Positions 1 through 64,000 of a DNA stretch of 64,000 bases are shown piece by piece. The position numbers and the translations under genes are program-made. The DNA is from Cenococcum geophilum (taxonomy: Eukaryota): the NCBI GenBank assembly GCA_050273025.1, contig CP158635.1, positions 9,858,001 to 9,922,000 of the forward strand, in the 5' to 3' direction. The notes beneath the pieces were generated by a model, which saw only the letters and a list, made by a program, of their open reading frames with translations, was not told the DNA's origin and did no database searches. Every line of letters begins with the position of its first letter. The stretch's first letter is position 1.

Positions 1-3000
1 AGCGCGTATAGATTAGGAAACATGTAGATAGCTTGGAAGACAGTTATACTGTCTACCTTACAGTAGATTAGAAGATAGTTATACTTATCCACCTTTCGTA
101 TCAGCCTATTTTAGTTAAAGAGAAGAAAAGAAATAACCTAGGAGTACTTGTCTGGTATCTACGACGACTACTAGACTTCTTATTCTATCTATTCCAGAGG
201 ACCACTGCGCAAAATACCTCCTTAACCGTCCCCTTAACTGCCTCCTTAACCGCCCCCTTAACCGTTCCCCTATCTTTACCCTATAAATACCCTTACCTAC
301 CTAAATAATATATAAACCACAAGATGTTAGGAACAGAGAAAGACTAGGAGGAAGAAGTAGTTAAATAGGAAGATGGAATTAACCTAATAGAAGCCTTTAA
401 AGACGAACTAACCGACTATTTATAATATAAGATGTACGTATATATAGAGATATACAACTAGCTAGACTTAACACTCTAGGAATTATTCTAGGGAGATTTT
501 AAGGACTTTATAGTTAATATCTTTACGTAAATCCCCTTATACTAGCTTTAGCAACTATATAACTGCCTAAATATTAAAGGAGTATAGGTTAATATTAACT
601 ATAAACAAGGCAAAATACTCCCTTAGTCTTTATATAATATAGTATAAGAAGAAGACCAAACTAAATAGAGCAGAGAAATAATTAAATTAGCCAATAATAA
701 GTACGGACCGACGCTATTTAGATTAATTAAAGTATACATAATAAAGGGCACTTTAGAGGAATAATAATAAGCTAAGACTACTGTAACCTAACTAACTGGT
801 ATACTAACTACCTCTACCTTTATATTAACTGCTATACCTTAGCCTATAAATACCTCTACTTTTACACTATTTGTTATACCTTAACCTATAATAATATAGC
901 AACTTTACATATAACCTACGGATAAGGAGAACTGCACTATTACTGTAACTAGCTATAGTAAAGAAATTGCGAACGCAGCTAAGATATATATAGAGGAGTA
1001 GAAATACGGTAGTATAAACAAAAGCCTTAACTATAAATTGATAATATTCTATAATATCTGTAATTAAGCGGACGTACCCTAAGAAGCCTATCTTAAGGCA
1101 TTCCCTACTATATTAAAAGGACTAGCTTTAGACCACTTCTATATAAACCAACTGTTTTACCTACCATTTGCCAAAGTTTATAAGCACCTTTAGAATTTCT
1201 TTAAAGGACTAGGATTTTAACGCAAGAATCTGGACAAGTGGAATACTATTACACTTATAATAGTGATGGTAGGAAATATAGACAAGTCTATAAGCAAATG
1301 CCTCTAATTATTAATCTATAGACTTTATTAATTATAGTATGGCCTTAGACCTACCTTATAAACCATAGACTTCCTTTATAATAAAATCGTCACTTCTTGC
1401 TAGGGAATACCAGTATGTAGATATACAGTCTCCGACCTACTAGATAACTTTAGAGCCCTTATTAATAAACTTTAATCGTCTATTATAGTATATAAGAAAG
1501 AGTATACAGAAAAGATATAAGCCTTCTTTATAGACTAACGATTTTATAGAAGAGATAATAACTATAACCATAGTAATCGCAGCAACCCCCCGTATAACCG
1601 CAACCGAAAGAAACTACGTTGCTTCATATATAATAAGGAAGGATATCGCTTATAGAAACATACTAAGGAGGAGTAAGAAGAGTCTAAGACTAAGTTTAAA
1701 AATAAGTTTAAGGACCGCTTTTAGGAGCGAATAAAGCAATATATTATAGACTATAAAGGCGACAATAATAATAATAATGACTTAGATGATGAGATTACCA
1801 ACGTATTTAATGCTTTAATAATTAACATAGACCCTAGCACTTTAATGGACAAGGACGACCAGGCTATAGTATACTACACTTTATACAGTAAGATTAAACT
1901 AGATAACGCGACCGCTATAGCTTTAGAACTAGCTAACAGAGTATATAGCCACGTAGTTATAACTATTAATACTATAACAGATGTATTCCCTACCGATATA
2001 GACCCATTTACGTATAATATAACCTTATATTATACCTCTACAAAGTTTATAGGCATAATAATCGATATTAGAGCCTTTAAACGCTTTATAGCAGAATATG
2101 GTTAGTTTCTTACACTTTAGAAGATTAATAAAGTATAGTTAAATAAGTCTATAAGAGGTATAGTTAGCGTATAGTTCGGAATAGGTTTTATATCTTCTAT
2201 TAGTTCTATCTAGGTTACTATACTAATAGGCACAGTAGAGTTTTACGTTGTTAAAGTTAATACCCCTTTTCTGCTTTGCCTAGCAGATATAGATAATTTA
2301 TAAGTATACTTTAATAACCTAAAGAATGTCCTAATAACCCCCTTAAAGACCGTACCAGTTATACGCCGATTTAGACACCTATTTCTACTATAGAATACTT
2401 CGTTGTATATATTTATTACAGAGTCTTTTAACTAAAACCTATACTATTTAACTAATATAGAATTGCGACGCCTACACCGACGCTTTAGATATCTATTAGT
2501 ACAGCGACTTAAGAGAATATTAGACTGTGCTGGCTATAAAAATGATACTAATCGCAAGACCCTTAAGCATATTACCTACTACTGCTTATACTATTAAAAA
2601 CACGGAAAGTTACTAGGCAGATTTAGATTCACCTTAAAGGACAATATTAATTTTAACTATTGCATTATCGTTAATATTATATATATTAACAGTAAGCCTA
2701 TACTTTATATTATTAATAAAGGTACCCGATTTTAAATAGGTAGATAGCTATAAAATATTAGCGCTAAGTATATATAGGATATATTACAAGTATGCTAGAT
2801 TAATATATACTTAGGCCCCCTAGATATAATTGCATATAACGTAAGAAAGAACTTTATTAGTAGAGAGTTTAAGCAATACGCGGTTAATATAGGCACTACT
2901 ATAAAGAGTATACCGGTTAAAGCTTATAACTTAATTAGTATAGTAGAGCGTTACTACGGCCCCTTACAATATATATACTATATTATTACTTCTAAGATAC

Positions 3001-5263
3001 TAGAAATTAATAAGGATATAGCACTATAAATGGCCTTTAAAGCAATTAACGACTCTATAGGACTAGACGGCCTAATACCTACGCTATTAGTATTTGGAGC
3101 GTACCCTTAAATAATAGAGTCTAATATACCTTTACCTATAGTAATATAGCGTGCGATTGTATTTAAGAAAGCTATAGAGGAAGTAAAGAAAATATAAGCG
3201 GAATGCTAGGTCGTAAATATACTTAATATACGCAATAGCCCTAGCACTACCGCAATTTATAATCTGCCCCTTAACTCCTTAGTACTAGTCTAAAGAGAAG
3301 GTAATATAGGATAACTTAGTTACTAGGCAGGATTATATAACCTACTAAATATTAAAGGAGAAACGTGCACCGTTAACCTACCTAGCAGCCCTACGAAGTT
3401 TTATAGTACTACTATTAAACTATACTTAATAGACCGTAGACATATTTAAGTCGAAGATATTTAAGTTAATAGCACCTAAATTAACAATATTTAAGTTAAC
3501 GGTATTTAACCCACTATAGAAACCGTCCCTTACCGAAACTAAAGAAGTATAACTACCTTGCTAAGGAAGAGGAAGACCCTATAAGCATCCCCCTTATATT
3601 AATACTGCCGACATTACTGTATTCTTATAAAAGGATAGCAACTATAAGTAGTTTAAAACATCCTGTTAAAAGGAAATCATAGGACTAATTAAAAAGGGCG
3701 TATTTAAGATAATTAACCCTTAGGACGTACCCGTAGGAGCCAGAATCTTTAACTTATAATTTATAGATAAGATTAAAAACCCTAGCACTAATAAAGCCTT
3801 TAAGAAATCGAGACTTATTATCTAAGCGTATAACGATCTTAAAAAGGGTACTGTACTAACCTAGTTACCTACTATTTAACGAGTTAGCTAACGCCTTATT
3901 TTATATATTGCAGCAATATTACGAGGTAACGGCATATAGCTATATCTATAAAATATCTTCTAGGCGTATGTCTAGTCTCTTATAAAGCTAAATTAAGACT
4001 TTTATATTTAACCACTTTACGAATTAGGAAGCTAACTAGGTATCGGAAAGAACTTAATCCTAAAGGTAATTAAGCCTTTATATAGTGTTCTAGAAGTAGG
4101 TAATTACTAGTTTATAACCTACTATAACTATTATATTAAGGAGTTAGATATAAACTTATTAACGTATAACCCTTGCCTCTTATAGAGTAACGCTCCTAAC
4201 TACTTTAGTATTGTTAGCCTTTAAACTAATAACACTCTCTTCCTGGCTAATACCACCTTTACGGACGCGGAGTAATAATATCTAGAAAAGGCTTACTTTC
4301 TCGTAAAAGAACGTAAATAACTTATAGTTAATTAGTTATTTAAATTTAACGGATATATTATTTAACTCTTTTAGGAAGGCAATATTATAATAACCTAGGA
4401 ACGCTAGTATAAGAACCTAAATACGGTCTACTTTAGCAAAGTAGCTATAACTATAAGCTTAAGAGGTATTATCCGTAATGCACTAACTATAAAGGAATAA
4501 TACGTTGCGTAACGCGCTAGAGGTATATATATTGCCTTTATATGCTAACCTAAAGCCTCTTTTAACCTCTCCTTTGCTGCTTAGGTAATTAACCCTAAAA
4601 AGAGTAATATTATAGTACTTAATAAACGACTCTAATGGCAAATTAATAACTTAATAAGAGGCCTTATATATATTAAGCTGGATATTAATATACTACGCCT
4701 ACTCGTGTTTACGGATGCCTTATTTACAAATAATAAGGACCTCTTATTATAAATAGGCTATATTTTGGTATTAGCAGACATAATAAATAAGGCTAATATT
4801 GTATATTAGTCCTTAATTAAGTGTAAGAGAGTTACTAGGAGCGTACTAGCATCTAAACTCTATGTAATGGCCCACGAATTCGATATTAGCGCCGCAATTA
4901 AGTCAACCGTTGGACAACTCCTATAGATCGAACTCCTACTCGTACTTTGCACCGACTTAAAATTACTTTATAAATGCCTTGTTAAGCTAGGCACTATACA
5001 AAAGAAACGTCTTATAATAGACGTTATGTGTCTTTATTAGTCGTACGAGCGCAAAGAGATTACGGAAGTTAAGTAAATCGATGGTGATAGCAACCCTACT
5101 GACTTAATGACTAAGAGCAAGGCATTTACAGCTCTCAAGAAGCTAGTTAATACTAATTACTTAGAACTATAAGCTAAGGAGTGGGTAGAACGGAAGGATA
5201 TCTAATAGAGAAAGGAGATTTAATATAAAGAATTTAAAAGCAATTATATGTCGAAACACTTAT

Positions 5264-5490
5264 CGTCACGGTCTCGGTAGAATTCGGCAGAATTCGGCAG
5301 ACTTGATAGAATTTGGCAGATTTGGTAGACTTAGCAGAATTTGGCAGAATTTGGCAGACCTGGCAGAATTCGGTAGAAATTACGGATATTACGGATATCG
5401 CCAATATTGCGAATATAGGACGATCTTGCGGTAGTAGGCAGAATATGGTAGGATGCGGCAGAATGCGTGTTATGGGGTGGTCCTGTGACA
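5264..5490. mobile_element. Solo LTR-like insertion (227 bp) in the 3' UTR of element A
   Basis: Termini are CGTCAC...GTGACA (TGTCAC/GTGACA with one change), flanked by CTTAT (5259-5263) and CTTAC (5491-5495). The segment is absent at the homologous site of sister element C (minus strand, ~21805-21835). It contains internal GAATT(C/T)GGCA 10-mers. Confidence 0.75.
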
Positions 5491-5544
5491 CTTACTATTG
5501 CAAAAGAGGTTCTATTAGTTTCCTAGCATTTAAAGAGCTGCCAG

Positions 5545-5707
5545 TGTTGGTATATATTTGTTTCACGTGTTACGTGCATAGTACGTGACCTACGCGAGAC
5601 GCGTATATGTATCAATACTGCATTGTAGAATAGAACCTTAAGAATCCAATTATATATCGCACTGCACGTATATTACGTCTATTGCACCATGTTAAAGTAT
5701 CCTGATA
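5545..5707 (+). repeat. 3' LTR of element A (163 bp)
   Basis: Starts TG after GCCAG and ends CCTGATA (CA mutated to TA). The last 77 bp (5631-5707) match the U5 end of the element C LTRs. Confidence 0.8.
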
Positions 5708-5827
5708 ATAACGAATTAAAGCTAAGGACAGAGGACGCGTCCTTTATAGCTAAATTAATAGAACCTTTACCAAATTAAAAGGTAGACGGACGGCTTTAGT
5801 ACAGTTGACTTAGATACGTAGGAAGTG

Positions 5828-6050
5828 TGTTAGCGACTTAGTTAATTAAGGCACGAGTACGGCAAGAGGGACGCGCAAGCCTGTATAATTGGTAGTCTAT
5901 AAATGAGGATCCAAAGCCAGAGAAAGGAAAGGAGAAGAAGGGCAACGCCGCTAGAAGTTTTATATAATCCTCGAGTTATATAAGCTTATATGACCCTACG
6001 TCTACTATAACGTCTACTATAATCTACCGTTTTCCACCAGCGCTGTAATA
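5828..6050 (-). repeat. 3' LTR of Gypsy element E
   Basis: TGTTAG...GTAATA; matches 11495-11717 and abuts the PPT. Confidence 0.92.
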
Positions 6051-9000
6051 TTACCCCCCCCCCTTTGAAAAAGCCTACCCTTAGGCTTTATATGTCCGTA
6101 TTATATCTATAGGGTATTCTTATCTATATGCTCAATAGGTAGCTTATTATCTTCGCTATACTAGCACTCTATTTACTTATTTAGATACTTTAGGGGTTCT
6201 AGCTTATTAGGGTATTAGTTATAGAACTCTTTAAGCTTTTAGGGGTAACCTATAAAGTTCTAGACGGGGTATTAGGTTAGGTCTAAATTATAACCTTTCT
6301 ATTAGATATGGTATTTTAGCGTTCCTTATACTAGTTTATAGGCTAGTATTTTATTAACTTCTTATTCGTCGTCGCTATTAACTTAAATCGGTAGTGGAGG
6401 CTCATTCTTTTGTCTAGGTAGTGGGTTATTTATAGCTTTCCGTAGCTTATCTAGTAAGAAAATAGGGTGGACTTTAATTAAGTCTAGGAGTATAACCTTA
6501 TATAAGTTGCCTTCTTTATTAAGGATCTTATATAGTCCTACCATCTTATAGTTTAGCTTATGGCTAGGCCGTTCTATCTTTTAGTTTTTTATTATAACCT
6601 AAACCTTATCGCCTACAGTAAAGTTAGGCTCGCGCCTATACTTATTTGCCTACTATTTTATTAATTTTTAGGCCTTTTCTAGGGTTTTATGGGCTACCGC
6701 CTATACTTCTTCTAAGCGTCTAGCATACTGCTATGCTTCCTTATAAGATAGTTTTTCGTATACGGTTTATAGTTCTTCCGGTCTCTTCTAGTTAAAGCTT
6801 ATATAGGGTAAGTATTCTATTTCTAGCTAAATAGGTGCAAACCCCGTAGAGTTATAGGGTAGGGTTGCCTGGGCGTAGTTTATTATAGGTAGTAGTTCGC
6901 CCTAATTATCCTAAAAGTAGTTAATAAAGGGCCAAAGTCTCTGGTCTAAGTATTAATTTATAATTTCTGTCTAACCGTCTATCTAGGGATAGTATACCAT
7001 AGAGAGCTTTAGCCTAATACTTAGGATTTAGGTAAACTTATTCCAAAAGGCTAATATAAACTGCGGCTTATAGTTGGATATAATAGTATCTAGTAGTCCG
7101 TAAATTTGGTAGACGTAGTAGATATATAGTTAGGCCGCCTCTTTAGTATTAATATTTTTATAATAGGGAATTAAAAATGGGCGCTTACTAAAGTGGTTAA
7201 CTAGAATTATAACTATATTATATCCGTCGCGGTCTATAGGTAACTTATAGAAGTCTATAAAGATATACTGCTAGGGGCGTTCTGGTATTAGGAGTGGCTT
7301 TAATAGCCCTAGGGTCTTATCTTATGGAATTGTAGACCTATAGCAGTTGTTGTAGTTCTATATATAGCGGTTAATATCTATAACTATTTCGGGCTAGTAG
7401 TAGCGGTTGCCAATAATTTTATAGGTTTTATTTTTTTAGGGTGGGCTATAAAGACCTAGGTATATGCTTTAGCAATAAGCCGAGTCCATAGGTTCTATTC
7501 CTTTATTACTACTAACCGTTTCTAATACTTAAGTAATCCATTTTTAAGGGACTATAAGCTGGTAATATTCTTTGCCTTTTTACGGTACTCCTGTAGGGAA
7601 GAGGCTATACAGTTTACCTATAGCAATTCGTTAATAAAGTTAAATCCTAAGGGGTTAATAGGATATATCTTAGTACCTAAGGAGTCTATATTTAGTTCTG
7701 CCTATATTTAGGGGTTAAGGTGCTCTAGTTATAGTAGTATCTAGGTCTATAATAAGATCTTTATAGCCGCCTAGTTACCTAGGTCCTGTTTACGCCTTAT
7801 AAAAGTATCCGCACGGTTTATAGTGCCTAGTCTATATATAATTAAGAAGTTAAATTAAGATAGGATATCCGCCTAGTATACCTATTAGGCTATAAGGGCC
7901 TTAGTTATTATAAAGTATTCTAGGGCCTTATAATCTAAAACTACCTTAATAGGCTTAGGGGTCCCCTCTAGCTATATACGCTAGTGCTAAAAGCTAGAGA
8001 TAATAGCCAGCATTTCTTTATTATAGATATGGTAGTTTAGCTTAGCATTTATTATAGTCTTTAAATAGTATATAATAAGGTGCTATTCTCTATCCGGTTA
8101 CTTTTGGGAGAAAATACTAGCTATTGCGCTATTTAAGGCATCCGTTTTTAGTATTAAGGGCTATTTTAGGTTAAAGTAGGTAAGTAGGGGAGCCGATACT
8201 AGCCGTTTTTTAAGTTTATTAAAGGCCTGCATATATATGGCGTTAAAGTAAAATAGCTAGTCTTTTTTAGTAAGGCGGTTAAGAGGCTAGGTAATCTTGC
8301 TATAGTTCTTAATAAAGCGTTAGTAGAAGTTACAGAAACCTAAAAATAATTATACCCCCTTTACGGTTTATAGGGGTGTCCACTAATTAATTGCGGCCGT
8401 TTTCTCTAGGTTGGCCTTAATTCTATTTATACTAATAATAAAACCTAGGTACTTTATACGCTTAATATTAAATTCCAATTTCCTAATATCGGCCTAGAGG
8501 CCGGCCTTGCGGAGCTATTATAGGACTTTATAGACATACTCCTCGTATTCTAACTTATTCTTAAAGTAGATTATAATATTATTTAGGTAGGCTATATAAA
8601 ATTCGTTAAGGTAGTTAAAGAGTATATTATTTATATATTGCTAGTATATAGCCGGTCCATTAGTTAGTTTAAAAGGAAGTACTTTATATTTATATGTTCC
8701 ATAATAGGTCCGAAATGTAATAAAATCTTCTAATTTAGGGTTTATTCTAATCTGGTAGAAGGCCTAGCGGATATCTAGCTTTATAAAGATCTTAGCTCTA
8801 CTTATTTAGGCTAGAGTTTTATTAAGTAGGAGTAGCGGATAGTAGTCCTTACGGGTTATGTTATTTAGCTTATAGTAGTTAATGCAGAAGTGGAGTCCTC
8901 TATTTAGTTTTTTAATAAAGAGAATAGGCGAGTTAAAAGGGGCTTAGCTAGGCTTAATAAAGCCCTTACCTAGGTTATTAATAAGGTACTACTTTATAGC

Positions 9001-11494
9001 CTATAATTTAGTAGTAAACTACTAACGAAGGGGGCTATAGCTAAGGGTATTTTCCTTATCTAGCTCGATCTTAATCTTATAGTTATACGGTTAGTAAGGT
9101 GGAAGTATATTAGACACTATTTTGGAAAATATATCCTTAAATTTCCGGTGTTAATAAGGTAGTTTTTAATCTACTAGTTCCTTATCTGTAAGCTCGCTTT
9201 CTTATTCACTAAGCTTACTTTCCTTTTCCTTAATTATTTAATTAATTTCGTATAAGCTAGTCGTAAAGGTAATAGTATTAGGCTAAACTAAGTTCTAATA
9301 GAACCCTATAGCGCTAATATAGTAGATATTAACTAGTAGGAGGTCCATAGGTTTCTTTACTAATATTTATTAGGCCGTATTTTGCGGTATAGGGTTTATA
9401 GTCTTCCTTAGCTTACGTTTTATTTTCCGTAAGTTATCCTTCTAGTTAATTAGTTTAGTATAGCGTCCAATATTTTTAGCTTTCCTTTATAGCTATATAA
9501 GGCCTATATTCTCCGTAGGGGGCTTAGCTAGGTTACTACTAACTTCCTATACCTTTAGTGCGGGTAACGTAACATAGGTAGTTTATAGGCGGCGTAGTAT
9601 ACAGATCCGTTGCGGATTAAGCTATATATCCTTCTTAGAGGCCTAGTCCCTACGCATAGCATCGGCTTAGTAATTAGTATTAATCTAGGGCCGTATAAGG
9701 TTTTTCATTATAATACTGATTTCTTTTATAAAAGAAGGGGTTAGGGGTAGGGTTTTGGGCTAGATAAGCCGTCTACTCCATATATTAAGCTATAAGCCTA
9801 AATAGGCTAGCTATTTTCTCCTTAAGATTATATTGTGGCTTCCTAGGTCCATAATAAAAAAGGGGATATTATATTATCTTTGTCCGTTAACACGGAGGTA
9901 GATACGCAAGATAGCCGTAATAGGTAGTCCTATCCGTCCGTTATACCCGCAGATAGGAATTGGTTTAGGCAGTTTTTTAAGGAGTATATTTAAAAAAAAA
10001 TTAGCTAGCTTTATAGTATACTAGGTATCTATTAAGGTAAAGGTATTTGCTTTAGAGTTAGCTAAAGCAGAGGTTAAAACTTAATATCTATTACGGAATA
10101 AAGTATAAGGGATAGTATAGCTTCTTTTACTAACTAGCTAACCTAGATCGATATATAATATATTAATCCCTTTTAACCCTAGAGAGGAGTCTTCCTCTAG
10201 GGTTCCTCTTTTTCCAACTTTATACTATCCTCCTAGATTAACAGAACCTTGCCCACTTTTACGTTTATTAGGCAATCCTTTATAATATAGCCCTTCTAGC
10301 TATAAGAGAAGTAAGCTCCCTAATTGCTAAGGGCCTATATATAGGGGTTGCTATATATAGGCTAAGCATTCGCTAGACCTATAGTAGGACTAGCTATATA
10401 GCTAGCTACTAAATTAGTAGCAAGCTGTACGGCCGGTATTATAGGAGCTGCGGATCTTACTAGGGCGCTACGGCCTATTCTTATAGTACTTATATTTTAG
10501 TTAGTAGAGCTTCTAGTCTTATACTACTTAGCTTATACCTTAATTCGATAAAAGCCCTAGTTAATAGCTAGGCATTAGTCTATAAGTTCCTTTAGCGTCT
10601 ATATAGTAGTATAAACTAGTAGTATAGCGCGCTATAGGTCTAGGGTAAGCTTATTAAAGAGGTCTAGCATTAGATCTTCCTAGGGGATTTAAGCCTATTT
10701 AGCTAGGTATAGAAAGCGGGTCTAGAAGACTAAAAAGGTCTCTATCGTTTTTATATTTAGGCTTTTATAATTAAGCTAGGCGTTTTATACTTTAAAGGGG
10801 TCCTTATAAATAAAAGATAAGTAGTTAATTATTTCTTCTTTTAAGAGGAAGAGGTTTATTAAGTCCTAGGTATATTACGGGCGTAGGTATATCTATATAT
10901 TACTACCAGTACGGCCGAAGACGTATGCTATTTTAGCTTAGGTATTAGGAAAGTAATCCGTATTAACTTTAAGCTTATTCTATAATTAAAGCTTTTAGTT
11001 ATTAAATATAGGGTCAGTTTCATCTGTAAGTAATAGGGGGTCTACAACCTTTACGGACCGCGATAATGCTAATGCTATACGTTAGGCTAGGGCCTTAAGG
11101 ACTATAGTAAGTCTATAGGTATCTAATAACTCCTTACTAGGTATAGGGGTGTCTTTAGTTTTAAGTAGTTCTTAAAGCCGTTTAATTTTAGTATTAGCTG
11201 CTGCGAGCTCTTCCTAGGGGGTTAGGACGGCGACTGTTTTACTATTGGAGGTATTTACAGGTCCTACAGTAGCTTTGCCAGCTACTGTATTTCTTAGCAT
11301 AGTAGTAGGGGTATTAAGTAATTTCCGGTTGTTTATTTATTTTTTAGGGGTTCTAGTCTATATATGTCCTATTCTTAAGTTTCGCGTTCTATTTATATTT
11401 TTTTAGTTCTAGTAGTATCCTTATTCTATTTATAGTCCGTAGATATTTTTAAGTTCCTTCTTAGGAAGAAAGAGTAGTAATAAGCTTTGGATAA

Positions 11495-11717
11495 TATTAG
11501 CGACTTAGTTAATTAAGGCACGAGTACGGTAAGAGGGACGCGTAAGCCTATATAATTGGTAGTCTATAAACGAGGATCCAAAGCTAGAGAAAGGAAAGAA
11601 GAAAAAGGGCAACGCCGCTAGAAGTTTTATACAATCCTCAAGTCATGTAAGCTTACGTGACCCTACGTCTACTATAACGTCTACTATAATCTACTGTTTT
11701 CCACTAGCGCCGTAACA
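11495..11717 (-). repeat. 5' LTR of Gypsy element E
   Basis: TATTAG...GTAACA; matches 5828-6050 and is followed by TSD AAGTG. Confidence 0.92.
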
Positions 11718-13571
11718 AAGTGCTACAATCGAGCGACTACCTAAGGAAGTAACTAGGGCGATTTTATAAGGCCCTACGACAATTAAATATAAGACTTATA
11801 TAGTTAGTAAAGCTTATAAGATTATATTAAGAAGGACACCTATAGATAAGGCAATAAGGCCTTTCTTCTATATATATATAGATTTAATTTAGGGAATTAA
11901 AGCCTATAATAGATATAAGTACGCAATCTATTTCCTTAACGATTTAGTTTAAATAAACAAAGTTAAAACATTCGTATAGAAGTTATTAACCACCTAAGTA
12001 AGTATTAAATATTATAATATAATTAAGCAACGCTACGGCTTTAAAGTCGTTATTATTTATATTAATAACGAGTTATTGCTTAGAGGTAAATTTAATAACT
12101 AAACCGCTGAAAAAGATATTATGGTAAAGTACTTAGCTCTAAGTACACCAAAGTAGAACGGTCCTGCGGAACGTTTTAGAGGGGTAATTATAATAAAGGC
12201 TTAATATATGTAAATTAAAGCTTAACTATTAGAGGAGCTCTAGCCTAAGGCCTTTAAGGTAATAGCGTATATAATAAATAGGATATTAAGCAGAAGGCTT
12301 AACTAAAAGACACCTTTTAAAAAGCTTTAATTAGTAATAGATCTCTTACCAACTAAACCAAATATAGCTTACCTACGCGCCTACGGCTGCAGAGCCTATC
12401 CACTTAAATATAACATTCCACGCACTTAAAAACTTGCTCCTAGAGCCTATATTAGGTATTTAGTAGGGTATAATTTAATGAATATCTTTTAAATATATAT
12501 ACCAAGCGAAAAAAAGGCAATTTAAATAAGAGATATTACGTTTAATAAGCGACTTATCTATAATAATAGCAAGCCAAATCTTATAAATTTGCTTTAAGAG
12601 AAAGCCGATTAAATGCTAGAGGTAATTAATATAATTAACCCCAATAGGACGCTTTAAGAAGACTTAAATAAGCACATAAATAAGGAAGATAAGATTTTTA
12701 ATAAAATTTAGGTAGACACTAATGGAAATTAATAGGTAGATTTTAGTAGATAAGTTATTAATTATAAGCAACTAGACGCTTAAGGCGATAACTTAATTAT
12801 AGTAGATACCTTAAAGAACGATCCTCTACCTAGCCTTTTTATACTAGAACTAATACTAAAACCTTAATTAAATCCAACCAATGCAGGTTCCTTAAGCTCC
12901 TTAAGCACCCTAAGATTCTCCGTACTTTCTACCCGTTAACGCCCCGGTTTTAAATACGTTAAAATTAACCTAGAGGAGTTAAAGGATAAGAATAGTGCAG
13001 CCGTTAATAAGGATAATATTATATAAAGCAAACGGTTAAAGAAGCTAGTTAAAAGATATAAAGCTTATTTAACTTACCTTAAAGAGGTAGACACCTTCTA
13101 ACCGCTTTAAGCAGCCTTTTATATAGGGCTTAAATATTAAAGGAAAATATACTATAATAAGCTTCTACCTCTACCTAAGAACTAAAAGGAGCTTATAAGA
13201 TACTAATATAAGGTAGAATTTCTAATAGCTGCTATAAAGGAGTACACGGATCTAGATAATTGTGGAATATTTAAAATTATAGATAAGACTTAATCTATTA
13301 AAACGGTACCTATTACCTAGGTATTTACCTACAAGACAGATACTAACGGATATCTCACAAAGTTTAAAGCTTAACTTTATATAAGAGGTAATCTATAATA
13401 GTCAATCTATAAGGATATATATACAGCAACTTTAGTAGCTAAAGTCTTTAGAGCTCTCGCAGCAATTATTGCAGTATTTAATTTAGATGTTTGGCAGGGT
13501 AACGCTATTAACGCGTTTATAAATAGCCTAATTAATAAAATTATCTATATTAAATATCTAAATAGATTTAC

Positions 13572-13858
13572 TATAGCTAGAAGCGTTAGACATATCGCGA
13601 GGACGGCCAACGCGCTAGTAGTAAGCGAACCAATAGTGCGATGGCAGAATATAGCAGAATATAGTAGGACACGGCCAACACGCTAGTAGTAAGCGAGCTA
13701 ATAGCGAGGTGGTAGAACATGGCAGAACATAGCAGGACGCGCCTAATATATATATATGACGCGCGTCGCAAGTAGAAAAATAACAATCCACTAATAACAC
13801 CGCATAGTATATATTATTGTAATATATATATTCTGCACGTTGTTAAAGCATACTAACA
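13572..13858 (+). repeat. 5' LTR of element B (U3 contains a ~68-bp tandem duplication)
   Basis: Matches 21187-21473 and ends GCATACTAACA. Confidence 0.92.
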
Positions 13859-16728
13859 CTAATTAGTGAGCGCGCATAGATTAGGAAATACGCATTAGTT
13901 TAGAAGACGTCTAACACTCCACCTTATAACGGCCTTATTTTAGTTAAAGAGAGTACTAAGGACAATCTGGAAGCTTAATAGCTTACTGTCGCCTACAGAC
14001 CCTTATTACTGCTAAGAATTAAACAATACACTCTAGATTTAGAAGGATATTGCTTCCCACCTTATTAAAAGTTAAGTTTTTAACAACTTATATTAACTAC
14101 CCTTTCTCCCTCCTTACGAATACTATAAATACTCTCTCTCTATAAACACCGACACCCTCTATTAATAACCTCTTTATAACCAGATAAGATGGCTATACCT
14201 ATAGACTAGAAGGCAGAGGCAGAGCGATAGAAGAACAGAATTAATATACAAACTGTGACCAACGATGATATTACAAACTATATTTAGTTTAAGACATAGG
14301 AATACAATAATGACAACTCTGTTAACAGCGCTTTATAGGACTACTTTTAAGAAGACTTTAAAGAGTTTATTATGGATATATTCTCTTAAGCTAGCACCAA
14401 AACCCTTAAAAATCTTTTCCTCCTTCTTTATAAAGGAGGAGTATACATACGCAAGAACGATAAACGTACTAAGCTTATACAAGTTTTGGCTAATATACTA
14501 CTTAAAGAAACTTAACACAAATAGAGCTAAGAAGAATTTAATAAAGCCTATAAGGAGCAATCTAATAGCACCTTTAAGTCTAATATACTTACTAACGTAT
14601 TATACGCGGCTTAAAACACAAGACTGTATAAACCCTTATACCTTAATTAATACCTAAAAGCACACCTATAACGACTCTACTAATGTCTTAAACAACTCCG
14701 CCTCTAAGTTCACTACTTCTACTTCCGTAGGCCACGACACTTACTACCACTATACCCGTTACCACAGCACCTACTTCTATACTAGGGTATAGAAAGGAAC
14801 TAGCGAATATAGCTAAGTTATACACGGACGACTAGAAATATAGTGGTACTAGCGGAAACTTTAACTTTAAGTTAACAATCTTCTACGATATCTGTAATAG
14901 AGTAGACGTTCCACCTAATGCCTACCTTAAGGCTCTCCCACTTATGCTACAAGGCCTAGCTCTGGATCACTACTATAATACTAGACTTGCTATACTTACG
15001 TTTAAGGACGCTTATAAGTCACTTTATAGCTTCTTTAAAGGACCTAGTTCTAAACGCAAAAGCCTTAATAAATGGAATTTAACATTACTATAGATAGTTA
15101 TACAAAAGAATGCGGACAAATTAACTAGTTAATGTCTTTAGATACTGGTTACTAAACTCTCTTAACTATAGCATAGACTGAATTCAGAACTATAAGGAGT
15201 CCTATTCCTCTATAATAAGCTTATTATATCTTATTAGGGGATTCCCACATATTAAATTACTGTATTAGATCCACTAGATAAACTAGGCCCCCTTATTAAT
15301 AAACTATAATCCTTAATTACGGCTTATAAAAAGCAGAACTTAGAATAAGTTTAAGCCTATTACACAGACCGCCGATACCTTAAAAGGAGAGACAACTATA
15401 ACTAAAATCGCAATTATAATCAACCTTAATTCCCTCCTTAATACAAACCACGTTGCTTTATATATAATAAGGAGGACTATCGCTTATAGAAGTATAGTAA
15501 GGAAGAATAAGAAGAGGCGAAGGCTTAGTTTAGAAGTATTAATAAGGACAAGTTTAATAAGTTTAATAATCGCTTTACTTAACGCCTTAATTAATATATC
15601 GCCGACTATAAGGACAATAATGGTATTAACTTAGAAGAAGAGCTTAAAGAAGTCTTTTATACACTAACTATTAATATAAGTACTAAGACAGTCAACTAGA
15701 ACAATTAGTTGCATATTAATTACTTCTACACATCCTTTGGTTAAGTTAAGTAATAGGAAGCAACCCTTATAGCTACTAACCTAGCAAATAAGGCCTTTAG
15801 TCATTTAGTTATAACTATAGATAGCGTAACTCCTTTTATATAAACACCTCTTGTAACTAATAAAGACCTATTTACTTATAATATAACCACGTCCCGCTAC
15901 ACTGCAGACTACTTTCTAGGTATTATAATCAATATAAGAGCCTCTAAACGCTCTACGGCAGGATATAGTTAGTTCTTAGTATTTTAAAGACTTAATACTA
16001 ATGTATAACTTAATATAACTACGCAAGGCATAGTTAATGTATAATTCGGTATTAGATTAACCTTATTAATTAAATTAGCTAAAGTGGCTACCCCTATTAA
16101 CACAATCGAGTTTTATATTATTAAGGTTAATACCCCGTTTTTGCTTTACTTAGCAGATATAGACCACCTATAAGTATATTTTAATAACTTAAAGAACTTG
16201 CTAGTTATATCTCGCAGTACAGTACTAGTTATACGTCGTTTTGGCTACCCTTTCCTACTTTAGAATATATCCCTACGTACTTACTTAACTAAGTTATTTA
16301 AGCAAAACCCTTACTACTTAACTGATGTGGAACTGAAATGACTATATCGCCGTTTTAGCTACCCTTTAGTTGAGCGTCTTACGCGAGTACTTAAGCGCTC
16401 AGGATATAACGTTGATAGTAAGACCTTAGACCATCTTATACGCTACTGCTATTATTATTAAAAACACGGAAAATCACCCAGTAGATTTAGATTTATAATA
16501 TATAATAATGTTAATTTTAACTACTTAATCGTAGTTGACATTATATACATTAACGGCGCACCCCTTCTATATATCGTTAATAAAGGAACATAATTTTAAG
16601 CTAGCAGATAGCTATAAAGCATCAGCGCTAAATATATATGGGATATACTACGAATATACTGGATTAATATATATTTAGGACCTCCTAATATAATTATATA
16701 TAATATAGGCAAGAACTTTATAAGTAAG

Positions 16729-18761
16729 TGTCTGAATAAGGTTTTGCAATACGGTGGATACGGTTGCTTGTAACCAATTGGGTTGATCACGTGAGCTAAG
16801 CGAGCTCAGGAGGTCTATTAAATTCCACCTGTAGAAGTAGAAGAGAAGAACGAGACAAATACAATTGAACCAAAAACCCCCCCACCGTGATTCCAACACT
16901 GATCAGTGCTGCACAGATCAGCAAGGTATAACGAAGAGAGGCACTGTCTGATTCTCTAGACCTCTTGTTGAAGGCTAAGAATTAAGGTATTGCTTGCTAA
17001 GCCCAAAGGCCAGTTTGTGAGGTTACTCGCGCTTCTAACCTGCGTCTATTACGCCTTTAGAGCAACTAGTTTGTGGGTATATCCACGCTTCTAGTCTAAC
17101 TGTCGAATTAACTGCGGAACTAAAAGATGGCTACCTCCGCAACAAATACTACCGCGATAGCTACCTCCGCGATGGCTACCTCCGCGTCAAATACTAAAAA
17201 ATGGGAGACTAAAAAATAGAAGACCGGAATTAACGCGACCGCAACCGATATCAAGGAAGTCGAAGCATTCGTTAATTGGCGATTATCGATATATAAGGAG
17301 AATGGATAGAAGGGATTCGACCTATGGGAGAGCTTTATCGACGATTTTGAGTCGTTTACGAGGGATATACTTAATAATCTTGGCAAGGATCGATTGAAGA
17401 AGATCAGGGATTACCTCCGTGAAAATAGAGTATACGTACGGAAGGAGGCAAGGAAGTCAATTGCAGACGGCCTCTTAGGAGCTATTCATGAACCAACTCC
17501 CTCAAAATGGCCTACCGACGACCCTGTCGACGACCCTACCGACGACCCTACCGACGACCCTACCGACGACTCTACCGACGACCCTACCCCACCTCTACTA
17601 TCGACTGCTCCCATTCAAACTACCCCAGCTATAGACTAGCTCGCCCTACAAGGAAGCTTCGGAAGAGAGATCACCAACTTAGCTAAGCTCTACACGGACG
17701 AAGTCAAATACTCTAGTGAACAAGATAACTTTAATTTTAAGTTTAAGATCTTCTAAAACTACTGCCTCTAAGCCGGCGTCCCTAAGCAAGTGTATATTAT
17801 TGCTATTCCTACTATACTCCGCGGCCTTGCTCTTAAATACTACTTCACCTACCTTAAAGATCTTAACCTTCTCGAGAATATATGCATAGGCCTTAAATTA
17901 TACTTTAAAGGCGACAAATATAAACGCGATATCCTATCAAAATGGAATGCAATTACGCTTAAATAAGTCACTGCTTAAAAAGGACTTAATATAGGCCAAG
18001 CATTTCAGGTATTAATTGACGAGATGTGGTAACTATAACGCGGGTTAGCAAAGGACCTTTAAAATAACACGATATTCTATAATAAGCTCCTTACTGCGTG
18101 CTAAGACGTATTAGCTTGCAAACCAGCCTACTTTTAACCCGCTACTACCCTCGCCGGCCTTATTAGCGACATTAAATCCTTAATCGCGACGTACGGTAAA
18201 TAAGAACAAGAGATTAAGTTATTCTATACCGACCGACAATACTACCCCTCCGACTAACGATACTACCCCCCTAACCGTTAACACCGCAACAAGGGCAAAA
18301 AGTGCTTTGTATATAATAAATCTAAATATTGGTCTATAAACCATATAAAAGACGAAAGGGACCGAAGAATACGTTAATATGTCTCCGACTTTAAGGGCAG
18401 CAACGGTGATACTGAGGATAACGTTAAATAAGGAGATTAGGGAGCCTCTAACTTCTATCTTAATATAGAACCCTATTCTAGTTATTATAACAACCCTAAG
18501 GCAGAGGTGTTTTGGACCAAATTTTCAAGGGAACAGGAATAGAGACTATGGACTTATTTACCACTTTTCTTATTTTCTTAGTTGTTGCCAGTGTCTGAAT
18601 AAGGTTTTGCAATACGGTGGATACGGTTGCTTATAACCAATTGGGTTAATCACGTGAGCTAAGCGAGCTTAGGAGGTCTATCAAATTCCACCTATAGAAG
18701 TAGAAGAGAAGAACGAGACAAATACAATTAAACCAAAAACCCCCCCACCGTGATTCCAACA
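16729..18761 (+). mobile_element. Element F: 2033-bp non-autonomous gag-only LTR retroelement (GalEa-type), TSD GTAAG
   Basis: 170-bp LTRs at 16729-16898 and 18592-18761 differ at 6 transitions, all in CpA/TpG context. TSD GTAAG at 16724-16728 and 18762-18766. Palindrome CACTGATCAGTG at 16897-16908. gag starts at ATG 17127, with DDPT repeats and a knuckle KCFV(C)NKSK(C)WSINH at ~18300. No protease, integrase, RT or RNase H is present. Confidence 0.92.
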
Positions 18762-21186
18762 GTAAGGAATTTAAGCAGTACGCTATAACATTTAGAACAA
18801 TTACAAAAAGCGTACCCGTTAAAGCCTATAACTTAATTGGAATAATAGAACGCTATTATAGTCCCCTTCGCCGTATATACCGTATTATTACCACGGAACT
18901 ACTAGACATTAATAAAGACATAGCTCTATAAATGGCTTTTAAGGCAATTAACGATTTAGTAGGCCCTAACGGCCTTATACCCACCTTACTGGTATTTAGA
19001 GCTTACCCGTATATAGTGGAATCCGATATACCTAACCCTATAGTTATATAACAAGCTGTAGCCCTTAGGAAAGCTATAAAAGAAGTTAAGAATATTAGAG
19101 CCGAACGTTAAGTAGCAGATGCTCTTAATATGCGCAACGGCCCTAAAATAACCGCAATTTACGACCTACTACTTAACTCACTTATACTGGCATAGAGAGA
19201 AGGACCTATAGGCCAGCCTAGTTTTTAGTCAGGTCCCTATAATCTACTTAGTATTAATAATAAGACCTATACTATACAACTCCCCTATAGCCCTGTTAAC
19301 TTTTACAGTATAGTTATAAAACTATACTTATAAGAACCTAGAGATATAGAGGATATATAACCTAATAATAAAAACGAACTACCTTAGTTAATTATAGAAC
19401 TACCTTAGAAACCTTAACTAGTTAAGCGAGGACGAGGTAGACCACGTAAGTATCCTATCGCAGTTAATACTGTAAATATATCCATATACTTATAAGATAA
19501 AAATAAGACTAATAGTAAGTTTATAGCCTTACGATAAAAAGAGGTTAAAGGACTACTTAAGAAAGGAGTCTTTAAATTAGTTAATATTAAGGACGTACCT
19601 TAAGGCAACAGAGTATTTAACTCTAGATTTATTGATGAAATTAAGAATCCCGGTACTAACAAGGCCTTTAAGAAATCAAGACTAGTTATATAGGCCTATA
19701 ATAACCTAGAAAAAGACCTTATACTAACCTAATTACCTATAATTTAATAAGTTAGCCAACGCCTTATTCTCTGTATTACGGCTATAACCTAGACTAATAA
19801 TATACACCTTTACTTACAAGATATCTTATAAGCCTACGTTTAGTTAATTATAAAACTAAATTAAGACTTCTATATCCGAGCACCTCTTAAACTTAGTATA
19901 GCACTTAGAGTCTTACAAGGCACAATCCTTAAGGTCGTCAGACCTTTATACAGCATCTTAGAAGCAGGCAATTATTAGTTTAAGACCTATTATAACTACT
20001 ATACTAAGGAGTTAAATATAAACCAATTTACTTACAACCCCTACTTACTTTACCTTAATAATTCTACAAGCTTTGGAATAGTTGGCCTTCAGACTAATAA
20101 TACCCTCTTCTTAGCCAATTCGGTTTTTGCAGCTTTAGAATAAGAAAAGATTAAGAAAGCAAAGTTTCTAACTAAGGAACGCGAGTACCTTACACTAGAG
20201 CACCCAATTAAGTTTAACGAAGGCATTATTTAATAACAGGACTATATAATTATACTTATATAGGAGCGCTAATACTAGAACCTAACCCTTGTTAATATTA
20301 AGGAAGCTATTATAACAACTAGCTCCAGAGGTATTATTCGTACGGCACTCACACCTAAGGACTAATACGTCGCCCAATAAGTAAGAGGAGCTTATATTGC
20401 GTCCGTATGCCAGCCTAAAGCTTCTTTCAATTTATCCTACGCTGCCTAGGTAATTAACCCTGACAAGAAAGACACAAAACTACTTAATAAGAGAATTTAG
20501 TGGCAAATTAAAAACTTAATAAGAGGTTTAAGCTTTGTTAAACTTAATATAGAGATACTTTAACTGCTTATATTTACCAATTCCTTATTTATAAACAATA
20601 AGGACCTCTTATTACAAATTAGATATATCCTAGTACTAGCAGACTTATCAAATAAGGTAAATATCGTCCACTAGTCCTTAGTTAAGTGTAAGAGAGTCAC
20701 TAGAAGCGTACTAGCCTCCGAATTATACGCTATGGCCTATAGTTTTAACATCGGCGCTGTAATTAAGACCACAGTTAAATTATAACTCAATATTAGCCTA
20801 CCGCTTATCCTTTATACCGATTTTAAGTTAATCTACAAATGCCTTATTAAGCTAGGAATAACACAGGAGAAGAGACTTATAATTAATATTATGTACCTAC
20901 GCCAGTTATATAAAAGACGTGAAATAGCTAAAGTTAAGTAGATTAACGGAGACAGCAACCCTGCGGACGCTATAACTAAAAGTAAACCGTTATTAGCCCT
21001 TAAGCGACTTATTAATACAAACCAAATTAAGTTAGAGATGGTAGAATGGGTAGAATGTTCTACCGATAATAGCGTTAATTTAGAGGCATAGGGTAGGGAA
21101 GGAAGGGAGGAGAAGTGCGTATATAGATTTCTCGGACTACATAGTTATAGCCTACTAGTTCTTCGTATTTTCTAAAGTACTTCTAG

Positions 21187-21473
21187 TGTAGCTAGAAGCG
21201 TTGGACATATCGCGAGGACGGCTAACGCGCTAGTAGTAAGCGAACTAATAGTGCGATGGCAGAATATGGTAGAATATAGCAGGACATAGCTAATACGCTA
21301 GCGATAAGCGAGCTAATGGCGAGGTGGCAGAATATGGCAGAATATAGCAGGACGCGCCTAATATATATATGTGACGCGCGTCGTAAGTAGAAAAACAATA
21401 ATCCACTAACAATACCGCATAGTATATATCATTGTGATATATATATTCTGCACGTTGTTAAAGCATACTAACA
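21187..21473 (+). repeat. 3' LTR of element B
   Basis: TGTAGC...CTAACA; matches 13572-13858. Confidence 0.92.
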
Positions 21474-24400
21474 TTTACTGTCGGTATACTTTAATATAGT
21501 GTAATAGACATAGTATATATGCAGTGCGGTGTGTAGTTAGATTCTTAAGGTTCTAAGTATACGCCTACCTATTTCCACTACAAAGATATTAGTTCCGCTT
21601 ACCGCCCTTAATTAAGCTAATAGCGATTTTCCATACCGGGTATAGAAAATCCTAATTAGTCCGCTTAACAATAGAGCCGGTAGAATTCTACACCGCTACC
21701 CTATAGAATTCTGCCATATTCTACCTACCCGTCTTCCTCTACCATATTCTGCCTACCCGTCTTCCTATACTAGCAACTCTTTAAATGCTAGGAAACCAAT
21801 AGAACCTCTTTTATAATAATAAGTATGTTTTAATACGTAACTGCTTTTAACTTCTTTATATCAAATCTCCTTTTATATTAAATATCCTTCCGTTCCACCC
21901 ATTTTATAGCCTATAGTTCTAAATAATTAGTATTAATTAACTTCTTAAGAGCCGTAAATGCCTTGCTCTTAGTCATTAAGTTAGCAGGGTTACTATTACT
22001 ATTAATCCACTTAACTTCTGTAATCTTTTTACGCTTATATAACTAATAAAGATATATAACGTCTATTATAAGGCGTTTCTCTTATATAGTGCCTAGCTTA
22101 ACAAGATATTTGTAAAGTAATTTTAAGTTAGTATAAAGTATAAGTGGGAGTTCGATTTATAGGAGTTATTTAATAATTAACTTAATTACGGCGCCGATAT
22201 TAAATCTATAGGCCATTATATAAAGTTTTAAGGCTAGTACGCTTCTAGTAACTCTCTTACACTTAATTAATAACTAGTAAATAATATTAGCCTTATATAA
22301 CATGTCCTCCAATACCAGTACGTATCCTATTTATAATAAGAGGTCCTTATTATTAGCGAATAAGACATTAATAAAAGTAAGTAGGCGTAATATATTAATA
22401 TCTAATTTAATAAACGTAAGGCCTCTTATTAGATTGTCGATCTACAGTTATAGTTGTTTATTAAGTGCTATAACATCTTCCTTTTTAGGGTTAATTACTT
22501 AGGCGGTAAAAGAGAGATTAAAGGAAGCTTTTAGTTGATATATAGAGGTAATATATATACCCCTTACGCGTTACGCAACGTATTATTTCTTTATAATTAG
22601 TATATTACGGATAATACCTCTTAAGCTCGTGGTTGTAGCTATTTTACTAAGGTGGACTATATTTAGGTTCTTACACTAGTATTCCTAGGTTATTGTAATA
22701 TTGCCTTCCTAAGAGAGTTAAATAATACATCTGTTAAATTTAAGTGACTATTTAACCATAAGTTGCTCGCGCTCTTTTGCAAGAAAGTAAGCCTTTTTTA
22801 GATGTTGTTGCTCCGCGTCTATAAAGGTAGTATTAGCTAGAAAGAGAGTATTATTAGTTTAAAGGCCGATAATACCAAAGTAGTTAGAGATGTTGCTCTA
22901 TAAGAGGCAAGGGTCGTATATTAATAAGTTTATATTTAACTCCTTAATATAGTAATTATGGTAGGTTATAAACTAGTAATTACCTACTTCTGGAACACCG
23001 TATAAAGGCTTAATTACCTTTAGGATTAAGTTCTTTCTAATACCTAGTTAGCTTCCCAGTTTATAAGGTAGTTAGATATAAAAGTCTTAATTTAGCGTTA
23101 TAAGAGACTGGATATACGCCTAGGAGATATCTTATAGGTATAACTATATGCCGTTACCTCGTAGTATTGCTGTAATGCATAGAATAAGGCATTAGCTAGC
23201 TTGTTAAATAGTAAGTAACTAAGTTAATACGATACCCTTTTTAGGATTATTATATACTTAGATAATAAGTCTCGATTTCTTAAAGGCTTTATTAGTATTG
23301 GGGTTCTTAATCTTATCTATAAATTATAAGTTAAAGATTCTAACTCCTACGGGTACGTCCTAAGGGTTAATTATCTTAAATACACCCTTTTTAATCAGTC
23401 CTATAATTTCCTTTTAACGGGACGTCTTAAACTACTTATAGTTGCTATCCTCTTATAAGAATACGGTGATGTTAGCGGTATTAATATAAGAGGAATACTT
23501 ACGGGGTCTTCCTTTTCCTTAGTAAGGTGGTTATACTTCTCCAGTTTTAGTAAAGGACGGTTTCTATATAGAGACGGTTTCTATAGACGGTTCGTATATA
23601 CAGACAGTTTTGTTAACTTAAATATTATTAACTTAAGTGCCGTTACCTTAAATATCTTTAGCTTAAATATTTCTGGGGTCTATTAAGTATGGTTTAACAG
23701 CGGTACTATAGAACTTCGTAGGGCCGTTAGGTAAGTTAATAGCACACATTTCCCCCTTAATATTTAATAGATTATATAGTCCTACCCAGTATCTAGGTTG
23801 TCCTATATTACCTTCTCTTTAAACTAGTACTAATAAGTTAAGGGGTAGATCGTAAATTGCGGTAGTGCTAGGGCTATTATATATATTAAGTGCATCTGCA
23901 ACCTAGCGCTCTGCTTATATCTTCTTTACTTCCTCTATAGCTTTCTTAAATATAATCGCACGCTATATTACTATAGGTAAAGGTATATCAGACTCTGTTA
24001 TTTGGGGGTACGCTTTAAATACTAATAATATAGGTATTAGGCCGTCTAGTCCTATAGAGTTGTTAATTGCTTTAAAGACTATTTATAGTACCCTATCCTT
24101 ATTAATTTCTAGTATCTTAGAAGTAATAATGTGGTATATATATCGCAAGGGGCTATAGTAACGCTCTACTATACTAATTATGTTATAAGCTTCAACCGGT
24201 ACGCTCTTTATAGTAGTGCCTATATTAATCGCATATTGCTTAAACTCTCTACTAATAAAGTTCTTACCTATGTTATATATAATCACATCTAGGGGGCCTA
24301 GGTATGTGTTAATCTAGCACGCTTATAACATGTCCCATATATACTTAGCGCTAATATTTTATAACTATCTACCTGCTTAAAATTGGGTACCTTTATTAAT

Positions 24401-27400
24401 AATATAAAGTACGGGCTTGCCGTTAATATATATAATATTAACAATAATACAGTAGTTAAAATTAACGTTGTCTTTTAAGGTAAATCTAAATTTGCCTAGT
24501 GACTTTCCGTACTTTTAACAGTATAAGTAGTAGCGGGTAATATACTTAAGGGTTTTACGATTAGTATCGTTTTTATAGCTAGCGCGGTCCAATATTTTTT
24601 TTAAGTCGCTCTACTAACGAATATCTAAAGCGTCGGTGTAGGCGTCGCAATTCTATATTAGTTAAGTAGTATAGGTTTTGGTTAAAAGACTCCGTAATAA
24701 ACACGTGTAATAAAGTATTTTATAGTAGAAATAGGTATCCGAATTAGCGTACGACTAGTACAGTCTTTAAGGGGGCTATTAGGACATTCTTTAGGTTATT
24801 AAAGTACACTTATAAGTTATCTATATCTGCTAGGCAAAGCAAAAAGGGGGTATTAACTTTGGTAACGTAAAACTCTACTATACCTATTAGTGTAGCTACC
24901 TTAATAGAACCAATAGAAGATATAGAACCTATTCCGAACTATACGCTAACTGTGCCTCTTATAGACTTGTTTAACTATACTTTATTAATCTTTTAAAGTG
25001 CGAGAAACTAACTATATCCTACTATAGAACGTTTAGAGGCTCTAGTATTAATTATTATACCTATAAACTTTATAGAGGTATAGCGTAAGGTTGTATTATA
25101 CGCAAATAGGTTTATGTTAGTAGGGAATATATCTATTATAGTATTAGTAGTTATAACTACGTGGCTATATACTCTATTAGCTAGTTCTAATACTATAGCA
25201 GTCGCATTATCTAGTTTAATCTCACTATATAAAGTGTAGTATATTATAGCCTAGTTGTCTTTATTTAATAGAGTGCTAGGGTCCATATTAACTACTAAAG
25301 CATTAAATACGTTGGTGATCTCATCGTTTTCATTATTGTCCTCGTCGTCGTTGCCTTTATAGTCTATAATATATTGCTTTATTCGCTCCTAAAAGCGGTC
25401 CTTAAACTTATTTTTAAACTTAGTCTTAGACTCTTCTTACTCCTCTTTAGTATGTTTCTATAAGTAATATCCTTCCTTATTATATATAAAGCAACGTAAT
25501 TTCTGTTGGTTGCGATTATATAGGGGGTTACTGCAATTACTACAGTTATTATAGTTGTAGTTATTATCTCTTCTATAGAATCGTCGGTCCGTAAAGAAAG
25601 TTTATATCTTCTCCATATGCTCTTTCTTATATACTATAATAGACGATTAAAGTTTATTAATAAGGGCTTTAAAGTTATTTAGTAGGTTAGAGACTGTATA
25701 TCTATATACTAGTATTCCCTAGTAAGAAGTGACGATTTTATTATAAAGGAAGTCTATAGTTTATAAGGTGGGTCTAAGGCCGTACTATAGTTAGCGAAGT
25801 CTATAAATTAGTAATTAGAGATATTTGCTTATAGACTTGTCTATATTTCCTACCATTACTATTATAAGTATAATGGTATTCCACTTATCTAGGTTCTTAC
25901 GTTAAAATCCTAGTCCTTTAAAGAAATTCTAAAGGTGCTTGCAAGCTTTGGCAAATAATAGGTAAAATAGTTAGTTTATATAGAAGTGGTCTAAAGCTAA
26001 TCCTTTTAATATAGTAGGGAATGCCTTAAGGTAGGCTTCTTAGGGTACATCCGCTTAATTACAGATGTTATAGAATATTATTAATTTATAGTCGAGGCTT
26101 TTGTTTATACCACCGTATTTCTGCTTCTCTATATATATCTTAGCTGCATTTACAATTTCCTTTCTATAACTAGTTGCAGTAATAGGGCGGTTCTCCTCGT
26201 CTATAGGTTATACGTAGAGTTACTATATTATTATTACAGATTAAGGTATAATAGATAGTGTAAAGGTAAAGGTAGTTATAAGTTAAGGTATAATAGATAG
26301 TATAGAGGTAGAGGTAGTCAGTATACTAGTTAGTTAGGTTACAGTAGCTTTAGCTTGTTATTACTCCTCTAAAGTACCCTTTATTATATATACCTTAATC
26401 GATCTAAATAGCATTAGTCCATACTTATTATCGGCTAATTTAATTATCTCTCTACTCTATTTAATTTAGTCTTCTTTTTATACTATTTTGTATAAAGACT
26501 AAGGGAGCGTTTTGCCTTATTTATAGTTAATATTAACCTATACTCCTCTAATATTTAGGTAATTATATAGTTGCTAAAGCTAGTATAAGGGGACTTATAT
26601 AAAGATATCGACCATAAAGTCCTTAAAATCTCCCTAGAACGATTCCTAGAGTATTAAGTCTAGCTAGTTATATATCTCCGTGTATACGTACATCTTATAT
26701 CATACATAGTCGGTCAGCTTATCCTTAGTGACTTCTATTAGGTTAATTCTATCTTCCTATTTAGCTACTTCTTCCTTCCAGTCTTTCTCTATTCCTAATA
26801 TCTTGTATTTTATATATTATTTAAGTAGGTAAAGGTAAGGATAAGGGTGTTCGTAGGGTAAAGGTAGTGGAACGGTTGAGGTAGTTAAGGAGGCGGTTAA
26901 GGAGGCGGTTAGGTAGGATAAGGTGTTTTATATAGTAGTCCTCTAAAATAAATAGAATGAGATATCTAGTAGTCGTTATAAATACTAAACAAGTACTTCT
27001 AGGTAGTTTCTCTTCTTCTCTTTAACTAAAATAGGCTAATATAAAAGGTGGATAAGTATAACTATTTTCTAATTTGCTGTAAGGTGGACAGTATAACTGT
27101 CTTCTAAGCTATCTACGTGTTTCCTAATCTGTGCGCGCTTACTAGTCAGTATTAGTATGCTTTAACATAGTATAATAGACGTAGTATACGTGCAGTGCGG
27201 TATATAGTTAGATTCTTAAGGTTCTAATATCGGGAAAATATTCGTAGGCTGGGTTTCAAGTCGACTTTATTAAGCGCGTTTCGCGTAATTAATATGCAGT
27301 TAACCAACTTAATACATTTAAAAGTTAAATGACACGCAGTTGACTAACTTAATATATTTAAAAGTTAAATAATATATAATTAACCTATAATTAACCTATA

Positions 27401-27513
27401 ATTAACCAACTTAATATATTTAAAAGTTAAATAATATACAGTTAACCAACTTATATATTCCTTAATATATAATTAAGGTAATATAATAGATTATTTTTAA
27501 GTTATATGCTTAA

Positions 27514-27791
27514 GAGGCTCTATACAAAGCTCTATATAAAGCTTTACGACAGAGGCTCTGTATAAGGCTCTGCACGAGGCTCTATATAAGGCTCTATATA
27601 AGGCTCTATATAAAGCTCTGCGTATAGATACTCTATATAAGGCTCTACACAAAGCTCTATATATAGAGGCTCTGTATAAGGCTCTATACGAAGCTCTATA
27701 TAAAGCTCTACACGAAGCTCTACGTATAGAGGCTCTGTACGAGGCTTTACGCAAAGCTCTACGTACGGAGGCTCTACACGAAGCTCTATAT
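27514..27791. repeat. 12/15-bp minisatellite (RARGCTCTRYAY) in element G, about 22 units
   Basis: Directly visible tandem array. Confidence 0.9.
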
Positions 27792-27902
27792 CGGGTCCCC
27801 GTACATACCTCTACTAAGTTACCCCCTTTGCAGCCACCTTATTTTTTACCCTTCCTTATATCCTCCCTACCTTAGGAGGTACTGGAATAGCAGCTAGTAG
27901 AG

Positions 27903-28735
27903 GACCGTCGCCAGAACTAGACAACCGTCGCTAGAACTAGACGACCGTTGCTAGAACTAGATAACCGTCGCCAGAACTAAACGACTGTTGCTAAGACTAG
28001 ATAACTGTTGCTAGAACTAGATAATAACCGTTTAAATAACTAGCCAGCAAACACTACAAACGATTTAATTAATTGATTAATTGAATTAAACTAGAGCTTT
28101 AATATCGGCCCGTTACTAAATCGAATTAAGACTTCCTAGGGAGGCACCCTAGATAACTACCGTTTAAATGTACAGCTAGCGAACGGCTATAGAGAACGAT
28201 TCGAATTAATAAGAGCCTTTAATTAGGCCGACTCCTCCTCTAAATTAAACTAGACACTGACGCAGGCAGGCAGGCAGGTAGGTAGGCAGGTAGGTAGGTA
28301 GATAAATAAGTAGGTAGGCAGACAAGTAGGTAGGCAGGCAGGTAGGCAGGTAGGAGAGAACCGTTGCTAGAACTAGACGACCGTCGCCAGAACTAGACGA
28401 CCGTCGCCAGAACTAGATAACCGTCGCCAGAACCACGACCGTTGCCAGAACCAGACGACCGTCGCCAGAACTATGACCGTCGCCAGAACCAGACGACCGT
28501 CGCCAGAACTATGACCGTCGCCAGAACCAGACGACCGTCGCCAGAACTATGACCGTCGCCAGAACCAGACGACCGTCGCCAGAACTAGACGACCGTCGCC
28601 AGAACTAGACGACCGTTGCCAGAACTAGACGACCGTCGCCAGAACCAGATGACCGTCGCCAGAACTAGATGACCGTCGCTAGAACTAGACGACCGTCGCC
28701 AGAACTAGTAGACGATCGTTACTAGAACTAGACAA
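27903..28735. repeat. Two arrays of the 20/17-bp unit GACCGTCGCCAGAAC(T/C)AGAC (27903-28020 and ~28359-28735) separated by a unique block and a (GCAG/GTAG)n tract
   Basis: Directly visible tandem arrays. Confidence 0.9.
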
Positions 28736-28961
28736 CGACCGTTTAAACAACCAGCCAGCGAACACCACGAACGATTTAATTGATTAATTGAATTAATCTA
28801 GAGCCTATTACCGAATCGAATCGAATTAAGGCCTCCTAGGGAGGTACCCTAGATAACCACTGTTCGAATATATAGCCAGCGAACGGCCATGGAGAATGAT
28901 TCGAATTAATTAGAGCCTTTGATCGGGCCGACCTCTCCCCCGAATTAAATTAGATACTATA

Positions 28962-29340
28962 GGCAGATGTAAACAGGTAGGCGATATAGATAGGTAGACA
29001 ATGCAGATAGGTAAACGATATAGATAGGTAGGCGATGCAGATAGGTAGGCGATGTAGATAGGTAGGTGATGTAGGTAGGTAATGTAGATAGGTAGACAAT
29101 GTAGACTAGTAGACGATGCAGACAGGTAGGCGATATAGATAGGTAGACGATATAGATAGGTAGGCGATGCAGACAGGTAGGTAATATAGATAGGTAGGTA
29201 ATGTAGATAGGTAGATAATGCAGACAGGTAGATAATGTAGATAGGTAGGCGATATAGATAGGTAGGTAATACAGATAGGTAGGTAATGTAGATAGGTAGG
29301 TAATGTAGACAGGTAGACGATATAGATAGGTAGCAGATGT
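28962..29340. repeat. 17-bp minisatellite (GATGCAGATAGGTAGGC-like) in element G
   Basis: Directly visible tandem array. Confidence 0.9.
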
Positions 29341-31123
29341 AAATATAATAGATTATATAAAGAAGTGTATATAATTTATCTTAATAGCTTTATAAACGGC
29401 TTTAAAGTAGCCTTTATTATCTAAAATTATAAGTTATATAGGTTGCGCAGGTTACGTAGGTTGCGTAGGTTACGTAGGCTATGCGCAGGCTACGCGCAGG
29501 CTGCGTGTCAAATGAACTCAATATAGGCTGGTTTGTCAAGTTGGTTAATGCCCTTAATGGCCCACTAACGACGCCAACTTCTAGCAGCTAAGGTCATTTA
29601 CAAGGGACAATATTTTGCCGATAAAGTACACGCCTACCCATTTCCACTATAAAGATATTAGTTCCGCTTACCGCCCTTAGTTAAGCCAATAGCGATTTTC
29701 TATACTAGGTATAGAAAATCCTAATTAGTCCGCTTAACAATAGAGCTAGCAGAATTCTACACCGCCACCCCATAGGATTCTACCATATTCTACCTACTCG
29801 TCTTCCTCTACTATATTCTGCCTACCCGTCTTCCTATATTTACTATTAAGGGTAAATGTCTACTACTATATAGAGCTCTCTATAGACTTTAACGATTGCC
29901 ACGTCTTTAGCATAATAACTTTAGTAATTAGCTTGTTAAATTAGGGTTAAAGCCCGTTAATAGTAAGCCGTGTCTCTACTATAATAACTCACTAATTATA
30001 TTCTTCTATATAGACGATATCTGCGTCTCCTTTACTAGAGAAAATTAATTAGAGCTCTAAAGCTTTAAGGAAGCACTAATAAAGAAGTATAAGATAAAGG
30101 ACCTAGGTGAACTATCCTAGTTTTTAGGAATTTAAGTCTTAAGAAATAGGAGTTAGAGGAAGCTATAGCTCTATTAAGACTTCTATATTAAGAAGATTAC
30201 TAATATATTTTACCTAACTAATATACGCTTAGTTAGTACACCTATAAGCACTAATAAGCTCCTACCTAACCCGGAGAAAGCTTTAAAGTAGGAGATCTAC
30301 GTCTACTAAAGGATAGTTAGATTACTACTCTACGCAACCTATATTATAAGACTTAATATAGCTAGAGCTTTAGGCAAGCTATCGGAGTTCCTATAAAACC
30401 TCTTACCTCTATATAACGCCGCGGCCCGTTAAGTAATTATATACCTTTATTAAACGAGGACTCTCGCCATTAAATACTTAGGAGAGAATTTAGGAAGTTA
30501 AGCCTTTACGGGGGCAAGTAACGCGGTATTTAGAGACAATTTAATAAGCAGACGCAGTATGGAAGGATATTTGTTCACCCTATTTAGAGGAGCAATTAAT
30601 TAGCGCTCTACTAAGCAGATATTTATAACGAAGTTAAGTACGGAGGTAGAGCTTACGGCTCTATTTTATATAGAAACGGAGTTAATCTAGTAGAGTCGCT
30701 TCTTTAAGGAAATTAAATTATCCTTAGATAAGGAACAAACAATTAGCTATAATAATTTATAGACAATTAGACTGCTTATAAAGGACGGATAAGAGCTCTC
30801 TATAAAGCTTTAATACGTTAATATATACTATTACTAGCTTTACTAAGAAGTATATAATAGCCGAATTAAAATTAATTAGACGCCTATAGCTGCTATAGTC
30901 GCAGACAGCTTAACAAAGGCCCTACTACGTTAGAAGTATAAGGCGTTTATTTAACAGTTAAATCTTATTAATATTAAGGATCTAATTTAATTTAATTTAA
31001 ATAATATTAGGCAAGGTAACTATAGAGGATTTCCTTTAAAACTTAACACCAAATTACCTATTGTAACTTTTCGTTCTATTTTCTATCCAGCTGCTTAGTC
31101 AAGACTGAGCAGCTAGGGGGGTA

Positions 31124-31349
31124 TGTCAACCGTTGAGGTCACTCTCAGGTACTACCTTAAGACTCACCACCCTGTTCTCGTATATCTTACTACTGTCTCG
31201 GTCAGCGACTCGGTCAACGACTTGGTTAACGACTTAGTCTCCGACACGGTAACCAAATTAGTCTACTACCCTTTTTCTTATGTATTTATAGAGGCTCTAA
31301 AGCCACATTCAATAGACAGAGTTCTTCTTAGTGACTTGTCCGTCCGACA
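31124..31349 (+). repeat. Probable 3' LTR of host Copia D (right end uncertain: 31349 or ~31404)
   Basis: TGTCAA follows directly after PPT AGGGGGGTA; candidate end is CCGACA. The partner LTR is outside the window. Confidence 0.6.
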
Positions 31350-34256
31350 CCTACGTTCGAGCTAGGCCACTATAGCTTGAAATTTCTCCGTACCTACGTT
31401 ACTAGGGGCAGCACAGGATAGATTTATGCGAAAATACCTTCTTTAATCGCATAAAGCCGGGTTTTCGTTACCTAAGATAGATAAGCCCGACTTAGCTAGT
31501 ACTTAAGCGCTAAGGGTAGCGGCCCTAGAGGGCTAAGCAAATATATACTAATCTATACTAAGCAGAGGACGGTAAAGACATAATTACGTTAGCGTTAACT
31601 AAGTTGCTGCCTGCGAGCTAATCCTTTCTCTTTACTATATTATATACGCTACCTATTCTAAGTTAAATTAGCAAGAACCTCTAAGGGGCCTACTATTATA
31701 GGCCCAACATTGTCTAATCTAGGCCCCCTATCTTTTAGAAAAACTTATTTATAGGAACTAATCTCGCCAGACTATAACTACACGAAGCTACTTAGCTCGG
31801 CTAACCTATAACGGAACTTATATAAACCTATATTGTGCTTAACTAGTTATATAACCTTTATCTCCGTAAGATAAGGTTACATAGATCTGCATAGCCAGTA
31901 ATGGCGAGCCTAACTTTAGCCCTTGTTGCCGTAGTAAAGCTTTAGCTTATATGGTACGATCTTTCTTCTACTTATAAGGATATTTCGTAAAACCCATGTC
32001 CAGTCGGCTAAGATTCCTTTAGACTGGGCCGTGATTAGCCCCCTTAACCTTAACGTAGCTTTTTACCATTAGAGCCTAATCGGCCTATTTCTTTATTGTG
32101 CTGTATAGGCCAGGGGGTTACAATGCCTCTCGAGAAGCCTTGTTCCGGCCAGCACCCAGTACTAAACTTAGATCGATATCGTTTAATCTAGCTTCCTTAC
32201 TATAACCTACACCAGAGGATAATACAAGAGCTTAGGGCGTAAAAGAGGCCGCGAATCTAGTATGCGTGTTATAAGATCCGCTTTTTTAAGCAGGTAATAG
32301 GCAAACATCGTAACATTCGTTAGCTAAAAGTATAGGAAAATATAATTAGATTATAAAGAACGTAGGAAGATATATACCTTAGTAAGGAACAAAGCTTACT
32401 ACGCTGCAAGGCGCGTCTTGCTATAATGCAATAATAAATTATATAAAGTAGTCTTCTTCTTAAAGTGTACTGCTGTTCTAGCCAGGAGACTAATCCGAGG
32501 TAGAACTCCGCTGGTAACTGCAGCCGAGGTAGGGGCCAAAAACGGGACCATTTGGGGGCTGCACAGGGGGGCCAGAAACGGCTACCCTCCTTGCACAGGC
32601 ACGCTCAGCCTTAGTTCAGGCTTCTTCTCCCTCAGCTCAGGTAAAAGCAGCAGCTGTTCAGGTTGGCAACCGTAACTGGAACTGGGAGAAAAGAATCTTA
32701 TGTTCGACTATGCAGGTAAGATTTCTTTAAAACTACATACCTGCTAGCTAGATGGCTCTAGTCTTCCCTCAGGTTCTCGTAATGTTATTCAAGATCTCGG
32801 GGACAGGGTTGCCAATCCATTGCGCATTGGTGCCAATTCCATTGGATGAAAATAAGATTATCATGTTATTTCTATGCCATTGGCTCTTGTTCTAGATACC
32901 CCTTGGGCCCTGGCCTACTGTTTGAATGGATCCAGCGCTGCCTTGATCGCATACTCACCAGCAACTATAATAATTTATCGCCTTAGTTCAAGGCACCGCT
33001 GAACGTTTAGCTCGGCCTCCTCATACTACACATGTCCTCTAGTGTTGTCCTCAAAATATCATTCTGTAGCGCCTCACTTCCGCGGAAGAGGCACAAAGAG
33101 GCAAGAATTGCATGTGATAATGCAACCTTATACCGCGGTGAACTGAAAGGGTTGGGAACAGGGCCATGAGGCGATGATTGTTGAAAAGACGTTAATACGC
33201 ATTCCGCGTTCCGGATGGCTGATTCTGCCTGCAGGAAGCTGGTCAGCCGTACCTGCAGCGCTATTCACGGTGACTCGGATAGCTCAGATGGCTCATGGCT
33301 CAGATGGGGGCCATAGGAAAGACTAGGATCAATGCCGGTGTCCAATTCCGTAATGATTCAGCCGTTGCCTTCTTAGCACCATAAGAACACGAAGCTAAGA
33401 CCTGTGACGCATATGAAATGAGGCAGGTGGGAATGATAACATGAGTAGGCAGAAGGTTCTATTCCAAGTTGTCGCCAGCTGGCTTGCGTCTCTGCACGCA
33501 GCGACAAGGTACATCGCTGCAGAAGTCTAGGCTTCCTCAGCTGAATACGAAAAAGCCCTGATCAAAAGGATGTGGATTTAATTTAACATGACTACTCTCT
33601 ATTTGGACTTGTGCTAAATGGAGAAGCTAGGCAGGGAATAGTAGAGACTAGGCAAAGACGAAGATACCATACGAAAGAGAAATTTAAAAAGCATGGTAGA
33701 CGCACGACTGCCGAGGAATGCGAACGGCTTGTGAGGCATTCAGCTCGGCTTGCCGAGAATAATAGTAAAAGAAGACACATACAGGTAGTTTCGAATATTC
33801 TAGTTGCCTTCTTCTTGAGCACAGACGATGTTCCTACGCATGTTGCAAGGCTGTCTTTCCCTACAAGGCACTCCAGACCTGGTCCGTGCGGCTGGGGAGT
33901 GGGTAGGCATCAGTTTCGAAGCTTTCGCCTTTTCAGTTGCTTGTCGAGTGTTAGTAAGGTCACTTCCTGAGGCTGACAATATATGGCAGAAATTGTGGAT
34001 GTGTAGCAGAAGAGTACTGGTGAAGATGGAGTGTGACGGTTACGGGTTATTGTGTCGTGGTGTTTAGGTTTGTACTTGTCTTCTGTCATCTTTTTCATCC
34101 CGCGGGCGGGCTAGCGCTTCCGACTTCGCCAAGCCTGAAGCTTCCCCGTGCTTCTCAGAAATTGTCTCGCAACTGGACTCACCAGATCTTCCTTACGCCC
34201 GACCATTGTATTCAGTTCAGCCCAAACTTCATCTCCACTCTCTCAGCTCCATCACA

Positions 34257-35598
34257 ATGTTTTCAGCACGTCAGATATTTGGTGCCGTTCAGCGGCGATC
34301 CTTCTCCGCCTCGTCTAGACAGGTACGCCGGGCTTGGCATTAGTGTTGCTTTTGCAACACCCTCGGGTTTCTCAATGGATTGAATATGTTGGAATTGATG
34401 CTAACTAGAGGGTTTATAGGCATCTAAGGTAACTGTGTTGGGTGCTGCTGGAGGCATTGGCCAGCCATTGTCACTTCTGTTGAAGCTCAACCCCAGAGTC
34501 AGCCAGCTCGCCCTCTACGATATTCGTTTAGCTCCCGGTACATACTCCATTCCGCCGACCTATAATAAAATGCCGGGCTGACAATTGGGTCTTCTAGGCG
34601 TTGCTGCGGATATCAGTCACATCAACACCAAGAGCGAGGTATGATTTGTTGGGATGTTTGTAAAGAAGAGTTTGTGCTGATATACAAAAGGTTAGAGGAT
34701 ATGATCCAACACCATCAGCTCTCGCCGAGTGTCTCTCTGGTAGTGAAATTGTCCTGATCCCTGCTGGTGTGCCTCGTAAGCCAGGCATGACCCGTGATGG
34801 TGAGCACTATACCAATTTCTACGACAGCAACTTCTAATGTCAATCTTAGATCTCTTCAAGACAAACGCCTCAATTGTCCGAGATTTGGCCAAAGCGGCCG
34901 CGGATCATGCTCCAGAAGCCAACATCCTCATCATCGCCAACCCGGTATGTCCTTGACAGCGCATTGATACTTCTATCAACCATCCATAAAACTTATAAAA
35001 ATTATAGGTCAACTCCACCGTCCCGATCACTGCCGAGGTCTTCAAGTCTAAGGGCGTCTATAATCCCAAGCGTCTCTTCGGTGTCACCACGCTCGATGTT
35101 GTTCGTGCGTCCCGCTTCATTTCGCAGATCAAGGGCACCGATCCCGCCAACGAGAACATCACCGTCGTCGGTGGTCACTCCGGTGCTACGATTGTTCCTC
35201 TCCTCTCGCAGTCCGGCTACGACCTCAAAGGCGAGCAGCTAGACGAGTACGTGCGCCGTGTGCAATTCGGTGGTGACGAGGTCGTGCAAGCTAAAGGCGG
35301 TGCCGGCTCGGCAACGCTTTCCATGGCCATGGCCGGTGCTCGTTTCGCCGAGAGCCTGCTCAAGGCTGCTCAGGGCCAAAAGAACGTCATTGAGCCGACA
35401 TTCGTTGACTCACCGCTATACAAAGACCAGGGCTGCGATTTCTTCGCCTCCAACGTCGAGCTCGGCCCTAACGGCGTTGAGAAGATCCATCCGGTTGGCA
35501 AGATCACAAATTACGAGCAGAAGCTACTCGATGTGTGCTTGGGCGACCTAAGCAAGAACATCACCAAGGGTGTCGAATTCGCCAAGGAGAACCCGTAA
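34257..35598 (+). CDS. MDH1: Mitochondrial NAD-dependent malate dehydrogenase (339 aa, 6 exons)
   Basis: Exons 34257-34322, 34420-34537, 34598-34638, 34691-34799, 34850-34944 and 35008-35598, with GT-AG introns. Presequence [22 protein letters not shown]; motifs [40 protein letters not shown] and [10 protein letters not shown]. Confidence 0.97.
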
Positions 35599-36811
35599 AT
35601 GTTGAGATGGGACTGAGGATGGTGATGAGGGGACCACGGTTTTACGCAGTTGGTGACGACCGGGGGGGTTGAGGGACGGCGCAGTTTGCTTCCAGCACTT
35701 GTAATATGGGAACTGGACTGGACTGGAACTGGAGCTGGGGTCTCTACATAAAGCGTTGGAGTCGATTCGTTGATTGCATGTAGATTTTTGCGATTGTATC
35801 GTATAACCTGATCCTCCTCTCTGAACTCTGTCGCCATGCCTTTAGTTGTGCATACTCCAAAAATCCCTTCTACGGAGAACAATATGCTAGAATGAGGTTG
35901 TGATTCTCATCCATGATTCTGCAATTACAACTTTCATTATCACGGGCTGTCACGTGGTGGGGCCGATATTCGGGACAAGTCGGCTCAGCGCACATGCAAA
36001 CCCACGTCCCGGCAATAACCCACCCTTAGCTAACAAATATTCAGCCACAACTATTTTTGATATCCAGGGCGTAATGGGCTTTATCTCAGCACCCGCTTAC
36101 CGCTTAAATAGCAAGATTATCGCAGACATGGTGCTTTTAGAAATGGTGCTTTCAGAAATGGTGCTTTCGGAAATGGCGAGCTGCAGCAAAGGATTCGCTT
36201 GCTTACCTCCGAGCTTAACACCGGGGTACGTATATCAAGCCGTTCAGCAAGGGCAGTATATAGACACGTCGCTAGCTCTGAGCTCAGAAATCCTCCGCTG
36301 CCAATATCTCATTTACGCCCTCACGTCGCCCTCTCCGCTTACCTTTTCCGTTCAACTGCATTTTACCCGCCTAGGCACTTCCCTAGTTAGAGAAGGCGAG
36401 TGCCTGAGGCCACCGCTACATGCGGTTGTTGCTGCATTGACTCAAGCGCTGGCATTAGAAGGATCAGGATCGGGACCGGGATCAGGACCAGGATCAGGGT
36501 TAATACAGTGTTGGCGTTCTGCCGGCCTTGAACTACTACAACTGCTGTAAGAAGGCAAAGAGACGCAAAACACCGCATAAAGTTAGACGGCAGAAAGGAC
36601 GCGGAGTTCCGCTAAGGCAAGCAGAAGCCGTAAGGGACGCACGCGCGGGGACGCAAAAAAGCCAGCTTTGCAAACGGCGCCTCGAAAACTCCTCCGCCTG
36701 GACACCTTCTCTGCATATCCGCTTTTAGAACTATCAGCTTTGTGATTGACCACGTAATCTAGACCAAGCCTACTCGCCGCACGCACCGCAAGCACCGCAC
36801 GCACGCACGCC

Positions 36812-37756
36812 ATGCCAGCTGATCCAGAGCACGACCTTCTGCTGGTCACCTGCGCCAGCGGCAAGCAAGCCTCGCGCCTGCTGCCGCTCCTCGCCGGGCG
36901 CTGGAAGCGGCTGCGCCTGGTGGTGCACAGCGCGGCGTCGCGCGCGCAGCTTGCGGCGCAGCACCCGGGCGCGAGCGTCGTGCAGGCAGACCTCTACGAC
37001 GGGCGCGACGTGGCGGCGCTGCTGGACGGCGTGGCGGTCGTGCTGCACATCGGGCCCACCTACCACCCGCACGAGACGGAGATCGGGTATCTGATGGTCG
37101 ACGCGGCGGTGCGGGAGGCGCGGAGGGGTGCGTTTAAGCATTTTGTCCTGAGCTCGGTGCTGAATTCGCAGCTGCGCAAGATGATGAACCATGACTGCAA
37201 GCGGTATATCGAGGAGTACGTCATGGAGTCCGGCCTGCCGTACACGATCCTGCAGCCGACGACCTTCATGGACAACCTCCCGCTGCCGCTGCTGTGGCGG
37301 CAGGCGAGGGACGGCGAGGATCCCGTGTTTCGCGCCATGTGGAGTACGGATGTGCCGTTTTCGTTCGTCGCGCTGCACGATGTTGCGGAGGCCATGCGGG
37401 CGGTGCTAGAGGAGCGCGAGAAGCACTTCTATGCACAGTACCCGCTCGTGTCGACCGCGGCGCCGCTGACATTCGAGCAGGCCATGCGCATTGTAGGCGA
37501 GAGGCTCGGAAGGGAGGTCAAGCTTGAGAGGCTCGGGTTTGAGGACGCTGTCAGGGCGACGTTGCTCAGGTTGAAGGGCACTGAGGAGGTGGACCTGCGG
37601 ACCAGAGATACGGCACAGAGGATGCTGTTGTTTTATAACTATAGGGGCTTAATTGGGAACCCGAATGTGCTGAATTGGTTGATTGAGAGGAAGCCGCTAA
37701 GTTATGCGGACTGGGCTGATATGCGGGTGAAGGAGGAAGAGAGTAAGGAGAGTTAA
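36812..37756 (+). CDS. NmrA-like NAD(P)-binding (atypical SDR) protein, 314 aa, intronless
   Basis: N-terminal Rossmann strand LLLVTCASGKQA, plus KHFVLSSV, HDCKRYIEEY and GLPYTILQPTTFMDN...FVALHDVAEA, all typical of the NmrA-like family. Confidence 0.85.
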   Translation: MPADPEHDLLLVTCASGKQASRLLPLLAGRWKRLRLVVHSAASRAQLAAQHPGASVVQADLYDGRDVAALLDGVAVVLHIGPTYHPHETEIGYLMVDAAVREARRGAFKHFVLSSVLNSQLRKMMNHDCKRYIEEYVMESGLPYTILQPTTFMDNLPLPLLWRQARDGEDPVFRAMWSTDVPFSFVALHDVAEAMRAVLEEREKHFYAQYPLVSTAAPLTFEQAMRIVGERLGREVKLERLGFEDAVRATLLRLKGTEEVDLRTRDTAQRMLLFYNYRGLIGNPNVLNWLIERKPLSYADWADMRVKEEESKES

Positions 37757-38545
37757 GGGAATTCTCGGATGTTAGGAAGAGACATCATCCATCTAAGGGA
37801 GAATCGAGCCGCGATCCGTTGAGCCGTTACTATTATATACGTACCTTCACACTTGTGGTCAACGCTGGAAAGGCTTTAGGATGGGATATTTGGTGAAACC
37901 TATATAGTCATCTTAAGTAGCCAACATGCCCTTCAAAGCTTTTGTTGTAATTTTTTTTTGCCATACTAAAGTGACTGTAGCCATTCAGGAAAGCTGAGCT
38001 CTAGCAACCAGATGGCAATATTTAAACCGTCTACCTCTCGGATGTGGCGAGGTCTATTGCATGATACCTGGTGAATTGGTGGTGGCGTTCGGTGTGATGC
38101 GGAATGCGGTGGATGAGAGAGGACGAGGTTGAGCTAGTCTGTGCTCTAGATCTAACGATCACCAATGGCTTGTGCCAAGATCCGGGGAAAAGGGTCCCAT
38201 CTTATACAATGATCAGAGAAACAGCTGAATAAATAATGACTCAGGCTAGCGTTGGTATAGCAGAAGCTGCAATCGTATATAGAGGTACATGGCCGGCTCA
38301 GCGGCAATAGCAATGGTAGTTGGTGTTGCGGCCCAGGCGGTGGTGCCCCTCGTGCAGTAAGAAGATTTCCGCTTCCCGCGGACCGAGGTTCATCTTCAGC
38401 AGCAACAATCCCAGCAGCAATCCCAGCAACTTTAATGGCCACCAGGCGTCACCTATTGATCAAAACATCATCAGCCCCACTGACTTTTTGTTTCTTCTTC
38501 CCCTAAGACTTTCTCTTCACAACTGTCCTCCAAAAAGACTGAGGC

Positions 38546-40868
38546 ATGTTCAATGCAGTCGCAAGAGCGCGTCCACCTGCCTCCCTCTTCCGCCAACGGT
38601 TAATACCTAAGAGCTCTCTAAAGGTACTTTAGCTTACCCGAACACGAGAGACGCTGAGAATATTCTAACCGCCACGCCTGTACAGTCCATAGCCATGGCT
38701 CCGGTCAATTCTCGAAGAAACCAGTCTTCGTTCCCAGCGGGTATGTTCTGTCTCGTGATCACCCTCCAGGCGTCTCACCCTCGACATCAGACGGCTAAGA
38801 CAGCTACAATACTACAGGCTACAGAGAAGACCACTCCAAAGGCGCTATGCTCCGCTTCGAAGATTCTCTGCCTCGTCTCCCTGTCCCGACCCTCCAAGAA
38901 ACAGCGAAGCGCTACCTCAGATCCGTCCACCCACTGCTCAGCAAGCCCGAGTACGAAGCCACCACAAAGGCCGTTGAGGAGTTCGTTGCTCCCGGTGGCC
39001 CTGGCGAAGCGCTTCAGAAGCGACTAGTAGCACGGCGGGAAGATCCTACCATTCGCAACTGGCTCGCGGAATGGTGGAACGAGGGAGCCTATATGGGCTA
39101 CCGCGACCCGATCGTCCCCTACGTCAGCTACTTCTACTCCCACAGAGATGACCGTAAGCGGCGCAACCCCGCAAAGCGTGCTGCTGCCATGTCCACCGCT
39201 GTGCTTGAGTTCAAGAAACAAGTCGACAGCTGTTCATTGGAGCCAGAGTACATGAAGAAGCTACCCATGGCTATGAGCTCGTATGAGTGGATGTTCAACT
39301 GCTGCAGGGTGCCGAAGAAGCCAGCGGACACAAGTGTCAAGTACCCATATCAGGAAAACCCGCATATTGTAGTCATTAGGAAGAACCAGTTCTGGAAGGT
39401 GCCGCATGAGATCGATGGCAAGCAGCTCAACACAAGCGAGTTGGAGCAGCAGTTCAAGAGAATTTATGAGAAGGCGGAGAGGAGCGCACCTGTGGGAATT
39501 CTCACTTCACAAAACAGAGATGTATGGACCGATGTATGTGTATTTCCCTCTCGAATCCCTGACTGTTTTTTTTTTTGGGAGGGGGATTTGTATGACTGAC
39601 AGGCACCACAGGTCTACGAACGCCTCGTTGCCTCCTCGGACGTCAACAAATCTGCCCTCGAAACCATCCAATCCGCCTCATTCGTTGTCTGTCTTGACGA
39701 TGCCTCCCCGGTCACCTTGGAAGAGCGTGCGCATCAATATTGGCACGGCGACGGCTCTAATCGCTGGTTCGACAAGACCCTTCAATTCATCATCAACGAC
39801 AACGGCACTTCAGGCTTCATGGGCGAACATTCCATGATGGACGGCACACCTACACATCGTCTCAATGACCACGCTAACAAGCTCATCTTCACCAACGCCC
39901 TAGATTTCGACAACCCGAATGTCCGCAGCAACCTACCTGACCCGACTCCCATCCGCTTTCACCTCACCCCAGAACTAAAAGAGGACATAGAAGCTGCCCA
40001 ACACCACTTCGACGGCCAAATCGGCGCCCACGAACTCCGTGTTCAGGCCTATCAGGGCTATGGCAAAGGCCTCATCAAGAAATTCAAGTGCTCTCCCGAC
40101 GCTTACGTCCAGATGATCATCCAACTCGCCTACCACAAATTCTACGGCAAGAACCGACCAACTTACGAATCGGCCGCGACACGGCGCTTCCAGCAAGGCC
40201 GCACGGAAACCTGCCGCTCGGTGTCGGACGAGAGCGTCGCGTTCTGCAACGCGATGGCGGACGCGTCGGTGCCGGCGGAGAAGTGCCAGCAGCTGTTCCG
40301 CGAGGCGCTGCACGCGCACGTCAAGTACATCAACGACGCCAGCGACGGGCGCGGCGTCGACCGGCACCTGCTCGGGCTGAAGAAGTGCCTCGAGGAAGGC
40401 GAGGAGCTGCCCGCGCTATACCGCGACCCAGCGTATGCGTACGGTAGCAAGTGGTTCATCAGCACCAGCCAGCTGAGCTCCGAGTACTTCAATGGCTATG
40501 GCTGGAGTCAGGTTGTGGATGATGGCTGGGGGTATGTTTGACTGCTTTCTTCTATTTGCTGTTCCGACTTCTTTTTAACCTCTGCACAACTCGGTCCTTC
40601 GACTCGCCTCTGCCCAAAACTCGAGTTGTCGAGTTATGCTAACAATGGCATTAGTATCGCCTATATGATCAACGAAAATAGCATCCAGTTCAACGTCGTC
40701 AGCAAGGGCCTTGGCTCTGTATGTATTTTCCATCTTCGTCCCCGATACCCTCCTTGTAGAGTTAACATGCTATCGCAGGAACGCATGTCATTCTATCTCA
40801 ATGAAGCGGCGGGCGATATTAGAGACTTGATGTTGCCGACGCTCGAAGCGCCGAAGGCGAAGTTATAG
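38546..40868 (+). CDS. CAT2: Carnitine O-acetyltransferase, mitochondrial/peroxisomal (Cat2/AcuJ type), 640 aa, 6 exons
   Basis: Exons 38546-38623, 38686-38740, 38818-39533, 39612-40531, 40655-40718 and 40779-40868. Motifs LPRLPVPTL, NRWFDK, GEHSMMDG, TYESAATRRFQQGRTE and DRHLLGL. Arg-rich presequence and C-terminal AKL. Confidence 0.96.
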
Positions 40869-42389
40869 ATAGACTTGCGCTCTTCCTGTCCTATTACCTC
40901 ACTCTGGGTTGGGGAAGAGCGACGCAGTGCTCAACGCAAGTGTGTATATAGGTTTTCCTAATTTCGACAGATAGGGAAGGCGAGTAAACGGGTAGGTCGT
41001 ACTGAGAGGGCTGAGGAAGTGGGCAGTCTTGATCTAGATCTAGATGCGCGTCGTAGTTACTTTTCTGTTTCTTTTTCCCTACTGTGGTTTGTATGATGCT
41101 AGTTTCCTTTTTTCATCACGACGCGATAGAGGCAGAGATGGGGTGGGGAGGCCGTGGAAATCCTATAGAACGGAATGTGAGATTTCACACACACATGCAG
41201 CCCTATCGTCCAGCCTTGCATGCAGATACGGGGAAGGTGCAGCCACAGACAGACTGCTGGGCCAAGGCTGAGACACTAGCCTCGACCGCATTGCAGACCC
41301 ACAAGGCTGAAGAGAACCGTCCCGCCGTACCTGTCCCTCTCTCCCTCGGTCTCCTTCTCTCTGCCGAGCTTAGTCGGGAGAAAGGCCTGAAGTACGGCAA
41401 CCCAAGCATCTCAATCCCTCAGCACCGCTTACCCGCAGAGGCCCCATGACGTGGACACATTCACCTCATTCATTTTCCCGCAAACATCCCTCTAAGGCAA
41501 TTGTAAGAAAAAAAGCCGCCCGGAAGCATTCATCCATTCATCCGTCCCACGCCATTATCCCCCTCCCCACCTAACACCGCAGCCTCATGCAGCCCCGAAC
41601 TCGCCAAGCCAGTCGGCGCTCGGGAAAAAAAAGAAAAAAAAAACCCCCCGGCTCTGCAGCTATATGCACATCTACCCTCTCTCCTGCTTCTCCTCGCTCC
41701 AGCCACACGCACGACACACGCAGAAAGAACCGTGTTTCAGGCCTTGGGAATCGGGGGAAATGGCCCGTTTTTTCTAACAGAAAAAGGAAAAATAAAAAAA
41801 AAAGACTTCGAAAAAAAATAATAAACTCTATTCGCACGACTCGTTGGCCCGAGATCGCCGATTACCATCCCTTTCCCCGCGGGGCCGTGCCCTCTGGCCT
41901 GCTTTTCCGGGAGGATGCTAATGGCGCGGTGAGGGAGTCCGGCTCTGCGCCTGCCTTATAAGGACCACGGTGAGCGTTGGTGGTGGTGGTGAATGGCGAT
42001 AGTGATGGTCATGGTGACGGTTGTGCTGGTGGTTGTACCGATGGTTGTGCGAACCACGGTTGCGGTAGTGGTGGGGGGGGGGGCCGCGTAAGGCGCGCGT
42101 GTGCTGATGACGAGGGGCTGCTGATGACGAGAGCGAGCGCGCGTGGGACGGGGATTTGGGACCAGTTCGGGGGCGGGAAGGGAGGGGAGGCGCAGCAAGG
42201 GGCGGGGTTGTCAAAGGTTTTTTTGGAATCGGGGTGAATGTTGCGATTTGAGCTTTTCGGGAAAGAGATCTGGTGCAGAAGGGGGAAACAGGTAGACTGC
42301 AGACTAGGGAATTTGTGATGATGGATTGACTAAAAATGGGAATTATAACAAAAACAGAATCAGATAGTTATCCCTATACAGCTCTCACC

Positions 42390-42538
42390 CAGACTTAGTG
42401 CCAAGCAAGCTGTCAAGCCCGCTTTGACTTCTACGAGCACCTTGCGCATCGTCACGGACCTTTAGAAGTACCTTGCACGGGTGCACCTACCATATGCTTG
42501 TCCATGCGGGCTTGACAGCTTGCTTATTACCAAGTCTG
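42390..42538. mobile_element. hAT-type MITE (149 bp)
   Basis: 33-bp TIRs at 42390-42422 and 42506-42538 (29/33 match, starting CAG). 8-bp flanking direct repeat CTCTCACC (42382-42389) / CTCTCACG (42539-42546). Confidence 0.8.
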
Positions 42539-44323
42539 CTCTCACGATGCCACCATCAGCCTCACCACCGCCCAGTTTCAAGAAATCGAATGGATTTGAC
42601 ATGAAACGTCTCTTCTAGTCCAGCCATGCAGCTTCGCCTGTAAGCTGCATGGCATTGCACGCCTGCCAGCTTATAAAGAGCTTAGTAGCTATACACGCAC
42701 CGCGAAAGCTGCTTGCTTCAACCGCACGCCCGATCTTTCTAAGTATGGACCGGGAATCCTTTCATGCTATTCGACTGGAATCCAAGAATACGGTTCAGGC
42801 CACGAAGCAGCTGCATGAAAGCATCCAAGGCGTGCTCCAAGGCGTTTCAGCAGGAAGCCGGAGAGAGAGACAGACAAAGAAACATGTGAATTTCTAATTG
42901 AGAATGAGGCAGAGACACTTGGACGCTGATGTGTAAATGCTAAGAAGAGAGGCGTCGTTGTCAAGGCACGAAAAGGGATACGACGTGCAGCGCGCCACGT
43001 CACAGCAGGCGCAAAAGAAGGCGGCTCTTGACTCGAGACTGCGGGGTCGGTCACTGTGGTGGTTCTGGAACCCCTCTTAAGCTCTTCAGACGCCTTCTGC
43101 TAGTGCTGCTAACGCTGTTAGTGCTGCTAGTGGCAAGGCCAAGAGGGTGCACTTTTGCGGTCAATCGCGGTCAACCCGTCAGCCCCCGGTGGCCGCGCTA
43201 TTAGGTACTTGTAGCGAACTGCTTCATACAGAATACGGCACGCGCACACTATCACTGGTCAACTTGGCCGCCAAGTGAAAGCCACTCGCGCCGTTTGACG
43301 AAAGTTGAGGGGTTTGGGACACCATAGCCGCTTTTTGCTCGTACGAGGCCTTGAGGCATACTTTCTTTCTCTCTTTCACTCTCCATTACTGTAAATAGCT
43401 AAGAAAAGAACATATTGTAAAAATTAAGTGGATGATGAAGAAACGCCGCGCTCCTTGGAATGTGTTCCCTGCGTTCCCGTTACAAATTCCGTATAGCCTA
43501 GTTCTTCCCAGCCTAACACCCCGCCTTGATGCAAAAATAAAAATATAAAATCCCTGGCTCCATGCCCAATGCAATGAGTCGAAAGAACGCTGTAGAAGGC
43601 CATCCGTACAAACCGAAAAAGCATATGCTGACTAGTGCGGATAATGACAGGACGAGAAATTATTACAGGAGCATTGCCGCCACAAGCCCTTTACACGTGG
43701 TTTAAAAAAAATGAACAAATGAATAAACGCCGCCGTGACTGATGGTTAAACACCCTTCTCCCCGAAAGAATCCTGTGATCATTCCCATTAAGGTCGCCCG
43801 CTCTACGCCATGCGCCACCTGACCCTTCTGACGCCGTGACCATGATATAGTTGTGTAAATGACGAGGACATGAGGGAAAGTATGAAGACAAAAAAACTCA
43901 AACGCCAAATTGCCGGGGTATTTGTGCTGGTGCTTTCCTAGCACCAACCCAGTATTGGGCCTCGTGGGAGGGCTGGTTCTATTCTGCTATGCGCCGAAAG
44001 CCCAAGTCTAACCTGAAAAACGGAAGATGCGAAAAGCGTAAGCAAGGAAGAGAGGGTACTAAAATTATCAACAAACAAGTCTAACAAGGGAGTTGGCATA
44101 TTATCTAGGAGAGCGTATCGAGGTAGTCGGTCGGGGATGGGGGGGTGGCTGTGCGAGGGGTGAGGCCGAGTGGTCTAACTTGTTAGCGAGTCGCAGCACG
44201 CGGTTTGTATCCCGGTGTTGGGCAAACGGCGCTAACAGTCCAAAGCGGACTAGAGTTCCCGTGTGCGCATGATCTCGACGCAGATCAGCCGGCCTGCAGC
44301 ACACCCTCACATCATCCCTTTGC

Positions 44324-46631
44324 TCATCCACGAGAGGTCCGCTGACCATACTGCTGATAGGCCTCGTTGCCGGCTACTTGGCTTGCCTGGGGCGCAACAT
44401 CTGCCCGTTGTAGCTGCAGCGACTGTCCAGATCCCGGCACCGCCGTTGCAGCGCTTGGCTCCAGGAATGCTCCGTAGTCCCAAGATGTGCGCCCCGTTGT
44501 AGATAGCCCCGCCGAGTATTGTGATGCCGGGTGGTGTGCGGCTGCTTGCCATGGAGTCATGCTTTGTACTGTCGGAGTCAGCTGGGGAACCGAAACTCGC
44601 AGGTCGGATTGGCCAGCTGATGCCTCCAGTCCTGCTGATGCCTTGATATTCGGAGACAGGGTCGTCGAGGTCATGCCCGATGTATAGGCTGTAGAGGCCA
44701 CCGAACTTGAAACCGATCGAGGCGATGTGTTGCGGTGGAGTTCTGGAGCGGCCTCTGAGGGCCCGCCGCTGCCATAGCTGCTTGATACCGGGGTGAGGAG
44801 GGCGCCAGCCGTTGACGAGTAACTCGCCGACTGTGGAATGTTAGCTGCATGCAGAACCGAGTTTGAGCTATCAAACACATACGTATTTACTGATTATCTT
44901 CTTCAATGCATGTGCGAGAATCTTCCAAGGAAACACTTTGACGTCCTTTTCGATGTTCCTAGGCTTGGGATTCGGAAAGCCCATAATAACCTTGAAGAAC
45001 TCTTCGCTCTCCGCCTTGGCCTTAGACACCGTCAGAGGGCGAAACCCTTCCAGGTTGCGTCGAATGCGGTTCTTCTCCTCCACGGTGAATCTGACGGCTA
45101 CTAGAGACTCAAGGAGAAAGATGGTATCCACGCTGGTAATAAAGCATTCCTGTTTTTCCTCCCATAGGATACAGCTCACGCAGATGCTGTGTGGCGAACG
45201 CTCCTCTGGTGTGACTGCCTCGAATAATGTGGTGATCGTGCTGCCCGACTGACTTCTGCGAAATTGTACCAGGCGGCGCTTCGCATCCCATTCGTCTTGA
45301 GACCAGCCTTCAGCCATTTTCTCCAAATCTCCATCAATCTTCAAAACAGCTTTGGAATTTGGATACATGGCATAGGGATTAAAAGATTGAGGATGCACAG
45401 AGACCGGTGTGACTGCTGAACTTGGTGGTTGTATTGTCGATGTCCGTATCAGAGGAGGATTGGCAAGTGAAGCTGGAGAGGGCATAACTGGCGTTCTAGC
45501 CGGCGTGGCTGCGATAGAAGCCGGACTCCGGCCTGTTTGGCTCACCGTTGAGTAGGGGCTGTACGTTGGTTGGCTCGGCGATTGAGCCTTCACATTCGGC
45601 TGAGAGATGTTTATTCCAGATGGAATGGAATAGAGTCCCTTTTGTTGCGGGTTTTGCTGGGGGTAAACTGGAACCTGTGGCTGCTGAACCCTCTCGTACG
45701 CGCCCGAGTATGAAAAATTGCTAGGAAGCGCAGGTTGAACGTAGGATGCAGCTGGCGAAACCGAACTGTGTGCGATAGGGTAAACACTCGAGCTCTCTCT
45801 TGGTTTTGCGTACAGTCGCTGCGATGCGACTCGCTTCGCAGGCGATCTCAAGTAATCTGGAGTTTCTAACGATTCTGCTGAAATCTTTCGCTTTCGTGAA
45901 AGATCTTGAGACGAGCTGTATGTCTGGTATGCAGAAACGTCCGTGTACGTAAAATCGCCGACTTCAAAAACATCAAGAATCCGGCTGTACTCATCTTCCA
46001 TGTTCAGAAGGAGCTGCATCTGGCCACTAAGGCATGCAGTCACCGCATGAGGCGGGATGTCAGTAGCGAGGGTGTAGTTGAAATATTCTCCTTCTGGTTC
46101 GAGCTTCGTGAGCGCGGTTTCGCACCGTCTGCTCCCGAACATGATTGAAAAAAAAGTGTTCTGTTGAATGGTGAGGTCGTATTTGGCCCTAAGATTGATC
46201 AAAAGCTTGTCTCCAGAGCCACCTTTCGAAGGCAGGTAAGAAGTTATTTCCGGTGGCCCGGGAAGATGACGAGATCTTGCATCAATAAATGGGAATTGAG
46301 CTTGGTAACTGCCTGCGCCGCGTGACTCGTACGTCGAGCTAGGAATGAAGGGCATCTCTGTGGTCGATGGTTCATGGGGTACCCGCGCCTGCGCGTCTGA
46401 ATATTGCGAGGCGAATGAAGGCTGTGCAAAGCTAGCATAGCTTGGATTCTGATTTGGTCTTGTGGCGGGTTCTTCTAAAAGAAGGGTGTCAGTCCAACAT
46501 TAGCTCTCACGTGTGCCTGACCCGGGGCCATCCGCCCAGGCCGCTGTGCTTTGCTCCTCTAGAAGCGTCAGATGAACCTCAATTTACTCACCATACACAT
46601 AGGGTTGCTGAGACTTTCCGTAACCAGACAT
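44324..46631 (-). CDS. medA: Medusa (MedA/ACON-3) developmental regulator, 712 aa from ATG 46631; a longer N-terminus is possible
   Basis: Exons 46631-46592, 46474-44883 and 44830-44324. Start MSGYGKSQQP. Conserved MedA domain RRLVQFRR...ICVSCILWEEKQECFITSVDTIFLLESLV...RFTVEEKNRIRRNLEGFRPLTVSK...PKPRNIEKDVKVFPW...IISKYSASY. Confidence 0.92.
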
Positions 46632-49600
46632 CGACAAGAGGGCGGCCGACAGATCAGCGACGGTCAGAGGACCACTTTCGCAGTCTTGACCGTACTGCAA
46701 CAGTACCGGCTCTGAAGAGTCACAATCTTCGTCTACGATAAAGGGCGCCTTGACGCTTCGATCAGGCTGTGCTTGGAGCTCTAGTTAGCAGGCAAACCCA
46801 TAGAGTGGTTGGAGCGTAGGCAGCAGCATAATGAACACGGGCTATGTATGACACAACCCTCGCCGCAGCCATGAAACCAAAAGGATGAGGAAAAACACAC
46901 CTGAAAGCATCTACCACCGATGCAGGCCAGCTTGACGGTATTTCCGAGGCTCTAGGAATGGGCGAAGTAGTGTTGCTCTGGCTGCACCGTCGTGGAGATG
47001 GTTCTAGCCAGTCGATCACAACATGCAAGGGGTTTGCAGGTGTGGAATAATGTTTTTGGACTCTCCGTACATTCAAGTATTTGAAGCATGCGAAGGAAGT
47101 CTGAGTTCAAAAATGTAGATGTCGAGCACGGCGGGACTCGTGACGCAGATATCTGGCAATTGCTCGCTGCTGACAGAACAGATAGGAGCAGTCTCTAGAG
47201 TAAAAAGCATCCGGGAGAGAGGAATTGCAGGAGCACTTTTGAAGGGCCCCGTTTCTCCCACTTCCGATAAGTTCTGATCCTCGCCTAATGCAGGCTACCG
47301 CTGCCTACTATTGACAGGTTTCGGGAAGTTGAAGCACCTTGAAAGAGAACCAGAGTGATTCAGAGCGGGAAGGCTGGTTTGGAAAAATGAGATTTGGGCT
47401 CGTAGATGATCGAGTGTCGCATCAAAGAGCAGTAAGTGCAGCTTGTGGTCCAGAATAGCTTACCAAGTAGACAAAGAGGACAGAGACATTAGGCTTTGGA
47501 GATGGTCTAGACAGGTATGAGGCTGGGCGAAGCCTCGCGGTAGGAAGGTGGAGTGCTAGCTGCGGAGAAGCAAGCGTTAATAGAGGCGTGAGAGGGTGGT
47601 TAGTTACCGGGGTTTTGGCAGAGGGCGGGATTGGCGGACATAGATAACGACGATCGGCAAGTAATGCAAGGAAAGTGGAGGATGACTGACCTCTGATGAC
47701 TTTGTATTGTACCGATACCGTCAACCGGGTAATCAAGCGAAGTGCGGAGGGCTACAAGAAGGCTGCCAACCGCGGTACAAGATGCCTGCCAATTTCCTAC
47801 CAGCCTGGCGAACCACCTACTGAGCTGCTGGGGCTGTGATCCGTGACCAGAGGCTTTGAGGCTCTTGTTCGAAAGCGAGATGGCGCAGCCGTCAGCTCAG
47901 CTGAGAAGCCCTTGTGGAATTTACCGGGGCGGCGGAGCGATCAGAGCAGATTCCGATGCGAAACTACTTTCGGGTACCGGCGAGGGCTGCCTGGCAGAAA
48001 CGTGCCGCTCTGTCAATGCTGCTGCCAACCTGCTACTTTTGCAGCAGACAAAGCCGCCGGGTTTCAAGGCTGAAGCTGAAGTGACGCCGGGCTAAATGGC
48101 TTGTAGGCAGAGGGCCCAGAGGTCGAGAGAGCGAGAGAGCGAATCAGCAAATCGACGGGGGGCCAAAGCGCTGAGTCACTTGGAGGCGCTGTAGCAGAGA
48201 CAACGAGGGGGGAAGGCAGTCAGATGAAAATGTAAAACGAGAGAAGCGAAGGGCAGCAAGGCAGCAAACCGGGTTGAGGGGTGACGGGTGGACTTAGATG
48301 TGGGTGCGGATGTAGATCGGATTAAGGACGCGCAGAGGCAGCTCAAAGCGAGTGTTGTGATGGCCCGATGGCAGCATGCCGAAGTAGAAGAGAGCTCCAA
48401 AAAAGTCGGGGTGACGGAGGGCGGTGATATATGAGCTAAGCTGTCTGGACGCGCATCAGCACACATTATTACTGTTACGATCCGATGTGAAAGAGCATCC
48501 CTGCGCCATTCAGCGCAGCGAAGAGGCCTCTGTCGGACGTGAATGGCCCCGGGGACAACCAATGCCTTCCTGCTAAGCTTCGCCTCAGGACGCTTTGTGG
48601 ACAGCCATCTGGGCAAGCATGTGGGAGTCCATCAGAAAGGGAGGCAGCCAGAATGCCATGGCCCAAGGCGCATTACATGTGGTGAGAGACGGCCCAAGCG
48701 ATCTATCGAAGATCTATTCCTGGCGTGGCTTGCATGCAACCTTAAAAAAATACCCATGTCGATAGCCCCAATCGAGGACCTGCAGCAAAGTCTAGCAGCA
48801 GCAATAGTAGCAAGTAGCAAAACAGTGCAAGTCGTTAGCAGTCCACGATCCTCGCTGCAGGCCTTAGGATCGACCACGACCACGGCCACCACGGCCACCA
48901 CGGCCATCGTGGTATTGCCGTATCGTCCCGTATTGTGTGCGCTGGTATCACCGTGGCGAGCAAGCACAATTACCTGGGCACCTAGGTAATCCACTGCTAA
49001 TCCACCGCGCACCCCGCTGCCTCAACCACCCCAACGCCCGCTTGCTCTCCAGTCCGCACCCTCGCCCCTCTGGCCACCGCTTGACTCGGGACTGGGAGAG
49101 ATGCATGCGGGCAAACCACCCGACCCGACGACGGGAAGGGGAGGGGAGGGGGAAGGGAGAGGTCGACAACGGAGTTCGGAGCCCAGGGTGAAGTGCTTTT
49201 AAGAAGCACCGCAGCGCCGCCCTTACGCCGCCGCAGTTCAGCTCCCTCTCTCTCAACGCATGATCCTGGGCGTCGGGCACTGGCAGATATTATGGCCATG
49301 TTCGTCATTGTTAGACGCCGCGAAAAATGTGTGTACGTGTGCATCCAGGCCGAGTGGCATCATCCGGGCAACGAACAGGGAGAGTGGAGAGTGGATGAGT
49401 GGTGGTGGCCAGCAGCTTCACGCCTCCCACCGATACAATACAGCATCTTCAGCATCCTCAGCAGCGTCAGCAAGTCCAGCAGCTTTTCGCGATGGCCGGA
49501 CCGACCGGCTCCTCCCTTGCGACATCAGCGTCGGCGTTTGTCCCAGTATTCTTAGCAAGCTGATGCCGTATCACGCCGGCCTTTTCCACGAAGGGGTTGG

Positions 49601-52600
49601 TTTGGGTTGGTTTGGGTCTGGGTCGGTCTGGGTTTGGCAGCCAAGGGCGAGCTGGGTGCAGGGTTGCGGCTGTGTCGATCGCACGTCAGCCTCCACTTTC
49701 CCACGTCAAAATTTTCCCAGAACGGCGCTCGCCTGCCACCAAAGACGCCTCTTTTGGGCTGCAGCATCGCCACGCTGCGATCGTTGCAAGCTTTCTCGGT
49801 TGGCTATGCAGCTTACTGGGCGACTTATGCAGGCACCGTCACTGCTCGCGCCCCGGTTATTCCACAACTTCAACCACCTTTTTGAGTGCTAGGAGTGCTT
49901 CCATGTGCCTCCATGCGCCTCTCTATGCGCCTCTATGTGCCTCTTAACCCACCCCAACCCCCAAACCCCTCCCAAGGCGGCACGTCGGATGGCAATGGGC
50001 GAGTCAGGGCACCGCGCTTTCGTCCCACAAATCATAAGAACTGCCGTCGCGCTCTTGTTTGCGCCATTTGCCTGCTTCTTGACTCCTTTTGACCCTTTGA
50101 CTCTTTGACTCTTGACTCTCCTCAGCAAGTAATAATGCAGCTTAGACCCCCGGCGAGTCGAGCAGAATTCGCGCTGTCTTGCAGTGCCAAGCTCCTAGGA
50201 CAGTGGACCATCTCCCTCTATCTGATGAAGCTTCACGCCGTTTGGCTTGTGCCATGGGCTTTATCAGAACAAAAGATAATGCTCAATCGACGTTTGTTGG
50301 GTCGCCTTCCCGCCGCTTCGTATCGCCCTTTGTCCAAACGGAGGCTCTACCCTCCCGCCTCCTGGCCATTAAGATTTGAATTCAATTTTTAATTTTTTCG
50401 TGCTTTTGCTTCTATCGGTCACTAGCTGCTGTGACACTCCATGCGGCACTCCATACAGCTTGCCCTCTCTCCTGCATCTGGAGTCCTGCAGGGTTGTATG
50501 GGCTTCTGCGAATCTATTCACCGCCCTCAGCTTCGATTTCGCACCTGTCAGATGGTCGATCATGGCTTGCGCCAAGTCCTGGAGCAATCCCCGTCACAAA
50601 GAACAATACTTGGAGGTCCACTTCTGAAAAATCACTGGCGTATCGCATCTGCAATTCATCCAGTGACAGTAGATTACTAAAAACTCTAAACAAGCTGTCA
50701 GGGCCCAAAGCGGATGTCCTAACCTGCCGAAACGATGCTCTGCGGGCAACGACTATCTGAATCGCGTCTCGGATCGTCATTTCCAAGCCTTTGCCACAGG
50801 CGGTACTAACTCTGCTCGCCGTTCAGCTGCAGTCTGCTTCAGTCCTAGAACCCCCCGGTACCATCCTGTGTGGCTGCACCGCTGCATGGCTTCACGGCCT
50901 GGCCGTCAGAGATCCAGATCTCCAACCAAAATTCAACACCATAGGTATGGGATATTCGAAACCCACACAACAAGTGAGACTTGCATGGGCCGGTATGAGC
51001 CTCTGTGGCTATCCGTCGGCTAGCAGCGTGCACCACCGCCAAGATTACAAGATTACTGGATTCAATCCCATTGCCTGCTCTACCAACACTACTCCCTGAT
51101 TGACCGTGATTGACCGTAGCTACCGAGCGGTGTGCCGCCCTAACGGCTTCGATGGTTATCTGTGGGTGCTCCTGTAGTTGCGCCCATGTAAGTTACTCAG
51201 CTTGTGTGTCAATACGCGCGGCTGCTAAGCTGGCTGTCCTTGCTACTCAGCGATATATTGGCTAGCTTTTTGGCGGTTGCGCGCGAGAAAAGCACTGTTT
51301 CCTTTCCCCGTTACATTGGCTAGAACCCACAGCTTACTCTAGCCTGGCCTGCGCCGACATCCTGTCAATTGAGGAGGCTTTCGAAGGAAAGGGAGGCTTT
51401 GTGCGAGACCGGTTCCAAGAGCTGAGTTATTCTCAATCACCGGCAAGTGGCGTGTATGCAAAGCTAGCGTTAGAGCACGGCGGGTGGTGGATGTGGAGGG
51501 GTTGGTTAGCATAGTGCCAGGTGCCTTTTTACCTATGGTCCACGCTGTGGTCAAAAGCATGAAAAACAATGAACAAGTGGTATACCTGGTATGCTTGGTT
51601 AACCCGGTCAATACAAGAGTCCTGCTGCACCTGCTGCACCCTGGGAGGCCACAGTCATCCTATCCCCATGGCCGATATCGCCGATATTCCCAAAACCAAC
51701 TCCACCTTTCTTTTCACCTCGCGCGCTTCTCTAATCCTACAGTCCCACAATTCCGCCTCATGCCTATGCCTAAGACACGCTATCATCACTCCAATAATTA
51801 AATTTATTATATTTTTTTTTCACACGCCAAAAGTTTCAGCATTTTCTCTAGTCACACGAAAGTCTCAAAAGTCTCAATTAACGTCGCCCAGATTCCTCTG
51901 CCCGGCACCATCCGGACCTACCCGCTTCGGCCATCATGTTCTGTACAACCTGGTCGTTGGGCCCCGGCTGCAGGCAGTTACACCAACGCTGGTGATTTCC
52001 TTGACTGCAAGGGTTGAACCCAGCGACCAGGTTGAGATGAAGTCTGCCCGGAATCTCCACTGCGGGGCCTGGTGGAATGCAAGATTGTCCGCGGCGCTGC
52101 ATGAACTGCTCGCATGAACTCCTGTGCATCTAGGACAGCGTTGGACGCAACGGTTCCCCCACGGTCCATGGGTTGGGCCGGCACCCGTGTAACGACCGAG
52201 CACGGAGATGTTGAGCGTGCTCGATTGCCGGTCTCTGATGCTGGGAGGAGTCCGCGGCCTCGATCTCAATGCCAGATCTAGGTAAATCAGTTCCCGTTTG
52301 CGGCTCAACCTTTCGCAGACTCGTTAGCAGGATCGTCATGCGAGGAAAACAAACATTGGTCACTAACACTTATTGGCAGGTTGCTTCCTTTCTAAGAACG
52401 CCACAACTAGTGGCTTTGAATTTGTTAATGCTTTTCCCGCACAAATCCACGGGAATATACCGCTTCGAATTCCCAAATGCCATTCACGAGTGCTGATCAT
52501 CAAACGGTGCTTCAAACCCATGGATAGCACATCATTTTCACATCAAGCCACCGCTCAACCACCCCACACTGGCCAAGCGAGTGGAATATGCTGGTAAATT

Positions 52601-55062
52601 TATTACGGATGAGGAAAGGCAAACGGGGTGTGCAGATCCTTTTGGGCACTGAGGGACTTGAAAGCCTCCACCATCTATAACTTCACTGTCTTGGTTGGGT
52701 TTCTATTAGCTATTTCCTGTTGGTTCTCCGGTACCCGCTCATTTCCACTGATACGAAGGTTTTTGTTTTGGCTCATCCAGCCAATTGTTTTGTTTTACAC
52801 TAGATACCCACGGCTGTCGCAATCGTCCTACGTCAGGGCATGAGCAAACGACAGGTTATAAGCGCTCCTTGCCCCCCACAATCAACATCAGCACTAAATC
52901 TTGATCCTAGCTTTGCTGTGGATTGATAGCACAAGAGTAGATGTTCCATGCTGACGAAAGCCCCGACAGTTAACCTCGAGCCAGGTAGTAAAACAAGTTT
53001 CGTGATATCTTCTCACGCCAAAGTCTACGCTTAGACAAAACAGTTGCAACCGTTCCAATCGTACGCGGACGGCTCCAATCATAGCGGGAGATCGCTTCTA
53101 TAATTATGCTAATCGATAGGGATATGCCGCCGGCTCGACCCTTCTGCTCCGGGAAACGCCATCATGAACTTCATTATCAAAATTACTCTAACACACTGCC
53201 AATAGCTTAGCAGGTCCAAAAACGCTATGAACATGGCCATACTAACCGACGGGAACAAAGCAAGAAACCGTCACAAATGCTCTTCCTTTTCTATTTTCAA
53301 ATTTAAACAGAACATTCGCAGTTGATTCCGAAGTGTTCGATGAGCCTCAATATCTCTAACCGAATATGATTACAGTTATTCTTGACCGACAGCACGATAA
53401 ACAGACCATTGTGACTGCACCGTGCACTAGAGTCTAGAATCACAGTCCGGGGTGGCAAAAACCAAGAGAAACTTGCCTTCTCCAATCTCTACATATTTCC
53501 ATATTCAGTACTGCCTTTCCTAGACACTCAGAGCCAGACTCTAGAGATTTCGTACAGACAGACTATAACCTCTAGAAATCATCTGTCAGTCTTTGATATT
53601 GTATGACCACCCACTTTTCTGCTTCTCAAGTAGCATGTTCAGCCCTCTGTGTAACCATATCTCGTATTCCTGAACAGGCCACTCAAATCCCCTTCCGTTT
53701 CCAACAGACAACAGCAACCATACATTTCAAAACAAACCCCAAAGCTACAAATCAAAACACCACCCGAAACTGAACAACCAAAACTAATCACACAACCCCC
53801 AACCCTTCCCCTCCACCATCGGCCATCACCCTCAATCACCCCAATCTCCCAACCACTCAGGCCCCCCAATATCCCCATCTCCCCACCACCCGCCCCACCG
53901 CGTGACCCCAAAAAAAAAAAAGCCCACAACCCAAACAAAGCGCGATCAGCCACCCAATCGCGCCTTGAGCCTCACTCTCTTCCAGCTCGCTAACACGAGA
54001 AAAAGAGCGGCATCGTCCGTGGCGCCCGTCTGCGGCGCCCTGGCCCCAGACCGCTCTTACCGACCGACCCGTTCCGTAATATTGGCGCTGGAGAGAGAGA
54101 GCTCGATTCACCAGTGTGTCGACCGTCTGGGCTCTGAGTGCGCCCGACTGGGGGCGGTTGGGGGGCGGGCTGCGTATTCGACGCACTGGCTTGCTGCTCG
54201 GACGCGAGGGCCGCGCGATAGATGGAGTGAGGCGGATGGAGAGAGTAGAGGGGGCTTCACCGCTTGAGGGGAGGCTGGTGGGTAGGTAGGTTGGGTGAGT
54301 AGAGGTAAGTGGGGTGGTTAGGGTGATGTGTAGGGGGTGTACTTTGAGGGGGGATGTGAAGGGAGGGGGGCTTGGGGAGAGAGCTAGGGACGTTGGCATA
54401 GGGGATGTGGGCACAAGGGACGTTTGCTTTTGCTTCCTCTATATTAGTAGATAAGGTTAAGGTAGGTAACTATATAGACCACCGAGCCGCTGTACACCAC
54501 ACCGCACCACACCGCACCACACCACCCCACCCCGACGGCCGTGACATCAATCTGGAAAGGAAGAACAGGAAGCGCAAACGCAACAAAACAAGCGCCAGGC
54601 ATTTCCGCCGAATACGGGGACGACTCTACGGAAGGGTATAAGCCAGACGCTGTGAAAAATCGAGAACAAATATAAGAACAGAATGAGAAAACCAAGGAGA
54701 ACAGCTGAAACAGTCAGAAGCTCCTCTTCCCACTTCCCTCCCTCCCTCCCTCCAATTCCCTTTTTCCGTTTCCGTAAAACCCGTTTGGCATAGCCTGGTC
54801 CTGTCCGGCCCTGTTTTCCGTCTGGACCGATTATTTTGTTCGAATCCGAATCCGGGGCATGACAGCCGAGAATGGTCTTTCTATGAAACAGAACACTGAG
54901 ACACAAGACCCAAGCTGCCCTATATCCAACCCTGTCTCCCCTCCTCTCCATGAAACCTCCTCCCTCTTAGCCCGCTCTCAACTTCCTCTTCATCCCCACT
55001 CCACCCTAACCCTCCTAAACTCTTAACATACAAAACCATCTCACCACACCACACTCCCCTAC

Positions 55063-56923
55063 TCAAAACGCCACCCCAACGGGCGTTCTCGGCGTCCCAG
55101 CAAACGACTCCACAGCTTCATAAGGCGGCGGCGCCCTCCACTCCTTCTCCTTCTCTTTCCCCAATCCGAGACTCAACCCGCGCTTCCTCGCCCGTTCCCG
55201 AAACGCAACCCCGAACCCCTTAACGCCCTCCAACGGGCCTTTCCCCAGCTCGCTCGTCGCAGGCGTGTCCGGGCTGCTGGGCGAGCTGAGGCCGGGCGAG
55301 GGCGACAGCGTGCGCTCCGAGAGCGCGGGGGTGCTGGGATACGATGTCAGGGTAATGGTGGTCGTGTCGTTAGAGTCCTGGCGCGCGTGCGTGGCTGTCT
55401 GCGGGCGCGACGAGGGCGACGATGGCGACGGTGAGCGGCTAGAGTCGTGCTGCTGCTGCTGCTGCTGCTGCTGCTGCGGTGGTGGTGGAGGCGGCGGTGT
55501 ACACTGGTAGAACGACTGCTGGTTTGACTCAGACGAGCCGGGCTTCACGAACGAGGGTGTCGTGGGGGTCGAGGGCAGCGAGCGCTTCAGCCAGGCGCCG
55601 AGGCGGCCGAGCGGCGTGGTCGGGGTTGGGATCGAGGGGCTCGGTGGTGTGATGGGGTTGGAGGTCAGGGGCCCGGCGCGCGGGGGCGGGGGCAGGGGTG
55701 GGGGGATTAGCTTGAGTTTTTTCTGCGGCTTGGGCTTGGAGCGCGCGCTCGTGGGCTGGTTGAAGGCGGGGGAGGAGGAGGGCGGCGTCGGGAGAGGTTT
55801 GGAGACTAGGGGCACTGAGAAGGCGGAGCCGATGTCTGAGAGCGTCTCGGAGCGCACGTGCATGCGGAGCGAGGGTGCGATGGCGGGGATGTGGTGCGTG
55901 TGCGTGTCCGAGTTGGTGGTCAGGGTTGGGGATGGTATTGAGGACCGCAGCGCGTCGGCTCGCCGCTCTTCGACGATCGTGTTGAGCTCCCGGATCGCAT
56001 CGTCCACGTCTGTCTTGGCCCTTCGCAGGCTGCCGCGTTTGGAGAGCATGTGCGTTGGCTCGGTGTTCGAGCGAGCTCGGGCTGGGGATGGGAGACGAGC
56101 GAGATTGGAGCGAGGGGACGAGAGACTACTGTGAGTGCTGGAGCGTTTGAGAGACGTTGAGGGAAGAGGGGATGGCTCCCGTTGGGAATCTTCTTGCGAG
56201 ATTAAGAGAGAGTGAGGGCGGCCGGTCATGCTGCTGAGGCTTGACCGGTTCGAGCCCGAAATTGGTTTTCGTTGAATTATAAAAGAAGAAGGCGTAGATG
56301 AACGAGAGTCTAACTTTTGGTCTTTGATAAGCGCCTGCGCGGGAAATTCCAGCCCTGCTGGCAATTTGCTCCATTCGGATTCGGTGAAGTCGGGCAAAGG
56401 TGATAGCCTGTTGCTGGGGAGATAGATGGACAGCTCCAAAGGCCTAAAGCTACGTCTTCGGCGTACTGGCGTCGACTCTTCTCCTGTGCTACCTGTACCA
56501 TCGAACCTTCGAAAGTCGGTAGGACGGCTGATGCTCGGCTTCGCTTTGGAGTGTGATGTCCATGGCCTGTGGCTTGTGGAACTTGTTCGTGCCGAAGCTC
56601 TCGAGGCCATCTCCCGACCCGTGGCGACCCATTGGGAAACGTGATGGGTCACAGAATGGCTCGTAGTAGGCCGGTGCTGTTCAGGTTCAGCCCTTGGGGG
56701 ATCAACCACGCGAGGTTGGTTGTAGCATATTTGCATATTAGTAGCTAATATCCGAACGTTAGTCACGGTCTTAGGTGGTATGCTATTGTAGGTAACTGGA
56801 CTTACCCTGCTCTCGAAGGCCAGCTCCATCGTGGTCGTTAGGAAGGTCTCGGGATGCACAGCACCCAAATGATATGGCCAGCCATGGGGTTTGCGGCGGC
56901 TTGACAGGTTGATGCGATGACAT
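55063..56923 (-). CDS. Hypothetical Pro/Ser-rich protein (599 aa, 2 exons)
   Basis: ATG 56923; exon 1 is 56923-56806, then a 61-nt intron GTAAGT...CTAAC...TAG (56805-56745), then exon 2 56744-55063 in frame with the long ORF. Motifs FGCC, ISRPTDFRR, FRPLELSIYLPSNRLSPLPDF, polyQ and PPPY. Confidence 0.8.
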
Positions 56924-58037
56924 TGCCGCTCAGGCACGCATTTCTGTCAAGACTCACAGCGTCTAAAAGGTAGACTTTTGGAAGAGAAGAAAAGGAAAAG
57001 AGAGACAAAGCAAAGAGCTCTTCGAGCAGCGAGGAAGGGCAGGGAAAGCCAAAGTTTTTCAGAAGGGCAGGGCTGCACGGCCGAGAGCTTACAAAAGAGG
57101 AGCGAAACGAGCAGAGTATTGCAGTGTGCCATGCAGGATAGATCCCCCATCTCGAAGCGCCCAATAAATGTTGTTAGAGAGGTTATCACAAGGTAGTCGG
57201 TAGCTGAGGATGCCAATCACGGCGAACCACGACGGGCGGCATCGGAAGCAGCGCCGTCTGTCTTGCCTGAAAGCGGATGGTGGGATGGGCTGCGCGCGAA
57301 AAAAGCCTGGCGGGGTGTCGTGATTGGGCGGGGTCGACACAAGCCCCTGGCCCAACGGCGCCTACGCACGCCCGCTCTACGCACGCCCGCCTTACGCACG
57401 CCGCCCTGAGTCCATGACAGCCGTTCATCCTGTGCCGAGCGCTGGAGGCTGAAATCGCTGTCCGACGAATTGCAACTCACCTCCCATCAGTCCCGTATCA
57501 CATATGTTGCGTGTGAACCCCACTGGCGCCCGTGTCGTCGAAGAAGAAAAAAAGGGTCATCTGCTGCAGGGCTGAGCAGCCATGTCACATAGCCAGATGC
57601 CATTGGGAAGGTGAGGTGAGAAGAAGACGTGAGAATAAGTGATGTGAGCAGCGACGACTTGAGTTGGCCACCCTTCAGCGGGAGCAGCACCGGCACCAGC
57701 AGTACACGAGCAGTTCCAACATCCACGCATACTAACACTCGGTCCAAGGTTATTTGAAACGGTCCCCGAGTGACGGGCGCCTGAATGTTTCGACTCTTTT
57801 ATTGGCCACTTTGGTTTTATTACAACAAGACGTAATCATCGACACTAGGATTAGTGACCATCGCCAGCCCCGGCTTGCCAACACCACAGGGACAGGCCTA
57901 GAAGAAGACAGAGAACAGGCAGGGCCAGGGTATATTGCTTCTCCGAAGTTTCAAATGTCTGCTTAATGTACTTCCATAAACAACGCTGACCACGGTTTCA
58001 TCCCGATATTAATATCTTCACTGTGCTCGTCTTTGCC

Positions 58038-60360
58038 TCACCCAGCATTGTTTGATCCCCACGCATTCCGCTCCTCATGGAAGCTCCCGTAATGAAGGCT
58101 CCGCCGCTCTTCCTCTTCCTCTCCACTCCCCCGGTCATATTCCCGATGCTCCCACCGCTGCGCTTCCTCTGAAACAGGCGGGGCCCGTTCACTGCTGGCC
58201 TCATCCTCTCCATCACCAACCGCGAACGGAGAGTCTAGGTCATGTGCCTGCTCCGGGTTGTGTGGCTCAGGATTATCTGGATCAAATCCTTCACGCACCT
58301 CTTCCTGACCATCGTCCGGGAAGGCGCGTCTGTTCCATGAGCTGTCAGAAATTTGGGCATGAGTAAATCTGGCTTGGCTTACACGAAATACTTCTGTGGA
58401 ACCTCGTTCCATCCTGATCCGCCTTCCTTGCGTGCCCGGACGCGCTCGACCTCCTCCGCCTCGTGGTCTTCGACCACCAAATCCACAAGCTGGCTTCTCT
58501 CTGATTTGGTAGAGCTAGACGATGAAGACTCGTGACGTAGAAGACCGAGAGGAGCACGCGACTTCGAGCCGGATGGTTCGCCGCTACTTGAACTGCTCCG
58601 GTGCTTGCCCTTGTCCGCAGATTCTTGAATAGCTTTTATCCTGCTCTTACGCCGCTGTTTATTCTCACGTGTTGGCTGTAATAAGTTTCGGTTTGTCGAT
58701 GCAGTAAGAATAGCGGGACTCGCGTATAAGCGACTTTCCCGAGTCGCGGTGTGTGCTGTAATTACTGGGTACTGCAAAAGTAAGATGGGATATAACTATA
58801 CGAGAATGTATGCACTTACATTCCAGTCACCGAACTCCAGTGCTCTCGCACTGTCAAACAGTCGCTCATCCTCGGGATTCAGAGTGGGCTCGTCGTCATC
58901 GGAATTTGTTGTGCCATATTTAGCTGCATCGAGAGCTCGATTGGGACCCGGGCTCATCGTCCTTGCGCGACTGGATGTCACTTTTGAAAGTAGAGGCGCG
59001 TGTTCACGACCAGGCTTTGGAATCCAGTACTTTCCTTTCCCGCCTCTTTCATACCTCATGCCTTCCATCATGCGAGCAGTGCGTGATGCCGACTCCTCGT
59101 GACCTAAAACATCGTCGTGGGCATCGAAGTACCGGTATTCGTAGTGCTTGCCTGCAAATGTTTCCTTGGTATCCTCAATCAGATCTCTGGGTCCGAACGC
59201 ATCGCGTAGAGCGTATTTGACTGGTAGGCGAGCCGCGGAAATTGTTTCATCAGCGTAGTCATGCCACGAGAAAGCGTACCAATGCGCGACGGCAAAAATA
59301 GGCATTTCGAAACAAATTAGAGCGTCTTGGATAGAAGCCGCAAGATTGTCAGGACTGTAGCCGGGAACATCATCCGGAATAGCTCGCAGCCAGACGAGTA
59401 TGGATAAGAAGAACCCTTGCCAATATGACGCAAATATTATCCCTTTAATGGACAGAAATTTGGGCATGGGTCGGAAAGGCTTCAGGTCATGTGCCATGCA
59501 TACCCAGAACATCGCTAGGGCGTACAGACTAATTGTGATGCTGATATTGTATATGAGGCCGCTCCAGAAATACCCAGAAGATAACCCAATGTATCCTTCT
59601 TGATAAGTCCCCGTGGCCTTCATAATGATTGTAGCTATGGCTAGTATCGGCTTCATCCACGTGTATTGTAGTATACCCCGTTTCACTGCGAGGAAGGTAT
59701 GAGGATCGGAGATATCGACTTTAGGGAGGACATAGTTCAATGGCCACAGGTGCGAGACGGGCGGACGGCCGTGCATCAAAATTATTAAGGCGCGCTCACC
59801 TCCAATAAAATTGGTGAGCAGCTGCACAAAGGTATAAATGGTGAAGGCCTGCGCAAACGAGGTTAGCTTCGAAGGCAATGTAATATTTTCTAATGTCCTC
59901 ACCTCATATACGTCGCGAAAGGGTCCTATCCAGAAGGCAGCTTTTAAGGATATAAGACTGGCCCATGATGATGCCGAGTAAATGGGGACCCTGCCTGGAT
60001 ATCAGCACCGGAATATTTGCCAAAGACTTCTCCACCCACATCAACAGTATTCGCACTACGTATCTCTGTAACAAAGGTTTTCTGTAATTTTTACTGCGAC
60101 GAAGATATCAGTTCTGTCTGTGTCTGGTAATTTCATTGGCTCTTACGTCTGTAGCCACACGGATCTATTTTACGTGTTAGCATGGACCGCACTGAGCATG
60201 AGACTGAAGGTAGAGGAGATTATACGAACAGGACTGTGACAAGGGTAGCAGCTAAAGCTGCAATACCGGCAAGGATAACAACAGCATGACTAAAGCGAGC
60301 TCCAGTGCCGCCGTTAGGACTTGAGAATTCTCCAATACTTTGATGGGAGGCAACCTCCAT
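58038..60360 (-). CDS. TMEM184/OST-alpha (DUF300) family membrane protein, Hfl1-like; multi-exon
   Basis: The spliced reading gives SVWLQTKNYRKPLLQRYVVRILLMVPIYS, FRDVYEAFTIYTF, VKRGILQYTW, PKFLSIKGIIFASYWQGF, IQDALICFEMP and LEFGDWNYPVI, with an acidic C-terminal tail ending 58038. Includes an 18-nt micro-exon at 60164-60147. Confidence 0.9.
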
Positions 60361-60780
60361 TGTTGACGTACTCCCTAGTTCGAGCGTCAGGTATTGAGGG
60401 TTAAAACCACAGGACCTGGGCAGGGCGGAGATGGCAAGGCCCGGATTAGACAGAAGCACTAGAATCTAGGCATGCTCATCCCTCGCACCGTTTATTTGTA
60501 TGCGAGTTGTTCGTAGGCAGACGATCATGATAGCTCACAAGCGTTGGTGTTTTGCGAGCTTGGACTTCTTGGCCTGTGACGCGCATCACGAGCCAACAGC
60601 TGCAGGTGCCATCGACCTACACTATGGGCTTTTTCGTGGCACACCCGCCGAGCCTATGGCTTCTCTATTGTAATGGCCAGGAACGTGTCTTATAGATCTC
60701 ACTCAAGATCTCCGATTTCGCGACTTACCATCAATCCACAATGATCCTCGGATGTCTTCTATCATCCATTCGTAACCCGC
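60361..60780. promoter_or_regulatory. Short divergent (bidirectional) promoter region between the TMEM184-like gene and CSF1
   Basis: Head-to-head start codons are 420 bp apart. Confidence 0.6.
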
Positions 60781-63700
60781 ATGGCGGGAGGTCTAACTTC
60801 AGAGCCCTTGAATCCGCAGACGGGCTTTAACTGGTCGATATATTTCCCTGGATTTATGATTCCTCTCACTAACGCATTTGCAGGGTCTTCCTGGTTGAGT
60901 TACTGGTCTGCGGGATTCTGTAAGTCGCGTTTTTGGTCTACTTTGTACCTTATTCTAACGTGAACAGGACTGTCTTTTTTCTGTTCTACTTCAATCGACT
61001 CTTTGCAACACTGGTATCCTATGGAATTCGAGCCTATACATGGCACACATACCACGTCTACATTGACATACAAGCTCTTCAGATTTCGTTGTTGGGAGGT
61101 CGCATCTTCTTCAAGGATATACGTTATCATGGTCACAATGAGACAATACTTGTCCACAGAGGATATATTACATGGCAATACTGGCTTCGTAAAGTCAAGG
61201 AAGCAGAGTTATTCTCCCAGGACCAAAATGACCCCGGGAGGAATCGTTCCGCTAGCTCGGCTAGTGATGAAAGCGCAAGGAGAAGCAAGAACAGAACTTT
61301 AGACAAGGAAGAAAAAGGCGGAGTCCAAAATAAGAAGGTTCTCCCGTGTAGAATCTCTATCAAAGTGTCGGGCGTGGAAGCCTTTATGTACAATCGGAGC
61401 CCCGCCTACGACGGAATCGTCGAGGCCATGCGCCAAGCGGGGAATGACGGGGCGAACGATAGAGGCGCAACATCAGGAACGAAGGCACCTGAAAGTATCC
61501 GCAGTAATGCATTCAGTGGCTCTTATGATGGAAGGCTTGACGAAGGAGGCAAAGAACACAACAGATTGAGAAAAGGTAGAACGGCTGAAAGTGGAGGCCC
61601 CAGCGCTCTTAGAAATGCCCACACCGAACAGAGTCAGGCAAAAGAGTTGAAGCCGTCTGCGCCTCCTGCTTTTCTGCGCTTACTACCGGTTCATATTGAT
61701 TGCAATAAGGGCGCAATTGTCATTGGCAACGAGAGCACGCCAGCAGTTATTACTGCGCAATTCGAAAGAGCTAGCGGGGAATTCGATGTGTCTTCTTCTG
61801 GTCCCTTGGATGTCTATCAGCAATTGTTCAATTTCCAGTTTACGCATCCTGTGGTGCACATGAAGCCGAATCCGGACTTTAAAACACTCCAGCTGGATTC
61901 TGCAGCTCGACTTAAAAAAGTGGCTGAACAGGAAACACCGCACGAGGAAGTCACTGAGAAAAGCCATCCTTCTAGGAAGAAACGCAAGTCTTGGCACGCT
62001 CTTCGTAGCCTATCATCATTGTTCTCTCGCTCGACGGATTCGATCAGCGCTCACTCTCGGGCAGGCGCAGGGAAAAGTAAGAAACGAACACCGCAATTGA
62101 ACATTCCTGGTCAAGAACGCTGGCAGGGCTTGACCCGCTATCTTGATGAGAGTCAGCGCGATGAGCATGATGAGTGGGATGCGGTTGAATACGCCAGGAC
62201 ATCCCTCATTATTGATTGTCCTTGCATCAATGTGAGTTTTTACTGGGATGTCCCAGGGCCTGTGCCCTTCGATCCCGACTATGCTGCATCATGCTCTTCC
62301 ATCCACAAAGGGGACATTAATGGTGGAGCCCCTCCTGAATATGGGTTAGATGTTCAAGTATACGGAGGTACGATCAATTACGGACCATGGGCAGACAGAC
62401 ATCGGGCCATTTTCCAGTCGTTCTTCTTTCCGGGGGCCCATGTTGATGCTATCCCCGCTGAGCCTCTACGTCCCGGCGAAATTCGTATATTCTCCGTATT
62501 TAAGCTGTACCTAAGTATCGAAGATGACACCGTACTTCGTATTCCTGTTCGAGAGCCGTCAAAGGACTGGAAGTGGAAAGGCAAAGCGCACACCGTCGCA
62601 GGCCACGGGAAAAACGCCCCGGAGAAAGAGAAACCAAGAGGAAAGGGTAGGCGAAAGTCCGTTAGGGGTAAGCAGCGCGATAAAGGCGCGCCAGGCCCGA
62701 ATGTCAGACCTTTCGCCTGGCTTGATATTAAAGTTGCTTCCGATTCTACAATTACTTACATGATGGATATGGTCGCCTCGAACAACGGCTATCGAAACAA
62801 GTTAGATGTTGACATGCGCGGTTCGGAAATCTCCTCTAGCGTTAACCATGGCTTGTTGTGGAGATCCGGCGGCTTAGCATTAGACTGCGACCTATCGAAT
62901 CCCCTTAGCTGGAATCAACTTAGGAAATGGGCCTTTAATATTTCCTGCGATAGCCTGGAGCTATTTCTGCTGCGAGACCACCTATTCCTACTCACAGATC
63001 TTGTCAGCGACTGGGGTTCAGGACCGCCTCCTGATTACTTTACTTTTGTTCCCTTCCAGTACTTTCTTAACGTGGATTTCCACAACTTTAAGCTTTTCCT
63101 GAATACCAACGACTCAAACATTGTGAACAATCCCTCTGACTTGGACGACAACAACTTCGTAATTCTATTTGGCCAGCGGTTACGTGCTAAGCTGACAATT
63201 CCTTTGGACCATTATCGGCCCCTCCAGAACGAGATTCCGTTCGATGTACAAGCTCAAGACTTAGGGCTCGAGCTTTGTATGCCACCGAAAAACTCACTAA
63301 GCACATTTGTTCGCTCGAAAAATGTAGCGAAGCTGGGGGGGCTGACCATATCCGGAAGCCATAACTATTTCACAGAAACGTCCAGCGCCAACACTGATAG
63401 GCTGCACCTTGATATCCATGGAACAAGGCTCTCATTGGACGTATACGGTTTTCTCATTCGTCATTTTATGAAGATCAAAGACAATTACTTTGGCGATGAC
63501 CTGCACTTCAAGACTTTGGAGGAATATCAGGGCCTCCCAAATCAAAATCTGGCAGTGGACGGCACCACACTATCAGACCAACATGTGAATAAGTCTAATG
63601 ACCTTGACGTTATTCTTTGCATCTCTGTGGATCAAGCCAGTGTTTTTGTAGCCTCCAATCTCTATTCGGCGGAGAATAATATCAGGGTGGATCTTCCATA

Positions 63701-64000
63701 TGCATCAGCAGACCTCAGATTCACAAACTACTATATGGACCTCATGGTAAACTTCAGCCCATTGAGTGTATCACTTGGCGCATCGGTTACAAATCCTGGA
63801 ATACCCTTGGAGCCGAGCGGACAGACCGAGATCTTCATTGAGTCGGTTGATGTTTTCGGACATCGGCTATTTGGACTGCCGCCAACAGAACCCACGTACG
63901 TGTGTAATTGGGATCTCAATATTGGAAATATATCTGGGGAATGCTCTAGTGAGTTCTTGGAAAAGGCTGCGGGTGCGGCACGCTCTTTTGCTTTCACTTT
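60781..64000 (+). CDS. CSF1: Csf1 (BLTP1/KIAA1109-like bridge-like lipid transfer protein), 5' part; runs off the window
   Basis: Exons 60781-60833, 60884-60919 and 60968 onward. Reads FNWVFLVELLVCGILTVFFLFYFNRLFATLVSYGIRAYTWH...QISLLGGRIFFK...VEAFMYNRSPAYD...WQGLTRYLD...EYAR...YGPWADRHR...HRLFGLPPTEPTYVCNWD. Confidence 0.93.

Follow-up and report, generated by a model that had tools for sequence, protein, structure and literature searches.

Two different retrotransposons of the Copia superfamily, B and C, are inserted tail-to-tail on one 5-bp target in the 64,000-nucleotide stretch of DNA analysed here (hereafter the window; C1:9858001-9922000 of genome G000). The target sequence TTTAC is found three times on the plus strand: to the left of B (13567-13571), between the two 3' LTRs (21474-21478), and to the right of C (29839-29843). 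Three equal 5-mers located exactly at LTR ends are not a sequence coincidence, and the triple target site duplication (TSD) described in an earlier note was confirmed at these positions. The arrangement is probably the result of a sequential double insertion, in which the second element entered the target that was regenerated by the first. Since two different Copia elements share a single 5-bp target, the earlier claim that the TSD of the first element was the exact point cut by the second integrase also holds.

G000 consists of 178 Mb in 7 contigs, and the window itself was chosen out of a large scan. Positions 1 to ~32,000 of the window form a repeat island in which RIP indices are strong, and the remainder is genic, with ordinary genes at 36758-60001 (NmrA-like, carnitine acyltransferase, DUF7082 and organic solute transporter). 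At the left end of the window lies element A (1-5707), which belongs to the same family as C (84.5% at the nucleotide level); its LTR head of 163 bp is unlike that of C, but the U5 is similar, and several LTR heads occur on one tail in the clade of B and C. It is followed by a Gypsy element on the minus strand with a 5-bp TSD (5828-11717). Genome-wide, a few Copia RT frames are without stops, with open frames of up to 1,637 aa. In some contigs, the top Copia RT matches are concentrated in a single stretch (C1 ~14 Mb, C3 ~13.9 Mb, C5 ~17.4 Mb, C6 ~5 Mb and C7 ~15 Mb), and these clusters are perhaps centromeric.

Element B is a RIP-mutated GalEa-type Copia element on the plus strand (13572-21473), ~5.9 kb long when a nested insert is subtracted. 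Its two 287-bp LTRs (5' LTR, 13572-13858; 3' LTR, 21187-21473; both plus strand) are 90.9% identical, with 26 transitions and 0 transversions. The nested insert is a short LTR element of 2.0 kb (16729-18761, plus strand) that has 170-bp LTRs, its own 5-bp TSD and its own Conserved Hairpin Site (CHS); its LTRs are 96% alike, it has a gag-like region, and its GC content is above that of its host. Element C is a RIP-mutated GalEa-type Copia element of another family and lies on the minus strand (21479-29838), with a length of ~6.0 kb minus its insert. Its 291-bp 3' LTR lies at 21479-21769 (minus strand), and its 5' LTR is split into a U3 part (29624-29838, minus strand) and a U5 part (27150-27227) that, together with the adjacent CHSeq1 (27141-27149), covers 27141-27227 of the minus strand. 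The 2.4-kb insertion between these parts (27228-29623, strand not assigned), which is absent from the earlier note, has short terminal inverted repeats, a 2-bp duplication and inner tandem arrays of 12-, 17-, 20- and 40-nt units; it is multi-copy, its left end matching 7 other loci. The locus contains four complete LTRs, none of which is common to both elements, the elements are inverted relative to each other, and nothing but the 5-mer TTTAC lies between the last base of B and the last base of C.

Judged by sequence, B and C are two different families of fungal GalEa-type Copia elements. Their RT-RNaseH regions are 66.5% identical in nucleotides, with 206 transversions, and their pol products are 57.6% identical in amino acids; since they are separate families, two cDNAs and two independent insertion events are required. 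A CHSeq1 after the 5' LTR replaces the PBS in both elements, being one of the two common 9-mers in B and a transition variant in C, and a CHSeq2-like 9-mer sits 17 nt downstream. In B, this CHS (13859-13884, plus strand; CHSeq1 at 13859-13867, CHSeq2-like at 13876-13884) occupies the position expected for the tRNA primer site. GalEa elements have TGT..CA LTRs of 138-311 bp, a 5-bp TSD and a length of 5.4-7.0 kb, and the values here are 287 and 291 bp, 5 bp, and net ~5.9 and ~6.0 kb, respectively, with some LTR ends changed by RIP. The motifs KSRLVI/QTDD/ADxxTK appear as KSRLVI, QTNN and ADAITK in B and as KSRLII, xTNN and ANLMTK in C, and the D-to-N changes fit RIP. GalEa elements have a single large ORF; in B, one register is recognisable, with 38 stops in 807 codons, and the search for Pfam domains, including RVT_2, found none in B or C. 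The fungal GalEa elements described in passages of Donnart et al. (2017, PMC5445492) resemble B and C in having a CHS instead of a primer site, TG..CA LTRs, a 5-bp TSD, a KSRLVI-type motif, a comparable size (net ~5.9-6.0 kb here) and LTR ends common across families; unlike them, B and C have ORFs wrecked by RIP and give no Pfam RVT_2 match. The same passages confine GalEa to Pezizomycotina, and double insertions are not described in them. The presence of RIP together with GalEa elements suggests that the genome is that of a filamentous ascomycete.

The host of the double insertion is a Copia element (D) older than B and C, and the insertion lies in its RT gene. The left part of D (11723-13566, plus strand) extends up to RVT_2 position 99, and the right part (29844-31123, plus strand) contains RVT_2 positions 111-242 and the coding sequence that follows; what is probably the 3' LTR begins at 31124. 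The earlier note had also claimed that removing both elements restores the RT frame of the host. As the two flanks correspond to RVT_2 positions 3-99 (left; E 1e-4, below the cut-off) and 111-242 (right), the register is indeed restored. The frame itself is closed by many RIP stops, 29 of them in 418 codons when the right part is read in its best frame. No working gene is affected by the double insertion.

Uninterrupted copies of the host provide the empty site. When the left and right host flanks were aligned separately to 14 such natural copies, taken from 40 listed matches, the two alignments overlapped by exactly 5 nt in all 14. The left flank stops at the first TSD copy in each of them, and the third copy is consistent with the same alignments. 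The 5-mer at the empty site is TTTAC in 11 copies, TTTGC in 2 and TTTTC in 1. A hot spot at this base was considered and rejected: in a pattern search, 0 of 44 other host copies carried an insertion there (the pattern misses copies through its last letter, including the window's own copy).

Sequential double insertion would comprise four steps. One GalEa element entered the RT gene of the older Copia element, its 5-bp staggered cut duplicating TTTAC, as the TSD and the empty site show. The duplicate beside the 3' LTR end of this first element remained a typical target for the weak palindromic motif of the clade, as its score shows. A later GalEa element of another family would then have cut both of the same bonds in this duplicate and, by inserting in the opposite orientation, have left three copies, as the geometry suggests. 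RIP later mutated all parts, and two more elements nested inside; both the mutations and the nested elements are observed. The features of a double-insertion dimer are present, namely one TSD-length target copy in the junction, the same outer flanks and a single copy at the empty site. Target preference is also present, weakly. One point against the sequential reading is that the site is neither a hot spot (0/44) nor stronger than average, its motif score being the median.

The target preference was obtained from a catalogue of 166 U5 ends of the B/C clade. The TSD of the clade is 5 bp, as seen at the 75 sites where the two flanks could be matched, of which 59 have identical LTR pairs, 7 have pairs that differ by transitions only and 9 are solo LTRs; 25 LTR ends remained unpaired. 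The target motif of the clade, W..nTWAn..W, is palindromic and weak (2.7 bits); it raises the frequency of same-site hits 5.5-15 times (an in-sample estimate), and the probability of the same 5-mer is 0.0245 versus 0.0061 in the background. The empty site scores 2.68 bits, which equals the median of real sites and lies in the top 5% of the background. After insertion of B, the TSD copy beside the B end scores 2.65 bits, versus 0.62 bits for the copy beside the C 3' end after insertion of C, which mildly favours the B-first order.

Base-exact reuse of a target is not confined to LTR ends. In two copies of one host repeat, the same base bears an insertion with the same TSD, a solo LTR of the 172-bp type (L132) in one copy and an element of the 248-bp type (L100/L133) in the other; a third copy of the repeat is empty (L118, ~4800). 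This is one credible pair among 116 homologous site pairs, versus 0.5-1.3 expected, where the expectation is derived from the 54 pairs within 300 nt (0.09 per base) times the motif boost. One further homologous pair with zero offset was dropped, its position having been projected from 488 nt away.

The earlier note had suggested that the integrase is attracted to an already integrated U5 or LTR end, and such targeting is the alternative that survives best, although we consider it unlikely. According to it, an integrase re-cuts the earlier CA-to-target bond, across families or even superfamilies, and new elements land flush with old ones. Re-cutting this bond is chemically like disintegration. 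With B inserted first, the geometry demands a cut exactly at the terminal bond of B, and the last 18 nt of B and C are identical apart from transitions. The shared U5 termini reported earlier are no special clue to attraction, however, because the passages of Donnart et al. (PMC5445492) describe LTR ends common to several GalEa families, termed the 'extended CHS', as a general trait of these elements.

The genome-wide distribution of flush junctions also bears on this alternative. G000 has at least 623 CHS-bearing 5' LTRs, and ~900 GalEa insertions are estimated, packed into repeat islands. Among the at least 623 elements, the window pair is the only base-exact GalEa tail-to-tail pair found. 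End-directed integration would predict many pairs of the dominant GalEa family, whereas no base-exact tail-to-tail pair was found among the 1,586 U5 ends of that family. Likewise, no real tail-to-head pair within 30 nt was found (two matches were judged non-U5 from the matched text). Of 172 outward clade flanks, 19 have an LTR-like start, but just two of these, both from the window, are LTR ends (about 5 of the 19 were without a usable homologue for judging). Another LTR terminus lies within 600 nt of 8 of the 170 other clade flanks. Note that all of these junction counts are lower bounds because the search patterns extend to some of the families and orientations only; judgement by eye was applied to 63 and 52 flank rows, and the mis-called LTR starts L087, L115 and L151 were excluded from the pair, flank-abutment and 600-nt counts.

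Several other candidates were discarded. Three of the four sites found by a general tail-to-tail pattern are not LTR pairs, and neither of the two sites inspected among the 10 of a further search is one. The repeated flanks L134/L135 and L129/L130 are U5 look-alikes internal to repeats, and L215/L216 is a single duplicated composite. As a separate observation, at least four copies of another repeated element (L129, L130, L051 and L052) contain a piece of C-type LTR.

One locus was retained: at L226 (C3:25364763-25367787, minus strand), a Gypsy 3' LTR is followed by exactly 5 nt and then a GalEa 5' LTR. In the Gypsy group concerned, the single element for which both ends are available (L140) has a 5-bp TSD, and L226 is a candidate second double insertion, across superfamilies. 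The other three of the four loci in that search lie inside repeats. This second flush candidate speaks for end-directed integration, but the LTR of the Gypsy partner has a different end. Facing LTR ends were also observed 12 nt apart at L057 (C4:2981593) and 41 nt apart at L217 (C1:8136386-8136458); with L226, they hint at crowding near LTR ends, a modest enrichment that is compatible with small numbers. If end-directed integration were true, it would account for the window pair, L226 and the crowding seen at distances of 12-80 nt to other LTR ends.

Whether such targeting is needed depends on the expected number of junctions. A uniform null gives only 0.01-0.14 exact GalEa-GalEa pairs per genome (if the target space is taken as 100-178 Mb), a low value that would favour end-directed integration, and local clustering must therefore be invoked for the double insertion. 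An empirical null that uses the local LTR-end density and the motif gives 0.3-2.3 flush junctions with any LTR genome-wide, an estimate based on 8 events, the in-sample motif and an incomplete LTR library. The number seen is one confirmed junction (the window) plus the candidate L226, so a single double hit of this kind per genome is no more than chance would give. The argument of the earlier note that a base-exact repeat insertion is unlikely by chance in a 30-kb island used the wrong denominator. Since the weak motif and the genome-wide null suffice and no other base-exact GalEa tail-to-tail pair was seen, special targeting of LTR ends is not needed; the junction is a rare hit among packed GalEa insertions.

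Coupled integration, which the earlier note had also raised, is improbable. Here, two intasomes, or cross-packaged cDNAs with common att ends, would have used one target before repair ended. Similar ages of B and C are possible, both LTR pairs differing by transitions only (0 transversions each), and the shared U5 and CHS would permit cross-mobilisation. However, the middle copy would have to be double-stranded to be cut, which implies repair between the two events. Moreover, RIP obscures the ages, relative dating of B and C failing because the LTR pairs differ by transitions only, and there is just this one case. Coupling is thus not supported, and sequential insertion remains the preferred reading.

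It is very improbable that the junction is an assembly artefact or a merge of two alleles, one with B and the other with C. In run X1 (sample S1, possibly the assembly's own sample), a short-read contig matches 21450-21555 with zero mismatches at a depth of 94, and in run X5 (sample S2, from a separate study) another matches 21450-21551 with zero mismatches at a depth of 9.5. These contigs contain 24 nt of B, the 5-mer (the middle TSD copy) and 73-77 nt of C. Confirmation of the junction by reads, as proposed in the earlier note, was accordingly achieved in part: contigs of two samples from two studies match without mismatch at about single-copy depth, but they are short-read contigs, not long reads, and their 24 letters of B fall short of the 31-letter bridge rule. 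Runs X6 and X8 gave no junction piece among 32 of 8,390 pieces, which proves nothing. No allele with only B or only C was seen among 24 of 310 loose ends of contigs from four runs. In addition, a merge of alleles would still require B and C to be inserted on one base.

Recombination is the least probable of all and is largely refuted by the anatomy. It would have produced a shared-LTR tandem or placed one element in an LTR without integrase, and RIP would have made the 5-mers alike. TTTAC does resemble the RIP form of TTTGC, which is kept in 8 of 44 host copies, but the four LTRs are complete and unshared, the two families are inverted, and the spacer has exactly the TSD length, which RIP cannot set.

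Related arrangements have been described in other organisms. According to passages of McGurk and Barbash (2018; PMC5932611, bioRxiv 10.1101/158386), double insertion at one target gives rise to TE dimers in Drosophila, since the first insertion keeps and duplicates the target. Their examples include P-element dimers and two Rover LTR elements in inverted orientation, separated by a target-like palindromic spacer of 6 nt, and dimer junctions there have stronger motifs, as a trend rather than by definition. The B/C pair shares with these dimers the single TSD-length spacer in the junction, but differs in that two families of fungal Copia are involved (the Rover pair is of one family), the motif is weak, and all three TSDs and the empty site are verified. 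The inverted arrangement of the B/C pair also prevents its expansion to an array through unequal exchange. Tandem LTR-retrotransposons of plants, in the passages of PMC11899658, are likewise adjacent LTR elements within matching outer TSDs. However, they share an LTR, are direct and near-identical, lack an inner TSD and are ascribed to recombination, whereas the B/C locus has four LTRs in inverted elements and an inner TSD. Nested LTR insertions of plants, in the passages of PMC6911290, also enter an older LTR element with a 5-bp TSD and an AT-rich centre, and their targets are weakly palindromic; in those cases, the nesting lies inside elements, while C and B meet flush on an existing TSD. 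A literature search by title and start of abstract, with most subscription papers outside its range, found no published case in which LTR elements of two families form a pair with three copies of the TSD. The B/C pair is explained by an established process that acts at roughly the rate expected, and what is new is that it is cross-family, fungal and verified at all three TSDs.

The survey also revealed three inverted LTR dimers, each composed of an LTR, a CHS palindrome and an inverted LTR, in three GalEa-type families: L220 (L220:4696-5196, i.e. C5:13271895-13272395; 2 mismatches and a 45-nt deletion distinguish its arms), L228 (L228:1276-1748) and L229 (L229:~1346-1701). All are joined at the 8-nt CHS palindrome and lie within a matching 5-bp TSD. 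They are three of five pattern sites, four of which were inspected; L230 is an ordinary 5' LTR. This structure suggests that plus-strand strong-stop DNAs ending in the CHS palindrome may anneal, extend on each other and integrate by two U3 ends. In the passages of PMC5445492, no model fits the GalEa CHS, and the same literature search, again with most subscription papers outside its range, found only this 2017 paper relevant to CHS priming or inverted LTR dimers. The dimers bear on the unexplained priming of reverse transcription in GalEa elements, which have no PBS, and are possibly of more interest than the B/C junction.

For the GalEa elements of this genome, the B/C pair is a clean case of weakly site-specific LTR integrases reusing a regenerated TSD across families. 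Such pairs mislead annotation, because a single outer TSD encloses two elements. If flush insertions were enriched, integrases would read old LTR ends as targets.
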